Shown here: piece by piece, positions 1 through 40,000 of the stretch
How the letters are laid out: every line of letters begins with the position of its first letter
How positions within the stretch are numbered: the first letter of the stretch is position 1
Source: an uncultured Candidatus Nitrosotenuis sp.
Lineage (GTDB): Archaea; Thermoproteota; Nitrososphaeria; Nitrososphaerales; Nitrosopumilaceae
Assembly: GCA_964616415.1 (NCBI GenBank)
Contig: CAZTUP010000006.1
Location: 155,129 to 195,128, forward strand
Length of the DNA stretch: 40,000 nucleotides
Reading direction: 5' to 3'
Position numbers and translations under genes: made by a program
The notes under the pieces: generated by a model
Told to the model about the DNA's origin: nothing
Databases searched by the model: none
What the model saw: only the letters and a program-made list of their open reading frames with translations

Positions 1-5
1 TAGAG

Positions 6-866
6 TTGCAGCTTGGATTTTTAGAAAAATTCCAACCACAAAAGATTCAACAAAATAATGTGATATTTTGCGGCAGCGGGGATTCATTATGTGCAGCACT
101 GCTTGCTGAATCATTTTCTAATTATGTGGTACGGGCCCATGACCCACTCGAACTGGCAAAAAACAAATCTCTGGGAAGATCAAAGCACGCCTACTTTGTG
201 TCAATATCTGGCAATACGATATCTACTATTCGTGCGGCAAAGACTGTGCGTCATTCCACTGCAATAACTAGGAACTCACACAGCAAACTTGGCAAAACCT
301 GTGATGGTATGATACTGCTTGACTATGTTGACTCGCAGATTCTAAGCTCTGGCAGCATTGGGTTTTTGGCAAGTGCATTAACGTGCATCTCTTTGGTGCA
401 TGACTTTAAAATACAAAACGCAAAAAAACTATTCCAATCTGCAAAATCGCACACAAAGAAGATCATTCCAAAAAATCAGATCTATTTTCTTGGCAACCAA
501 TACACCTACCCTATTGCAATGTATGCATCTGCAAAACTAGGTGAGATTTTGGGAATGGATTCTCACTATGAGCGAATAGAGCAATTCTCACACATGGGAC
601 TTTTCTCTGCAAGACCTGGCGATACCGTGATTATATTTGAGCAAACAAATTCTCATATTGCGTCTCTGGTATCGAATCTAAGAAAACTTGGACTGTACGT
701 GCATAATCCGTCAATTCCATCCAAAAACAAAATAGATCAAATTTTGTATTACACATTTGTCTCGCAATTCATCTCATTGTATTTGGCGCGCAAAAAAAGA
801 ATCAAGGATTGTTATTTCATTACGCAAAAGAAAACTCGAGCTGCAAGTTCTGCAATGATCTACTAA
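6..866 (+). CDS. SIS (phosphosugar isomerase/binding) domain protein with two SIS-like modules; 5' end may be cut by the window edge
   Basis: ORF 6..866. It has an N-terminal SIS-like 'VIFCGSGDSLCAALLAE...YFVSISGNT' and a second module 'IYFLGNQYTYPIAMYASAKLGE'. The frame stays open to position 3, so the TTG at 6 may not be the true start. Confidence 0.55.
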   Translation: MQLGFLEKFQPQKIQQNNVIFCGSGDSLCAALLAESFSNYVVRAHDPLELAKNKSLGRSKHAYFVSISGNTISTIRAAKTVRHSTAITRNSHSKLGKTCDGMILLDYVDSQILSSGSIGFLASALTCISLVHDFKIQNAKKLFQSAKSHTKKIIPKNQIYFLGNQYTYPIAMYASAKLGEILGMDSHYERIEQFSHMGLFSARPGDTVIIFEQTNSHIASLVSNLRKLGLYVHNPSIPSKNKIDQILYYTFVSQFISLYLARKKRIKDCYFITQKKTRAASSAMIY

Positions 867-933
867 ATTTTTCAAAAAATCGATCTTTTTTTAATAAGAT
901 TTAATACCCCTCCGAAAAGAAATCCAATCAAAT

Positions 934-3126
934 ATGAAGTACAAGGCAACTGAGCAGATCCTAAAGATCATCAAAAACAAGGAAAACATCCGTAACTTTG
1001 GTGTAATTGCTCACGTAGACCATGGAAAGACAACCATGAGTGACAACTTGCTGGGCTATGCAGGAATCATCTCACCTCAGGCTGCAGGTCGTGCGCTGGC
1101 CTTGGACTCTATGAAGCTTGAACAAGACCGTCAGATGACAATTGTTCAGGCAAACGTTACACTACTTTTCGAAAAAGCCGGTCAGGAATATGTCGTAAAC
1201 ATGATTGATACACCAGGACACATTGACTTTACAGGACGTGTCACCAGAAGCCTCAGGGCAATCGATGGCGCAGTCGTGGTATCTGATTCTGTAGAAGGTA
1301 TAATGACACAAACTGAAACTGTAACTCGACAGGCCCTAGAAGAGCGAGTCAGACCAGTTTTATACATCAACAAAATCGACAGACTCATCAAAGAGCTAAG
1401 ACTTACTCCTGAGAAAATGCAGGAATGGCTTGCAAACATTGTTTCTACTTTTAATGGATTAATCGACACATATGCAGAACCTGAATACAAGGAAAAATGG
1501 AAGGTCTCAATTCAGGATGGCTCTGTTTCATTTGGCTCTGCAAAGGACAGATGGGGATTCAATATCGACATCATGAAGGAAAAAGGAATCTCATTTAAGG
1601 ACATTTACGCAGCATACCAAGACGGCGCAAACGTTGATGATCTAGCAAAGAAAGCACCGCTGGCAGAAGCAGTACTTGGAATGGTTGTAAAGCACCACCC
1701 ACCACCACACGTTGCACAAAAATACAGAATTCCAAAAATCTGGAAAGGTGACTTGGAGTCTGATATTGGGAAAGCACTTTTGAATTGTGATGATAATGGT
1801 CCGGCAGTAATGATGATTGTAAACATGGCAATGGACCCTGCGGCAGGACCTGTCGCAATTGGGCGATTGTTCTCTGGAACCCTAAAAGATGGAATGCAGG
1901 TGCATCTAATTGATACTAAAAGAGAAGGCAAAATCCAATCTGTGAACTTTTTCATGGGCAACCAAAGAGAAATGGTCGGAGAACTGGGTGCTGGAAACAT
2001 TCCAGCTTTATTGGGACTAACTGAGGCCAGAGCAGGACAGACTTTGGCTACAGTCAAAGATGTTGCAATATTTGAGGGAATCAAATATGTCTCAGAGCCT
2101 GTCGTACAAATCGCAGTAGAGGCAAAATTCCCAAAAGACTTACCAAAACTTGTGGAAGCACTGCGTAGAATTACAATTGAGGATCCAAACCTTGTGGTAA
2201 AAATCAACGAGGAAAGCGGAGAGACTGTAATTGCTGGAATGGGCGTATTGCACTTGGAAATTGCTACCTCGCTAATTGGTGATGCCGGCGTTCAAATTGT
2301 AACATCGCAGCCTTTGATTAACTATAGAGAAACCATCCAGAGCGGCTCTGAAGTTGTAATGTCAAAATCACCAAACAGACACAACAAGATCTTTATGAAA
2401 GTAGAACCACTAGAACCAGAAATTGCTGACATGATACGAGCCGGTCAGCTATCTGAGATGAAGGACAAAAAAGAGATGGAAAATCTTTTGCGCTCTAAAG
2501 GATGGGATACTGATACTGCAAAACGTGTAATGAGATATGACTCTAGAGGAAACATTATGATCAACGGCACCAAAGGTGTCCAGTTTATCCAAGAATCAAC
2601 TGACTCTATTTTGTCTGGATTTGAGGAAGTAATGAAGGAAGGCCCACTGGCAAGAGAGCAGGTTAGAAATTGTAAATTCACATTTACTCACTTTGTTCCT
2701 CACGAGGACACTGCACACAGGGGTCTATCACAATTATCACCAGCAGCAAGACGCGCATGCATGGGTGCAATGCTAAAGGCACAACCAATACTATTAGAGC
2801 CAATGCTTGGAATCGAGGTCAGAGTACCACAGGACATGATCGGAAACGTTGCATCTGTTTTGTCTGGCAAAAGAGGCAAAGTCATGGACATGCAGCAAAA
2901 AGGTGTCACAAGCATCATAGTAGGCGAGATTCCAGCTTCTGAGACATTTGATATTTCTGAGGTAATGAGAGGCCAGACTGCCGGTAAAGCAATGTGGAAT
3001 ACACACTTTAAGGCGTGGACTCCAATGCCAAAATCAATCCAAGCCAATTTGATTGCTGAAACCAGAAAGAGAAAGGGATTACCACCAGACCCACCAACAG
3101 CAGACGAATTTATCGACAAAGAGTAA
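934..3126 (+). CDS. fusA: Translation elongation factor 2 (aEF-2), GTPase
   Basis: 730 aa. GTPase motifs are 'AHVDHGKTT' (G1), 'DTPGH' (G3) and 'NKID' (G4). The diphthamide-region 'HEDTAHRG' is typical of archaeal/eukaryotic EF-2. An A/T-rich TATA-like stretch lies at ~886-907 upstream. Confidence 0.97.
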   Translation: MKYKATEQILKIIKNKENIRNFGVIAHVDHGKTTMSDNLLGYAGIISPQAAGRALALDSMKLEQDRQMTIVQANVTLLFEKAGQEYVVNMIDTPGHIDFTGRVTRSLRAIDGAVVVSDSVEGIMTQTETVTRQALEERVRPVLYINKIDRLIKELRLTPEKMQEWLANIVSTFNGLIDTYAEPEYKEKWKVSIQDGSVSFGSAKDRWGFNIDIMKEKGISFKDIYAAYQDGANVDDLAKKAPLAEAVLGMVVKHHPPPHVAQKYRIPKIWKGDLESDIGKALLNCDDNGPAVMMIVNMAMDPAAGPVAIGRLFSGTLKDGMQVHLIDTKREGKIQSVNFFMGNQREMVGELGAGNIPALLGLTEARAGQTLATVKDVAIFEGIKYVSEPVVQIAVEAKFPKDLPKLVEALRRITIEDPNLVVKINEESGETVIAGMGVLHLEIATSLIGDAGVQIVTSQPLINYRETIQSGSEVVMSKSPNRHNKIFMKVEPLEPEIADMIRAGQLSEMKDKKEMENLLRSKGWDTDTAKRVMRYDSRGNIMINGTKGVQFIQESTDSILSGFEEVMKEGPLAREQVRNCKFTFTHFVPHEDTAHRGLSQLSPAARRACMGAMLKAQPILLEPMLGIEVRVPQDMIGNVASVLSGKRGKVMDMQQKGVTSIIVGEIPASETFDISEVMRGQTAGKAMWNTHFKAWTPMPKSIQANLIAETRKRKGLPPDPPTADEFIDKE

Positions 3127-3131
3127 AAATG
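3109..3131. repeat. Direct repeat copy 1 (casposon target-site duplication = last aEF-2 codons + stop)
   Basis: 'tttatcgacaaagagtaaaaatg' recurs exactly at 11551-11573. The outer 'aaaaatg' is shared with the TIR, so the true TSD is probably 13-16 bp ('(tt)tatcgacaaagagt'). Confidence 0.85.
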
Positions 3132-3180
3132 AGATCCCCCCGTTTTGTGCGGGAGAATCTGCTGTTTGTCGTAATGCTTA
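3125..3180 (+). repeat. Casposon left terminal inverted repeat (56 bp)
   Basis: 'aaaaatgagatccccccgttttgtgcgggagaatctgctgtttgtcgtaatgctta' is the exact reverse complement of 11498-11553, checked base by base. Confidence 0.92.
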
Positions 3181-3549
3181 AGAATTTGATTTAGCATCAT
3201 TCTGGAATTTATTAAAATATCTGTCTCTCACTAGACTGTCTCTTTTTCGACCTGCCTTTATTTGTGAAATTGACCATCTTCTCATCCAGAGTATTTTATT
3301 TTTAGTAATATAGTAATGTGATTGACATGGTAGACTCCAGTTTCCGATAGATGGATAGATTGAAACTGTTTCACCATCCCAAGTTAGTTCCCACTCAGAA
3401 GGCCTGATTGGTATTACAACGAGTTCACCGCATCCACAAGCACATCTATGTGTAGATGTAGCAAAAGGAATTGAAATGTACAGGATTCCTTCTTTTATTT
3501 CGTCAGGAATTAATTCAACAAATTCATGATTGATAGTATTTAGTTTCAT
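3178..3549 (-). CDS. DUF6527-type Cys-rich protein, candidate E2-like/zinc-binding partner of the E1
   Basis: 123 aa. The signature is 'HRCACGCGELVVIPIRPSEWELTWDGETVSIYPSIGNWSLPCQSHYYITKNKILW' (C36, C38, C40, C75, H34, H78). The start overlaps the E1 stop as ATGA (3546-3549). The stop codon lies inside the TIR. Family assignment is from memory of the family pattern, not a search. Confidence 0.7.
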   Translation of the reverse strand: MKLNTINHEFVELIPDEIKEGILYISIPFATSTHRCACGCGELVVIPIRPSEWELTWDGETVSIYPSIGNWSLPCQSHYYITKNKILWMRRWSISQIKAGRKRDSLVRDRYFNKFQNDAKSNS

Positions 3550-4733
3550 TCAATATCATCATTTACGATTTCATTACACCCAATACTATACGTAGAATAG
3601 TGCTCATTTTCTAATTTATCATAGAACCCACACATTTTCTTCCATTTGATAACTGCCATGACGGCATTTAGGGCATTAATATCGGCTATTTGAATATTAG
3701 ATGAATATTCATCATCCTCATCCCTTCCAGAAAGAATTCTTGTTTTTGCGTGTTCATAAAAAGAAGCAGTGCATGTTGTCACTTGAGTTGAGCCGGTCAA
3801 TACTTCATTCGTTTTATCAATGCCAATTCCTACGTCAATGAATCGGATCTTCTTTTCTAATAGATATCTCACGATGGATTTTCTAGATGGAATTTTATCT
3901 ACACAGACAAATACCATGTCCATTGAATCTAGTTTAGAGGCATTTGATTCAGTAATAAATTCCGGATGTGGAAAAATTTTTCGGTGCATTCTGGAATAGA
4001 TTTCTGTAAACCACTCTACTTTTGGCATACCTTTTTCCAGATCTTTTCTGGTGGGTGCACCTGGTGATCTGAACGCATTATGATAATGGAATTCATCCCC
4101 ATCGAAAAGATGGATTTCTTCCACTGGTGTTTTAGCGATAAGATCGAGGATGTATGATCCTGTTCCACCTAAACCGACTATTGCGATTCGACCTTTTAAT
4201 TTTTCATTAATTGATATGATGCCTGCGCGACTTGAGGCAGTATCATAATAATTGAAGACAGATTCTTGTTCCGTGAGTGGGGTTTGTTTAAACGTCCTTG
4301 CAGTCACACTGTCATCTATGGCACGCGCCTGATTTTCAATTAAATGTACATAGTGTTCAATTTTTTTAAAGTAATTTTCGTATTTCCCGCCTTCGGTTGG
4401 TTTTTGTGAAAAAATATGTTTAGCCACAAGTCCTTCTTTGATTTTCTCATTGTTTGCGCCCCCTCCTAAACTATTCATCTGTGAGCCATTGTGATCACAG
4501 GGATAGTCTTCAGTCCATAATATTTGATGATCGTTCGGAGTCATTTTGAAACCTGTTATTGTGGAATGTGAAATTATTGAACCTCTCAGTATCTGTTTTT
4601 TAGCATTCACATACGGTACGTTATGAATAACTACGTCACTGTTAATAATCTCGATTTCATAACCTGCATTTATGATCTGTTGTAGATCATCATTATGACT
4701 TATTAGATCTGTGAACGTCAAAGCGCATTCCAT
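3546..4733 (-). CDS. ThiF/MoeB/E1-like adenylyltransferase with ~175-aa N-terminal extension
   Basis: 395 aa. It has the Rossmann 'IAIVGLGGTGSYILDLIA', the nucleotide/Arg-finger block 'LFDGDEFHYHNAFRSPG' (compare the ThiF DxDxVxxSNLxRQ) and a Mg-Asp 'VFVCVDK'. A Cys/Ser/Thr-rich loop 'TGSTQVTTCTAS' follows. An alternative TTG start lies at codon 5. Confidence 0.85.
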   Translation of the reverse strand: MECALTFTDLISHNDDLQQIINAGYEIEIINSDVVIHNVPYVNAKKQILRGSIISHSTITGFKMTPNDHQILWTEDYPCDHNGSQMNSLGGGANNEKIKEGLVAKHIFSQKPTEGGKYENYFKKIEHYVHLIENQARAIDDSVTARTFKQTPLTEQESVFNYYDTASSRAGIISINEKLKGRIAIVGLGGTGSYILDLIAKTPVEEIHLFDGDEFHYHNAFRSPGAPTRKDLEKGMPKVEWFTEIYSRMHRKIFPHPEFITESNASKLDSMDMVFVCVDKIPSRKSIVRYLLEKKIRFIDVGIGIDKTNEVLTGSTQVTTCTASFYEHAKTRILSGRDEDDEYSSNIQIADINALNAVMAVIKWKKMCGFYDKLENEHYSTYSIGCNEIVNDDIE

Positions 4734-4941
4734 TGACTACGTTAACATGCTTTCCTTCTACAAGGGTGCCTTTAGAATTGTCAGGCCCATGCGTGTACAT
4801 GACAGCAAACATCTCATCTGCACCATGTGATGGAAATGCCAGGTTAACTACTTCTGTGTAGCTTATTGTCTCCTTTTCCCATGTCTTATGTTGACCATTG
4901 ACAAATATCTGAAATTTGTCATGATGTCCTTTATCTTCCAT
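4693..4941 (-). CDS. Single-domain multiubiquitin-type ubiquitin-like (beta-grasp) protein
   Basis: 82 aa. 'KFQIFVNGQHKTWEKETISYTEVVNLAF...GTLVEGKHVNVVNGMRFDV' matches the remembered multiubiquitin-domain pattern (xIxVNGxxxxxxxxxISyxxVvxLAF...vxxGMxFxV). It is the first gene of the operon and overlaps the E1 ORF by 41 nt. Confidence 0.7.
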   Translation of the reverse strand: MEDKGHHDKFQIFVNGQHKTWEKETISYTEVVNLAFPSHGADEMFAVMYTHGPDNSKGTLVEGKHVNVVNGMRFDVHRSNKS

Positions 4942-5054
4942 AGTGATAGTTATAGTACGATGGTAATACGTTTGTCGATCGACTGATTATTGACCTTAGG
5001 TTAGTGCTATTTTGACAACATGTAGTCATCTAGAGTTTATGAGCAACTATCATG

Positions 5055-6917
5055 TCATATTTCGCTTTCCGGCTCATACTTTTCATCCTCAAACCAATCA
5101 ATTTCCTCTTTTGATATGATATTACCGACCAAATCAATAGGAATTGGATATGAATCGCAAAATGTCCCATCATGTAAAGACTTTAGATCAGAAAACCAGA
5201 ATCTTTTCTTGTCAGAATTTAGGTTAATTTTCCTCTCATATGGTTTGATTTGACCCACCTTGCTTAGTTTATTGAACAAAATCCCTGATTTGATATGTGT
5301 AGTCCTTGTGGTCTTGACTCGGATGTAAAACTGGCCGTCCCTGTCTATTTTGGAATCAATATGCTCTATTTCCTGTCTTTTTTCATGGTCAAAGCCTATT
5401 CCACGCTTTTTCCAAATCCCATTAAAACGATAAAACCCGTTGGACAGAAAAATGGCATCCGAGCCAGATTTGTCTAATTTCATCTGTCCAAGTTCTGGGC
5501 TGTCAAGACCTTCAATTTTCTTTCTACACGCTATAGAATCTGTAGCAAAAGCCACAACATCATTTTCCAAACCATATTTTTTAACAAAAGAGTACAGTTG
5601 CGCGCGAACAAATCCAGTTACGTATGATGCAATAACCGGGTTGAACAGGTTTCCCATCATTTGATTTGTTTTCTGCGCAGTTTTGCCATAAATTGAATTC
5701 AATATGATTTTGATTGGCTGTTGTAGTGGATTGTTTTGTTGTTTTAGATGTAGTCGTTTTTGATACATTGATTCAATAAAATTCTTGAATGGGCGTATAG
5801 AATTTTTGTTTGGAATAAACTGATATGATTCTAGTATTTTGTATTGGATTTGCGGATCATTGATTGCTCTTAGCTCATCTAGTGTGACAAAAGTCTTGAA
5901 TTGTCCTGACGGATAACAAATCGTTCCGTTCTTTTTTCTAAATGGAAATGGTGCAATTTTGACCTTTGGTGATACATTCGTATGTATGTAAAAAAATCCA
6001 ATCGCTGCATTATTCAAAACGCGGTTTGCTCTAATCCACCTACCTTTAATGAAATCTTGTATGGTTGTAAGGGCATATGGGTACGCAGAATTGACATCAT
6101 ATAGATAACACTCTCCAATGAACCCGCGCCGAATTAGTTCAAATCTTCCACCATAAAACGACTTTCTTGCCATTTCTTGGACTTCGTATTCTGTTTCATT
6201 AAACAGTGGAATGTTAATTCCATTATTGATCAAGACTTTTTCTGCCAGATAACCTGCCGAAATCCAATTTGCTGAATAAAATTGGAATACATCATAAAAC
6301 GTCTTAATCCAGTGTTCTGCCAAGTCTCGCGTAAAAATACAATCTTGGATGCAATAGTCTCTAACCTGATTTTTGTGCCTAGAATAGTAGAATTTTGATA
6401 AAATATTCCGTTTTTTCTTCATTTGCAGATATTCGGAGTCTAAATTCTTGATATTCTTGGCATATGCATCAGCAAGTGGAGCATTTTCATAGTATTGTGC
6501 AATGTCATAACAGTTTATCGAGTGATGATTTTTTGAAATGGTGAGTTTTCTTCTTTCAATATAATGAATTCTAAATCCATTGTATTGAAAGCATAATTCT
6601 TTTTTCCATAGATATGATTGCAGTATTTCTTTTGGCAATAGCTTCAAAATACATTCTGCATCATATCCCAAATTGTAAAAGAAAATCCATCGTCCTTCAT
6701 GCCTGAAAAGGAATTTCACTATTGTTTCAAATGTGATGTTTTGATCTAGGTAATTTCCTTGTGAGTCGGCAATTAGAAAGATGTTTCCAATGTCAGTTTC
6801 TGTGTCAATTCCAATTATTTCCCTTGATATATCAATTCGATTTGGACTGCGATTTTGTTTTCTAACTCTGATTCCGTCTAGTGTTCTATAATTAGAAATT
6901 GGAATAAAAAAATTCAT
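5055..6917 (-). CDS. Family B DNA polymerase, protein-primed (pPolB) type
   Basis: Exonuclease motifs are 'GIDTETD' (ExoI), 'YNLGYDAECIL' (ExoII) and 'YCIQDCIF' (ExoIII). Polymerase motifs are 'YDVNSAYPYAL' (A), 'KIILNSIYGKT' (B) and 'FATDSI' (C). The start is trimmed from the track's 7052 to the ATG at 6917, which forms an ATGA overlap with the upstream gene's stop. Confidence 0.9.
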   Translation of the reverse strand: MNFFIPISNYRTLDGIRVRKQNRSPNRIDISREIIGIDTETDIGNIFLIADSQGNYLDQNITFETIVKFLFRHEGRWIFFYNLGYDAECILKLLPKEILQSYLWKKELCFQYNGFRIHYIERRKLTISKNHHSINCYDIAQYYENAPLADAYAKNIKNLDSEYLQMKKKRNILSKFYYSRHKNQVRDYCIQDCIFTRDLAEHWIKTFYDVFQFYSANWISAGYLAEKVLINNGINIPLFNETEYEVQEMARKSFYGGRFELIRRGFIGECYLYDVNSAYPYALTTIQDFIKGRWIRANRVLNNAAIGFFYIHTNVSPKVKIAPFPFRKKNGTICYPSGQFKTFVTLDELRAINDPQIQYKILESYQFIPNKNSIRPFKNFIESMYQKRLHLKQQNNPLQQPIKIILNSIYGKTAQKTNQMMGNLFNPVIASYVTGFVRAQLYSFVKKYGLENDVVAFATDSIACRKKIEGLDSPELGQMKLDKSGSDAIFLSNGFYRFNGIWKKRGIGFDHEKRQEIEHIDSKIDRDGQFYIRVKTTRTTHIKSGILFNKLSKVGQIKPYERKINLNSDKKRFWFSDLKSLHDGTFCDSYPIPIDLVGNIISKEEIDWFEDEKYEPESEI

Positions 6918-7279
6918 GGACTTGGATTGCGCCAAGCCACATCTGGAATGTCTGTTTCCAGTCCTTGTTTGTGCTTTTTGAATGCGGAACGAATTTCTTT
7001 TAGCGACATGTCGATTGGATAATTTTCCTTGATTGCTTTGAAGTATCTCCAAGATGTCTTCATTTTGGCAGAGCGATTCTCGTTTGCCTTGATTAATCGT
7101 TGGATTACATCCTCTGTGGTTTTGGTCATTTTGGCAATCTTGGCGTTAAGGACACTTTTTTCGCCTTCCAATTGTCGTCTGAACTTTTTTAAAAACGCAG
7201 TCTCTCGAAATTCAGAGAGACGTTCGATTTCTTTTGTTATTCGTTCTATTTCGCTTCGTAGTTTTTCTAGTTTAGTCAT
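6914..7279 (-). CDS. Hypothetical coiled-coil/basic protein translationally coupled to PolB
   Basis: 121 aa. It has an N-terminal heptad-like 'LEKLRSEIERITKEIERLSEF' and a basic C-terminal half. Its stop overlaps the PolB ATG. Confidence 0.55.
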   Translation of the reverse strand: MTKLEKLRSEIERITKEIERLSEFRETAFLKKFRRQLEGEKSVLNAKIAKMTKTTEDVIQRLIKANENRSAKMKTSWRYFKAIKENYPIDMSLKEIRSAFKKHKQGLETDIPDVAWRNPSP

Positions 7280-7313
7280 TAACTAGTTTTATAGTACTAT
7301 ACTCTATGAAGAA

Positions 7314-7964
7314 GTGATAGAGCTAATGGCAAAATCTAGTGAATATACGCGAGAATTAAGTGAAAAACAAATCAAAACTTTACAAGCCAGATACAAGGGT
7401 TACATAAAACGCACTAGACGTGGATTCCTATCAACCAGTGAAAAAGAAAAACTGCTAAAAATCAGAAAATGGCAAGAGTCAGATGCTGAGATCTCTCAGT
7501 TTTTTTATGAGGTTAGAGAGAGTGCAAAAACTGCTTTTACTGACTTTGTGTTATTATGTGACACGTTAAATGAAAAAGAAATCGAGAGCATATTTTCAAA
7601 CAATTATTCTAAAACAGAATTATCCAAAATGCCAGACAGCATGAATTTCGAATTAATGGAACAGTATTACAGAAGTCATCCAATATTCAAAGATGTAATA
7701 CGATATATATTACAGGATCGTTCTGTTGTATCACTAAGTAATGTCAAGTCAGCAAAGAAATTAGAATTATTTTTGGATGATTCGTGGCAGGCCTATTTGG
7801 CACATGACTTGATTCGAATATGTTTGCAGTTCTTTAGGGAACACGGTTTTATTTCTACAAAAGCTCATGAACGACTTGCAGAAGAAGTGGAAGACATGAT
7901 AAATGTGGAAGTGTCACGCGGAATCAAACTAAAAAGACATGAGCGAACCAAAGGTTTTGTTTAG
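7314..7964 (+). CDS. Hypothetical protein (casposon cargo)
   Basis: 216-aa ORF divergent from the PolB operon. It starts at GTG 7314 or ATG 7326. No recognisable motif. Confidence 0.5.
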   Translation: MIELMAKSSEYTRELSEKQIKTLQARYKGYIKRTRRGFLSTSEKEKLLKIRKWQESDAEISQFFYEVRESAKTAFTDFVLLCDTLNEKEIESIFSNNYSKTELSKMPDSMNFELMEQYYRSHPIFKDVIRYILQDRSVVSLSNVKSAKKLELFLDDSWQAYLAHDLIRICLQFFREHGFISTKAHERLAEEVEDMINVEVSRGIKLKRHERTKGFV

Positions 7965-8008
7965 ATCAAAGATCAAATACTATTCATTCGCATATTTCAT
8001 TATCAAAG

Positions 8009-8260
8009 ATGTTCAGGTTTGTACGAAAATATAGGAAAATAAACGAAGATAACAGAAAACTAGTCGTTACGAATCAAGAATGGATACCGGATCATCAGGC
8101 GGACTTAGAGTGTGAAGAAGCAATCATCGAAGATAGACGCCGATTCGGCAGAGTACGGACACATCTAATGAGGCATTTACGACAGAAATATGGCTCCAAG
8201 ACGGCAAATAGGGCAATGTGGAGAGTAGGTAAACGAGGATCGAGAGATTCACGAGTATGA
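8009..8260 (+). CDS. Hypothetical small basic protein (casposon cargo)
   Basis: 83-aa Arg/Lys-rich ORF on the same strand as 7314..7964. No motif recognised. Confidence 0.4.
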   Translation: MFRFVRKYRKINEDNRKLVVTNQEWIPDHQADLECEEAIIEDRRRFGRVRTHLMRHLRQKYGSKTANRAMWRVGKRGSRDSRV

Positions 8261-8337
8261 ATCGTTTTAGTGTTGCATCATTTCAAATTAATTTCGATTT
8301 TTATAATAATGATCTAGAAAATATGAGTCCAAATACA

Positions 8338-9630
8338 TCACCGTATTAATTTTTGAGATGTGACAAGATATTTTTTGATCATGGTATTTTTTGGGTCTAA
8401 TTTTAGTGCCTTGTTATACCATTTTATTGCATCTTTGTGTTTTCCTAGATTACCTAATGCTATACCTTTGTTGCCAACTAGGACTGAATTATTTGGAACT
8501 AGTTTCAGTGCCTTGTTATACCACACCAAAGATTGTTTGTCTTTGTGAAGATAACCTAAAGCTGTACCTTTATTCATAAGCGCAGTTGCATCTTTGGGGT
8601 TGATCTTTAGTAGCTCATCTGAACAGATTATTGTTTCCTCATATTTTTGTAGTTTAAGTAATGCGGTGCTTTTGTTTGCAAGGGCGTTTGAATTTTTTGG
8701 TTCATTTTTCAAAGTTTTATTAAAAAATTCTAATGCTTTCTTATGCATACCTAAACTCCCAAATGCAGCTCCAATATTGTTTAGGGTAGTAATATCTTTA
8801 GGATTAATCTTCAGTGCCTTGTTATACCACTTTAGGGCCTCTCGAGGTTTGCCCAAGTTAAACAATGCAAATCCGATACTTCGTAGTGTAATGGCATCAT
8901 CTGAGTTTAGTTTCAAGGATTTATGAAACCACTTTAGGGCTTCACGGTGTTTTCCTAGATTACCTAATGCTATGCCAATAGCACCGACCGTTATCGCATC
9001 ATCTGAGTTTAGTTTCAAGGATTTATGAAACCACTTTAGGGCTTCACGGTGTTTGCCAAGTTTATCTAATGCGAGTCCAATGTTTGATATTACGATCGCA
9101 TCTTTAGGATTAATCTTCAGTGCCTTGTTATACCACTTTAGCGCCTCCTTGGTTTTCCCTAGGCGAGATAATACAACACCTGTGTTAACTGTCGAATTCA
9201 GATGTTTCGGATTGATGTTCAGCGCTTTTTCAAAATATTTCAAAGCAGCACGTAATTTACCCGACTCCCCAAGTTTAACTCCCTTGTAGGATAATGTACT
9301 TACATCACGCGGATTGAGCATAAGTACACGATCAAAATATTTCATAGCATGTTCAGGTTTATTCAATTTGGAGAATACAACTCCAATGCCACGTAATGCG
9401 TCTAAATTATTTGGATCATATTGCAAAATCTTACTGCCCAAAGTAAGAATTTTGTCATATCGTTTAATTTCAAACATATAATTAATTTGTTTTAATGCTG
9501 TTTGCAGATCAAAAGGTGCTCCCATCTCAGTATTCTTCAAAGATGATTCTAATCGATCAATTTTGCTTTCCAATTTAGACATCTTTAATTGTAATTTTTT
9601 TGGAATTCGTGTTCTTGTTTTCTGAATCAA
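8338..9630 (-). CDS. Tetratricopeptide (TPR) repeat protein, ~10 repeats
   Basis: 430 aa. It has a 34-aa periodicity with recurring 'EALKWYNKALKINPKD', after an N-terminal coiled-coil. Confidence 0.85.
   Translation of the reverse strand: MIQKTRTRIPKKLQLKMSKLESKIDRLESSLKNTEMGAPFDLQTALKQINYMFEIKRYDKILTLGSKILQYDPNNLDALRGIGVVFSKLNKPEHAMKYFDRVLMLNPRDVSTLSYKGVKLGESGKLRAALKYFEKALNINPKHLNSTVNTGVVLSRLGKTKEALKWYNKALKINPKDAIVISNIGLALDKLGKHREALKWFHKSLKLNSDDAITVGAIGIALGNLGKHREALKWFHKSLKLNSDDAITLRSIGFALFNLGKPREALKWYNKALKINPKDITTLNNIGAAFGSLGMHKKALEFFNKTLKNEPKNSNALANKSTALLKLQKYEETIICSDELLKINPKDATALMNKGTALGYLHKDKQSLVWYNKALKLVPNNSVLVGNKGIALGNLGKHKDAIKWYNKALKLDPKNTMIKKYLVTSQKLIR
8894..9054. repeat. Tandem 102-bp-period duplication inside the TPR gene (59 bp identical core)
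   Basis: 8894-8952 and 8996-9054 are identical ('gcatcatctgagtttagtttcaaggatttatgaaaccactttagggcttcacggtgttt'). Both encode 'GKHREALKWFHKSLKLNSDDA'. Confidence 0.85.
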
Positions 9631-10136
9631 TTTGAACGCTCCAAGTTAAGATCCGGTTTTACCTCAGTCATAACATTATGAGAGTCCAAGATCTTATTCA
9701 ACTCTTCAATGGATTCCTCATATTCAAACGCTTTATTGACTGCTTCAAGATTTTGTTCTAAGAACTTTTCTAATTTCTTTGGATTATTCTCCAAAACAAT
9801 CAAGGTTGTTTGTAAGGCATATAACTTTCCTAACACTTTATCTCTACGTCTAAGATGTATTGTCCTTTCTATAGTTCCGAATCCATACATTTTTGCACTC
9901 TTACATTGATCAAACTGAAAATCATCCATTAAAATTGCAAGCGCTGATGCTTTTCGATTAATTTTCTTTGTTACTTTAAGATTTGAAAATTTGAATATTG
10001 TTGGAATTTCTCCATCCATAGAAAAATCAGTACTTCTCCAAGGATATTCTTTCTTACAACAGAGCTTATCCCTTCTAAATAATCCCACGAATTTAAAATA
10101 TATCTCATTTTTATAAGCATGATCTAAAATTGACAT
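9627..10136 (-). CDS. Hypothetical protein downstream of cas1 (casposon)
   Basis: 169-aa ORF. It overlaps the cas1 3' end by 26 nt and the TPR gene start by 4 nt. No motif recognised. Confidence 0.5.
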   Translation of the reverse strand: MSILDHAYKNEIYFKFVGLFRRDKLCCKKEYPWRSTDFSMDGEIPTIFKFSNLKVTKKINRKASALAILMDDFQFDQCKSAKMYGFGTIERTIHLRRRDKVLGKLYALQTTLIVLENNPKKLEKFLEQNLEAVNKAFEYEESIEELNKILDSHNVMTEVKPDLNLERSN

Positions 10137-11190
10137 TAATACAAGAATTACGAAAATCCTGAATCATATTTTTAACAATAGTAATTTCTTGACACATTGA
10201 CATCCCATCCTCCCTTTTCAATCCATGTTTGAATTCATATGGTCTTTCAGACTGGAATTTCCTTTCTAATACTTCCAAGAACCTTCGAATCAGATCAGAA
10301 TCCATTACAACATTTCCATCTCTAGTATGAGTGTAATCCTTGAATCGTATTCCGTTCCTATCAAGAATAGAGAATTTGTAAACCGAATATTCAACTAACC
10401 AGCGAAAAGGTTCTATCAAATCATACACTAATGCTTGAAACGAGGTGTCTTGTTTATGATAAAACCCATAGTAAGGATCAAGACCCAAACCATTGATAAA
10501 CTTGGCAATCTCACCAGCTAATACAGTATAACCATAATTCAAGAGCGCATTGATCACATTTGAGGCATAGCGTTTTGAATTGACAAGACCACCGCCACGC
10601 CTAGATGAAAAGCCATGTCTTGCAGGAATGAGTTTGGTATAATTTAGAAAATAGTATCTTCCGCTTCCGGCTTCAATCTTGATTAATTCCTTGAGGTCTG
10701 TCTTTGAATCAATTTGAGAATGACACTGTTCCAGTTTTGAGATTCCATTTTGTAATTCTGGGTTTTCTAAAGATTTGAAGAAATTGATTTGAGATTGGAT
10801 TTTCTCTTTTAGAATCCATTTTTGTAATTGCAATACTTTGATTGGATCTCGAAATGTGTCATACTGACCCATCCTGTATTTTATTGCGGTATTGGAAACC
10901 ATTCCACCATTCATGAAGGAAACTGGATTGCCGTAGGTGTCAGTTAGAATTACGTTGATGTTGTTTTGGTTTAGAATGGAGATTGCTTCTGTGGAAACGT
11001 AGCCTTTTCCAGAGATTACAATTTTTTCGTAGGGAATTTTGGATACAAACCATTCCTCTTTACTCGAGATTCCTGTAATGTCATTTTGACCATTTTTTAG
11101 AATGAGTTTGTTATCTTTGACATTTATAGAAATTCCATAACCACGAAGCAATTTGACGTTATAGTGATTACGTTTACCACCTAAAGTCAA
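10111..11190 (-). CDS. cas1: Cas1-family integrase (casposase)
   Basis: 359 aa with a TTG start. The overall Cas1 layout is an N-terminal beta-domain 'NHYNVKLLRGYGISINVKDNKLILK' and a C-terminal helical catalytic domain ('LIEPFRWLVE'). It lies next to a TIR with no cas2 or array, which is the context typical of casposons. Confidence 0.85.
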   Translation of the reverse strand: MTLGGKRNHYNVKLLRGYGISINVKDNKLILKNGQNDITGISSKEEWFVSKIPYEKIVISGKGYVSTEAISILNQNNINVILTDTYGNPVSFMNGGMVSNTAIKYRMGQYDTFRDPIKVLQLQKWILKEKIQSQINFFKSLENPELQNGISKLEQCHSQIDSKTDLKELIKIEAGSGRYYFLNYTKLIPARHGFSSRRGGGLVNSKRYASNVINALLNYGYTVLAGEIAKFINGLGLDPYYGFYHKQDTSFQALVYDLIEPFRWLVEYSVYKFSILDRNGIRFKDYTHTRDGNVVMDSDLIRRFLEVLERKFQSERPYEFKHGLKREDGMSMCQEITIVKNMIQDFRNSCINVNFRSCL

Positions 11191-11192
11191 GT

Positions 11193-11477
11193 CTATAATT
11201 TGTCGATTTTACGAATGATTTGTTGTTGTATAATAACAAGTAAAATCATCCCAACTGCAAATAGAAAAATTCCAAATTGCGAATAAACGCTACCAATTAT
11301 TGTAAATAGTTTTATCTCCTCTTCTGCCTTTGAAGTAGCATCCAAGCCAATTGTGACACCCAAAATAAATAATGAGGCTCCAAAAATCGCAATAATAGAT
11401 CCAGTAGTTGTTACTACAGTTAATTGTGCATTTAATTTTGCAAGTTTTTTATCAAAATCATACCTATCCATTAACAA
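11193..11477 (-). CDS. Small membrane protein (2-3 TM) between right TIR and cas1
   Basis: 94 aa with hydrophobic segments 'IIAIFGASLFILGVTIGL' and 'FGIFLFAVGMILLVII'. It ends 2 nt before the cas1 start. Confidence 0.5.
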   Translation of the reverse strand: MLMDRYDFDKKLAKLNAQLTVVTTTGSIIAIFGASLFILGVTIGLDATSKAEEEIKLFTIIGSVYSQFGIFLFAVGMILLVIIQQQIIRKIDKL

Positions 11478-11497
11478 GTATTATCAATTGCAAACAA

Positions 11498-11553
11498 TAA
11501 GCATTACGACAAACAGCAGATTCTCCCGCACAAAACGGGGGGATCTCATTTTT
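11498..11553 (-). repeat. Casposon right terminal inverted repeat (56 bp)
   Basis: Exact reverse complement of 3125-3180. Confidence 0.92.
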
Positions 11554-11573
11554 ATCGACAAAGAGTAAAAATG
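11551..11573. repeat. Direct repeat copy 2 (target-site duplication; non-coding copy of the aEF-2 3' end)
   Basis: Identical to 3109-3131. Confidence 0.85.
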
Positions 11574-11621
11574 CAAAGCCCCCCCTCTTGGGCACAAAAA
11601 CTGAAGCTATTTCGTTATGAC
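11567..11621 (+). repeat. Degenerate TIR of a second, decayed casposon
   Basis: 'aaaaatgcaaagccccccctcttgggcacaaaaactgaagctatttcgttatgac' aligns by eye at roughly 60% with the intact TIR. Shared pieces are 'aaaaatg', the C6-7 run, 'ctg' and 'tttNcgtNatg'. It sits in the position expected for a TIR beside the TSD. Confidence 0.5.
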
Positions 11622-11686
11622 TAGATTATGACGTTAGTTAGGATTTGTTGGAAATCTGATAAATACAATATTGATTCTTTATTATT

Positions 11687-11974
11687 GTGGTTAAACAGGC
11701 TCCAGTAAGCATTGGATGGCAAACTGCGATGATCTTTATCCCGTATGCTTGGATTTACGGATTTTATAGAATTGAAAAACTCAGATTAGGCCTTGTTCTC
11801 CTGTTAATGGATTTTGGAATTACACTTGGAGCCAACATATTGTTTACTTGGCTTGGTTTTCCACCATATACAGTACTTGCAGTATGGATCGTTGTAGTCA
11901 TTTCATTGCCAGTTCGTTTCATACGAAAATGGTCTCGTGAATGGAATAGTAAATTTTCGTCTAGTGTATCTTGA
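11687..11974 (+). CDS. Small membrane protein (remnant casposon), syntenic with 11193..11477
   Basis: 95 aa with a GTG start and 2-3 TM segments. Its stop TGA overlaps the TTG of the cas1 fragment. Confidence 0.45.
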   Translation: MVKQAPVSIGWQTAMIFIPYAWIYGFYRIEKLRLGLVLLLMDFGITLGANILFTWLGFPPYTVLAVWIVVVISLPVRFIRKWSREWNSKFSSSVS

Positions 11975-12068
11975 CACTAAAAGGAAAGAAAAATCACTAC
12001 AATGTAAAATTTCTCAAAGGCTACGGTCATTCTGTTTCCCTCAAAGACAACAAAATAATTTTGAAAAT
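11971..12068 (+). pseudogene. cas1: Truncated cas1 (first ~32 codons only)
   Basis: 'MTLKGKKNHYNVKFLKGYGHSVSLKDNKIILK' matches the intact casposase N-terminus 'MTLGGKRNHYNVKLLRGYGISINVKDNKLILK' at 23/32 residues. Similarity stops abruptly at ~12068. The rest of track ORF 11971..12240 is unrelated low-complexity sequence. Confidence 0.8.
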
Positions 12069-12089
12069 GATCAATACCACTTCTAGTTT

Positions 12090-12263
12090 CTACATGTGTT
12101 TATCAAGAAAGCATTTTTCACATACTGTGCTGTCTAACCGGCTCATTGCAAATTCAATCTGTTTTTTATCTAGTCGCCCATGCTGTATGGTATTCAGAAG
12201 TTTCTCTTTATCAATTGGCTCAAACTCTTCATTACAGTGACATTTTTCACACTGACATTTCAT
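12090..12263 (-). CDS. Small Cys-rich (zinc-finger-like) protein, 57 aa, absent from the ORF track
   Basis: Hand translation gives MKCQCEKCHCNEEFEPIDKEKLLNTIQHGRLDKKQIEFAMSRLDSTVCEKCFLDKHM. It has a CxCxxCxC cluster plus CxxC. It lies antisense to the non-homologous tail of ORF 11971..12240. Confidence 0.4.
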   Translation of the reverse strand: MKCQCEKCHCNEEFEPIDKEKLLNTIQHGRLDKKQIEFAMSRLDSTVCEKCFLDKHM

Positions 12264-12314
12264 ACTAGTAACTAGTCAGAATAATTTATAATACATTTTT
12301 CAAAACCAGATTCA

Positions 12315-12479
12315 ATGGGCCTCTTCAAAAAGAAGGAAGAAACAAACGAAACTAAATGCAAGACATGCGGACTGGAACTGCACGACCCAGAGCGCCTAAA
12401 GCGTCATACCAACAAAGCTCACGGACACCTGCCTGCCAAGAAGATGGATGGACAAGACGGTGCCGGCGGAATGTGGTAG
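12315..12479 (+). CDS. Small C2H2-type zinc-finger protein, 54 aa, absent from the ORF track
   Basis: Hand translation gives MGLFKKKEETNETKCKTCGLELHDPERLKRHTNKAHGHLPAKKMDGQDGAGGMW. 'CxxC...HxxxxH' is a classical C2H2 spacing. Confidence 0.5.
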   Translation: MGLFKKKEETNETKCKTCGLELHDPERLKRHTNKAHGHLPAKKMDGQDGAGGMW

Positions 12480-12665
12480 TATTATTTTTGCACCAGATAC
12501 TTTTTGCCCTTTAATTCCAAGTCAATTCTGTCAATATCTGATATCGTTGGCTCGGAGCTTGTCATTTTATGATACATGCGTGTGGTTATGACCATGTTCA
12601 TACCAATCCACAAAATACCATAATAGAGATATGTTGTTCAAATTATGCAGACACTGTAGGACACA

Positions 12666-12917
12666 TTGGAATTTGTCAGAAAAATAAACCAAGACGACTT
12701 TGTCATAATAACAAACAGACTGCGAACCGACTTTAATCTGGTATTTTACAAAGCAGATGATCCGTCAATCATGGAATCATTCAAGATTTTCACTAGGGTC
12801 AAAAACATCAAGGCCACATTATACAAAAACGGAACCTTGTTGGTTCGAGGTGATGCCGCAACACCAGAATATCAACATGTGTTGGATGTCATAGCTAGCA
12901 TACTGGGCTCGCAATGA
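12666..12917 (+). CDS. Hypothetical small protein, possibly resembling the RNase HIII N-terminal (DUF3378) domain
   Basis: 83 aa with a TTG start. 'ATLYKNGTLLVRGDAA' resembles the 'YxSGKvlfQG' motif of that domain. This is a weak assignment from memory. Confidence 0.4.
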   Translation: MEFVRKINQDDFVIITNRLRTDFNLVFYKADDPSIMESFKIFTRVKNIKATLYKNGTLLVRGDAATPEYQHVLDVIASILGSQ

Positions 12918-12945
12918 TATTTACAAATAATCTTGGTTTGGTGGT

Positions 12946-13365
12946 ATGATGATGTCTCAAAAAGTCTGGCTGGGTGGAATATACCTAAAAGAAGAGGGTG
13001 GCTATGCGCTTGTCTTGCGTTCATTACACCACTACAAAAAAAGACTGCGCAACATTAGGAATTCGCCAGAAATCAAAGATGCGCCAATGTTTGCACAAAT
13101 AGTCGAACAAGAGGCAATGAAGGCATATCCACTAGTTGGCTCACTGATAAAAAAAATCAGCGATGCACTGCAAAACCAAGATACACTAAAGAGCCTAGAA
13201 TCTGATCTAGTATTATTTGAGAAAGCCCTAAACTGTTATCAAACCGACATACAAAAAATCGACTCTGATTCATTTTACTCTGATCTAATCCAAGACAAAA
13301 ATATGGCAAATGCAGACCTGCCAAACATCAAATCCGCACTAGCAAGAATAGCGGAATTTTCTTAA
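12946..13365 (+). CDS. Hypothetical protein
   Basis: 139-aa ORF, predicted helical. No motif recognised. Confidence 0.45.
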   Translation: MMMSQKVWLGGIYLKEEGGYALVLRSLHHYKKRLRNIRNSPEIKDAPMFAQIVEQEAMKAYPLVGSLIKKISDALQNQDTLKSLESDLVLFEKALNCYQTDIQKIDSDSFYSDLIQDKNMANADLPNIKSALARIAEFS

Positions 13366-13396
13366 TCTCTAAAAAGACCATACACAATACCAATCC

Positions 13397-13612
13397 ATGA
13401 AAGACGCGCAATGCAAAAAATGCCTGCAGAAATTCCAGCAAAAAGACATTTACACAATACAGCAGTTCCAATACCGAAAGATACCGCCATACCGATGGAC
13501 AGTAGATTTTTTCACTAATCAAAGCATAACTGAGTGGGATTCATTTTGCGAATCCTGCCTTACTCAATATGGACAAATCTCATACACTGAATATGAAAAA
13601 TCAAAAACCTGA
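13397..13612 (+). CDS. Hypothetical small protein with CxxC...CxxC (zinc-ribbon-like)
   Basis: 71 aa with 'CKKC' near the N-terminus and 'CESC' near the C-terminus. Confidence 0.4.
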   Translation: MKDAQCKKCLQKFQQKDIYTIQQFQYRKIPPYRWTVDFFTNQSITEWDSFCESCLTQYGQISYTEYEKSKT

Positions 13613-13648
13613 TTGAATTATATCTATAAAATCTGGGAATAAATCAAA

Positions 13649-14104
13649 ATGAGAAAATCAAACATCTATTCATCAGGAAATAGGCGCAAAATAAACCCAA
13701 ACTGGTTCACAAATCAAACCAGTATGAAAGACATCTCCAGTACAATTCAATCCAAGGACCACAACATCTATCATGTTTATTTCAAAAATGGCTCCAAGAC
13801 AAAACTTCACATCCATAATGGGAATCAGATCCTAATTGCAACTAGTGGCAAGGGGATATTGGAAATATTCAAAAAACAGCAAAACAAAAAAGCTAACTTT
13901 GGCATAACCAAGACAGAATCAATCCGTCTAAATCCCGGGGACATTGTATACATTCCAAAAAACACTCTGCACACTCATGGCTCTATTGGCAAGGCAATAT
14001 TTTCTCATATTGCAATCAATATTTTGCCTTCAAAAAATACCGAATACAAAACTAATTGGTATGAATCCGATTTTAAGAAACTAGCGACTAGTCTGATATC
14101 ATAA
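13649..14104 (+). CDS. Cupin-domain protein
   Basis: 151 aa. 'KLHIHNGNQILIATSGKGILE' and 'GDIVYIPKNTLHTHGS' fit cupin motifs 1 and 2. Confidence 0.6.
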   Translation: MRKSNIYSSGNRRKINPNWFTNQTSMKDISSTIQSKDHNIYHVYFKNGSKTKLHIHNGNQILIATSGKGILEIFKKQQNKKANFGITKTESIRLNPGDIVYIPKNTLHTHGSIGKAIFSHIAINILPSKNTEYKTNWYESDFKKLATSLIS

Positions 14105-14179
14105 GAAAATTCAATCAAATCATCACTAATGATTTAGTCCAAGTGTTTATCAATCTGTAAATGATTATTTTAAACAGCT

Positions 14180-17100
14180 GTGAGACGCATATTATTACTA
14201 GTACTTTCATACATTGTCATATTTACATCTGCCAGTCAAGCATTTGCAGCAACCGCGCCTGATCCACCAACTAATCTTACCGCTACCGCCGTCTCTGCAA
14301 CTCAGGTGAATCTTTTCTGGTCTACACCAGTTAATGATGGTGGTACCGGAGTTAACAGCTATAAAATTGAATACAAGATAGGATCTGGTAGCTATTCCAT
14401 TCTGGTTGCAAGCACTGGTGGGCCTACAACATATTATTCTCATACTGGTCTTACCAGCGGAAACACCTACACCTACAAAGTATCTGCAATCAATAACATC
14501 GGCACAGGCAATCCTTCATCAGAAGCATCTGCCACCCCAACATCATCCTCAACTGGTACTGCACCTGGTGCGCCAACCAGTCTGACTGGTGTTGCAGCAT
14601 CTCCGACTCAGGCAAATCTCTCTTGGACAGCACCGTCTAGCACAGGCGGTTATCCAATTACAGGTTACAAAATTGAATACAGAATAAGTTCTGGAAGTTA
14701 TTCTACTCTAGTGTCAAATACGGGTAGCACTGGCACCACATACTCACACACAGGACTAACCACAAACCAAGTCTATGTTTATCGCGTTTACACCATTACT
14801 CAATTTGGCACAAGTGAAAATTCATCAAATGAAGTGGTAGTACAACCGACTTCATCATCTGCACTCACTGCGCCAAACTCACCTACTGGAGTATCTGCAA
14901 CAGCGGTATCTCCAACTCAAATTAATCTCTCTTGGAATACACCCTCAAATAATGGCGGCTCGTCAATTACGGGTTACAAAATTGAGGTAAGATCTGGCTC
15001 TGGAACATTTTCAAACCTTGTGTCAAATACTGGCAGCACTGCAACCACGTATTCGCATACTGGACTAAGTACTGGTACAACCTACACCTACAAAATCTCT
15101 GCAATCAACAACATTGGCACTAGCTCCGCATCAGGCGAGGTCTCTGCAACTCCGACATCATCCTCATCATCTGGGACACCAAGTGCACCAACTGGACTAG
15201 TTGCAACTGCCATCTCTGGATCTCAAATCAACCTGTCTTGGTCTATTCCATCAAACAATGGTGGTTATGCAATTTCAGGATACAAAATTGAATACAAGAT
15301 AGGATCTGGCAGCTATTCGAATCTGGTATCTAACACCGGTACCACTGGAACAAGTTATTCTCATACTGGATTAACATCAGGACAGCTTTACACATATCGT
15401 GTTTCTGCAATAAATTCAATTGGCACTAGCTCCACATCAAGTGAGGCCTCTGCCACCCCAACATCATCATCTTCATCATCAAGTGTACCTGGAGCAGTAA
15501 CTGGTCTTACAGCAACATCTGCCTCCCCAACTCAAATCAATCTGTCGTGGGGTGCACCATCAAATAATGGAGGCTCTGCAGTTACTGGCTACAAAATCGA
15601 GGCCAAAAAGGGCTCTGGTGCCTTTGAAGTATTGGTTGCAAACTCGCAAAGCACAGCAACCTCGTTTTCGCATACTGGTCTTACCACTGGAACTCAATAT
15701 TACTATCGTGTATCTGCAATCAATTCTGTGGGATCTGGAACACAAAGTGAAGTCTCGGCAACACCAAAAGATACTACTACTCCAACAGTTACTGCAACTG
15801 CAATATCTCCTACTGCAATCACGCTTACATGGGTTGCACCATCTCAGACATACAAGCAGTCAATCACAGGTTACAAAATTGAAGAAAAAATTGCTCAGGA
15901 CAGCTATAGTGTAATTCAGGACAATGCTGGCACTGCTACAAGTTATACTATAACAGGCCTCACAACAGGCAAAACCTACACTTATGTTGTATCTGCGTAT
16001 TTTACGCTCGGTGCCAGTCCAAGATCTGCTGATGCCTCAGCCACCCCATTGAGTACCTCAAACGCATCACCGCCGTCACAAGCAACTAGTACAACTGTAA
16101 ATCCACCAACAAACCTAGTCGCAACCGCAGTCTCTCCAACTCAAATCAATCTCTCATGGAATGCGCCATCCACTAGCAATACTGTTGTTGGTTACAAAAT
16201 TGAGGTCAAAAAAGGTCCAGCACAATTTGAAACACTTACACCGAGCACACAAAACTCTACCACAAAATACTCGCATACCAATCTAGTTACCGGTACTGTG
16301 CATGTTTATCGCGTTTACACAATCACATCGTCTGGAACTAGTCTTGCATCATCAGAAGCCTCCGCTACTCCTACTACATCAACTGTAGAGACTCCACCGC
16401 CGATAAACGCAAAACCACCATCACCACCGACACTATCTGCAAATCTTGCCTCCCCAACTCAGATCAATCTTTACTGGTCAACTCCATCAAACACTGGAGG
16501 TGCTACTGTTACTGGATACAAAATTGAATACAAAATAGGACAGGACTCGTATCGTACACTGACTAGTAAAACACCAAACACAACATATTCACATACTGGG
16601 TTACTTGCAAACACATATTCTTACAGAATCTATGCAATCAATCCCGCTGGAATGAGTGTTGCATCAAATGAAGTCTCTATCAAAACTGCCGATCCTCCAA
16701 AACCAGTAGAAGAAAAACCAGATCCAACAAAGTGCGGGGTAGGAACTGTATTTGATGATGCAACCGAAACATGTGTGCTTGCTACTGAGCCAGAACCAGA
16801 GCCAGAATCTGAAACTCCGACCACTCATATTCCTGGATTCCCAGATCCAACAAAAGACCCACAATCATACGTAGAGAGATACAACTCTGAGGCTGCATTC
16901 AAGTCGTGGTTTGACAACAATTTCCCAGGAAAAACAATCTATGAAGTAGTCGGTGTACCAGAACCAGAGCCAGCAGAATTACAATGCGGTGCTGGAACAC
17001 ATGTTGAAAAAGGCGTTTGTGTTGCGGACAAAAATGACGGTCCTCTTGGTGGTGGCTGTTTGATTGCAACTGCGGCATATGACTCTGAACTCACACCCCA

Positions 17101-17443
17101 AGTCCAACTACTCAGAGAGGTAAGGGATAATGTCCTGTTCAGCACCGGAGCAGGTACAACATTCATGACTGGCTTTAACGACTTTTACTATACATTCAGC
17201 CCTGCAGTGGCAGACTTGGAAAGACAAAGCCCACTGTTCAAAGAAGTAGTAAAGACTGCAATCACTCCAATGCTATCAACACTATCAATTCTGAATTATG
17301 TTGACATTGATTCCGAGCAAGAAATGCTCGGATACGGAATCGGAATTATTCTACTAAATATGGGAATTTACTTTGTTGTACCAGCATTTTTAATTATTAT
17401 AATCAAGGGTAAAATCAAAACCGAATATTTCAAGAAATCTTAA
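14180..17443 (+). CDS. Large secreted/surface protein: signal peptide, 8 fibronectin type III domains, Pro/Glu linkers, conserved 'CLIATAAY' C-terminal domain and TM anchor
   Basis: 1087 aa with a GTG start. The signal peptide is 'MRRILLLVLSYIVIFTSASQAFA'. Eight ~100-aa repeats each carry 'PTxLxAxAxSxTQINLSWxxPxxxGGxxxxGYKIEY...YSHTGLxxGxxYxYRVxAxN'. The C-terminus is 'GGGCLIATAAYDSELTPQVQLLREVRDN...' followed by a hydrophobic helix. Confidence 0.9.
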   Translation: MRRILLLVLSYIVIFTSASQAFAATAPDPPTNLTATAVSATQVNLFWSTPVNDGGTGVNSYKIEYKIGSGSYSILVASTGGPTTYYSHTGLTSGNTYTYKVSAINNIGTGNPSSEASATPTSSSTGTAPGAPTSLTGVAASPTQANLSWTAPSSTGGYPITGYKIEYRISSGSYSTLVSNTGSTGTTYSHTGLTTNQVYVYRVYTITQFGTSENSSNEVVVQPTSSSALTAPNSPTGVSATAVSPTQINLSWNTPSNNGGSSITGYKIEVRSGSGTFSNLVSNTGSTATTYSHTGLSTGTTYTYKISAINNIGTSSASGEVSATPTSSSSSGTPSAPTGLVATAISGSQINLSWSIPSNNGGYAISGYKIEYKIGSGSYSNLVSNTGTTGTSYSHTGLTSGQLYTYRVSAINSIGTSSTSSEASATPTSSSSSSSVPGAVTGLTATSASPTQINLSWGAPSNNGGSAVTGYKIEAKKGSGAFEVLVANSQSTATSFSHTGLTTGTQYYYRVSAINSVGSGTQSEVSATPKDTTTPTVTATAISPTAITLTWVAPSQTYKQSITGYKIEEKIAQDSYSVIQDNAGTATSYTITGLTTGKTYTYVVSAYFTLGASPRSADASATPLSTSNASPPSQATSTTVNPPTNLVATAVSPTQINLSWNAPSTSNTVVGYKIEVKKGPAQFETLTPSTQNSTTKYSHTNLVTGTVHVYRVYTITSSGTSLASSEASATPTTSTVETPPPINAKPPSPPTLSANLASPTQINLYWSTPSNTGGATVTGYKIEYKIGQDSYRTLTSKTPNTTYSHTGLLANTYSYRIYAINPAGMSVASNEVSIKTADPPKPVEEKPDPTKCGVGTVFDDATETCVLATEPEPEPESETPTTHIPGFPDPTKDPQSYVERYNSEAAFKSWFDNNFPGKTIYEVVGVPEPEPAELQCGAGTHVEKGVCVADKNDGPLGGGCLIATAAYDSELTPQVQLLREVRDNVLFSTGAGTTFMTGFNDFYYTFSPAVADLERQSPLFKEVVKTAITPMLSTLSILNYVDIDSEQEMLGYGIGIILLNMGIYFVVPAFLIIIIKGKIKTEYFKKS
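14255..16709 (+). repeat. Eight tandem ~300-bp coding repeats (FN3 modules)
   Basis: 'caaatcaatct(c/g)tc(t/g)tgg' and 'ggttacaaaattga' recur with a ~300-309 bp period. The repeats are diverged copies, not identical. Confidence 0.8.
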
Positions 17444-17470
17444 ATCTCATTCTGCATTAATGGTACCAAC

Positions 17471-17908
17471 GTGAGCATAATTGGAATTGTACTTGTAATA
17501 TTGCTTTCAATGTCACTGTTTGCAGCAAATAACGTTGAGGCAAATATTGAGCCCAAGTCAAAACACTCTGTAAAAAATGACCTCAAGGAATTAAAATCAA
17601 CTTTTGGTGATAAATCAATCAAAATTACAAAAATATCAAAATCAAGAACCCTGCATATTTGGCATATTGTGGAAGTACAAGTTTGTGCTGGTGTGGACAA
17701 GCTTTACTCACCTGATCTGGAATTGCGCTCTGATAGAGACTTGATTCAGGTGACTCTTTGGGGCCTGATAATGCCTAATTCTTGTAAATCTGGCCAGTTT
17801 TTCATTGCAGCTGACGATCCAAACTCGATATCTGTGAATTTTTCTAGTCAGAATCATCGTGAACCAACAAGTAATTCTAAATCGCCGATAGGAAACAAAT
17901 CCAGATAA
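17471..17908 (+). CDS. Hypothetical secreted/membrane-anchored protein
   Basis: 145 aa with a GTG start and an N-terminal hydrophobic segment 'IIGIVLVILLSMSLFAA'. Confidence 0.5.
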   Translation: MSIIGIVLVILLSMSLFAANNVEANIEPKSKHSVKNDLKELKSTFGDKSIKITKISKSRTLHIWHIVEVQVCAGVDKLYSPDLELRSDRDLIQVTLWGLIMPNSCKSGQFFIAADDPNSISVNFSSQNHREPTSNSKSPIGNKSR

Positions 17909-17947
17909 ATAATAAAATCATACAAGATTTGAACTGGGATCTAAAAA

Positions 17948-18094
17948 ATGAAAAAATCTGAATTGAACAAACTAGTTCAGGAATATCGTGTTTTGCAGGC
18001 AAAGATCTCCAAAAAACATGATCCAAGAGTTATGATGCGTCTCAAGGAGATTGAGCATCGATATTATCATGAAACCGGGAATCAACTAACGTGA
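17948..18094 (+). CDS. Possible small helical protein, 48 aa (not in the ORF track)
   Basis: Hand translation gives MKKSELNKLVQEYRVLQAKISKKHDPRVMMRLKEIEHRYYHETGNQLT. It fills an otherwise empty 226-bp gap. Confidence 0.3.
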   Translation: MKKSELNKLVQEYRVLQAKISKKHDPRVMMRLKEIEHRYYHETGNQLT

Positions 18095-18134
18095 TCACAA
18101 GTTTGAAAAACCCCATCACTACGATATCAGACAC

Positions 18135-18914
18135 ATGAGAAAAGTATTCTATGTTGTAATTGCAATAATTTGCGTCATTGTGTCTTACTATATTGTATCT
18201 GTGTTTGTTCTGCAACAACAATCAATAAACAAACAATCAGTTTACGTGCATTTGGAGCCGGGATGGAATAGCTATCCTGGCAACATTGTATATGAGATAA
18301 CAAATGTCTGGTCACAAAATGAAAAAACACCACTCAGCTCTGAGGCAAGACTGGAAATTTCAAAACAAAACAATGTTGATGAGATACGATATACACACCA
18401 AAAGCCGTACATTCTTGTGCAAAACAGTAATACGAACTGCCATGATTCTTGGGAACCTCACTATGCAAGGTTTGGCGCTGATGTTATACGCCATCAAATA
18501 GAATATGTGAGTGGCGTGCAAACAAGCCCAGATCCAAACATTGTATTGTATAATCCGCAGCCAAGCATGCAAGATTCAACTGAACACGAATTACAGATAA
18601 AATTCGGATATTCTCAGTTTATCCCGATTTGCACCTCAAAAAATGTTACATCGTTTGATTATGCCGTTAAAATCAACGACAATACCGTTGGTTTTGATGT
18701 TTATTTTGTTCCATCAATTGAACAGCAGGAAAACTTTGATCAAAACAATGGCAACTTTGAGCATTATTCTGATGGCCAGTGCTTTGGTACAAATTATGAG
18801 CGATTCTCTGGTACGTGCAATAACGTATCAAAAGATTCTGGCTTGTTGATCATTTTGCCCGATAATCTGAATTTACCTCTTACAAAACTAGAGATCTGGC
18901 TCTATGAAAAATAA
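18135..18914 (+). CDS. Hypothetical membrane-anchored extracellular protein
   Basis: 259 aa with an N-terminal TM 'VFYVVIAIICVIVSYYIVSVFVL'. The remainder is hydrophilic and contains Cys residues. Confidence 0.55.
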   Translation: MRKVFYVVIAIICVIVSYYIVSVFVLQQQSINKQSVYVHLEPGWNSYPGNIVYEITNVWSQNEKTPLSSEARLEISKQNNVDEIRYTHQKPYILVQNSNTNCHDSWEPHYARFGADVIRHQIEYVSGVQTSPDPNIVLYNPQPSMQDSTEHELQIKFGYSQFIPICTSKNVTSFDYAVKINDNTVGFDVYFVPSIEQQENFDQNNGNFEHYSDGQCFGTNYERFSGTCNNVSKDSGLLIILPDNLNLPLTKLEIWLYEK

Positions 18915-18941
18915 TTTGGATAATCATTTTAATTCTGGTTC

Positions 18942-19415
18942 GTGACATATGATATCATGAAGGCAACGTTTGGAGCCGGTTGTTTTTGGTGTGTTGAGGA
19001 CATTTTTAGAAATACAAAAGGCGTTAAATCTACAATGGTTGGATATGGCGGAGGACACACAAAAAATCCGACATATGAACAAGTCTGCACTGATGAAACC
19101 GGACATGCTGAACTAGTCCAAGTGGAATTTGATCCAAATGAATTGTCTTATGAACAATTATTGGATGTATTTTGGAATTCGCACGATCCAACTCAGTTAA
19201 ATCGGCAAGGACCAGACATTGGAACACAATACCGCTCTGCAATATTTTGCCATGATTCAGAACAAGAAAAAATTGCCAACATGTCAAAACAAAAACAAGA
19301 AAATTCTGGCAAATTTAACAAAAAAATTGTCACTGAGATCAAGGCAGCACCAGAATTTTACAAAGCAGAAGAATACCACCAAAAATATTATGTTAAATGT
19401 GGAATTTCTAGATAA
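18942..19415 (+). CDS. msrA: Peptide-methionine (S)-S-oxide reductase
   Basis: 'GAGCFWCVE' is the catalytic motif, and '[32 protein letters not shown]' follows. The start may be the ATG at 18957. Confidence 0.92.
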
Positions 19416-19533
19416 TTTCTACGTGAGCCTTTAATACAAAATTTACAAATCTATCTTAGTAGATGGGATTAATGCCGGACTCTGGCAAGTAATTGCCATC
19501 CCATCTATAAAAAATCCAACTGAGAAATCATTA

Positions 19534-19731
19534 GTGAATCTTTTAAGCAAATATTTGTGCCATTTAACCATGTCCGCGGATTCAGTGATAATGCTTCCAC
19601 CATATTGGTTTGATACTGAAAATGTAGAGCACACATCACTTAAATCAAGAATTATGGAATTAGAACGACTACGCGATGCGATAATTGATGAGATCAACTA
19701 CCTTAAATCCACACCTGCTGATATTGTGTAG
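19534..19731 (+). CDS. Hypothetical small protein; strand choice uncertain
   Basis: 65-aa ORF with a helical tail 'SRIMELERLRDAIIDEINYLK'. It is followed by a hairpin plus T-run at 19758-19777. It competes with the antisense ORF 19443..19697. Confidence 0.3.
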   Translation: MNLLSKYLCHLTMSADSVIMLPPYWFDTENVEHTSLKSRIMELERLRDAIIDEINYLKSTPADIV

Positions 19732-19757
19732 ATCTGGTCTTATTGTCATACCATCAT

Positions 19758-19777
19758 AATGGAACGTTTCCATTTTT
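19758..19777 (+). terminator. Hairpin (7-bp stem) followed by a T-run
   Basis: 'aatggaa cgt ttccatt ttt' was read directly from the sequence. Its role as an archaeal terminator is inferred only. Confidence 0.25.
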
Positions 19778-19959
19778 GGTATTTTATAGTTAGTTTTATC
19801 TTAATCTCATATTGATGTTGAATTCATGAAATGTAAGCAGTGTGGCAAGGATTTCAAAAATAGGGCATCAAATTATTGCTCGACTACCTGTGCTGTAAAA
19901 CACGTAGAAAGTCACGACGAAGATTAGTTTATCAAGATCGTTTTAGGAATTTGTATTTG

Positions 19960-20352
19960 ATGCTCAGATATGTCGTATTTGCATTGTTTATTTGTAGCCT
20001 GACTGGGATATCGTATGCTCAAGAGGGAATAAAACTAGGACAAACTCCTGATACAAAGACAATCGAGGTCGGCAAACAAGCCCAAATTGCGGCGGATCTA
20101 AAAAATAATCAAGACTTTGAGCAAGAATTTGCATATATCGTTCAAGTACAAAATGAAAGTGGTGTAACTGTGTCTTTGGCATGGATTACTGGAACACTGG
20201 CACCTGCACAATCATTTTCCCCATCATTATCATGGACACCAACTGAAGCTGGAAAATATGAGGCGACCATCTTTGTATGGGAAAGCATTGAGAATCCATC
20301 AGCACTATCACCGACATTATTACTGAAAATAAACGCAGGACAAGACGTTTAG
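19960..20352 (+). CDS. Hypothetical secreted protein
   Basis: The start is trimmed to the ATG at 19960, giving the signal-like 'MLRYVVFALFICSLTGISYAQE'. The longer track ORF (19876) begins with an implausible basic leader. Confidence 0.55.
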   Translation: MLRYVVFALFICSLTGISYAQEGIKLGQTPDTKTIEVGKQAQIAADLKNNQDFEQEFAYIVQVQNESGVTVSLAWITGTLAPAQSFSPSLSWTPTEAGKYEATIFVWESIENPSALSPTLLLKINAGQDV

Positions 20353-20362
20353 GTCTGATATC

Positions 20363-20728
20363 ATGGAATTAATTTTTGAAAAACAAGTTTCTGATGTACG
20401 AGGAACGATACTTTTTCTAAAATATGGTTCAAAAAGCATCAATATTGTAGAAATAAAAAAAGGATTTTCTCGTGGCGGGCATTATCACAGCTTTGAAACA
20501 AGGCATCATATCTTATCTGGGACAATAGAATACAAAGAAAAAAACATCCAAACAAATCAAGAAACTACCAAAATCATACATGCTCCTGCAGTGATAACCG
20601 TTCCATCAATGGCAGCTCATCTTCTTACTGCACTGAATGACACTTTATTTGCTGAAGAGATAGGTGAAAACTATTCTGCAACAGAGTATCCTGAATATCG
20701 TAACCTTGTCACACAAAAAATGACATGA
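20363..20728 (+). CDS. Cupin-fold protein (WxcM/sugar-ketoisomerase-like C-terminal domain type)
   Basis: 121 aa. 'VRGTILFLKYG...IKKGFSRGGHYHSFETRHHILSGTIEY' is a cupin His cluster. Confidence 0.5.
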   Translation: MELIFEKQVSDVRGTILFLKYGSKSINIVEIKKGFSRGGHYHSFETRHHILSGTIEYKEKNIQTNQETTKIIHAPAVITVPSMAAHLLTALNDTLFAEEIGENYSATEYPEYRNLVTQKMT

Positions 20729-21222
20729 CATATTCTATCTGGTTGATGCCAACAAAACGCGATGCCAAACGTCTAAACCAAATAATCAAAAATTTATCAC
20801 AAAAATACAATGCGCCAAAATTTGAAGCACACATGACTATACTCAGTGGAATCAGTTCTCTGAACAAAGCAAAACACATCATTGACACGAATCAATTCTA
20901 TATCATAACTGCAAAAAAATTTGGAATTGGACATTCTGATTATGTCTGGAAGACCATATTCATTAGAATAAAAAAAGAAAAATCATTACATAACATTCAT
21001 CAGATTTTTGCAAAAAACCTCAAAACTAAATACAAATTTCAACCACACATTAGTCTAATTTACAAAAATCTTGATTCTGCAACAAAAAGAAAAATCATCG
21101 CATCTCTGAATGTAAAAAAGTCATTTAGTTTTGATAAAATCACAATAATCAAATCCTCAAAAAATACATCAAAATGGAAAAAACAATACACAGTAAGGCT
21201 AAATGCGACTAGACATGCCTGA
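20725..21222 (+). CDS. 2H phosphoesterase superfamily protein (LigT/cyclic phosphodiesterase-like)
   Basis: 165 aa with two HxT/S motifs, 'EAHMTILSG' and 'QPHISLIYK'. The start overlaps the upstream stop as ATGA. Confidence 0.65.
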   Translation: MTYSIWLMPTKRDAKRLNQIIKNLSQKYNAPKFEAHMTILSGISSLNKAKHIIDTNQFYIITAKKFGIGHSDYVWKTIFIRIKKEKSLHNIHQIFAKNLKTKYKFQPHISLIYKNLDSATKRKIIASLNVKKSFSFDKITIIKSSKNTSKWKKQYTVRLNATRHA

Positions 21223-21289
21223 TTTGTAAAATTTAGTAAATCTCTGAGGTCTTAAAATACCAGCCCTACATACAAAAAAGGAACTAGGT

Positions 21290-22729
21290 ATGGCTAGATT
21301 GACTCCAGCAGAAACTAGAGCGTTTGTAGAAAAACTATTGTTATCTGGAAATGGTGATGCTGGACGACTAACTCACATCCTAAATGTTATCAAAGAAGGT
21401 AGGACTCTATACAACTCTGATCAAAAATATCTTGATGCCAAGTTTGCACAAGAAATTGGTCTACAAGAAAAACTCAAAGTAGAAGTTGACGTACTCACAA
21501 AAATTCAAAAATTAATCTCATCTGGCAGTGGTGATACTGGACGGTTGCAGTTCATTTTGGAATTCCTTAAACAAGGAAAAACACTATACCGCACTGATCA
21601 ACAATATCTAGAATCCAAGTTAGGTGAGAAAATAAACTATGATGAGATCCTTCCTGCAAAGCAAGACTCTAATCAAACAATTGAAAATCTAAAATCTCAG
21701 GTATCTTGGGCAAATCAGAAAATCACAAACCTCGAATCACTCATCAATGAAAAAATAACACACATTCAGCCTGACATTCGTAAGCCTCAGGGAACGTTAC
21801 CAAAAGGCTGGCAGGAACAAACCACGAATCTCGAACAAATACAAAAACAACTCTTATCTGAACAGTCTAAACTGGATCATGAGAAAACCGAGGCAGAGAA
21901 AATCCGTATAGAACAATCAAAGATAATGCAGATAATCCTTGATAGGCAAGAATTTGAAAAACAGGTCAAAATTGAACAAGAACAACTCAAAAAACAAATC
22001 GAACAAGAGCGTCAAAATATGCAAAAACAGACAAGGCTAATCGAGCAGATAAAGTTACAAGAGTCTGAATTGGAAACTGCCAAAAAAGAACGCGATATCA
22101 TAATTGCACAGCTACAAAAAGAACAAGCGGAAATTGCCCACCAGGCAGAATTAGAGCGTGCACGCTTATCTGAGCAGGCACAAGTTGCAAAAAAACTCCA
22201 GTTAGAAAAGGAACAACTAGAAGAAATCAAATCACAAAATCAAAAAATCACAGAACAGGCAAAATTCGAAGAACGCCAATTAGAAGAGCAAGTTAAACAA
22301 GAAAAAACAAAATTAGCAGCACAAACAAAACTACTCAAAACAGTTTCAAGATATGAAAAACTCTTAGAATCATCAAAACAAAAACAAGCATTACTCTCAG
22401 AACAAATCATACAACAAAAGAAAAAACTTGCAACTACTACACCATCGATATCTCAAATTAAGTCAGATCAAGCTCTATTGGATGAGGTATTAGCACAACG
22501 AGCAGATCTTGAAAAACACATTAGTGTAGCACAATCAGAATTGCGCTCAATAAAAAAGGAAAAGACCTTGATTGAAAAACAGATCAGGTCTCAAAAACTA
22601 GCTATATCTAGGGAAACGAAAAAAGAAACAGCCAAAATAAAACAACTAGAAAGAAAAAGAAGAGCAGTTGCAAAAGCAATCCACACTGAATCATCTCAGA
22701 TTAAAAAAATTGGCAAGAATTTACAGTAA
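21290..22729 (+). CDS. Long coiled-coil protein with a duplicated N-terminal ~40-aa module
   Basis: 479 aa. 'SGNGDAGRLTHILNVIKEGRTLYNSDQKYLDAKF' and 'SGSGDTGRLQFILEFLKQGKTLYRTDQQYLESKL' are followed by ~330 aa of Q/E/K-rich heptad-like sequence. Confidence 0.7.
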   Translation: MARLTPAETRAFVEKLLLSGNGDAGRLTHILNVIKEGRTLYNSDQKYLDAKFAQEIGLQEKLKVEVDVLTKIQKLISSGSGDTGRLQFILEFLKQGKTLYRTDQQYLESKLGEKINYDEILPAKQDSNQTIENLKSQVSWANQKITNLESLINEKITHIQPDIRKPQGTLPKGWQEQTTNLEQIQKQLLSEQSKLDHEKTEAEKIRIEQSKIMQIILDRQEFEKQVKIEQEQLKKQIEQERQNMQKQTRLIEQIKLQESELETAKKERDIIIAQLQKEQAEIAHQAELERARLSEQAQVAKKLQLEKEQLEEIKSQNQKITEQAKFEERQLEEQVKQEKTKLAAQTKLLKTVSRYEKLLESSKQKQALLSEQIIQQKKKLATTTPSISQIKSDQALLDEVLAQRADLEKHISVAQSELRSIKKEKTLIEKQIRSQKLAISRETKKETAKIKQLERKRRAVAKAIHTESSQIKKIGKNLQ

Positions 22730-23341
22730 CTATGAGACTCTAATTGTAATCTCTTGACCGTATCCTAACGGTATTGTTCCAGTGACTATGTTTTTCTTTG
22801 ATTTGATATGTTTTGTATATCTCTGCATGAATTTTTGATATTTTTCTGGCAGCAAAATGTTGTCTGTTGCAATTATTCCGCCAATTTTTACCATTGGTAG
22901 AACAAGATCAAAGTATTTCTTGACGTTTTCCTTGTCGGCATCAATTAGTACAAAATCAAAGATTTCTTTTTCTGGCATGCTCTTTAGTATGTCAAGAATT
23001 AATCCATGCCTGATTCTGATGAATTTTGAGACTTGTGCTGCCTTAAAGTTAGCCAATGCCATCTTTATTTTAATTGGATTTTGCTCGATTGTAATTATTC
23101 TTGGATTCTTATGGTGACGTAGTGCTGCGTCAGTAAAATACAGTGTAGAATAACCAACAGACATTCCAAGTTCAAGAATATTTTTTGCTCGTATTCCATC
23201 TATTATTTTATGATAAAACCATGCGGTTTCTGGAGTTATTGCCAGCATTCTTTTTTCTGGCTCTGTAATAATCCGACGTGTTTTCTCCAAAATTGATTGT
23301 TTTTCAAGTTGCATCAAAACAGTTTGAATAGATTTCTTCAA
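22730..23341 (-). CDS. Class I SAM-dependent O-methyltransferase (caffeoyl-CoA OMT-like family)
   Basis: 203 aa with a TTG start. 'ILELGMSVGYSTLYF' is SAM motif I, and 'FDFVLIDADKENVKKYFDLVLPMVKIGGIIATDNIL' follows. Confidence 0.75.
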   Translation of the reverse strand: MKKSIQTVLMQLEKQSILEKTRRIITEPEKRMLAITPETAWFYHKIIDGIRAKNILELGMSVGYSTLYFTDAALRHHKNPRIITIEQNPIKIKMALANFKAAQVSKFIRIRHGLILDILKSMPEKEIFDFVLIDADKENVKKYFDLVLPMVKIGGIIATDNILLPEKYQKFMQRYTKHIKSKKNIVTGTIPLGYGQEITIRVS

Positions 23342-23447
23342 CTAACACTCTATGTTTTCAGAGATTATATTTTTTGAAAAATTGATCCATAAGTGACAAT
23401 GGTCAGTCTAAACCAATTATATTTGGCCAAGATCGAGTCTTAGAAAA

Positions 23448-23828
23448 TTGAATGTTTACAAACGTGCTACACACATGGAAATCGTAGAAGATATCATTGG
23501 AATCGATCCTGTGATGAGGTTTGCCGCAATCATTGATCTAAATGGAAACATTTTGGAATCGATAATGCGAAAAGGAAAAACCTCATTAAAAACACAAAAA
23601 GAAGAAGAGCACTTTTGCAAACAAGTGGCACAAAGACGCAAAATGAGACAGGAATTCAATAAATCATTGGGTATGGTACGATACGTCCAAGTGGAACGTG
23701 AAAAGGTAACACAATTAGTTATCTACCCAAAAAGAAAAACGGTCTATTTTACGCTAGAACCAGAAGTAAGTGCCACTAAGAAAATGAACATCATAAACAA
23801 GGCAAAAAAAATCACCGCACATCTTTAG
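23448..23828 (+). CDS. Hypothetical protein
   Basis: 126-aa ORF starting at TTG 23448 or ATG 23475. No confident motif. Confidence 0.5.
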   Translation: MNVYKRATHMEIVEDIIGIDPVMRFAAIIDLNGNILESIMRKGKTSLKTQKEEEHFCKQVAQRRKMRQEFNKSLGMVRYVQVEREKVTQLVIYPKRKTVYFTLEPEVSATKKMNIINKAKKITAHL

Positions 23829-24010
23829 AGATTTTTTGTTTTGAACAGACTATACATTACATGATGTGAAATTTACCGTATCTCATGGATGTTCAACATG
23901 TTGTGGCACTTTTGGGAGGTGCCGTGGCACTTTCGATATTCATTCCACTTGTAATTGGCTATTTGCTTGACTAGCTTTAAAATAAATACTGAACATCTCT
24001 GATTTTTGAC

Positions 24011-24289
24011 GTGGTAAAGATTCTAGTTGATGAGATGGATGATGGATGGGATGAAAAACTCAAAAGTCTTGGACATGATGCATATTCTGTAAAAAAACTA
24101 ATCACTGAAGGAAAAAAACTACACACTGATTATTCCGTGATAAACTATGCCAAAGAAAACGGCATGATCCTTATCACACGAGACACCGAAAGCGGTCAAG
24201 CATGCGCAGAGAATAATCTACCATGCATCCTGCTTGATAACAACGAAATTTTTAAAATCATAGTCGAAAAACTAAAGGCCTTCCAATAA
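24011..24289 (+). CDS. PIN-like (DUF5615/Mut7-C-like) small protein
   Basis: 92 aa with a GTG start. 'KILVDEM...LKSLGHDAYSV...DYSVINYAKENGMILITRDTE' resembles the remembered DUF5615 pattern 'kfLaDEn...L...GhDv..v...D..il..A..egRiLlT.D.d'. Confidence 0.45.
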   Translation: MVKILVDEMDDGWDEKLKSLGHDAYSVKKLITEGKKLHTDYSVINYAKENGMILITRDTESGQACAENNLPCILLDNNEIFKIIVEKLKAFQ

Positions 24290-24325
24290 CAAATTCCTTA
24301 TGAATACCCTAATTGGTATGATGTC

Positions 24326-24493
24326 ATGGGATTTTTAAAAAAATTAAAGGATACTGCGGAAAAAGGAATTGAGAAGGGCACCGAGCTTGGAAAACAAGGA
24401 ATTGAAAAAGGTGCAGAGCTTGGCACCAAAGCATATGATGCTGGAAAAGATGCAGCGGAAAAAGGCAGAGATAAAGCAAGAAAAGACAAATAG
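24326..24493 (+). CDS. Small Lys/Gly/Glu-rich repeat protein, 55 aa (not in the ORF track)
   Basis: Hand translation gives MGFLKKLKDTAEKGIEKGTELGKQGIEKGAELGTKAYDAGKDAAEKGRDKARKDK. The internal 'EKGxELG' repeats look more protein-like than the Ser/Pro/Phe-rich antisense track ORF 24298..24489. Confidence 0.45.
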   Translation: MGFLKKLKDTAEKGIEKGTELGKQGIEKGAELGTKAYDAGKDAAEKGRDKARKDK

Positions 24494-24523
24494 TGTTTTA
24501 TTGCACACTGACTAATTCATAAC

Positions 24524-24775
24524 ATGGAAAGCTGCGATAGACGAGTCCGCGCATATCGAAACGGTAAAACATTTGATCAGTGCAGACAAGTTGCGGAAGC
24601 ATTAAGTCCTGAATTCAAAAACCACATTGAACACAACGGCAAGATTCTCTGGACTGAAATTCTGGAAAAAGTAGATCATGACGAATTAATCTACAAACTC
24701 ACACTGAAGTATCTTAGACGAGATGGGTATGATATTGGAAACTGGACAATTCCTGAAGTAAAGAAATTTAGCTAG
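24524..24775 (+). CDS. Hypothetical small protein
   Basis: 83-aa ORF. No motif recognised. Confidence 0.45.
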   Translation: MESCDRRVRAYRNGKTFDQCRQVAEALSPEFKNHIEHNGKILWTEILEKVDHDELIYKLTLKYLRRDGYDIGNWTIPEVKKFS

Positions 24776-25568
24776 TCTTGCAACTCCAGCCACTTGCTTT
24801 GATCTTTTTTGCCATTATTACTGGTGTTACAACTAAAAGTGGTATGGAAATTGCAATCAATACTGTTTGTAGTTGAGTAGCTGCCAATGTGAATGCTACT
24901 GCACTTGATGCAGACACAAACAATGAAAGAAATGTCCCTGCACAGGTAGGACATGCAACAAATAACCCTGTTGCTGCAGCTACACTTCCAATTCCTGCGC
25001 CTTTGCGCAGTATGGAAAATGCATTTACTGCAATTGCGGCATTTAGACCGACCAAATATGATACCGTGATCTGTAAAATTAGATTAATTGGAATTATCTG
25101 CATTCCGACATGCTCTGTTATGTAAAAGATGAACTTTGGAACGTAGCCAATCTCGCCACAACATGGTGCAATCTGGGCTGATGGTACCTGGACGTTATAA
25201 TGATATGAAAATGTGACATCTGGCTGATACACCAAAATTCCGGATGTCAGAGCAAAAAATATTCCATATCCAATTGATGTGGCAACAAATACTCTGCGTG
25301 ACTTTGCATTCCATGTTACTTGGGCAATTATTGAGAATGAGTCGTTTTGGTTTTTTTCCACTTTGTGTTTGTGATATTGATAGAATCCATATGCTATTGC
25401 GCCTAATGCTAGCATCAACATTCCATAGAATGCAATACCTAATCGCTCAATTGACGATAACGCAGAAGGTGTTATTTCCGAATTCCCAAGTCTTGCATAG
25501 ATCAAGAACAAGATTGCAATTGAGACAAATCCGAGTGCTATTAACGCCCTACCATTCCTCTGAGTCAT
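24768..25568 (-). CDS. Polytopic membrane protein with conserved Cys motifs
   Basis: 266 aa with ~6 hydrophobic helices. It carries 'APCCGEIGY' and 'FVACPTCAGTF' motifs. Function unknown. Confidence 0.65.
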   Translation of the reverse strand: MTQRNGRALIALGFVSIAILFLIYARLGNSEITPSALSSIERLGIAFYGMLMLALGAIAYGFYQYHKHKVEKNQNDSFSIIAQVTWNAKSRRVFVATSIGYGIFFALTSGILVYQPDVTFSYHYNVQVPSAQIAPCCGEIGYVPKFIFYITEHVGMQIIPINLILQITVSYLVGLNAAIAVNAFSILRKGAGIGSVAAATGLFVACPTCAGTFLSLFVSASSAVAFTLAATQLQTVLIAISIPLLVVTPVIMAKKIKASGWSCKTS

Positions 25569-25644
25569 TTAGGCTTGGCTGTAATAATACCAGAATTAAA
25601 TCATGTCTTTAAAAAAATGAAAAAAGAAAACCTACTCACTGCAC

Positions 25645-25812
25645 CTATGCACAGCAGAGCGATTTTTTGAAGTCATCTACACTTCGTGAGAACTTGCATT
25701 CTTTGCAGACGTGCCAAGTTCTGACCTTTAAGATTTTCAGCGGGGTATCATACCCAACTGAGTACATTTTTCCGCCACATGCCGGACATGGTAGTGGTAT
25801 GTCTATTTTCAT
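25645..25812 (-). CDS. Small zinc-ribbon protein, 55 aa (not in the ORF track)
   Basis: Hand translation gives MKIDIPLPCPACGGKMYSVGYDTPLKILKVRTWHVCKECKFSRSVDDFKKSLCCA. It has CPxC...CxxC. It is preferred over the overlapping + strand track ORF 25667..25912. Confidence 0.45.
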   Translation of the reverse strand: MKIDIPLPCPACGGKMYSVGYDTPLKILKVRTWHVCKECKFSRSVDDFKKSLCCA

Positions 25813-25919
25813 TGATCACATCAACGAGTATTTTGCATTTAAGAGCCGCGTAGAACTGATAAGTTATCCATACGATCAAATGTATTCTTTAATAGAAACC
25901 AAATCCATATGAAAAATAA

Positions 25920-26351
25920 TTGAACATAAATCAAAAACAAGAGCCAGATTATTCCTCTGCAAAAATTACCCACGTTGGATTTATTGATCCGTATGCAATG
26001 GAGGGAATAATCATTTTACAGTCTGATGACAAAAAAGAGTTTCACATGAGGGCCTTTTCTGGAGAGGTGGCCCGTCACATCAAGTCATTTGTAGAAGGAA
26101 GACGTGACGCATTGCCGACCATATACAATATGATAGAAGAGATATGTGAGGAAAATGAGATGCTTCTAGTTAAGGTTAAGGTGTATGAGAGTGGAAGTGT
26201 TTTACGCGCAAACTTGTACTTTACTGGTAAAAAAGACACTGTGTTGAGAAATTATAGAGCGTCTGACGCAGTGGCACTTGCTGCATTTTACAATATTCCT
26301 ATTTTAGTTAGAAAAACACTGCTAAAAGATAAGGTAGAGCATCTAAGTTAG
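25920..26351 (+). CDS. Bifunctional nuclease (BFN/DUF151) domain protein
   Basis: 143 aa with a TTG start. 'FHMRAFSGEVARHI...ALPTIYNMIEEICEE...VKVYESGSVLRANLYF...RNYRASDAVALAAFYNIPILV' fits the DUF151 layout. Confidence 0.6.
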   Translation: MNINQKQEPDYSSAKITHVGFIDPYAMEGIIILQSDDKKEFHMRAFSGEVARHIKSFVEGRRDALPTIYNMIEEICEENEMLLVKVKVYESGSVLRANLYFTGKKDTVLRNYRASDAVALAAFYNIPILVRKTLLKDKVEHLS

Positions 26352-27440
26352 AATTTCTTCTAGCCTGCCTTCTTGATGAGCACGCTTGATTTCCATTGCA
26401 ATTCTTCTGCCCACGCCAAATGTTTCACCATATTGGTATTTTGTGTATGGTGATGTGGTTGCAACAATTGGGTTTCCTGGAACACGTAATGACACATCAT
26501 AGACGACTAGCTCTAATTCTTTGGTAATTACTGATTGTAGTGAAAATGGTCCAATGATTCCAGGTGGATAGATTTTTTTTACACCTGCAACGAATTTGTC
26601 GCCAATCTCAATTACTTTTTCCAATAATGATTCTCGTATACTTGCCGGTGTATGGCCAACCTCGATGTTTTGAGTGTCTATGTTAATGTCTAGTTGCTGT
26701 TTTGCTGGCAGCGCATTGAAATCATGTATGTTGGTCTGTAGTCTTCGTTCTATTCCAATAAAGTCAACTTGATCTGATATTGGTGTGTGGAAATAGTTGA
26801 AGTTCATGTATGTACCAATTACTAATTCCTCAATGCTTGCTTTTTTGAGATCTTGTGCATCAATGATGCCTTTTTTGATTTTATCTTGTGATTTTACTAG
26901 AAAGTCTTTGTATGATGATGCTGTGAAAAATGCTCTCTCTAGCTTGCGTTTTTTCTCTTGAACTTTAACAATGACAGGTCTGTCAATTTTTTTAGGATCT
27001 CGAAACAGCTTTGGGAATCTGATTTTTGATTTTTCTAGCAAATAATACTGGTTTTTGGCAAAACTGCGCTCTTCTGCCTGAAACAACGCTCTATTTCCAA
27101 ACATTGGAACCTTGAACTTGTTCTCTATGGTATCATATCCGAGATATGCCGTGAGTGCTCTATGTGGCACTATGATGGTGTTGGTTTCGATGAATAGTTT
27201 TTGCATCTTTGCAGATCCCATGTCTTTGAAGCTATCAACTACAATGATTTCATCTGCAATTCGCTTGAATCGTCTATATGGAATATCTCGTCCTTTTTGG
27301 CATATTACTACGGTTTGAATTCCCTCGTCTTTTGCTCCGTCCATTATCTCAAGGGCTGAATGACTGCCCAAAACTCCTATTCTAAAATCAGAATAGTTTT
27401 GAGCTATTTTGGCAATCTCTGATTTTTTAATCAATGACAT
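26343..27440 (-). CDS. purP: 5-formaminoimidazole-4-carboxamide ribonucleotide (FAICAR) synthetase, archaeal ATP-grasp
   Basis: 365 aa. 'IGVLGSHSALEIMDGAKDEGIQTVVI' is the characteristic PurP N-terminus. It lies in a purine gene neighbourhood. Confidence 0.85.
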   Translation of the reverse strand: MSLIKKSEIAKIAQNYSDFRIGVLGSHSALEIMDGAKDEGIQTVVICQKGRDIPYRRFKRIADEIIVVDSFKDMGSAKMQKLFIETNTIIVPHRALTAYLGYDTIENKFKVPMFGNRALFQAEERSFAKNQYYLLEKSKIRFPKLFRDPKKIDRPVIVKVQEKKRKLERAFFTASSYKDFLVKSQDKIKKGIIDAQDLKKASIEELVIGTYMNFNYFHTPISDQVDFIGIERRLQTNIHDFNALPAKQQLDINIDTQNIEVGHTPASIRESLLEKVIEIGDKFVAGVKKIYPPGIIGPFSLQSVITKELELVVYDVSLRVPGNPIVATTSPYTKYQYGETFGVGRRIAMEIKRAHQEGRLEEILT

Positions 27441-27566
27441 TCCACGAAATATTGGTAATATAATATCTCTATTGACTAGTGTTTTTCTAAATCGTTTTTC
27501 ATGATGTATTTTGATTAGTATGCAGTACAGAGTTTGTACATCACTAACTGATTCTAGTGTTAACTC

Positions 27567-28169
27567 ATGCTATCTTGGTTACAGCTTAAAATAATCAAAT
27601 TACCTCATATGATCGTGAAACTAGTAATTGGAATCACTGGAAGCACTGGGGTAATCTATGGTGTAAGGATTCTTGAAATTCTAAAGCAGTGCAAAATCCA
27701 AACACATCTGGTAATAACTGAATGGGCAAAAAAATGCCTCGCAATGGAGACTGATCACAAACTGGATTATCTCAAATCGCTTGCATCTGAATATTCAGAT
27801 GACTCCAATTTGGCCTCTGGTATTTCTTCTGGTACATACAAACATGATGGAATGATTGTAATTCCATGTTCGATGAAAACCCTTTCCAGTGTGGCAAACG
27901 GATATGATGAAACACTAGTAGCTAGGGCAGCAGGCGTCACACTAAAAGAATCACGCAAGCTGGTTTTAGTGACAAGAGAAACCCCACTTACAGCAATTAA
28001 TCTAGAAAACATGCTAAAATTGGCACGATTGGGGGTGATCATACTCCCACCAGTTCCGGGATTTTACACAAAACCAAAATCAATTGAACAAATCGTGGAC
28101 CACACTGTTGGCAAGTGTCTAGATCAATTCGACATCGAACATGATTTATACAAAAGATGGGGAACTTAG
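27567..28169 (+). CDS. ubiX: Flavin prenyltransferase UbiX
   Basis: 'KLVIGITGSTGVIYGVRILEIL' and 'IPCSMKTLSSVANG' are present. The likely true start is the ATG at 27609. Confidence 0.88.
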   Translation: MLSWLQLKIIKLPHMIVKLVIGITGSTGVIYGVRILEILKQCKIQTHLVITEWAKKCLAMETDHKLDYLKSLASEYSDDSNLASGISSGTYKHDGMIVIPCSMKTLSSVANGYDETLVARAAGVTLKESRKLVLVTRETPLTAINLENMLKLARLGVIILPPVPGFYTKPKSIEQIVDHTVGKCLDQFDIEHDLYKRWGT

Positions 28170-28175
28170 GATTTA

Positions 28176-28607
28176 TTGCCAAAGATTATCATACAAAAAA
28201 TAATCAGAGCAGATCGACAACATGTATTTGACATTGTGGCAAACTATGAAAATTTTCAAAATATTCTGCCAAAATATTTCCCGTCTATACGAGTAAGATC
28301 AGTGAGAGAAAACATCGCAATAGTGGAAGAACATCTCAGACTAGGAGAAAAAGAACTGGTCATGACTACAAAACATGTTACAAAATATCCAGAATCACAC
28401 GAAGTGTTTGTTTTGGGAGGTGATGCAAAGGGCTCTCGTATTTCAGAAACTTATGAAAAAGTGGAACAGGGAACCAAGATAACTGTAATTGCAGACATAA
28501 AACTAAACGGAGTGATGAAAGTTTTGGGTTTTTTTGCTAAATCTAAGATTCAATCCGAGTTTAGTAAAGTAATTGACGAATTTTGTATTATTGCAGAAAA
28601 GTCCTAG
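28176..28607 (+). CDS. SRPBCC (START/polyketide-cyclase-like) family protein
   Basis: 143 aa with a TTG start. 'IRADRQHVFDIVANYENFQNILPKYF' is typical of the family N-terminus. Confidence 0.55.
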   Translation: MPKIIIQKIIRADRQHVFDIVANYENFQNILPKYFPSIRVRSVRENIAIVEEHLRLGEKELVMTTKHVTKYPESHEVFVLGGDAKGSRISETYEKVEQGTKITVIADIKLNGVMKVLGFFAKSKIQSEFSKVIDEFCIIAEKS

Positions 28608-28798
28608 TCTTTTTTCTCTTTGAGGTCTTTGAGCTCTCTTTCTGACTCGATCTTGCCTTTTTCATATTCTCCGCGTGATTTACCTAGTGTTCTTGCCAGG
28701 TCTGGAATCTTTTTTGCACCAAAAATTATGATGCCTGCCGCTATTGCAATAAAAATCCATTCTTGACCTGCAATTAATCCCGCAATGTTTTGTAGCAT
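28604..28798 (-). CDS. tatA: Twin-arginine translocase TatA/E family protein
   Basis: 64 aa with a single TM followed by 'FGAKKIPDLARTLGKS'. It is adjacent to tatC. Confidence 0.85.
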   Translation of the reverse strand: MLQNIAGLIAGQEWIFIAIAAGIIIFGAKKIPDLARTLGKSRGEYEKGKIESERELKDLKEKKD

Positions 28799-28811
28799 TT
28801 ACTGTAAATTG

Positions 28812-29615
28812 TCAGTTCTCTGATTTAACTCTTTTAATTTTGTGCTCGCGTCTCTCGAGAATTATCATGCCTGCCAAGTATAATCCGATCATTGGCCCTG
28901 AGATGAACCACATGGTAACTCCGCTTCCGTCAGGTGTTACTGCGGCACCTATTATGATTAGAGCAACTATTGCATATCTAATATTATTTCGCCAGAACTT
29001 TACTCCGACTAAGCCGGACGCAGTTGCCGCATACATGATTAGTGGAAGCTGAAATGCAACACCGAACGCAAGCAAAAACTGCAAAACAAATGTAACAAAA
29101 TCCATTACATTCAGAAATGTGACTAGTCCTGCGGATTCGCCATATTGGTATAGAAAATCAAGCATGAATGGTATCACAGTAAAATATGAAAATACTACGC
29201 CTGAAACAAACAACACTATTGCAGGGATGGCGACTTTTTGTACAGAATGGACTTCTTTTTCAGATAGTGCTGGTGCGATGAACCTTGTTAACTCTCGAAC
29301 TATTATTGGCATTGATAGAACAATTCCAATTAATGCTGCGACATACACCTGAGCATAAAATGCCTGACCCGGTGCAGTTTGAATCAATTGGACATTTTCT
29401 GGAACTAAGCTTATTCTCATGTAGTTTGTAATCTGTGCTGCAAAGTTATGCATTGGATCTGGATATGGATAATACAACTTCGTTCCGTTATACCAAAATG
29501 ACTCTGCTCTAAATGAGAGCAAAAACACGATTATCACACCAATACATATGACTATTCTTGTAATTCGTGCACGAAGCTCAGATAGATGTGCAAAGATTCC
29601 GCCAAGCTCTGACAT
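28812..29615 (-). CDS. tatC: Twin-arginine translocase subunit TatC
   Basis: 267 aa with six TM segments and an N-terminal 'HLSELRARI'. Confidence 0.88.
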   Translation of the reverse strand: MSELGGIFAHLSELRARITRIVICIGVIIVFLLSFRAESFWYNGTKLYYPYPDPMHNFAAQITNYMRISLVPENVQLIQTAPGQAFYAQVYVAALIGIVLSMPIIVRELTRFIAPALSEKEVHSVQKVAIPAIVLFVSGVVFSYFTVIPFMLDFLYQYGESAGLVTFLNVMDFVTFVLQFLLAFGVAFQLPLIMYAATASGLVGVKFWRNNIRYAIVALIIIGAAVTPDGSGVTMWFISGPMIGLYLAGMIILERREHKIKRVKSEN

Positions 29616-29647
29616 TATACTACAATACCAACAAAACTCTATTTAGG

Positions 29648-30148
29648 TTACGACTGGTGATTGCCTGGAATTGGCAATAGTTTTGCATCTGCAAGACCTG
29701 ATTTCTTACGCTCTTCTTCAGTAATATCTGCAAATTCTATGGATATGACTGCGTTTAGCTTAAACTTGGATTCTAATTCCTTTGCTAGGCCGCCAATTTC
29801 TTTTCCCGAATAGATTTCTTTGGATCCTTCCAAAAATATTCTCTCGCCTTTTTCTTTTTGATCACCACCGAATTTGTCTTTAAGGAATTTCACTATTTCA
29901 TTTACTGTGTCCTTTTTGACATTATTGTGATACATCGTGATCCCCTTTACTTCCTCATAATCTCGAGGTGTTCCCTTTCTATACAGAAACACTCCGACAA
30001 ATATTGCGTCATCTTCTGGTTCTTTAATTCCCTTGATTTCCCAGTTTATGACTTTGTTTGGATCAAACTCCGCCTTTGAGATTTCATCTGACGTAATCTT
30101 CCAGTATCTGTGTCGGATACTCATTTCGCTTTGTGTCTGATAATGCAC
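29648..30148 (-). CDS. Hypothetical protein
   Basis: 166-aa ORF starting at GTG 30148 or ATG 30124. No motif recognised. Confidence 0.5.
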   Translation of the reverse strand: MHYQTQSEMSIRHRYWKITSDEISKAEFDPNKVINWEIKGIKEPEDDAIFVGVFLYRKGTPRDYEEVKGITMYHNNVKKDTVNEIVKFLKDKFGGDQKEKGERIFLEGSKEIYSGKEIGGLAKELESKFKLNAVISIEFADITEEERKKSGLADAKLLPIPGNHQS

Positions 30149-30202
30149 TATAAATTCAATACTGATTGAAGATTATATTACAGCAAAACCCAAAACGCAG
30201 TA

Positions 30203-30463
30203 ATGCCACTTTTTGAAGTCCAAGTAATAATCGAAAACAAGATGGGCATGAACGATCCAGAAGGCGAGACAATCCTCAATGATCTTGTTCTAAAAGGTAG
30301 TTTTAGATCAGTCAAAAAGGTGCGCTCTGCTAAAATGCTAAAATTTCAAATCACATCAAACACAAAGTCTTCAGCAGAGTCATCAGTCAAAAAACTCTGT
30401 GATGAATTACGAATCTACAACCCAATGGTCAGTAAGGTGACATTTTCTGCAAAACCAATCTAG
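30203..30463 (+). CDS. purS: Phosphoribosylformylglycinamidine synthase subunit PurS
   Basis: 86 aa with 'NDPEGETILNDL'. It lies directly upstream of purQ/purL. Confidence 0.85.
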   Translation: MPLFEVQVIIENKMGMNDPEGETILNDLVLKGSFRSVKKVRSAKMLKFQITSNTKSSAESSVKKLCDELRIYNPMVSKVTFSAKPI

Positions 30464-30876
30464 TCTGTTTTAATGGATTTTACAGTTTCATCAATTAACA
30501 ATCTGCTTCTAAGGTGTGCTGCAAGGTCTGTCTGAGTTATAACTCCTGCCAGTTTTTGGTTTTCCAGAACCACCAGTCTTCGAATTTTATTGTTTAGCAT
30601 TTTTTGAACAGCGTCCTCTATTGTGGTGGTTGGCTCTACCCATCGAAACTTGGGCGACATCACATCCTGTACTTTGGCCTCTGACGCACGTTTGTCATTT
30701 ACTGCTAATTTTCTGACATAGTCAGCCTCTGATATTATACCGACTGGGTTTTCACCTTCAGTTACAACCAGAAAAGAAATGTCTTTTTCTTGGAGTATTT
30801 TTGCTGCCTCAAGACAAGATGCATCTTTTGATATTGTGACGACATGTTTGTTCATTATGTCGCGGATATAGGCCAT
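30460..30876 (-). CDS. CBS-domain pair protein
   Basis: It has two CBS motifs ('IMNKHVVTISKDASCLEAAKILQEKDISFLVV', 'VMSPKFRWVEPTTTIEDAVQKMLNNKIRRLVV'). The start is trimmed to the ATG at 30876 because the track's 31011 start overlaps purQ. Confidence 0.75.
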   Translation of the reverse strand: MAYIRDIMNKHVVTISKDASCLEAAKILQEKDISFLVVTEGENPVGIISEADYVRKLAVNDKRASEAKVQDVMSPKFRWVEPTTTIEDAVQKMLNNKIRRLVVLENQKLAGVITQTDLAAHLRSRLLIDETVKSIKTD

Positions 30877-30954
30877 AACTGTGGATGAAAAAATTCTAGA
30901 TAAAAAACATTTGTAGCAATTTGGTTTAATAACGGCGCAAGATAAATTGGGATT

Positions 30955-31635
30955 GTGAGGGTCGGCGTAATCGTATTTCCGGGTAGTAACTGCGATCGCG
31001 ACATGTATCATGTCCTACGGGATGTCTTCAAATTGGACGTCCAATATTTCTGGCATGAAGACAAACTTCCAAAAAATTTGGATGCAGTAGTTTTGCCTGG
31101 TGGGTTCTCATATGGTGACAGATTGCGTGCAGGTGTTATTGCGGCACATAGTCCCGTTATCTCTGATATTAAAAAAATGGCAGAAAAAGGAATGCCAGTT
31201 TTAGGTGTGTGTAATGGATTTCAAATTTTGGTAGAATCTGGATTGTTGCCTGGAGTTTTGCTAAAAAACACTTCACTGAACTTTATGTGTCGTTGGACTG
31301 AACTCATAGTACAAAATAACCGCACACCATTTACATCAAAATTCAAGATAGGTCAGAAAATCCCAATACCAATTGCAAATGGCGAGGGGCGATATTATGT
31401 CGATAAACCAACATTGGACAAACTAAAGAAAAACAATCAGATTGTCTTTCAGTATGGTAGCAACATCAATGATTCTGTATTTGATATTGCAGGAATCTGC
31501 AACAAGGAAGGAAACGTTGTAGGCATGATGCCACACCCCGAGCGTGCAGTCGAACCTGAAATTAATCCTAAAGATTCTAAGCCATCTAACATGATATTCC
31601 AATCTCTAATTGCAACAATTGGTGCAAGAAAATGA
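30955..31635 (+). CDS. purQ: Phosphoribosylformylglycinamidine synthase, glutaminase subunit PurQ
   Basis: 226 aa with a GTG start. 'GVCNGFQIL' carries the nucleophile Cys and 'MMPHPER' the catalytic His. Confidence 0.92.
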   Translation: MRVGVIVFPGSNCDRDMYHVLRDVFKLDVQYFWHEDKLPKNLDAVVLPGGFSYGDRLRAGVIAAHSPVISDIKKMAEKGMPVLGVCNGFQILVESGLLPGVLLKNTSLNFMCRWTELIVQNNRTPFTSKFKIGQKIPIPIANGEGRYYVDKPTLDKLKKNNQIVFQYGSNINDSVFDIAGICNKEGNVVGMMPHPERAVEPEINPKDSKPSNMIFQSLIATIGARK

Positions 31636-33797
31636 GTCTTCAAAAGGAAGAACTTGAATATTTAGCAAAAAAAATCGGACGGCAGCCAAATGATACGGAG
31701 CAACACATAGTAGCTGCTGAATGGTCAGAGCACTGCTCCTACAAGTCGTCAAAAAAACACCTCAAAATGTTGCCAAACAAAGGTGTACGAGTAATTCACG
31801 AAAAGGGTTACGATTCTGGCGTGCTTGATGTTGGTGATGGATATGTCGTCACAGTGCACATCGAATCTCACAATCATCCATCAGCTGTTGAGCCGTATGG
31901 GGGTGCAGCAACTGGAGTTGGCGGCGTGATACGAGATATTTTGTCAGCTGGTACCAGACCAATTGCACTGTTGGATGGATTGCGATTTGGAGACATCCAA
32001 AAAGATTCTCATGCAAGATGGTTATTCAAAAATGCAGTAACTGGAATTGCAGACTATGGGAACTGTCTTGGCATACCGACAGTTGGCGGAGAGGTGGAAT
32101 TTGACAAGTGTTATTCTAATTATGCTCTAGTTGATGTCGCCTCAGTTGGATTTGGAAAAAAAGAGCGACTCATAAAAAATCAAGCAAGGGCAGGCGATGT
32201 TGTCGTGTTGATGGGCGGCTCCACAGGTCGCGATGGAATTGGAGGTGCACAATTTGCATCTGATTCTTTAGAAACCGAAGATCGTTCTGCAGTGCAAATC
32301 CCGGATCCATTCATTGAAAAATTAATCATCGAAGCAACACTTGAGGCACGAAATCAGGGCTTGATTAAAGCAATCAAGGATTTGGGCGGAGGTGGACTGT
32401 CATGTGCAATATCTGAGACTGCTGACGCACTAGGTGTTGGAATTGAACTTGACATCAAAAAAGTACACACCAGAGAGCCTGACATGAAGCCCTCAGAAAT
32501 CATGACTTCTGAGTCGCAAGAAAGAATGCTAGTCATAACTGACAAAAAACGCCTGACCAAATTACAACAAATCTGCAAAAAATTCCGAGTCAGCTGCTCT
32601 GTAATTGGAATTGTGACTGGAGACAAAATCATGAAAGTAACTGATGGAAAATCTGTTTTGGCATCAATGCCTGCAGAAGTTGTTGCAAATGCACAACTCC
32701 TTGATAGGCCATCAAAAGAGCCAAAATACCTAAAAGAACTACAAAAAAGAAAAGAACCGACCTCATCAAAAGACTTGTCCAAAACAATTCTGAATTTATT
32801 ATCCAGTCCAAACATTGCAAGCAAAATCTGGGTGTATGGGCAATATGATCACGAAGTTGGCATTAGAACTGTGGTAAAGCCAGGATCCGATGCTGCCGTA
32901 CTGAGACTGGACAATGGAAAATACCTCTCAGTCAAAATTGATGGTAATCCAAAACATTGTTACTTGGATCCAAAGCATGGCGCGATGGGTTGTTTTGAAG
33001 AGGCATGCAGAAATGTTGTCTGTACTGGCGCCACTCCAATTGGAATGGTTGATCATTTGCAATTTGGTAATCCAGAAAACCCTGAAATCTTTTGGACATT
33101 TTTAGAATCTCTCAAGGGCATAACTGAATTTTGCAAGTTCTTTGAGATTCCATGTGTTGGTGGCAAGGTTAGCTTGTATAATGAAACGCCACAAGGACCA
33201 ATCAAACCAACTCCACTGATTGGAGTCTTGGGACTAATTGACAAAAACCCACTCAAACCACAAAAAATTGAATCAGGCGATGCCTTGATTCTAGTTGGCA
33301 CAACAAAAGACGAGCTTGGAGGTTCTGAATACTATGAATACGTACATGATTTCATCGGAGGACATGCACCAAAAATCAATCTCAATGAATCAAAGAAAAA
33401 CATGCATGCCGTACTATCTATAATACAAAAACAAAAAGTTAGAGCAGCTCATGACTGTTCTAAAGGCGGACTAGCCGTTGCAATATCTGAATTATCGATT
33501 ACTAGCAATATTGGATGCATGGTAAATCTTGAAAAAGTCCCACAAGAAAAACTAGATTCTGCAAAACTGCTTTTCTCTGAGAGTCATTCCAGATATCTCT
33601 TGGTTGTGGAAAAATCAAAACTAGATTCAGTACTGTCTGATCTAAAAAAGAGCAAAACTGTTCACTCTCATATTGGTATATTCCAAGGAAATGAAATCAT
33701 ATTTTTCAACAAGAAAAAACCAATTGCCAAACTAAGGGTTGATAAGGCACATGAAAAGTGGTTTAATTCACTGAGGGATCTGGTGCTTCATGGTTAA
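31632..33797 (+). CDS. purL: Phosphoribosylformylglycinamidine synthase subunit PurL
   Basis: 721 aa with 'ESHNHPSAVEPYGGAATGVGGVIRD'. It overlaps purQ by 4 nt. Confidence 0.95.
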   Translation: MSLQKEELEYLAKKIGRQPNDTEQHIVAAEWSEHCSYKSSKKHLKMLPNKGVRVIHEKGYDSGVLDVGDGYVVTVHIESHNHPSAVEPYGGAATGVGGVIRDILSAGTRPIALLDGLRFGDIQKDSHARWLFKNAVTGIADYGNCLGIPTVGGEVEFDKCYSNYALVDVASVGFGKKERLIKNQARAGDVVVLMGGSTGRDGIGGAQFASDSLETEDRSAVQIPDPFIEKLIIEATLEARNQGLIKAIKDLGGGGLSCAISETADALGVGIELDIKKVHTREPDMKPSEIMTSESQERMLVITDKKRLTKLQQICKKFRVSCSVIGIVTGDKIMKVTDGKSVLASMPAEVVANAQLLDRPSKEPKYLKELQKRKEPTSSKDLSKTILNLLSSPNIASKIWVYGQYDHEVGIRTVVKPGSDAAVLRLDNGKYLSVKIDGNPKHCYLDPKHGAMGCFEEACRNVVCTGATPIGMVDHLQFGNPENPEIFWTFLESLKGITEFCKFFEIPCVGGKVSLYNETPQGPIKPTPLIGVLGLIDKNPLKPQKIESGDALILVGTTKDELGGSEYYEYVHDFIGGHAPKINLNESKKNMHAVLSIIQKQKVRAAHDCSKGGLAVAISELSITSNIGCMVNLEKVPQEKLDSAKLLFSESHSRYLLVVEKSKLDSVLSDLKKSKTVHSHIGIFQGNEIIFFNKKKPIAKLRVDKAHEKWFNSLRDLVLHG

Positions 33798-35226
33798 GGT
33801 AAAAGAAAATTGTGGTGTAGTTGGGATTTTCAGTCGTGATGGCTCTAATGTCATACCTATGGTAATTGATGCACTACGTGCATTACAACATCGTGGACAA
33901 GAGGCTTGGGGAATTGCAGTGCCAAACAAAACACCAGTTAAGCGACTTGGATTGGTATCTGGAGCATCATCAGAATTTCAAAAAATAACTGATGACTATG
34001 CGTCACCTGCAGCAATAGGACATGTCAGATATTCAACTGTTGGTAGAAGCAGCTTAGAAAACGCTCAACCGCTTAAGGTAAAGGATCTGTGTATTGCGCA
34101 CAATGGTACCATTGCAAATGTTGCGGAATTGGCAAACATGGTTGGCGGATGTACATTCACTCCTCAAAGCTCAAGTGATACCATGGTTGCAGCACAGCGT
34201 CTGGTCTCACTCATGTCTACTAATGGAAAGTTGGGCTCTGCACTATCTATACTAAAAAATGAGATGGCAGGCTCGTATTGTTTTACCTTTGTATCTGATG
34301 ATAACGCAGTTTATGCCGCACGTGATCCAAGAGGATTCAGGCCAATGGTTTTGGGCTCTAAAGAAGAAGGACAGGTCTCTATCGTCGCATCAGAGTCGTC
34401 TGCAATATCTGCAATTGGCGCAAAGCTGGTACGCGATGTGGTTCCAGGCGAGCTACTAAAATTCAGCAAGTCAGGCATGGAAACTGAAATGTTTTCTGAG
34501 CCAAAACAACGAGCGCACTGTTCGTTTGAATTTACATATTTTGCGCACCCATCATCAAAGATGGAGGGAACAAACATCTATGTTGCAAGAAAACGAATCG
34601 GGCAATTCTTGGCAAAAAAATTTCCAATTACTGATGCTGATCTAGTAATACCAGTTCCTGACTCTGCAAGACCTGCAGCATTGGGTTATGCGCAGGAATT
34701 AAAATTACAATTCGATGAAGGATTGCTCAAAGACAGATATAGCAAGAAGGGGCCACTGCGCAGCTTTATTGAACCACATCAATCCGACCGAGTTGAAATC
34801 AATCGATGGATAATACCAATCACCGAAATCATAACTGGAAAACACGTGATCATAATAGATGATAGTTTAGTACGTGGTACAAGCTCAAAGGCAATCATAA
34901 AAGCCCTACGACGAGCAGGTGCAAGAAAAATCAGCATGCTAATAACATATCCACCGATAAAATACCCATGTTATGCTGGTATTGACTTTCCATCACAAGA
35001 AGAGCTTGCAACTGGCGCTAACCAAAACGGAACTGATGCAGAAATCATTGAAAAGATTCGTAGTGATATTGGTGCTGACTTTTTAGGATACAATGATGCA
35101 CAAAATCTGGCCGCTGCAGTAGGCATCCCACATGATTCACTATGTTTTACCTGCACTACTGGAAACTATGACACACTTGGCATAAAGCCAACCTTCAAAA
35201 CAAGAGAAGAGATGAAGGGCGAATAA
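33790..35226 (+). CDS. purF: Amidophosphoribosyltransferase
   Basis: 478 aa. 'NCGVVGIF' carries the N-terminal nucleophile Cys. The PRPP loop is 'VIIIDDSLVRGTSS'. Confidence 0.93.
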   Translation: MVKVKENCGVVGIFSRDGSNVIPMVIDALRALQHRGQEAWGIAVPNKTPVKRLGLVSGASSEFQKITDDYASPAAIGHVRYSTVGRSSLENAQPLKVKDLCIAHNGTIANVAELANMVGGCTFTPQSSSDTMVAAQRLVSLMSTNGKLGSALSILKNEMAGSYCFTFVSDDNAVYAARDPRGFRPMVLGSKEEGQVSIVASESSAISAIGAKLVRDVVPGELLKFSKSGMETEMFSEPKQRAHCSFEFTYFAHPSSKMEGTNIYVARKRIGQFLAKKFPITDADLVIPVPDSARPAALGYAQELKLQFDEGLLKDRYSKKGPLRSFIEPHQSDRVEINRWIIPITEIITGKHVIIIDDSLVRGTSSKAIIKALRRAGARKISMLITYPPIKYPCYAGIDFPSQEELATGANQNGTDAEIIEKIRSDIGADFLGYNDAQNLAAAVGIPHDSLCFTCTTGNYDTLGIKPTFKTREEMKGE

Positions 35227-35228
35227 TA

Positions 35229-35474
35229 ATGGAAATTGCTTTTGTTCTGGTGAAATGTGAAACTGCGCATGAAATGGATGTAATGCGAGACTTGCTCAAA
35301 ATTGATGGAGTAAAGGAGGCACACGGGACATATGGTATGTATGATATTTTTGTTAAGGTTGTAGGTCCTAACCACAAACACGTATCAGATATCATAACAA
35401 AGCAAATCCGAAAAACAAACAATGTTCTATCTACTACAACATTGTCCACAATACCTGAACAAGGCGGAAAATAA
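35229..35474 (+). CDS. Stand-alone Lrp/AsnC-type ligand-binding (RAM) domain protein
   Basis: 81 aa. 'AFVLVKCETAHEMDVMRDLLKIDGVKEAHGTYGMYDIFVKV' is typical of the RAM-domain fold. There is no HTH. Confidence 0.65.
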   Translation: MEIAFVLVKCETAHEMDVMRDLLKIDGVKEAHGTYGMYDIFVKVVGPNHKHVSDIITKQIRKTNNVLSTTTLSTIPEQGGK

Positions 35475-35501
35475 TCTTAATAGCCAGATTTACCATTATG
35501 G

Positions 35502-35892
35502 TGTGGTGGCAGCATACAAGTTTTTCATAATTGCAGGTGTTGCAATAATTGGCATAATTGGTGCAGTTCTTGGTCTTTCATTAACGAAAGGAACCATTGC
35601 AACACAAGATTATGAAATTGATGTCGACCCGTTCAAAGATCCACAAAACCTCTTTGTCACTGCACGAGTAATGATTCAAAACACTGGCGCAAAGCCACTC
35701 ACTAACGTGGTAGTGAATTTTGGGAATGGACAATCTCAACCGCTTGGGACCTTAGATCCTGGCAAAAAAGTAATTCTTTCACCACCGCAAGATAACTCAC
35801 TAGATCAAGTTGTAGTTACTGCGGACAATGGGATTGCTGTGATTAAGGAGTACCGAGTTCCACCAAAAATGCCTGGAATGATGGGCAGCTAA
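35502..35892 (+). CDS. Membrane-anchored hypothetical protein
   Basis: The start is trimmed to the GTG at 35502 to avoid a 53-nt overlap. It has an N-terminal TM 'FFIIAGVAIIGIIGAVLGLSL'. The start is uncertain. Confidence 0.5.
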
Positions 35893-36095
35893 GTCCAATC
35901 TTTTTTGTCTTTTTTCCGGATTTGTACATCGTCGACATAAACTTGGTCTTCATAATCAAACACGGTGTGCCATTTTTTATCATGCGGTAACATTTTGTCT
36001 AACTCTTTGACGTTCTTGTTTGTTGGGTATTTGTTGGTGAGTGCACCCCATTTCATGTTTGGTATTTTTGGCATTATTTCGTTGATGTCGCGCAT
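35889..36095 (-). CDS. Hypothetical small protein
   Basis: The likely start is the ATG at 36095 ('MRDINEIMPKIPNMKWG...'). The track ORF extends to a TTG at 36155. Confidence 0.4.
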   Translation of the reverse strand: MRDINEIMPKIPNMKWGALTNKYPTNKNVKELDKMLPHDKKWHTVFDYEDQVYVDDVQIRKKDKKDWT

Positions 36096-36179
36096 GATAC
36101 ACAAATAAAAAATTGCATTGATAAATTTTTGTGTGATGAGAATGGGAATAATCAAACACGGTGTGCCAAAATCACTGGA

Positions 36180-37451
36180 TTAAGATCTTTTCCGCTTTAA
36201 TGCAAATCCTATGATTATTGCTGCAATTGCAGCACCTATTGCAATTACGATATATTGGATTGGTAGTTCTTCTTTTATTGGAGTTTCTGGTGTTTGCTCT
36301 ATTGGTGTGGATGGGGATATTCGATAAATTGCACCATCTGATAATGAAACAATGTACAAAAGTCCGTCAGGGCCTAGTTCGATATCTGTAGTGCAGCCAA
36401 ATCCACTGCCAAGCAAAATTTCATCCATTGGTTCGTCTACATTTAGTACCAAATCTGATAGTTCTGGAGAATTAAATACAAAACCTGTTCGTTCCGGATT
36501 TAATGTAAACCAGTAAAGATTCCCATTATTGCAATCGCTCACAAAGACTTTGTTTGGATATCCAATCTCTTCTGTTCCAAATGCAATTCCTGTTGGTGCA
36601 ACTGGTCTTTGCCAGCTGAACTCTGGATCACTGTATGCATAGTTTTGATACTTTGGAAGTGAATCTACTTTGGTCTGATTGTTTGCAGGGCCCATAATTT
36701 CAACCCAACCACTGTTAAAATTCTCTGGAACAAAATTGACTTCATCGAACTCATCATCACCGTTTTCAGTATCCCAAAGATTTCCAGTTAGAGGATCTAC
36801 TGCTATGCCAAAGCTATTCCTTATGCCCATCGCGTAATATGGGCCTGGTGGGTCTATGCGCAATATGACACTGGTATCGTTTTTCCACTCAAATGGTCTA
36901 TTTTGCAAGATTCCGTAATTTCCATTATCACCAATCACTGCATAAACCTGATTATCAAAGTTCGTCATGGCACCACCATTGTGGTAAAAGTTGTCACTTG
37001 GTAATGTCTTTAACAAAATTGGATCAACGAGATTGCTCCCATCCCAAGTGTATTTGTAAATTCTATTCTCGATTGCTTTTCCTGCATCAGCATCTGCAGC
37101 TGTAAAATAAAGATACACTGTATTTCCAGACGATGTGATTCCAAGCATTCCACGTTCTCCGTCTTTTGCAACGGATACATCCAAGACAGGCCATGGCTGT
37201 AACTGCCCATCTTTAATCAATCTAACCAGTCCTGTATATCGCTCCAAAACCAAAATATCGTCTCCTACAAACGTCATGGTGGTTGGACTGTTTGGTATTC
37301 CTTCTTTAACAAAACGTTCTACGGTCAGACTTTGATCATACAGTTTTGGTCCATCTGATCCCCCATCTGAGGCATTGCTTGCCAATGAAGGCAAAAATGA
37401 TACTGTGATACACAATATTAGAAAAACTGCTTTCATGGCAAGTCTACTCAT
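36180..37451 (-). CDS. PQQ-dependent (soluble glucose/sorbosone dehydrogenase-like) beta-propeller protein with signal peptide and C-terminal TM anchor
   Basis: 423 aa. It has 'DGERGMLGI' and 'YAMGIRNSFGIAVDPLTGNLWDTENGDDEFDEVN' (compare GxRNxxGxxxdPxtGxLWxxExGpxxxDEiN). The C-terminal anchor is 'IVIAIGAAIAAIIIGFALKRKRS'. Confidence 0.75.
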   Translation of the reverse strand: MSRLAMKAVFLILCITVSFLPSLASNASDGGSDGPKLYDQSLTVERFVKEGIPNSPTTMTFVGDDILVLERYTGLVRLIKDGQLQPWPVLDVSVAKDGERGMLGITSSGNTVYLYFTAADADAGKAIENRIYKYTWDGSNLVDPILLKTLPSDNFYHNGGAMTNFDNQVYAVIGDNGNYGILQNRPFEWKNDTSVILRIDPPGPYYAMGIRNSFGIAVDPLTGNLWDTENGDDEFDEVNFVPENFNSGWVEIMGPANNQTKVDSLPKYQNYAYSDPEFSWQRPVAPTGIAFGTEEIGYPNKVFVSDCNNGNLYWFTLNPERTGFVFNSPELSDLVLNVDEPMDEILLGSGFGCTTDIELGPDGLLYIVSLSDGAIYRISPSTPIEQTPETPIKEELPIQYIVIAIGAAIAAIIIGFALKRKRS

Positions 37452-37518
37452 ATCATGATTAAAAATCCACTCAAAAATTGTTATAATTGGCTATTCTGGG
37501 ATCATATTTGAGTAATAA

Positions 37519-38343
37519 TTGAAATTCATAGGTTCTGGTAAGGTAAAAGACGTCTATGATGTGGGGGATGGAACGCTACTTTTCAAGTTCAGCGATAGGG
37601 TCTCTGCATATGATGTAAAATTCCATGATCCAATTCCACGCAAAGGTGAAGCGCTTACCAGATTTGCAGAATTCTGGTTTAACAAATTACCAGTTAAGAA
37701 TCATTTTGTAAAATCAGTCTCTGGAAATGAAATCATTGTCAAAAAAATGCAAATGATTCCAGTTGAATGTGTTGTGAGAGGTTATTTTTATGGCAGTTTG
37801 ATTTCACGTTGGAAATCCGGTGAAGTAACAATTCCTGAAGGAAGCAAAACAGAAATTGCCGCAAAACTATCCAGACCAATTTTTGATCCTACTACCAAGT
37901 CTGAACATGATGAACCAATAAACAAGCAAATTGCACTAGAACGCAAACTAGTAACTGAAAGTGAATATCAATTCCTAGAGACAACCTCACTTGAGATTTA
38001 CAATCAAATGTATCAAATTGCAGATGCTGCAGGATTTATTCTGGCAGATCTAAAATTGGAGTTTGGTAAACTCGATAGTGTCATAACACTTGGAGATTCA
38101 ATCGGACCTGATGAATATCGAATGTGGCCAAAAGAAACCTATGCTGTAGGAAAAATCCAAGAGTCATATGACAAACAAATTTTGCGTGACTGGCTTACTG
38201 CAAATGGATATCAAAAACAATTTGAAGATGCAAGAAAGCAAGGACAAGAACCGGTTGCACCGTCAATACCATCCGAAATAATTCAAAAGATGTCCAGCAG
38301 ATACATTGATTCTTACAAGTTGATCACTGGCAACAACCTTTAG
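37519..38343 (+). CDS. purC: Phosphoribosylaminoimidazole-succinocarboxamide (SAICAR) synthase
   Basis: 274 aa with a TTG start. It has 'GSGKVKDVYD', 'FSDRVSAYD' and 'LADLKLEFG'. Confidence 0.9.
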   Translation: MKFIGSGKVKDVYDVGDGTLLFKFSDRVSAYDVKFHDPIPRKGEALTRFAEFWFNKLPVKNHFVKSVSGNEIIVKKMQMIPVECVVRGYFYGSLISRWKSGEVTIPEGSKTEIAAKLSRPIFDPTTKSEHDEPINKQIALERKLVTESEYQFLETTSLEIYNQMYQIADAAGFILADLKLEFGKLDSVITLGDSIGPDEYRMWPKETYAVGKIQESYDKQILRDWLTANGYQKQFEDARKQGQEPVAPSIPSEIIQKMSSRYIDSYKLITGNNL

Positions 38344-38647
38344 GCATAGATTTTCATTTTCAACTCGAATCCAAAGTTGGAGCGGATGGTATTTACTGTT
38401 TTTACACGTGTTATGGGTCTAATGTTTTCAGAGCTGTCAAAATTTTAGTTTTTTTCAAATTATTGGTTTTGATACTACTTATGTAATTGCACTACTAATT
38501 TTATGTCACCACAACTATATTTTTAGTAGTAAAAGAGCTCAAATCAGTTTTACTATGATTTTTTTCGTAGTGTAAAAAAGTTAATGCGATTGGACAAAAA
38601 AATATGATGCTCGGATCTTTTAGCTAAACTCATTAGAAGCAAACATC

Positions 38648-39169
38648 ATGTCAACATTACTAGAAAAACCAATTCGAGTCAACCGAGTTGTAACAATCTC
38701 AGTTGAACACGCTAAAGCACTTGAGGACCCAGCAAGGGCAAAAATTGTAGAGATGCTGTATCACAAACGTCTCACTACAGAACAAATAGGAAAAGAGCTA
38801 CAAAAAAGCGGACACAATAAAGCAATCACGACAATTCGACATCATTTGGATATTCTAAAGGAAGCCGGTCTGATTGAAATTGTAAAGATTGAAGAAGTAA
38901 GAGGAGCAATTGCAAAATTCTATGGCACATCAATTAAGCTGATCTCAAATCAATCATCAAAAGATTTTGATTCAAAATATTCTTCGATGATAAAGACTAC
39001 GTCAGTAAAAATTGAGAAAATTCTGGAAGGCATCGCAAAAAAACCAGGACTGCAAAAAAAATCCGAATCGTCTTACAACGAATTTGTAATGACTGAAATT
39101 GTAAACCGTGCAATGGCAAATGTTCTAGAAAACAAAGACTTTACAGTTGGTCAAAAAAAGATCAAGTAA
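38648..39169 (+). CDS. ArsR-family winged-helix transcriptional regulator
   Basis: 173 aa with 'ALEDPARAKIVEMLYHKRLTTEQIGKEL...ITTIRHHLDILKEAGLIE'. Confidence 0.75.
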   Translation: MSTLLEKPIRVNRVVTISVEHAKALEDPARAKIVEMLYHKRLTTEQIGKELQKSGHNKAITTIRHHLDILKEAGLIEIVKIEEVRGAIAKFYGTSIKLISNQSSKDFDSKYSSMIKTTSVKIEKILEGIAKKPGLQKKSESSYNEFVMTEIVNRAMANVLENKDFTVGQKKIK

Positions 39170-39578
39170 CTTCTATTACAAACAATCCTTTTGTTTTTGG
39201 ATTCTGTAATTTTTTTATCATTTCACGTGGTATGTCATCTGATGCCTTGTCGCATCCGATCGCAAGCGTCCGTGGACACAAAAAATTACTTTTTCTAATC
39301 ACTATATCATGAGGATTCTCAAGCTTCAGATCTTGATGACCTTTTCCAGTAATCTCAAATCTCTCATCATCAACCAAAATTGTAATTGTGATCTGTGAAT
39401 CTGATCGTCTCAATTTTTCTTTTAGATCTTGCGGAATTTTCTTACACCCATATTCAGCACTAACTCCGATTATGCAATCACCCTGTATGGTTAGATCGGG
39501 CTCGGTTGTGATCTCTATTGTTCTTGTGTGATGTGCTCGTACATTTGCATGACCAGAAAATGGAATCTCAAATCGCAC
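39162..39578 (-). CDS. DUF371-domain protein
   Basis: 138 aa. 'FSGHANVRAHHTRTIEITTEPDLTIQGDCIIGV' matches the remembered DUF371 signature. Confidence 0.6.
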   Translation of the reverse strand: MRFEIPFSGHANVRAHHTRTIEITTEPDLTIQGDCIIGVSAEYGCKKIPQDLKEKLRRSDSQITITILVDDERFEITGKGHQDLKLENPHDIVIRKSNFLCPRTLAIGCDKASDDIPREMIKKLQNPKTKGLFVIEVT

Positions 39579-39630
39579 GAATCACGCATGACTAGACTTA
39601 AATTAAACTTTCAAAGACTTCAAAGCAGAA

Positions 39631-40000
39631 TTGCTTCCTTCTCAACAAGGCTATGATAGAGCTATTACAATATTTTCGCCCGATGGTAGATTGTATCAAG
39701 TAGAATATGCAATCGAAACAGTACGACGTGGAGCTATCGCAGTTGGAATCAAAAGCAAAGATGGTGTGGTGATGGCAGTGGAGGAAAAACCACGCAAATT
39801 ACAAATTTCAGAATCAGCTCACAAAATTTTCCAAATTGATGAACATATTGGATTTGCAGCAGCAGGATACATACCAGATGCAAGAAGTCAAGCAGACAAT
39901 GCAAGATTCTTCTCACAAAGCAATAGGATCATCTATGATGAAGCAGTAGATGTTGAAACTGTAGCAAAACATCTTGCAGACCAATGCCAACAATATACAC
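39631..40000 (+). CDS. psmA: Proteasome subunit alpha (3' end beyond window)
   Basis: Hand translation from TTG 39631 gives (M)LPSQQGYDRAITIFSPDGRLYQVEYAIETVRRGAIAVGIKSKDGVVMAVEEK... An in-frame stop lies at 39604-39606 upstream. The ORF runs off the window, so it is absent from the track. Confidence 0.9.
   Translation, partial: MLPSQQGYDRAITIFSPDGRLYQVEYAIETVRRGAIAVGIKSKDGVVMAVEEKPRKLQISESAHKIFQIDEHIGFAAAGYIPDARSQADNARFFSQSNRIIYDEAVDVETVAKHLADQCQQYT

What the first reader, a model, noticed from the sequence alone, without database searches (positions are those of the whole stretch)
3109..11573. Apparently intact casposon with perfect 56-bp TIRs inserted exactly at the aEF-2 stop codon
What the sequence shows: 3125-3180 is the exact reverse complement of 11498-11553. 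The 23-bp string 'tttatcgacaaagagtaaaaatg' (aEF-2 codons F-I-D-K-E-stop plus 5 nt) flanks both ends. Because the TIR itself starts 'aaaaatg', the real TSD is probably 13-16 bp. Under that model, the aEF-2 TAA stop (3124-3126) is built from the last TSD base plus the first two TIR bases.

Established knowledge: thaumarchaeal family-1 casposons (Krupovic et al. 2014) carry a pPolB and Cas1 and were reported to target the 3' end of the aEF-2 gene. Casposase generates TSDs of about 14-15 bp.

Inference: zero mismatches across 56 bp, together with full-length cas1 and polB, suggest a recently active element.
Basis: partly seen in the sequence, partly recalled or inferred. Interest (0 to 1): 0.65.

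Follow-up and report, generated by a model that had tools for sequence, protein, structure and literature searches.

The report
Intact casposon carrying a Bub operon
This is a complete, apparently recently inserted self-replicating transposon (a family-1 casposon) sitting exactly at the end of an essential translation gene of an ammonia-oxidising archaeon; the type is already known, but this copy carries a ubiquitin-like protein-tagging operon as cargo and sits next to the wreck of an older casposon.

Summary
Bases 3125-3180 and 11498-11553 are perfect inverted repeats, and a 23-bp direct repeat flanks them. The element (3125-11553, 8429 bp) is an intact family-1 casposon in a Candidatus Nitrosotenuis chromosome.

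It encodes:
- a casposase without an HTH domain, 59% identical to that of NitEve-C1;
- a full-length protein-primed PolB;
- the conserved small genes of the family.

By homology with the AR1 casposase target, the true duplication is 13 bp (ATCGACAAAGAGT). The T of the aEF-2 stop codon comes from the duplication and the AA from the repeat.

Four metagenome contigs encode the identical aEF-2 protein and lack the element, so the empty site is seen directly.

1. The cargo at 3178-4941 is a complete Type II Bub operon (BubA, BubBD, BubE). The same operon abuts a casposon repeat in three other contigs.
2. The sequence right of the element is the remnant of an older casposon: a repeat followed by a 32-codon cas1 stub.
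3. The gene between that relic repeat and the stub differs among near-identical alleles.

Verdict: a new member of a known kind, with a cargo I found no report of in casposons.

The parts
934..3126 (+). aEF-2 gene (730 aa), the target gene. Its stop TAA (3124-3126) is T from the duplication plus AA from the left inverted repeat.
   Evidence: Pfam GTP_EFTU, EFG_III, EFG_IV and EFG_C. The identical protein occurs on four casposon-free contigs.
3109..3111 (+). TTT 'leader' triplet immediately upstream of the duplicated site
   Evidence: Read from the sequence. TTT is the minimal leader required by the AR1 family-1 casposase (PMC8464041).
3112..3124 (+). Left copy of the 13-bp target site duplication, ATCGACAAAGAGT
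   Evidence: Direct repeat. Present once in the empty-site contigs L001-L004. Homologous to the experimentally defined AR1 duplication ATTGATAAAGAGT, with A1, A11 and T13 conserved.
3125..3180 (+). Left terminal inverted repeat, 56 bp, tip AAAAATGAGATCCCCCC
   Evidence: 100% complementary to 11498-11553. The tip resembles the NitDev-C2 repeat tip (reverse complement of GGGGGTAAACCATTTTT) and those of L005 and L009.
3178..3549 (-). BubE (DUF6527 serine protease, 123 aa). Its stop codon lies in the inner edge of the left repeat.
   Evidence: Pfam PF20137, E 2.6e-23. The CxCxC...C motif and the Ser/His positions are conserved with homologues.
3546..4733 (-). BubBD (E2-E1 fusion, DUF6791 + ThiF, 395 aa)
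   Evidence: Pfam. S109, K111, R222 and Y343 are invariant in 24 homologues. These lie close to the numbering of E. coli S106, R219 and Y342; the E. coli sequence itself was not aligned.
4693..4941 (-). BubA (Multi_ubiq ubiquitin-like protein, 82 aa)
   Evidence: Pfam PF14452, E 2e-11. The 41-nt overlap with bubBD is also present in the Nitrosotalea operon.
5055..6917 (-). [quoted passage not shown]
   Evidence: Pfam DNA_pol_B_2. Colinear over its full length with the pPolBs of L005 and L009 (56% identity), with exonuclease and polymerase motifs conserved. PHROG DNA polymerase.
6914..7279 (-). Conserved 121-aa gene overlapping the pPolB start by 4 bp; candidate terminal protein
   Evidence: 50% identical to the equivalent gene in L005. 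Its position matches the candidate terminal protein gene proposed in PMC4046053. The function is inferred.
7314..7964 (+). Conserved 216-aa casposon gene of unknown function
   Evidence: Homologue in L005 (25% identity, E 1.8e-13).
8009..8260 (+). 83-aa gene of unknown function, also seen in another casposon
   Evidence: 44% identity over 55 aa to a gene beside cas1 in L080.
8338..9630 (-). TPR-repeat protein (430 aa), element-specific cargo; source of the 102-bp tandem repeats
   Evidence: Pfam TPR_1, E 5e-74. Tandem repeats.
9627..10136 (-). 169-aa gene of unknown function
   Evidence: ORF only. No Pfam, PADLOC or PHROG match.
10111..11190 (-). Casposase (Cas1 family, 359 aa, TTG start, no HTH domain)
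   Evidence: Pfam Cas_Cas1, E 1e-48. 90% identity to the casposon Cas1 in L005 and 59% to the NitEve-C1 casposase. E173, H245, D257 and E260 are invariant. Best PDB match 6opm.
11193..11477 (-). 94-aa predicted membrane protein in the variable slot between cas1 and the right repeat
   Evidence: ORF. The same slot holds DUF4760 in L005 and HNH in L009.
11498..11553 (+). Right terminal inverted repeat, 56 bp
11554..11566 (+). Right copy of the 13-bp target site duplication
11567..11625 (+). Relic inverted repeat of an older casposon (AAAAATGCAAAGCCCCCCCTCTTGGGCACAAAAACTG...). Not part of the intact element; approximate end.
   Evidence: Also present in the 'empty' alleles. It belongs to the same repeat family seen after the aEF-2 stop in 30 of 70 species genomes and is absent from several lineages (Nitrosopelagicus, Cenarchaeum, most Nitrososphaerales loci). 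It holds the only other C-run of at least 6 in the window.
11687..11974 (+). 95-aa membrane-protein gene in the relic's variable slot
   Evidence: Replaced by a HEPN_AbiV gene in L001 and by a 192-aa gene in L002, between flanks 94-99% identical in L002 and 81-98% in L001.
11971..12066 (+). Relic cas1 stub: the first 32 codons of a casposase, TTG start
   Evidence: tblastn 69% identity to the intact Cas1, E 1.4e-10. The same stub is in L001 and L002.

Best explanation
The segment 3125-11553 is an intact family-1 casposon in a Candidatus Nitrosotenuis chromosome.

Inferred from the AR1 biochemistry:
- Its Cas1-type casposase recognised the motif TTT|ATCGACAAAGAGT|AAA formed by the last codons of aEF-2.
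- It made staggered cuts 13 bp apart and joined the 3' ends of the inverted repeats to them.
- Gap repair duplicated the 13 bp.

Shown by the sequence:
- Each inverted repeat begins with AA, so the aEF-2 stop codon TAA is rebuilt and the essential gene is unchanged.
- The repeat tips (AAAAA.../...TTTTT) recreate the TTT and AAA flanks at both junctions, so each copy of the duplication is again a full target. This fits the tandem arrays seen elsewhere and the position of this element beside an older relic.

Inferred replication: the element's protein-primed PolB copies it, probably primed by the product of the small gene overlapping the polB start.

Shown cargo:
- A complete Type II Bub operon lies next to the left repeat, with all catalytic residues conserved.
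- A TPR protein and several proteins of unknown function are also carried.

Inferred cargo role: the Bub operon is a host-beneficial defence or stress module that favours retention of the element. This role has not been demonstrated even for the bacterial systems.

Timing: perfect repeats and duplication, intact genes, and empty-site alleles in the same population (about 98% identical flanks) together indicate a recent insertion.
For: Structure of the element:
- Perfect 56/57-nt inverted repeat and 23-nt direct repeat.
- aEF-2, Cas1, pPolB and Bub domains.

Empty site:
- Contigs L001-L004 encode the identical aEF-2 protein, lack the element and carry one copy of the 13-mer.
- Their flanks are 97.9-99.4% identical to the window.

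Target site:
- The AR1 casposase duplication is 13 bp, and a TTT leader plus A1, A11 and T13 are required (PMC8464041). All are present here.

Relatives:
- The closest casposases (89-90% identity) lie in casposons at aEF-2, in both orientations and with other cargo.
- The casposase is 59% identical to that of NitEve-C1.
- NitDev-C2 has a 13-bp duplication and the same repeat tip.
- pPolB is full-length and colinear with its relatives.
- The conserved small genes are shared.
- Invariant residues are retained in the casposase and in BubBD.

Exclusions: no CRISPR array, no virion genes.

Bub cargo:
- The operon abuts a casposon repeat in L012, L093 and L094.
- The closest homologues lie in defence-rich neighbourhoods.
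Against: - Only one copy of this exact element was found. Its Cas1 and BubBD sequences occur on a single contig in the protein collection, and a 32-nt stretch of the repeat has no exact match in JGI metagenomes.
- Presence/absence alone cannot tell a recent insertion from a precise loss in the other strains.
- cas1 starts with TTG rather than ATG. The relic stub does the same, so this looks like a lineage trait rather than a lesion.
- The AR1 'ATAA' ruler motif reads ACAA here.
- pPolB motif C reads ATDS rather than DTDS, but this is also so in both relatives.
- Mobility, protein priming and any Bub function are untested. The Bub authors found no phage protection in E. coli.
Confidence: 0.9

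Rival explanations
1. The element is a genuine casposon but is no longer mobile. It is a fixed, intact-looking resident, and the casposon-free alleles arose by precise loss (recombination between the 23-bp direct repeats) rather than the window allele arising by recent insertion.
For: - Only a single copy is known.
- 23 bp of perfect direct repeat could support deletion.
- Decay of casposons at this site is common: fragments in many genomes, and a complete element with a second copy of the duplication in only one of 70 species genomes.
Against: - Zero mismatches in 56-bp repeats and in the duplication.
- All core genes are full-length with invariant residues.
- The element lies on the aEF-2 side of a decayed relic, as expected for the latest arrival at a reusable target.
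Confidence: 0.12
2. The element is an integrated virus or linear plasmid with a protein-primed polymerase that merely uses a Cas1-like integrase, and is not a transposon-like casposon.
For: pPolB matches phage and archaeal-virus polymerase families (PHROG 11768, E 3.6e-59). Several element genes have no known function.
Against: - No capsid, packaging or other virion gene was detected.
- At 8.4 kb the gene set is that of family-1 casposons.
- By the published definition a self-synthesising element integrating by Cas1 is a casposon (PMC4046053).
Confidence: 0.04
3. The Cas1 gene is a leftover of a CRISPR adaptation module, and the repeats are unrelated to it.
For: Public annotations call the homologues 'CRISPR-associated protein Cas1'.
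Against: - No CRISPR array in the window.
- No cas2 or other cas genes in the element.
- The homologues sit in pPolB elements bounded by inverted repeats at aEF-2.
- The best solved structure is 6opm, which to my knowledge is the M. mazei casposase.
Confidence: 0.01
4. Assembly chimera: the 8.4 kb was joined to the aEF-2 locus by mis-assembly across repeated repeat/target sequences.
For: The locus holds repeated repeat-like sequences (new and relic) that can confuse assemblers.
Against: - Both junctions obey the exact rule of 13-bp duplication plus repeat.
- Independent assemblies of related genomes show the same architecture (L005/L006/L007 and L009).
- The flanks on both sides are colinear with the casposon-free contigs.
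Confidence: 0.02

Closest known systems
NitAR1-C1 (Ca. Nitrosopumilus koreensis AR1), the biochemically characterised family-1 casposon
   Same: - HTH-less casposase plus pPolB.
- Insertion at the 3' end of aEF-2.
- An apparent direct repeat of about 22-23 bp whose real core is a 13-bp duplication preceded by TTT.
- A1, A11 and T13 of the duplication conserved (PMC8464041; PMC4046053).
   Different: - The duplication is ATCGACAAAGAGT here against ATTGATAAAGAGT, so the ATAA 'ruler' reads ACAA.
- The 3' end of the repeat is ...CATTTTT here, against a TTCTA motif reported for AR1.
- The AR1 casposase is not among the 120 best matches, so identity is below about 58%.
- Different host genus and different cargo.
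NitDev-C2 (Ca. Nitrosotalea devanaterra) and the unnamed casposons in L005 (MAG GCA_964449865.1) and L009 (JGI 3300036760)
   Same: - Same target (EF-2) and same 13-bp duplication.
- Same repeat tip: AAAAAT, then 4-5 variable bases, then a run of C.
- For L005 and L009: casposase 89-90% and pPolB 56% identical, and the small genes upstream of polB are shared with L005 (the 121-aa gene also with L009).
   Different: - None carries Bub genes. Their cargo is DUF4760 proteins, an HNH nuclease or an AAA-associated protein.
- The polB module is inverted relative to cas1 in L005.
- L009 is inserted in the opposite orientation.
NitNF5-C1/C2 tandem casposons (Ca. Nitrosopumilus adriaticus) and tandem family-2 casposons of Methanosarcina mazei
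   Same: Re-use of the same target, giving neighbouring elements (PMC6563490). Here an intact element lies directly beside a relic, and L094 shows two repeats back to back across one 13-mer.
   Different: The neighbour here is reduced to a repeat, one slot gene and a 32-codon cas1 stub. The presence/absence comparison used for M. mazei is applied here to a family-1 element, using metagenome contigs.
Type II Bub (6E.2 / DUF6527) operons, e.g. E. coli ZDHYS365 (bioRxiv 10.1101/2024.11.21.623953)
   Same: - Gene order BubA, BubBD, BubE.
- DUF6791+ThiF fusion with invariant Ser, Arg and Tyr at numbering close to the E. coli catalytic residues.
- DUF6527 protease.
- Location in mobile elements and defence loci.
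   Different: - The host is archaeal and the carrier is a casposon.
- BubA is a single 82-aa domain ending ...NGMRFDVHRSNKS rather than in a C-terminal glycine.
- No CapW or CapH/CapP regulator gene was detected beside it.
Bub trios in thaumarchaeal integrated elements NitDev-E2 and NitNF5-E1
   Same: The NitDev-E2 operon is the closest relative: 84% DNA identity over 1.8 kb and 81-89% protein identity. Both trios were catalogued in 2019 only as 'ThiF' plus hypothetical proteins.
   Different: NitDev-E2 is listed there as integrated at tRNA-Arg, not as a casposon. No casposon repeat follows bubE in the NitDev-E2 copy.
Tn7 at attTn7 (glmS)
   Same: Site-specific insertion that reads the 3' end of an essential, conserved gene and lands without damaging it. 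The analogy was drawn in PMC4046053.
   Different: The transposition machinery is unrelated. Here the insertion point lies inside the stop codon, which the repeat rebuilds.

Membership tests
Family-1 casposons | Cas1-family integrase (casposase) with no extra HTH or zinc-binding domain, grouping with family-1 casposases | tested here: met
   - Pfam Cas_Cas1 covers residues 18-309 of 359, with no other domain.
- 59% identity over 98% of the length to the casposase of NitEve-C1, a published family-1 element.
- 89-90% identity to Cas1 of pPolB elements at aEF-2.
- No formal phylogeny was built.
Family-1 casposons | [quoted passage not shown] | tested here: met
   Pfam PF03175 DNA_pol_B_2, E 5.5e-27. 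620 aa, colinear with casposon pPolBs, with the exonuclease DxE motif, DVNSAYP, KIILNSIYGK and ATDS present.
Family-1 casposons | Terminal inverted repeats bounding the element | tested here: met
   56 bp, 100% complementary. The tip is shared with NitDev-C2, L005 and L009.
Family-1 casposons | Target site duplication generated on insertion | tested here: met
   The 13-mer is present twice in the window and once in the empty-site contigs. The 13-bp length is assigned by homology with the AR1 experiments, not measured here.
Family-1 casposons | Conserved small genes next to pPolB (three in PMC4046053; three or four in PMC6563490) | tested here: met
   The 121-aa and 216-aa genes have homologues in L005 (the 121-aa gene also in L009). 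The 83-aa gene has one in L080. Identity with the published arCOGs was not checked.
Family-1 casposons | Insertion at the 3' end of aEF-2 without altering the gene (usual, not universal) | tested here: met
   The aEF-2 protein is identical with and without the element. The stop codon is rebuilt from the duplication and the repeat.
Family-1 casposons | No association with a CRISPR array or other cas genes | tested here: met
   No CRISPR-like tandem repeats in 40 kb. No other cas domains among the genes scanned.
Family-1 casposons | Casposase-catalysed integration and self-synthesis | not testable with these tools
   Needs biochemistry. Only conservation of the invariant residues E173, H245, D257 and E260 was shown.
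Type II Bub (6E.2) operon | BubA ubiquitin-like protein | tested here: met
   Pfam Multi_ubiq, E 2e-11.
Type II Bub (6E.2) operon | BubBD E2-E1 fusion with catalytic Ser (E2), adenylation Arg and crossover-loop Tyr | tested here: met
   DUF6791 + ThiF. S109, K111, R222 and Y343 are invariant in 24 homologues. They lie at numbering close to E. coli S106, R219 and Y342; the correspondence rests on position, as the E. coli protein was not aligned.
Type II Bub (6E.2) operon | BubE DUF6527 protease with C4 zinc site and Ser-His dyad | tested here: met
   PF20137, E 2.6e-23. CACGC...C, and the Ser and His in ...PSIGNWSLPCQSH..., are conserved in four homologues. Residue equivalence to Citrobacter S92 and H102 is inferred, not aligned.
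Type II Bub (6E.2) operon | Exposed C-terminal glycine on the ubiquitin-like protein | tested here: inconclusive
   BubA ends ...NGMRFDVHRSNKS in all five thaumarchaeal copies. A conserved Gly lies 11 residues from the end, so processing may be needed.
Type II Bub (6E.2) operon | Protein conjugation activity and an antiviral or stress role | not testable with these tools
   Context only. The relatives sit beside Hachiman, type I restriction-modification, GmrSD and Schlafen-like genes. The role is unproven even in bacteria.

The most novel reading that the evidence does not exclude
Family-1 casposons may act as site-specific shuttles and exchange points for defence cassettes in ammonia-oxidising archaea.
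- One lineage has captured a Type II Bub ubiquitin-like conjugation operon in the bay next to the repeat. It has carried the operon to at least three kinds of site: aEF-2, a tandem position, and the 3' end of a class-I aminoacyl-tRNA synthetase gene that offers the same TTT-A...A.T-AAA motif.
- Even decayed relics at aEF-2 (a repeat plus a cas1 stub) keep swapping the gene in the bay on the cas1 side. The swap could occur by insertion of a new casposon followed by recombination between the cas1 5' ends.
Probability: 0.4. Interest if true: 0.6.

Novelty: new member of a known kind. Interest (0 to 1): 0.45.

Why it matters
Casposons are the presumed ancestors of the CRISPR adaptation machinery, yet few intact copies are known and evidence of natural mobility is scarce.

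- **A substrate for experiments.** This locus gives a family-1 element with its exact empty site from the same population. It therefore supplies a ready set of target, inverted repeats and casposase for integration assays. Its target is a natural variant (ACAA instead of the ATAA ruler), which can test the published ruler model.
- **Bub operons outside bacteria.** Bub ubiquitin-like operons are so far described as bacterial. Here they occur in archaea and ride on casposons, which adds a cargo class to these elements. It also supports the still unproven idea that Bub systems are mobile defence or stress modules.
- **A hotspot of insertion and decay.** In a census of 70 species genomes, the 3' flank of aEF-2 in Nitrosopumilaceae carries casposon repeats or gene fragments in about 30. 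Annotators should not read this flank as native intergenic sequence.

Tried and rejected
- **Other copies of this element.** An exact 32-nt stretch of the repeat was searched in JGI metagenomes, looking for other sites or an excised form. No match.
- **PADLOC (2023).** It has no Bub models. It gave only weak E1-E2 matches for BubBD and nothing for BubA or BubE. The cargo was identified through Pfam and the 2024 preprint instead.
- **Partner repeat for the relic.** I looked for a right-hand partner of the relic repeat and another copy of the duplication downstream of 11574. None was found, so the relic is one-ended.
- **Native target signal versus relic.** I considered that the repeat-like sequence after the right duplication is a native target signal recognised by the casposase. 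I rejected this in favour of a relic for three reasons. A cas1 stub follows it. Several lineages (Nitrosopelagicus, Cenarchaeum, most Nitrososphaerales loci) lack the sequence entirely. And the similarity runs about 55 bp into the repeat.
- **The gene beside the L012 repeat.** I tested whether it is aEF-2. It is not; it is a class-I aminoacyl-tRNA synthetase.
- **Negative checks.** No tRNA genes, no CRISPR arrays, no virion proteins.
- **Bub in other aEF-2 casposons.** No Bub genes occur in any of the 80 aEF-2 loci from species genomes.

Full report
**1. The observation**

The repeats are real and exact.
- The repeat finder reports arms 3124-3180 and 11498-11554, 57 nt and 100% complementary, 8317 nt apart.
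- The 23-mer TTTATCGACAAAGAGTAAAAATG occurs at 3109-3131 and 11551-11573. It occurs nowhere else in the window at up to three mismatches, with none expected in shuffles.
- The ORF 934-3126 carries all the domains of elongation factor 2. It ends ...F-I-D-K-E-TAA, with the stop at 3124-3126.

**2. Anatomy of the element**

Between the repeats lie eleven genes. Read from the aEF-2 side they are:

| Coordinates | Strand | Gene |
|---|---|---|
| 3178-3549 | - | BubE (DUF6527) |
| 3546-4733 | - | BubBD (DUF6791 + ThiF) |
| 4693-4941 | - | BubA (Multi_ubiq) |
| 5055-6917 | - | protein-primed PolB |
| 6914-7279 | - | 121-aa gene overlapping the polB start by 4 bp |
| 7314-7964 | + | 216-aa gene |
| 8009-8260 | + | 83-aa gene |
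| 8338-9630 | - | 430-aa TPR protein |
| 9627-10136 | - | 169-aa gene |
| 10111-11190 | - | Cas1 |
| 11193-11477 | - | 94-aa membrane protein |

- The ORF list starts polB at an upstream TTG. Alignment with two relatives puts the real start at the ATG at 6917, giving 620 aa. The protein is colinear throughout, with the exonuclease and polymerase motifs present.
- Cas1 keeps the residues invariant in 21 relatives, including E173, H245, D257 and E260.
- The window has no CRISPR array and no tRNA gene. No virion protein was detected.

**3. Empty site**

I looked up the exact aEF-2 protein in public assemblies. Four metagenome contigs (L001-L004) carry it without the 8.4 kb.
- Their DNA is 97.9-98.5% identical to window 1-3141.
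- It is 98.3-99.4% identical to window 11989-14392.
- The site reads ...GAATTTATCGACAAAGAGTAAAAAT..., with a single copy of the repeat.

**4. Size of the duplication**

Pairing the direct repeat with the inverted repeat allows duplications of 11 to 19 bp.

For the family-1 casposase of Ca. N. koreensis AR1, an apparent 22-bp repeat was shown by sequencing integration products to be a 13-bp duplication, ATTGATAAAGAGT. It is flanked by a TTT leader, and A1, A11 and T13 are critical (PMC8464041).

The homologous 13-mer here is ATCGACAAAGAGT (3112-3124 and 11554-11566). It is preceded by TTT and keeps A1, A11 and T13. On this reading:
- the stop codon is T from the duplication plus AA from the repeat.

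The AR1 'ATAA' ruler reads ACAA here, which is worth testing.

**5. Why the direct repeat is 23 bp**

The 3 bp on the left are the TTT leader, matched by the T-run that ends the right repeat.

The 7 bp on the right (AAAAATG) are shared with the sequence that already followed the site. That sequence is itself a casposon repeat, on this evidence:
- It continues AAAAATGCAAAGCCCCCCCTCTTGGGCACAAAAACTG..., and the empty alleles have the same kind of sequence.
- C-runs of six or more occur in the window only in the two repeats and here.
- A 32-codon cas1 stub, 69% identical to the intact casposase (E 1e-10), lies about 400 bp further on, at 11971-12066. The same stub is in L001 and L002.

So the intact element sits in tandem with the relic of an older casposon that was inserted in the opposite orientation. 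No right-hand repeat of the relic survives.

**6. Census of the site**

I scanned one genome per species with aEF-2 and obtained 80 loci. The closest is 98% identical, a Candidatus Nitrosotenuis MAG, so the host belongs to that genus.
- Of 70 loci with enough downstream sequence, 30 have a repeat-like sequence directly after the T of the stop codon (AAAA plus a C-run). Nitrosopelagicus, Cenarchaeum and most Nitrososphaerales loci do not.
- Many loci carry Cas1 or PolB fragments downstream.
- Only one (L031, the same contig region as L005) has a complete element with a second copy of the 13-mer.

Intact elements are therefore uncommon. The aEF-2 flank is a site of repeated insertion and decay.

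**7. Family membership**
- The casposase has 1081 relatives. The closest non-self ones (89-90% identity) lie in pPolB elements at aEF-2, in both orientations and with different cargo.
- P0117 (59% identity, 98% coverage) is the casposase of the published family-1 element NitEve-C1, as its neighbours show: a HEPN gene and pPolB (PMC6563490).
- NitDev-C2, another published EF-2 casposon, has a 13-bp duplication and the repeat tip GGGGGTAAACCATTTTT. This is the same tip as here.
- The best match among solved structures is 6opm, which to my knowledge is the M. mazei casposase.
- Every testable defining feature of family 1 is met.

**8. The cargo**

The three genes next to the left repeat have the gene order and domains of a Type II Bub (formerly 6E.2) operon: a ubiquitin-like protein, an E2-E1 fusion and a DUF6527 serine protease (bioRxiv 10.1101/2024.11.21.623953).
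- In an alignment of 24 homologues S109, K111, R222 and Y343 are invariant. They lie at numbering close to the E. coli catalytic residues S106, R219 and Y342; the E. coli sequence itself was not in the alignment.
- The closest relative (87% protein and 84% DNA identity over window 3199-4997) is in Ca. Nitrosotalea devanaterra, beside Hachiman and type I restriction-modification genes. It lies in the element catalogued as NitDev-E2, where it was annotated only as ThiF plus hypothetical proteins.

The link with casposons recurs:
- In L093 the operon is preceded by the last 27 codons of a pPolB. It is followed by a degenerate repeat and a 13-mer-like sequence.
- In L094 it is followed by a repeat, the exact 13-mer and a second repeat. 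DNA homology to the window runs from inside the left repeat (3139) to 5010 at 82% identity.
- In L012 it is followed by a clear repeat and the motif TTT-ATTTATAATGAGT-AAA at the 3' end of a class-I aminoacyl-tRNA synthetase gene.

No Bub gene occurs in the other 80 aEF-2 loci. I found no paper that links casposons with ubiquitin-like systems.

The biological role of Bub is unproven. Its authors saw no phage protection in E. coli.

**9. Mechanism**

Shown:
- the architecture;
- the empty site;
- conservation of the catalytic residues;
- preservation of aEF-2.

Inferred from AR1 biochemistry and from the casposon model of PMC4046053:
- the casposase nicks both strands 13 bp apart at TTT|13-mer|AAA and joins the 3' ends of the repeats;
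- pPolB replicates the element, probably primed by the product of the 121-aa gene.

Because the repeat tips are AAAAA.../...TTTTT, each junction again reads TTT|13-mer|AAA. This explains how the site is re-used.

**10. Verdict**

The finding is real and correctly interpreted. As a kind of element it is already known: the family, the target gene, the duplication length and tandem insertion have all been published.

New here:
- a Nitrosotenuis host;
- direct filled-versus-empty evidence for a family-1 element;
- a Bub operon as recurrent casposon cargo;
- a relic whose slot gene varies among near-identical alleles.

Interest is moderate.

Noticed in passing
window 11657-11988 (compare L001 12278-12910 and L002 12281-12902): The gene between the relic repeat and the cas1 stub differs in three alleles whose flanks are otherwise close (94-99% identical to the window in L002; 81% over the relic repeat and 98% downstream in L001). 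It is a 95-aa membrane protein in the window, a 193-aa HEPN_AbiV protein in L001 and a 192-aa membrane protein in L002. All three share the same truncated cas1 stub, so the cassette was exchanged after the truncation. One possible route is insertion of a new casposon followed by recombination between the cas1 5' ends.
   Followed up: partly
L012 7150-7245 (MAG GCA_025450795.1): A Bub operon followed by a casposon repeat abuts the stop codon of a class-I aminoacyl-tRNA synthetase gene. The end of that gene offers TTT-ATTTATAATGAGT-AAA, the same leader, A1, A11 and T13 pattern as the aEF-2 site. It looks like an alternative target chosen by motif.
   Followed up: partly
window 11188-11190 and 11971-11973: Both the intact casposase gene and the relic stub begin with TTG. 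The closest relatives in L005 and L009 begin with ATG at the same codon.
   Followed up: no
window 8338-9630: The casposon's TPR gene contains eight 102-bp (34-codon) repeats. Two neighbouring units are 91% identical, which suggests recent internal duplication. No relative of this gene was seen in the other casposons examined.
   Followed up: no
window 4693-4733; also L011 10001-10041: bubA and bubBD overlap by 41 nt in the window and in the Nitrosotalea operon. All five thaumarchaeal BubA proteins examined end ...NGMRFDV(H/F)R(S/T)(N/D)KS rather than in glycine, so the ubiquitin-like protein may need C-terminal trimming.
   Followed up: partly
window 14180-17443: A 1087-aa protein with at least eight fibronectin type III domains lies about 2.6 kb downstream of the casposon locus, after a cupin gene.
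   Followed up: no
window 26343-38343: The rest of the window is ordinary chromosome: purine biosynthesis genes (PurP-like DUF1246/DUF1297, an AIR-synthase-related FGAM synthase subunit, amidophosphoribosyltransferase, SAICAR synthetase), TatC, an O-methyltransferase and a glucose/sorbosone dehydrogenase.
   Followed up: partly
L011 (Ca. Nitrosotalea devanaterra LN890280.1, 503282-524469): The closest Bub operon lies in a dense defence neighbourhood: Hachiman HamA plus helicase, type I restriction-modification HsdRSM, a CARF-domain protein and a Cas4-like nuclease. It sits at the very end of the tRNA-Arg integrated element NitDev-E2.
   Followed up: partly

Follow-up and report, generated by a model that had tools for sequence, protein, structure and literature searches.

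What kind of system do three overlapping genes at one end of a self-replicating archaeal transposon, a casposon, encode, and does it serve the host or the element? The window, the whole stretch of 40,000 nucleotides analysed here, comes from an uncultured Candidatus Nitrosotenuis sp. The best explanation, which is very probable, is a Type II Bub operon that rides as accessory cargo on a ~8.4-kb family-1 casposon. The host is a Nitrosotenuis-like ammonia oxidiser of the archaeal family Nitrosopumilaceae, not a Nitrosopumilus proper, and the casposon recently integrated into the 3′ end of the host's EF-2 gene. The kind of system is known, as is its biochemistry, and the locus reveals no new kind; the casposon setting is new.

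The three genes and their family

The minus-strand genes bubA, bubBD and bubE are adjacent and co-oriented, exactly as noted by an earlier sequence-only reading. The ORF coordinates agree with its overlap of 41 nt between bubA and bubBD and its ATGA junction (4 nt) between bubBD and bubE. The operon comprises the following features.

4693..4941, minus strand: bubA, single beta-grasp ubiquitin-like (Ubl) protein of 82 aa that ends in NKS; Multi_ubiq
3546..4733, minus strand: bubBD, E2-E1 fusion of 395 aa; DUF6791 at aa 15-165 and ThiF at aa 180-329
3178..3549, minus strand: bubE, DUF6527 Ser/His protease of 123 aa with a Cys4 zinc site
4964..5017, minus strand: conserved non-coding element upstream of bubA, with the TATA-like TGTCAAAATAGCAC (5004-5017) and the block AAGGTCAATAATCAGTCGATCGACAAACGTATTA (4964-4997)

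An alternative bubBD start, the TTG at codon 5 (the call used in 391-aa relatives), reduces the first overlap to 29 nt. By called gene coordinates, the bubA/bubBD start-stop overlap is 26-41 nt in every archaeal relative. The gene order is the same wherever a contig spans the three genes (29 of 31 loci, bacteria and archaea). The block 4964-4997 contains the palindrome GTCGATCGAC (4974-4983), and 23 of its 34 positions are invariant across six copies whose coding dS is 0.4-2.7. The element 4964..5017 may serve the cassette as a promoter and operator of its own. No RNA genes were detected in the window by tRNA and Rfam scans.

On sequence evidence the trio is a Type II Bub operon (6E.2, formerly 6E/DUF6527), the class defined by Ye, Gong, Chambers and Corbett (bioRxiv 10.1101/2024.11.21.623953). 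Profile HMM searches place all three proteins in the expected families, and all their Pfam matches exceed the curated cut-offs. BubA matches Multi_ubiq (PF14452, 2e-11), in agreement with the multiubiquitin beta-grasp protein that had been read there. BubBD matches DUF6791 (1e-45) and ThiF (1e-16) in one polypeptide, and NCBIfam PRK06153.1-4 at 3e-143, above its cut-off. The earlier description of this gene as an E1/ThiF protein with an intact adenylation site holds, its motifs being invariant, but the fused N-terminal E2-like DUF6791 domain had been missed; with this domain, the operon probably contains an E2. BubE matches DUF6527 (PF20137, 2.6e-23), so its description as a Cys/His-rich DUF6527 protein stands and is refined to a predicted Ser/His protease of the BubE type, whose Cys4 zinc site is structural. 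The proposed link to bacterial E1-E2-Ubl systems is sharpened from a relationship with Bub to Type II Bub itself.

The E1 domain of BubBD resembles Citrobacter BubCD in sequence (1e-5), profile (1.6e-10) and fold (Foldseek, 5e-14). For the N-terminal domain, the best Foldseek match in the PDB has an E-value of 0.1, which is below significance, and the top of the list is mostly E2/UEV folds. BubA aligns with the last beta-grasp domain of BubA from E. coli ZDHYS365 (PDB 9cd2) through the extreme C-terminus, with NKS in the window and DKS in E. coli. The C-termini of all BubA homologues (34 of 34) read (D/N/S)(K/R)S. Sequence search finds no PDB relative of BubE.

The E. coli ZDHYS365 Type II Bub system shares with the window the gene order, the E2-E1 fusion, the E2 Ser/Lys/His, the crossover-loop Tyr, the adenylation Arg, the Cys4 site and Ser/His dyad of BubE, the KS C-terminus of BubA, and the lack of a JAB peptidase. 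In contrast, BubA has one beta-grasp domain (82 aa) in the window and three (222 aa) in E. coli, and the operon lies on a casposon in an archaeal host, not on a tRNA-inserted bacterial island. The known Bub regulators CapW, CapH plus CapP, and CapK plus CapS do not adjoin the window copy; in their place is the conserved palindromic element upstream of bubA. The bacterial homologues found share only ~41-49% identity with the window BubBD. With this locus, the known range of Type II Bub firmly includes ammonia-oxidising archaea, here in a form whose Ubl is minimal (82 aa).

Bil (BilABCD) and Type II CBASS Cap2/Cap3 are alike in their prokaryotic E1/E2 conjugation, their place in defence islands or mobile elements, and their dedicated deconjugating peptidase. 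They use Cys thioesters and a JAB/JAMM peptidase, whereas the Bub family conjugates its Ubl through Tyr and Ser oxyesters, which makes Bub pathways biochemically unusual. CBASS conjugates a CD-NTase, not a Ubl. An identity as Type II CBASS Cap2/Cap3 was rejected: the PADLOC "E1-E2" matches are weak (E no better than 8e-8) and confined to the adenylation domain of BubBD, and the Pfam-scanned casposon ORFs (all but a TPR protein and orf94) include no JAB, CD-NTase or effector.

Every catalytic residue named by Ye et al. is present in the window proteins, as judged from alignments of 33-52 sequences. The E2 residues S109 (in FSxKP) and H69 occur in 33 of 33 sequences and K111 in 32 of 33; all three are invariant in the 52-sequence alignment. 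R222 of the E1 domain is found in 35 of 36 sequences and is invariant among the 52, and D279 is found in 36 of 36. The adenylation-site residues G187/G189/G190/G192, D211/D213, R222 and D279 are invariant alignment columns. The crossover loop (aa 325-352) has no Cys, and its Y343 is present in 36 of 36 homologues. The E. coli equivalents of S109 and Y343 are the E2 serine S106 and the E1 crossover-loop tyrosine Y342 (Ye et al., bioRxiv 10.1101/2024.11.21.623953). The BubE residues C36, C38, C40, C75, S67 and H78 are likewise present in all 36 homologues. Compared with five relatives, dN/dS is 0.06-0.27 for the three genes (0.07-0.27 for bubE), and all three are under purifying selection. The conserved Cys79 was considered as a cryptic catalytic cysteine and dropped, since an invariant serine occupies the canonical E2 cysteine position and S106A abolishes activity (Ye et al.).

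The casposon and its integration site

The element that bears the operon is confirmed as a family-1 casposon of ~8.4 kb. Its terminal inverted repeats (TIRs), target-site duplication (TSD), genes and surroundings are as follows.

934..3126, plus strand: EF-2 gene (730-aa ORF), the integration target, whose 3′ end is the att site
3109..3131, plus strand: left TSD copy, a 23-nt apparent repeat TTTATCGACAAAGAGTAAAAATG identical to 11551-11573
3124..3180: left TIR, 57 nt, 100% complementary to 11498-11554
5055..7052, minus strand: protein-primed PolB (pPolB); Pfam DNA_pol_B_2 (PF03175), 5.5e-27
6914..8260: orf121 (minus), orf216 (plus) and orf83 (plus), small conserved casposon genes (tblastn)
8338..10136, minus strand: TPR-repeat protein (430 aa, 102-nt periodic repeats) and orf169, accessory casposon genes
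10111..11190, minus strand: casposase, a Cas1 homologue of 359 aa with no HTH domain; Pfam Cas_Cas1, 1e-48
11193..11477, minus strand: orf94, small hydrophobic protein adjoining the right TIR (ORF list)
11498..11573: right TIR (11498-11554) and right TSD copy (11551-11573)
11574..12066, plus strand: older tandem casposon remnant with a TIR-like end (11574-11640) and a Cas1 N-terminal fragment (11971-12066)

The Bub operon occupies the TIR-proximal cargo slot, downstream of pPolB. The 57-nt TIRs, the TSD, Cas1 and pPolB bear out the earlier claim that it lies inside a casposon with the stop codon of the third gene in the left TIR. This codon (3178-3180) forms the innermost 3 nt of the TIR, and a hairpin with a T-run lies directly 3′ of it, within the TIR. 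The direct repeat 3109-3131 spans the last EF-2 codons and the stop, and 100 shuffles produced no such match by chance. By analogy with Ca. N. koreensis (PMC8464041), the actual duplication is probably the 13-nt ATCGACAAAGAGT (3112-3124).

The Cas_Cas1 match spans aa 18-309 of the casposase, and Pfam detects no further domain, HTH included. Its relatives in metagenomes number 47 (47-88% identity); the maximum of 88% concerns a fragment of 122 residues, and the best full-length relative is 81% identical. pPolB is 59-67% identical to the pPolB adjoining related casposases. By tblastn, orf121, orf216 and orf83 also lie beside pPolB in five related loci (L037, L039, L041, L047 and L075). The position of orf121 is where Krupovic 2014 (PMC4046053) puts the candidate terminal protein. 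Homologues of the TPR protein are present in the casposons L036 and L041, and orf94 has a weak homologue beside bubA in L088.

The family-1 casposons NitAR1-C1, NitSJ-C1, NitAR2-C1, NitNF5-C1/C2 and NitDev-C1/C2 (Krupovic 2014, 2019) also have an HTH-less Cas1, pPolB, the conserved small genes, a similar TIR, the EF-2 3′-end target and a closely similar TSD. The left TIR of the window element aligns with the published TIR of NitAR1-C1. Element-specific cargo near the ends is typical of this family and includes defence-type nucleases (OLD, HEPN, Cas4, HNH). Unlike the window element, none of the named casposons has a Ubl-conjugation system. The window casposon is a distinct element, and its presence or absence is documented at the strain level.

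The contigs L090-L093 have an identical EF-2 protein, on which Pfam GTP_EFTU/EFG domains are recorded in L090, and flanks that are 98-99% identical to those of the window. They lack positions 3132-11550 of the window (8.4 kb) and retain a single copy of the TSD. The Bub casposon thus behaves as a discrete insertion, with an occupied and an empty site. Because near-identical strains are without the whole element, its insertion is recent, and the pair of sites is a natural record of very recent mobility of a family-1 casposon.

The older remnant is also kept in strains without the Bub casposon. Its Cas1 fragment is 69% identical over 32 aa. An AbiV-type HEPN gene lies within this neighbouring remnant.

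Relatives and distribution of the cassette

Four further contigs (L032, L033, L086/L087 and L088) share the BubE-TIR junction, with BubBD 73-83% identical to the window protein. The junction of bubE stop, TIR and TSD is nucleotide-exact in all four, and these TIR-linked copies form one clade with the window copy. In L033, the transition from the pPolB 3′ end to bubA is retained as well. Since the BubE-TIR junction recurs in four diverged contigs, the casposon lineage has long carried the operon. These four copies are on short contigs, on which neither Cas1, a full pPolB nor a second TIR was found, and 10 flanking ORFs match no Pfam family. GmrSD and Schlafen-like genes adjoin one of these TIR-linked copies.

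The casposon-linked copies were found only through exact-protein look-up of the closest homologues. Scanning of the genome collection gave 31 Bub loci, none with Cas1 or pPolB. Viral contigs gave no match in the pPolB scan and only four distant matches (37-43%) in the BubBD profile scan. All 47 related casposase loci and eight catalogued thaumarchaeal casposons are without Bub, which therefore is not a core casposon function.

The closest copy is on the non-casposon integrative element NitDev-E2 of Ca. Nitrosotalea devanaterra (NDEV.0580-0582), with 87% identity for BubBD, 89% for BubA and 81% for BubE. It has the same three genes and sizes, the 41-nt overlap and the upstream element. The homology to the window reaches as far as the bubE stop on one side and to ~110 nt upstream of bubA on the other. 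The upstream block accompanies the trio into this element. Rather than casposons, NitDev-E2 and NitNF5-E1 (Ca. Nitrosopumilus adriaticus) are islands of the tyrosine-integrase (XerC) type located at tRNA genes (PMC6563490). The supplement of Krupovic 2019 (PMC6563490) already lists the trio, with no remark, for two thaumarchaeal integrated elements other than casposons; for NitDev-E2, ThiF alone is annotated and the trio is not discussed (Krupovic et al. 2019, PMC6563490). The trio of Ca. N. adriaticus is listed in Table S1 of Ye et al. (bioRxiv 10.1101/2024.11.21.623953).

More distant archaeal copies have defence or mobile-element genes around them. Across the archaeal relatives, the neighbours include GmrSD, Schlafen-like genes, AIPR, AAA_15/21, a Hachiman HamA-helicase, type I and III R-M, CARF, SocA, integrases and transposases. 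Bub is typically found on mobile elements. Bacterial Bub operons sit in mobile elements or defence loci (Ye et al.; EMBO J 2026). They are also associated with DNA-damage-responsive regulators that control known immune operons (Ye et al.; EMBO J 2026). No published description of Ubl-conjugation cargo on casposons was found, in keeping with the earlier statement that none was known. The window element is the first casposon found with a Ubl-conjugation system, and this cargo is conserved across its casposon lineage.

Proposed mechanism and role

The activity of the window proteins may be modelled on the E. coli and Citrobacter systems, the only ones in which oxyester conjugation and deconjugation by BubE are demonstrated (bioRxiv 10.1101/2024.11.21.623953). 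By this analogy, a BubBD dimer would adenylate the C-terminal carboxylate of BubA (Ser82) by means of the GxGxxG loop, Arg222 and Asp279. BubA would then move as an oxyester onto the crossover-loop Tyr343, and from there to Ser109 of the fused E2 domain, aided by Lys111 and His69. It would end on a lysine of a target protein, from which BubE, with its Cys4 zinc site and Ser67-His78 dyad, would take off the tag.

The most likely role, with a chance slightly better than even, is in defence or stress, as a module from which the host, and hence the casposon, would profit. The leaning towards defence is an association: the archaeal neighbours are defence and mobile genes, and bacterial Bub occurs in defence loci with DNA-damage-responsive regulators. 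Protection against phage is yet to be demonstrated for any Bub operon (discussion of Ye et al.; EMBO J 2026).

The operon might instead serve the casposon. It could control transposition through conjugation to the casposase, pPolB, the candidate terminal protein or a factor of host replication or translation, or it could keep rival casposons out of the EF-2 att site. This reading is improbable, although five casposon ends that have diverged by a dS of ~0.8-1.6 all retain the BubE-TIR junction, the operon directly follows pPolB in the same orientation, and the att site is contested, with tandem or remnant casposons in the window and in L086. The cassette and its upstream element function outside casposons, as in NitDev-E2 (87%), a second archaeal clade and thousands of bacterial operons. 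Most family-1 casposons are without Bub, and no casposon gene co-varies with it. Equally doubtful is the stronger form, in which Bub is an integral module of a casposon sub-lineage that was acquired once, has kept the same TIR junction since, and acts for the element. If true, it would provide the first natural setting for identifying Bub targets and the biological role of the system. Somewhat less likely still is an addiction-like stabilisation or abortive module, in which toxic conjugation with BubE as antidote favours retention of the element. Reversal of conjugation by BubE, a proposed negative regulator (Ye et al.), would suit such a module, as would the gene overlap, which suggests coupled expression, and the place of the operon at the extreme end of both the casposon and NitDev-E2. 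It is pure inference, however, and the published E. coli expression work gives no sign of toxicity.

Decay to a passenger with no current function is very improbable. The ThiF gene of Ca. N. adriaticus NF5 is annotated as two pieces and L033 is apparently a casposon fossil, but in the window the ORFs are intact, all catalytic residues are present, dN/dS is low against the five relatives, the TIRs are perfect and the insertion is recent. The remaining alternative, a fixed sulfur-carrier or cofactor pathway (MoaD/ThiS with a MoeB/ThiF-type adenylyltransferase) merely near a transposon, is refuted. Its weak ThiF/MoeB matches involve the adenylation domain only and score 17-29 bits against NCBIfam cut-offs of 150-376, whereas PRK06153 exceeds its own. 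BubA ends in KS, not GG, and neither the BubE protease nor an E2-like fusion domain fits sulfur transfer. The genes moreover lie within the TIRs and are missing from sister strains.

The locus suggests an exchange of defence-like cargo between the TIR-proximal slot of thaumarchaeal casposons and other integrated elements. This idea is based on Bub itself, the AbiV-type HEPN of the remnant, and the GmrSD and Schlafen-like genes at another TIR-linked copy. Casposon biology can profit from it, as can the choice of a tractable system for work on the role of Bub.

The operon and its assignment to Type II Bub

The trio consists of three minus-strand genes, whose positions and overlaps (41 nt and ATGA) are as the sequence-only reading gave them.

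4693..4941, minus strand: bubA, 82 aa, Multi_ubiq
3546..4733, minus strand: bubBD, 395 aa, DUF6791 (residues 15-165) and ThiF
3178..3549, minus strand: bubE, 123 aa, DUF6527

The 82-aa protein matches Pfam Multi_ubiq (2e-11) and the 123-aa protein matches DUF6527 (2.6e-23), both above the curated cut-offs, as expected from their earlier calls as a ubiquitin-like protein (Ubl) and a DUF6527 protein. The 395-aa protein had been read as an E1, which agrees with its ThiF domain (1e-16, again above the cut-off), but the N-terminal DUF6791 domain (1e-45) had been overlooked. By NCBIfam it falls in PRK06153.1-4 (3e-143). PADLOC, run on the three proteins, gives weak CBASS-type E1-E2 matches to the adenylation domain only, and none for the other two.

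Operons of the 6E/DUF6527 kind were renamed "Bub" by Ye, Gong, Chambers and Corbett (bioRxiv 10.1101/2024.11.21.623953), with Type II comprising BubA (Ubl), BubBD (E2-E1 fusion), and BubE (DUF6527). According to the same study, the Ubl is conjugated by way of two oxyesters, Ubl~Tyr on the crossover loop of the E1 and Ubl~Ser on the E2; the residues in question in E. coli BubBD are Y342 and S106, together with R219 for adenylation; in Type II, Lys and His lie invariantly beside the catalytic serine; and BubE, a Ser/His protease, contains a Cys4 zinc site. These features were checked in archaeal homologues and those of many bacterial phyla, 33-52 per MAFFT alignment. The E2 domain of BubBD has Ser109 (in FSxKP), Lys111, and His69, invariant in 52 sequences. 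The E1 domain has Arg222, Asp279, Tyr343, and a crossover loop without Cys, all invariant or in 35/36, and BubE has Cys36/38/40/75, Ser67, and His78 (36/36).

BubA aligns to its C-terminus with the last beta-grasp domain of E. coli ZDHYS365 BubA (PDB 9cd2), NKS against DKS, and all 34 BubA homologues end in Ser after (D/N/S)(K/R); the last bubA codon is 4696-4698. Other Ubls and Type I BubA end in Gly or Gly-Gly, whereas Type II BubA ends in Ser, so the adenylated residue would be a serine carboxylate. The E1 domain resembles Citrobacter BubCD by sequence (1e-5), by profile (1.6e-10), and by fold (Foldseek 5e-14 with a full-length AF2 model, pLDDT 84). From the family residues, the BubA alignment, and the likeness to BubCD, the trio is identified by homology as a canonical Type II Bub operon whose Ubl is minimal, with one domain. 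The original observation is thereby confirmed and its interpretation supported, with Type II Bub and the E2-like DUF6791 as refinements. BubBD also has Cys79 in a YPC motif of the E2-like domain (codon 4497-4499), present in 33/33 and at least 90% of 52 Type II BubBD sequences; the family is described as having no conserved catalytic cysteine, and Ser109 is the catalytic residue.

The casposon and its empty site

The element is framed by terminal inverted repeats (TIRs) and direct repeats.

3124-3180 and 11498-11554: inverted repeats, 57 nt, perfect
3109-3131 and 11551-11573: direct repeat TTTATCGACAAAGAGTAAAAATG, 23 nt, exact, flanking the inverted repeats

The direct repeat had no chance match in 100 shuffles, and its left copy is the end of the EF-2 gene. 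The true target-site duplication (TSD) is probably 13 nt, ATCGACAAAGAGT, to judge from the Ca. N. koreensis casposase study (PMC8464041). Between the TIRs lie a Cas1 homologue (1e-48) and a protein-primed PolB (pPolB; 5.5e-27, both Pfam), together with small genes kept in related casposons, and the ends align with the published terminus of NitAR1-C1. The bubE stop codon, earlier placed inside the left TIR, forms its innermost triplet, and directly 3' of bubE this TIR has a G+C-rich hairpin with a T-run behind it. The casposon also encodes a 430-aa TPR protein with eight copies of a 102-nt periodic repeat (34-aa TPR units; 8381-9186), and two related casposons (L036, L041) have TPR proteins too. 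Among related family-1 casposons the pPolB-orf121-orf216-orf83 block occurs in both orientations relative to Cas1, being arranged alike in the window and L075 and inversely in L041, L037, L039, and L047, and the whole element may lie either way relative to EF-2.

The exact EF-2 protein of the window is also found on four metagenome contigs (L090-L093). One of these, L091, aligns with the window by blastn as follows.

Window 1-3141: L091 9068-12208, 98%
Window 11551-11656: L091 12176-12280, 94%
Window 11971-14392: L091 12885-15305, 99%

The 8.4 kb between the repeat copies is missing from L091 and a single repeat copy is left; next to it comes the old casposon remnant that also lies 3' of the right repeat in the window. 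The element with the trio is thus absent at the empty site of near-identical strains, which establishes the trio as mobile cargo, and the occupied and empty sites show that integration was precise and recent. The housekeeping proteins PurL, PurF, and PurP of the window cluster with Ca. Nitrosotenuis proteins at 90% identity or more, which places the host as a Nitrosotenuis-like member of Nitrosopumilaceae.

The end of the older, decayed casposon (11574-12066) adjoins the right TSD, so the new element integrated in tandem beside a fossil, which is also present in strains without the Bub casposon. The fossil comprises a TIR-like sequence, similar to the TIRs of NitAR1/AR2, and, some 330 nt on, a plus-strand 32-aa Cas1 N-terminal fragment (69% identical). 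In the empty-site strain L090, a 193-aa HEPN_AbiV gene (12312-12893) lies beside the TIR of the remnant, as a second defence-like gene in the TIR-proximal slot of the same att site. This stretch corresponds to the variable window region 11657-11970, where a different ORF, for a small membrane protein, lies in the window (11687-11974). Downstream of the site, a host gene (14180-17443) encodes a 1087-aa secreted or anchored protein with about ten fibronectin-III-like repeats and a C-terminal membrane segment.

Related copies and distribution

One-by-one look-up of the closest BubBD homologues found four further independent contigs in which a TIR of family-1 casposons comes directly after the bubE stop, together with a copy of the EF-2 end that resembles a TSD.

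L088: BubBD 73%; EF-2 3' end beyond the TSD, arrangement as in the window
L086/L087: BubBD 83%; TIR and TSD, then a second TIR and Cas1 fragment (tandem array)
L033: BubBD 82%; junction of the last 27 pPolB codons with bubA also kept
L032: BubBD 75%; inward of the trio, GmrSD and Schlafen-like genes

The junction (stop codon, 2-4 nt, TTACGAC...) is kept to the nucleotide, which points to one acquisition and later inheritance within casposons. These short contigs yielded no second TIR, Cas1, or full pPolB linked to the copies. In a neighbour-joining tree without bootstrap, the five TIR-linked copies fall in one clade, and the copy of NitDev-E2 (87%), a tyrosine-integrase element of Ca. Nitrosotalea devanaterra, is nested there as sister of the window. 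On one side its homology to the window ends with the bubE stop, on the other some 110 nt upstream of bubA. The nesting and these limits indicate a transfer of the cassette between casposon and integrase element, with the casposon as the probable donor. Within the clade, strong purifying selection acts on each of the three genes (dN/dS 0.06-0.27, dS 0.4-2.7).

A non-coding element of about 50 nt accompanies the trio in 6/6 clade members, NitDev-E2 included.

5004-5017, minus strand: TATA-like TGTCAAAATAGCAC, upstream of bubA
4964-4997, minus strand: block with palindrome GTCGATCGAC, upstream of bubA

In the block, 23/34 positions never vary, against synonymous sites that are close to saturation. 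The element as a whole (4964-5017) has changed less than the synonymous sites of the genes downstream, and the cassette keeps it in the non-casposon setting too. It would give the cassette a promoter of its own, in which an operator covers the start site. The bacterial Bub regulators CapW, CapH with CapP, and CapK with CapS are all absent from the window trio.

BubBD has more than 7,000 homologues. Gene order is constant in 31 genome loci, where the contig allows, and none of the 31 has Cas1 or pPolB nearby. Bub genes are absent from all 47 metagenomic loci with related casposases (47-88% identity), including six with both Cas1 and pPolB, and from the eight casposons in the thaumarchaeal catalogue of Krupovic et al. 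The supplement of that work has the trio only on the tyrosine-integrase elements NitDev-E2 and NitNF5-E1 (Ca. Nitrosopumilus adriaticus), as "ThiF" plus hypotheticals, and Ca. Nitrosopumilus adriaticus is among the Type II operons of Ye et al. (bioRxiv 10.1101/2024.11.21.623953). Archaeal Bub is thus already on record, albeit without discussion. The casposon context is absent from the literature record, as the sequence-only reading had supposed. What is new is this context, Bub carried by a family-1 casposon that moved recently and by a casposon lineage in Nitrosopumilaceae, and not the mechanism. The window also documents recent mobility of a family-1 casposon.

Possible role

By homology with the tested Bub systems, the biochemical mechanism can be expected with high confidence to be the same. 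Protection against phage by a Bub operon has no published case so far. The operon could alternatively serve the casposon itself, a role in keeping with the long-conserved linkage and the contested att site; against it, the cassette is evidently autonomous outside casposons and absent from most of them. The system is a clean natural one and could help to find what Bub pathways do.

The surroundings of the archaeal relatives lean to a defence or stress role. The NitDev-E2 copy adjoins a Hachiman HamA-helicase, a type I R-M system, CARF, and a Cas4-like nuclease, and other archaeal relatives adjoin AIPR and AAA_15/21, a type III R-M system, SocA and transposases, or an integrase. Among the TIR-linked copies, that of L032 adjoins GmrSD and a Schlafen-like gene, and in the older remnant of the empty-site strains the corresponding TIR-proximal place is taken by an AbiV-type HEPN gene. 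OLD, HEPN, Cas4, and HNH nucleases are already known as family-1 casposon cargo; in a PADLOC survey of 48 casposons, the density of defence genes was lower than in pipolins.

At L032 (195-4675; NCBI GCA_025450795.1, JANRHI010080477.1), the genes inward of the trio are GmrSD (type IV restriction) and Schlafen/AlbA_2. No Cas1 or pPolB is present within 7 kb. This locus may be a larger, casposon-derived defence island.

Follow-up and report, generated by a model that had tools for sequence, protein, structure and literature searches.

In a 40,000-nucleotide stretch of DNA from an uncultured Candidatus Nitrosotenuis sp. (hereafter, the window), the aEF-2 gene is followed by an intact 8.4-kb family-1 casposon and, beyond a shared TSD, by a segment (11567 to ~12070) that is very probably the one-ended stub of an older family-1 casposon at aEF-2, truncated before the intact casposon, which belongs to another lineage, inserted in the opposite orientation. 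Having entered the 3' end of aEF-2, the older casposon would have lain with its cas1 end beside that gene. All of its sequence beyond cas1 codon ~33, the distal TIR and TSD included, would then have been lost in a deletion reaching as far as the stop codon of the adjacent host gene (12090), which left a TIR, a promoter-like motif, a 95-aa cargo gene and a cas1 5' fragment. Later, the casposon of the other lineage (3125-11553) would have entered the same leader-TSD target in the opposite orientation, duplicating the 13-bp ATCGACAAAGAGT and displacing the stub from aEF-2. The initial annotation of this DNA had proposed a decayed, inverted second casposon abutting the first across the shared TSD, with repeated use of aEF-2, and this proposal is borne out by sister strains and by the metagenomic contigs L115/L117 and L104/L108/L139 described below.

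Anatomy of the shared junction

The relevant features run along the window as follows (coordinates, strand, description).

934-3126, plus strand: aEF-2 gene; the intact casposon lies directly after its stop codon
3112-3124, plus strand: first TSD copy, ATCGACAAAGAGT, within the last aEF-2 codons and preceded by a TTT leader; exact repeat of 11554-11566
3125-11553: intact family-1 casposon, 8.4 kb, with Cas1, protein-primed PolB (pPolB), TIRs and TSD
3125-3180, plus strand: left TIR of the intact casposon (TIR profile, E 6.7e-12)
10111-11190, minus strand: intact casposase (Cas1, 359 aa; PF01867, E 1e-48)
11193-11477, minus strand: 94-aa membrane protein, an ORF with two hydrophobic segments, the cargo in the TIR-cas1 slot of the intact casposon
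11498-11553, minus strand: right TIR of the intact casposon (TIR profile, E 6.7e-12)
11554-11566, plus strand: second TSD copy, ATCGACAAAGAGT, the junction common to the intact casposon and the stub
11567-11621, plus strand: terminal repeat of the stub, the cas1-proximal end of the older casposon (TIR profile match 11568-11619, E 4.3e-5, full model length)
11622-11686, plus strand: conserved subterminal region with ACTAGAT..ACG, GATTTGTTGGA (11642-11652) and an A/T-rich TATA-like box, GATAAATACA
11687-11974, plus strand: 95-aa membrane protein with two predicted TM segments (two hydrophobic segments), the stub cargo
11971-12039, plus strand: cas1 5' fragment, part 1, codons 1-23, variable among three strain alleles
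12040-12089, plus strand: cas1 5' fragment, part 2, codons 24 to ~33, plus ~15-20 nt of deletion junction; L094 and L095 match it at 100%, junction included
12090-12263, minus strand: zn57, a 57-aa Cys-rich host protein, convergent with aEF-2 at the empty site and syntenic in L012 and L013

All ORFs of the intact casposon are open, and its TIR arms of 57 nt are 100% complementary (3124-3180 versus 11498-11554). The polymerase is recognized by PF03175 (E 5.5e-27), and the element carries Cas1, pPolB, TIRs and TSD at the aEF-2 target, the full set by which a family-1 casposon is recognized, with cas1 at the aEF-2-distal end on the minus strand. Its Cas1 is 90% identical to the Cas1 of the casposon on contig L029, and an exact-sequence look-up of the resident Cas1 matched no other contig. 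The aEF-2 of the window is 98% identical to that of the MAG SAW241 and 96% identical to those of two other Nitrosotenuis-type MAGs.

A 23-bp direct repeat, TTTATCGACAAAGAGTAAAAATG, is present at 3109 and at 11551. For the family-1 casposon of N. koreensis, experiments set the TSD at 13 bp, ATTGATAAAGAGT, with TTT as the minimal leader before it (PMC8464041), and because ATCGACAAAGAGT is homologous to that sequence, the true TSD here comprises 13 bp. Of the remaining letters of the 23-bp repeat, the leading TTT is the aEF-2 leader at the left copy and the TIR tip at the right copy, and the trailing AAAAATG is the start common to both TIRs. With the TSD placed at 11554-11566, the second element starts at 11567; the initial annotation had given the same start, and its TSD is corrected here to 13 bp.

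The right TIR (11498-11553), the TSD (11554-11566) and the stub TIR (11567-11621) follow one another as in a tandem array, with one TSD copy between the elements. The window holds two TSD copies for two elements rather than the n+1 of a complete array, because the distal end of the second element is deleted. A third TSD copy (up to 3 mismatches) and a distal or inverted TIR for the stub (TIR profile) were both absent from the entire 40-kb window, extending the same negative observation made earlier up to ~13 kb. An inverted TSD-like 13-mer in zn57 (12203-12215) has 3 mismatches and was rejected as being at chance level, with 15 such matches observed and 14.4 expected.

Since many contigs break just past aEF-2, and casposon-plus and casposon-minus alleles evidently co-exist in related populations, we considered an assembly artefact, in which an intact casposon and a stub allele from different strains had been joined at the 23-bp repeat. 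However, a TSD followed by the stub is the join expected biologically after integration in this lineage, and back-to-back TIRs across the 13-bp TSD are present in at least 12 independent metagenome contigs, making a false join very unlikely.

The terminal repeat of the stub was recognized with a TIR profile, for which the sequences located right after the aEF-2 TSD were taken from 22 other genomes. This profile has three matches in the window, namely the left TIR, the right TIR and 11568-11619, and the next-best match has an E-value of 1.1. In a pairwise comparison, the stub TIR and the resident TIR are only modestly similar, with a local score of 22 that was reached in 2/2000 shuffles and 4/2476 genomic windows. 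The TIR-like character attributed earlier to 11567-11621 is thus supported by the profile. Positions 11551-11655, comprising the TSD, the TIR and the start of the motif, are 88.6% identical to the post-aEF-2 sequence of L011 and 94% identical to that of L095.

A subset of the post-aEF-2 TIR loci, among them the stub of the window, shares a subterminal block, ACTAGAT..ACG..GTTAGGATTTGTTGGA, and after it an A/T-rich TATA-like box. The GATTTGTTGGA motif occupies the same position in ~20 loci from several genera, including loci in which it lies beside full-length cas1; at L028 ~50 nt separate the start of the motif from the cas1 start codon downstream of it, with no gene between. In the stub, the TATA-like box GATAAATACA is located ~20 nt upstream of the start codon of the 95-aa gene, and the subterminal region is predicted to act as promoter for the gene that comes first within the casposon end. 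A search of RNA families gave as its best match a sub-threshold snoR117 (21.6 bits versus a gathering score of 42, E 0.09), which we took as chance.

The TIR-like sequence and motif could in principle be native host DNA, either a terminator or a promoter serving the following gene, the cas1 fragment alone being foreign, and their position right after aEF-2 in many genomes of several genera would fit such an origin. Against this, the sequence is absent at truly empty sites (L013, L015, L052, L027 and others), the profile matches inverted copies that are followed by the TSD at the distal ends of complete casposons (L029, L023, L126, L139 and others), and cas1-proximal ends remote from aEF-2 carry the motif as well (L078 4880/5901, L103, L145). 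A host origin is accordingly highly improbable, and we treat this sequence as a casposon end.

Lineage of the stub and extent of the deletion

The stub keeps only the first ~33 codons of cas1, which form no functional gene and are clearly homologous to family-1 casposases, whose clade is compact and HTH-less. Its fragment shares 23/32 residues (72%) with the intact casposase (BLASTP E 2e-14), and DNA homology to cas1 genes fades at ~12069 (+/-10), both in agreement with the identity and the endpoint (~12068) first reported; part 2 possibly contains a 1-nt deletion near 12064. At the nucleotide level, the fragment is identical to the full-length cas1 of L104 at 80/96 positions (83%) and to the resident cas1 at 62/96 (65%). 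It is 88-94% identical at the amino acid level to many metagenomic Cas1 N-termini and carries the lineage mark NHYNVKFLKGYGHSVSLKDNKIILKN. Judged by these comparisons, the stub cas1 belongs to a casposase lineage other than that of the resident.

The same comparisons bear on a counter-explanation already raised in the initial annotation, namely that the stub is a diverged, local, inverted partial duplication of the resident right end (TIR plus cas1 5' end). The stub is indeed inverted beside the resident end and 72% identical to it over 32 residues, but its fragment is nearer to the other lineage in both nucleotides and amino acids (88-94% versus 72% for the latter), the intervening genes are unrelated, the GATTTGTTGGA subterminal motif is missing from the resident element, and the stub occurs in strains and species without that element. 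The chance of a local duplication is so slight that we regard it as excluded.

A metagenome scan with the stub-lineage casposase yielded 76 loci. The impression that this lineage exists as fragments only, based on 37 matches of 48-150 aa, proved artefactual, a product of short contigs and word-index retrieval, and it was rejected because dozens of the loci in the scan carry full-length cas1 genes of the lineage (334-359 aa). A preferred retention of ~30-codon cas1 stubs was likewise rejected, N-terminal fragments in 170 loci spanning 22 to ~320 codons continuously.

Three of the contigs, L104, L108 and L139, contain in succession the aEF-2 3' end, the TSD, a TIR, the GATTTGTTGGA block, one variable gene and a full-length cas1, a layout that by sequence corresponds to the undecayed form of 11554-12070 in the window. 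On contigs L115/L117, a TIR-TSD-TIR junction is flanked by two full-length cas1 genes that point away from it, the intact counterpart of the arrangement in the window, and L126 has two complete casposons arrayed behind aEF-2. Both orientations are found at aEF-2, with cas1 distal in L029 and L078 and proximal in L034, L023 and L104. In a separate scan of aEF-2 in one genome per archaeal species (80 loci), most loci of Nitrosotenuis, Nitrosotalea and several other Nitrosopumilaceae showed AAA(A/T)(A/G)..CCCCCC... right after the aEF-2 stop, which are casposon TIRs. These observations suggest that in Nitrosotenuis, Nitrosotalea and other Nitrosopumilaceae a casposon end or stub behind aEF-2 is the rule, not the exception.

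On its other side, the stub borders host DNA that starts at 12090-12095, and PolB homology was absent from the window downstream of 11567. In L012 and L013, the genes after zn57 are also syntenic with those of the window. L013 represents a true empty site, in which ~25 nt devoid of casposon sequence separate the zn57 and aEF-2 stops; in the window, therefore, nothing is left of the older element beyond cas1 codon ~33, its distal TIR and TSD included, and the loss reaches the host gene. Perhaps the deletion also clipped the last codon or two of zn57. Having no PolB, a single TIR and one adjacent TSD copy without a second, the stub was filed as a remnant and not as a casposon, and its former extent cannot be rebuilt, the distal TIR and the third TSD both being gone.

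Order of events at aEF-2

Exact look-up of the window aEF-2 protein retrieved four contigs from other samples (L094-L097; 100% identical protein), whose flanks are 97.6-99.6% identical to the window at the nucleotide level. The 8.4-kb casposon is present in none of L094-L097, and the stub TIR and motif follow directly after the aEF-2 TSD; among these five sequences, the intact casposon is confined to the lineage of the window. In all sister contigs that reach that far, the last 50 nt of the stub are identical at 50/50 positions, a stretch that takes in an odd ATTTTGAAAATGATCAATACCAC segment as well as the host-gene junction. Because the cas1/host junction is identical in the sister strains, the truncated stub was already present in their common ancestor, supporting the conclusion that the truncation of cas1 is older than the arrival of the intact casposon. 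The initial annotation had proposed three steps, namely an old integration, regeneration of the target by the TSD, and the insertion of a related casposon the opposite way with internal deletion of the older copy; the two integrations are retained, and the deletion is moved ahead of the second insertion.

A stub directly after the aEF-2 stop and TSD occurs in related species as well as in the sister strains, consistent with integration at the aEF-2 3' end, and a TIR, with or without a stub, follows aEF-2 in the absence of a complete casposon in L094-L097, L011, L002, L012, L016 and L026. L002 was rejected as a simple ancestral empty site, having another cas1 breakpoint, an extra gene and saturated synonymous divergence; its stub may be an independent decay product.

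The simplest reading of these alleles would be a recent insertion of the intact casposon into a leader-TSD target that the stub had left whole. By analogy with the casposase of N. koreensis, which needs only the TTT leader and the 13-bp TSD (PMC8464041), a site already followed by an old TIR would stay a good target, because these two parts suffice.

Presence or absence among strains alone cannot separate late insertion from precise excision, and a family-2 casposon of M. mazei is documented to have excised precisely, leaving one target site (PMC10359463). We therefore weighed the opposite order, in which the stub is the younger element, having entered the distal TSD copy and decayed there, and the sister strains lost the intact casposon by precise excision. 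Integration at the distal copy is mechanistically conceivable, as the right TSD copy has a TTT 'leader' provided by the TIR tip. This order nonetheless needs independent precise excisions in the L094 and L095/L096 lineages, and it requires a perfectly kept element, with 57-nt identical TIRs and open ORFs, to predate a heavily deleted one. Moreover, the more distant relatives L011, L002, L016, L012 and L026 have stub-type ends after aEF-2 and lack the intact element. A younger stub is thus improbable, and we infer that the direction of events was insertion, not precise excision.

In 2014, family-1 casposons were described as integrating site-specifically at the 3' end of aEF-2 (PMC4046053), and two family-1 casposons in tandem at ef-2 were reported in 2019 for N. 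adriaticus NF5 (PMC6563490). Like that pair (NitNF5-C1/NitNF5-C2 of Ca. Nitrosopumilus adriaticus NF5; Krupovic et al. 2019), the elements of the window are family-1 related, lie at the aEF-2 3' end and re-use one site. Both NF5 casposons are complete, whereas the second element here is a one-ended stub consisting of a TIR, cargo and 33 cas1 codons; the host genus here is Nitrosotenuis, and the elements are arranged head-to-head with their cas1 ends abutting.

For family-2 casposons of Methanosarcina, tandem arrays with inactivated copies, both orientations per site and solo-TIR remnants were described in 2016 (PMC4779613). The remnants and solo-TIRs of Methanosarcina mazei (Krupovic et al. 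2016) and the degraded casposon of Methanolobus psychrophilus (2014, PMC4046053) resemble the present case as decay products at a target beside or instead of full elements, with both orientations at one site. They differ in being family-2 elements at tRNA or intergenic sites, whereas the stub here is family-1 related and at aEF-2, and keeps a putatively live cargo gene and a cas1 stub, its cargo being polymorphic among near-identical strains. The target of the casposase of Ca. N. koreensis AR1 (Wang et al. 2021, PMC8464041) is near-identical, a TTT leader with ATTGATAAAGAGT compared with ATCGACAAAGAGT here; species and casposon differ.

A likeness of logic only is offered by Tn7 at attTn7 (glmS) and by leader-proximal CRISPR insertion. 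In each, insertion is site-specific, newer units lie next to the recognition sequence, with the older ones pushed outwards and decaying, and Tn7 likewise inserts downstream of an essential gene; the Tn7 enzymes are unrelated, and the inserted units of CRISPR are spacers, not transposons.

The case is a well-supported further example of the published tandem casposons and remnants and overturns no current view. It extends the tandem casposons of NF5 and the solo-TIRs of M. mazei to a new genus with added detail, as specialists would expect, no casposon being reported for Nitrosotenuis in the casposon literature cited here. It indicates that the target of a family-1 casposase remains usable after a first integration, that integrations at aEF-2 happen in both orientations, and that older casposons are pushed away from the recognition sequence and decay starting at their far end, the polarity logic proposed for the link between casposons and CRISPR arrays.

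Variable cargo beside the conserved ends

The gene between TIR and cas1 differs among all casposons examined and is sometimes absent. The initial annotation had noted that the order TIR, small TM protein, cas1 is mirrored in the two elements of the window. The mirror image is real as a matter of position, and reflects a cargo slot rather than homology, because the slot gene differs in every element examined; homology between the 95-aa protein of the stub and the 94-aa protein of the intact element was rejected (22% identity, E 0.067), and the two cargo genes are unrelated.

The slot also varies among near-identical strains. In place of the 95-aa membrane protein of the window, L095/L096 encode an unrelated 192-aa multi-TM protein and L094 a 193-aa HEPN_AbiV protein (PF18728, E 8.5e-11). 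A casposon whose cas1 is full-length (L119) has a homologue of the 192-aa cargo between its TIR and cas1 (E 9e-20). Nucleotide identity to the window changes along the locus as follows.

aEF-2 and upstream: L094 98-99%, L095 98%
TIR to motif: L094 77%, L095 94%
Cargo: no identity in L094, no identity in L095
cas1 nt 1-69: L094 77%, L095 83%
cas1 nt 70 (12040) to the host gene: L094 100%, L095 100%
Downstream: L094 98.5%, L095 99.6%

The allele breakpoints fall inside the TIR and inside the cas1 fragment. The stub TIR is itself a mosaic, its first 18 nt being common to the window and L094 and its inner part to the window and L095. These sequence patterns suggest that the left part of the stub has been repeatedly replaced through recombination with incoming casposons.

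One reading, for which we consider the case evenly balanced, is that the stub serves as a recombination platform, in which successive casposons leave different cargo genes beside aEF-2 by way of its conserved ends. Such a platform would have as its left homology arm the aEF-2 3' end, TIR and promoter motif, and as its right arm the cas1 5' stub. The likeliest route would start with a casposon inserting in the orientation of the stub; the segment between the direct cas1 5' repeats would then be deleted, and each round would renew the stub and exchange its cargo. A double crossover would be the alternative. An intermediate of cargo swapping was not found in the same population. This cargo-swapping polymorphism is the sole aspect of the locus for which we found no published description, and it is modestly novel. 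Swapped cargo that includes a HEPN/AbiV-type gene hints that dead casposon ends help to build a small, variable and possibly defence-related island beside an essential gene.

The 95-aa protein of the window shares 80% amino acid identity with that of P0001/L002, with a dN/dS of ~0.10 and saturated synonymous sites. On this evidence the gene is probably live and under purifying selection, with expression predicted from the conserved subterminal region.

Gene content and upstream motif of the decayed casposon

Behind the intact casposon, the stub, a decayed older family-1 element that retains its terminal inverted repeat (TIR) and the first ~33 codons of cas1, holds one gene slot. Comparison with near-identical strains that lack the intact casposon (contigs L094 and L095) revealed that this slot is occupied by three unrelated genes in three contigs, between flanks that are 98-99.6% identical:

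Window 11687-11974: two-TM protein, 95 aa
L094:12312-12893: HEPN_AbiV protein, 193 aa
L095:12310-12888: multi-TM protein, 192 aa

Breakpoints between the three alleles fall inside the TIR, and also at nt ~70 of cas1.

We observed a conserved subterminal block consisting of GATTTGTTGGA and a TATA-like box at window 11642-11668 and in about 20 related loci, with the TATA-like box lying ~25 nt and the GATTTGTTGGA motif ~50 nt upstream of whichever gene comes first at the cas1-proximal end. The block recurs in many family-1 casposons across genera, and in L002 it is present twice, ahead of each of two successive genes. The block probably serves as the promoter/operator of the casposase operon.

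An Rfam match to snoR117, a C/D-box snoRNA family, overlaps the cas1 fragment (window 11971-12049, minus strand). Its score is sub-threshold (21.6 bits against a gathering score of 42; E 0.09), and no clear C/D boxes were seen by eye in this interval. We attribute it to chance.

Paired and decayed casposons at other loci

In two other loci, L115:6020-8724 and L117:3146-5850, a TIR/TSD/TIR junction, where TSD denotes the target-site duplication, is common to two divergent full-length cas1 genes, and this arrangement is a head-to-head pair of family-1 casposons in the undecayed state. Beyond the divergent pair lies a third cas1 5' fragment of 52 codons.

The same hotspot is in a different state in the closest GTDB genome (L011:12190-14592), in which a stub-type TIR directly follows aEF-2. 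At ~1.1-1.4 kb past this TIR sit a fragment of an IS integrase core (rve_3; 26.0 bits, just below the Pfam cut-off of 26.5; E 7.7e-6) and, on the minus strand, a cas1 of the stub's lineage that is interrupted by the contig end. At L058:3203-3388, a 22-codon cas1 5' fragment is in-frame with a PolB fragment beginning near residue 453, a fusion that represents an internal deletion uniting both casposon signature genes.

The aEF-2 3' end as casposase target

In genomes without casposon sequence behind aEF-2 (L013, a true empty site, at ~4300-4350, and L015), the 3' end of this gene reads ATAGATAAGGAATAG, as against ATCGACAAAGAGTAA. One possibility is that such genomes just lack the casposase target; alternatively, the aEF-2 terminus may have been homogenised in lineages bearing casposons.

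An inverted TSD-like 13-mer, ATTGATAAAGAGA, occurs within the host Cys-rich gene (window 12203-12215, minus strand), where it codes for ..PIDKE.., resembling FIDKE of the aEF-2 C-terminus. It has 3 mismatches and is no better than chance, and we discounted it as a TSD copy.

Cargo of the intact casposon

Three cargo genes of the intact casposon lie at window 3178-4941 on the minus strand and encode:

DUF6527 protein (PF20137, E 2.5e-23)
DUF6791-ThiF E1-like protein (PF20590, E 1e-45; PF00899, E 1e-16)
Multiubiquitin-domain protein (PF14452, E 2e-11)

This cargo is a ubiquitination-like operon borne by an archaeal casposon; operons of this type have been proposed to act in anti-virus defence. 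Also inside the element, a 430-aa TPR protein (window 8338-9630, minus strand) is encoded by a gene with eight tandem units of 102 nt, which share 61-72% identity with the reference copy.
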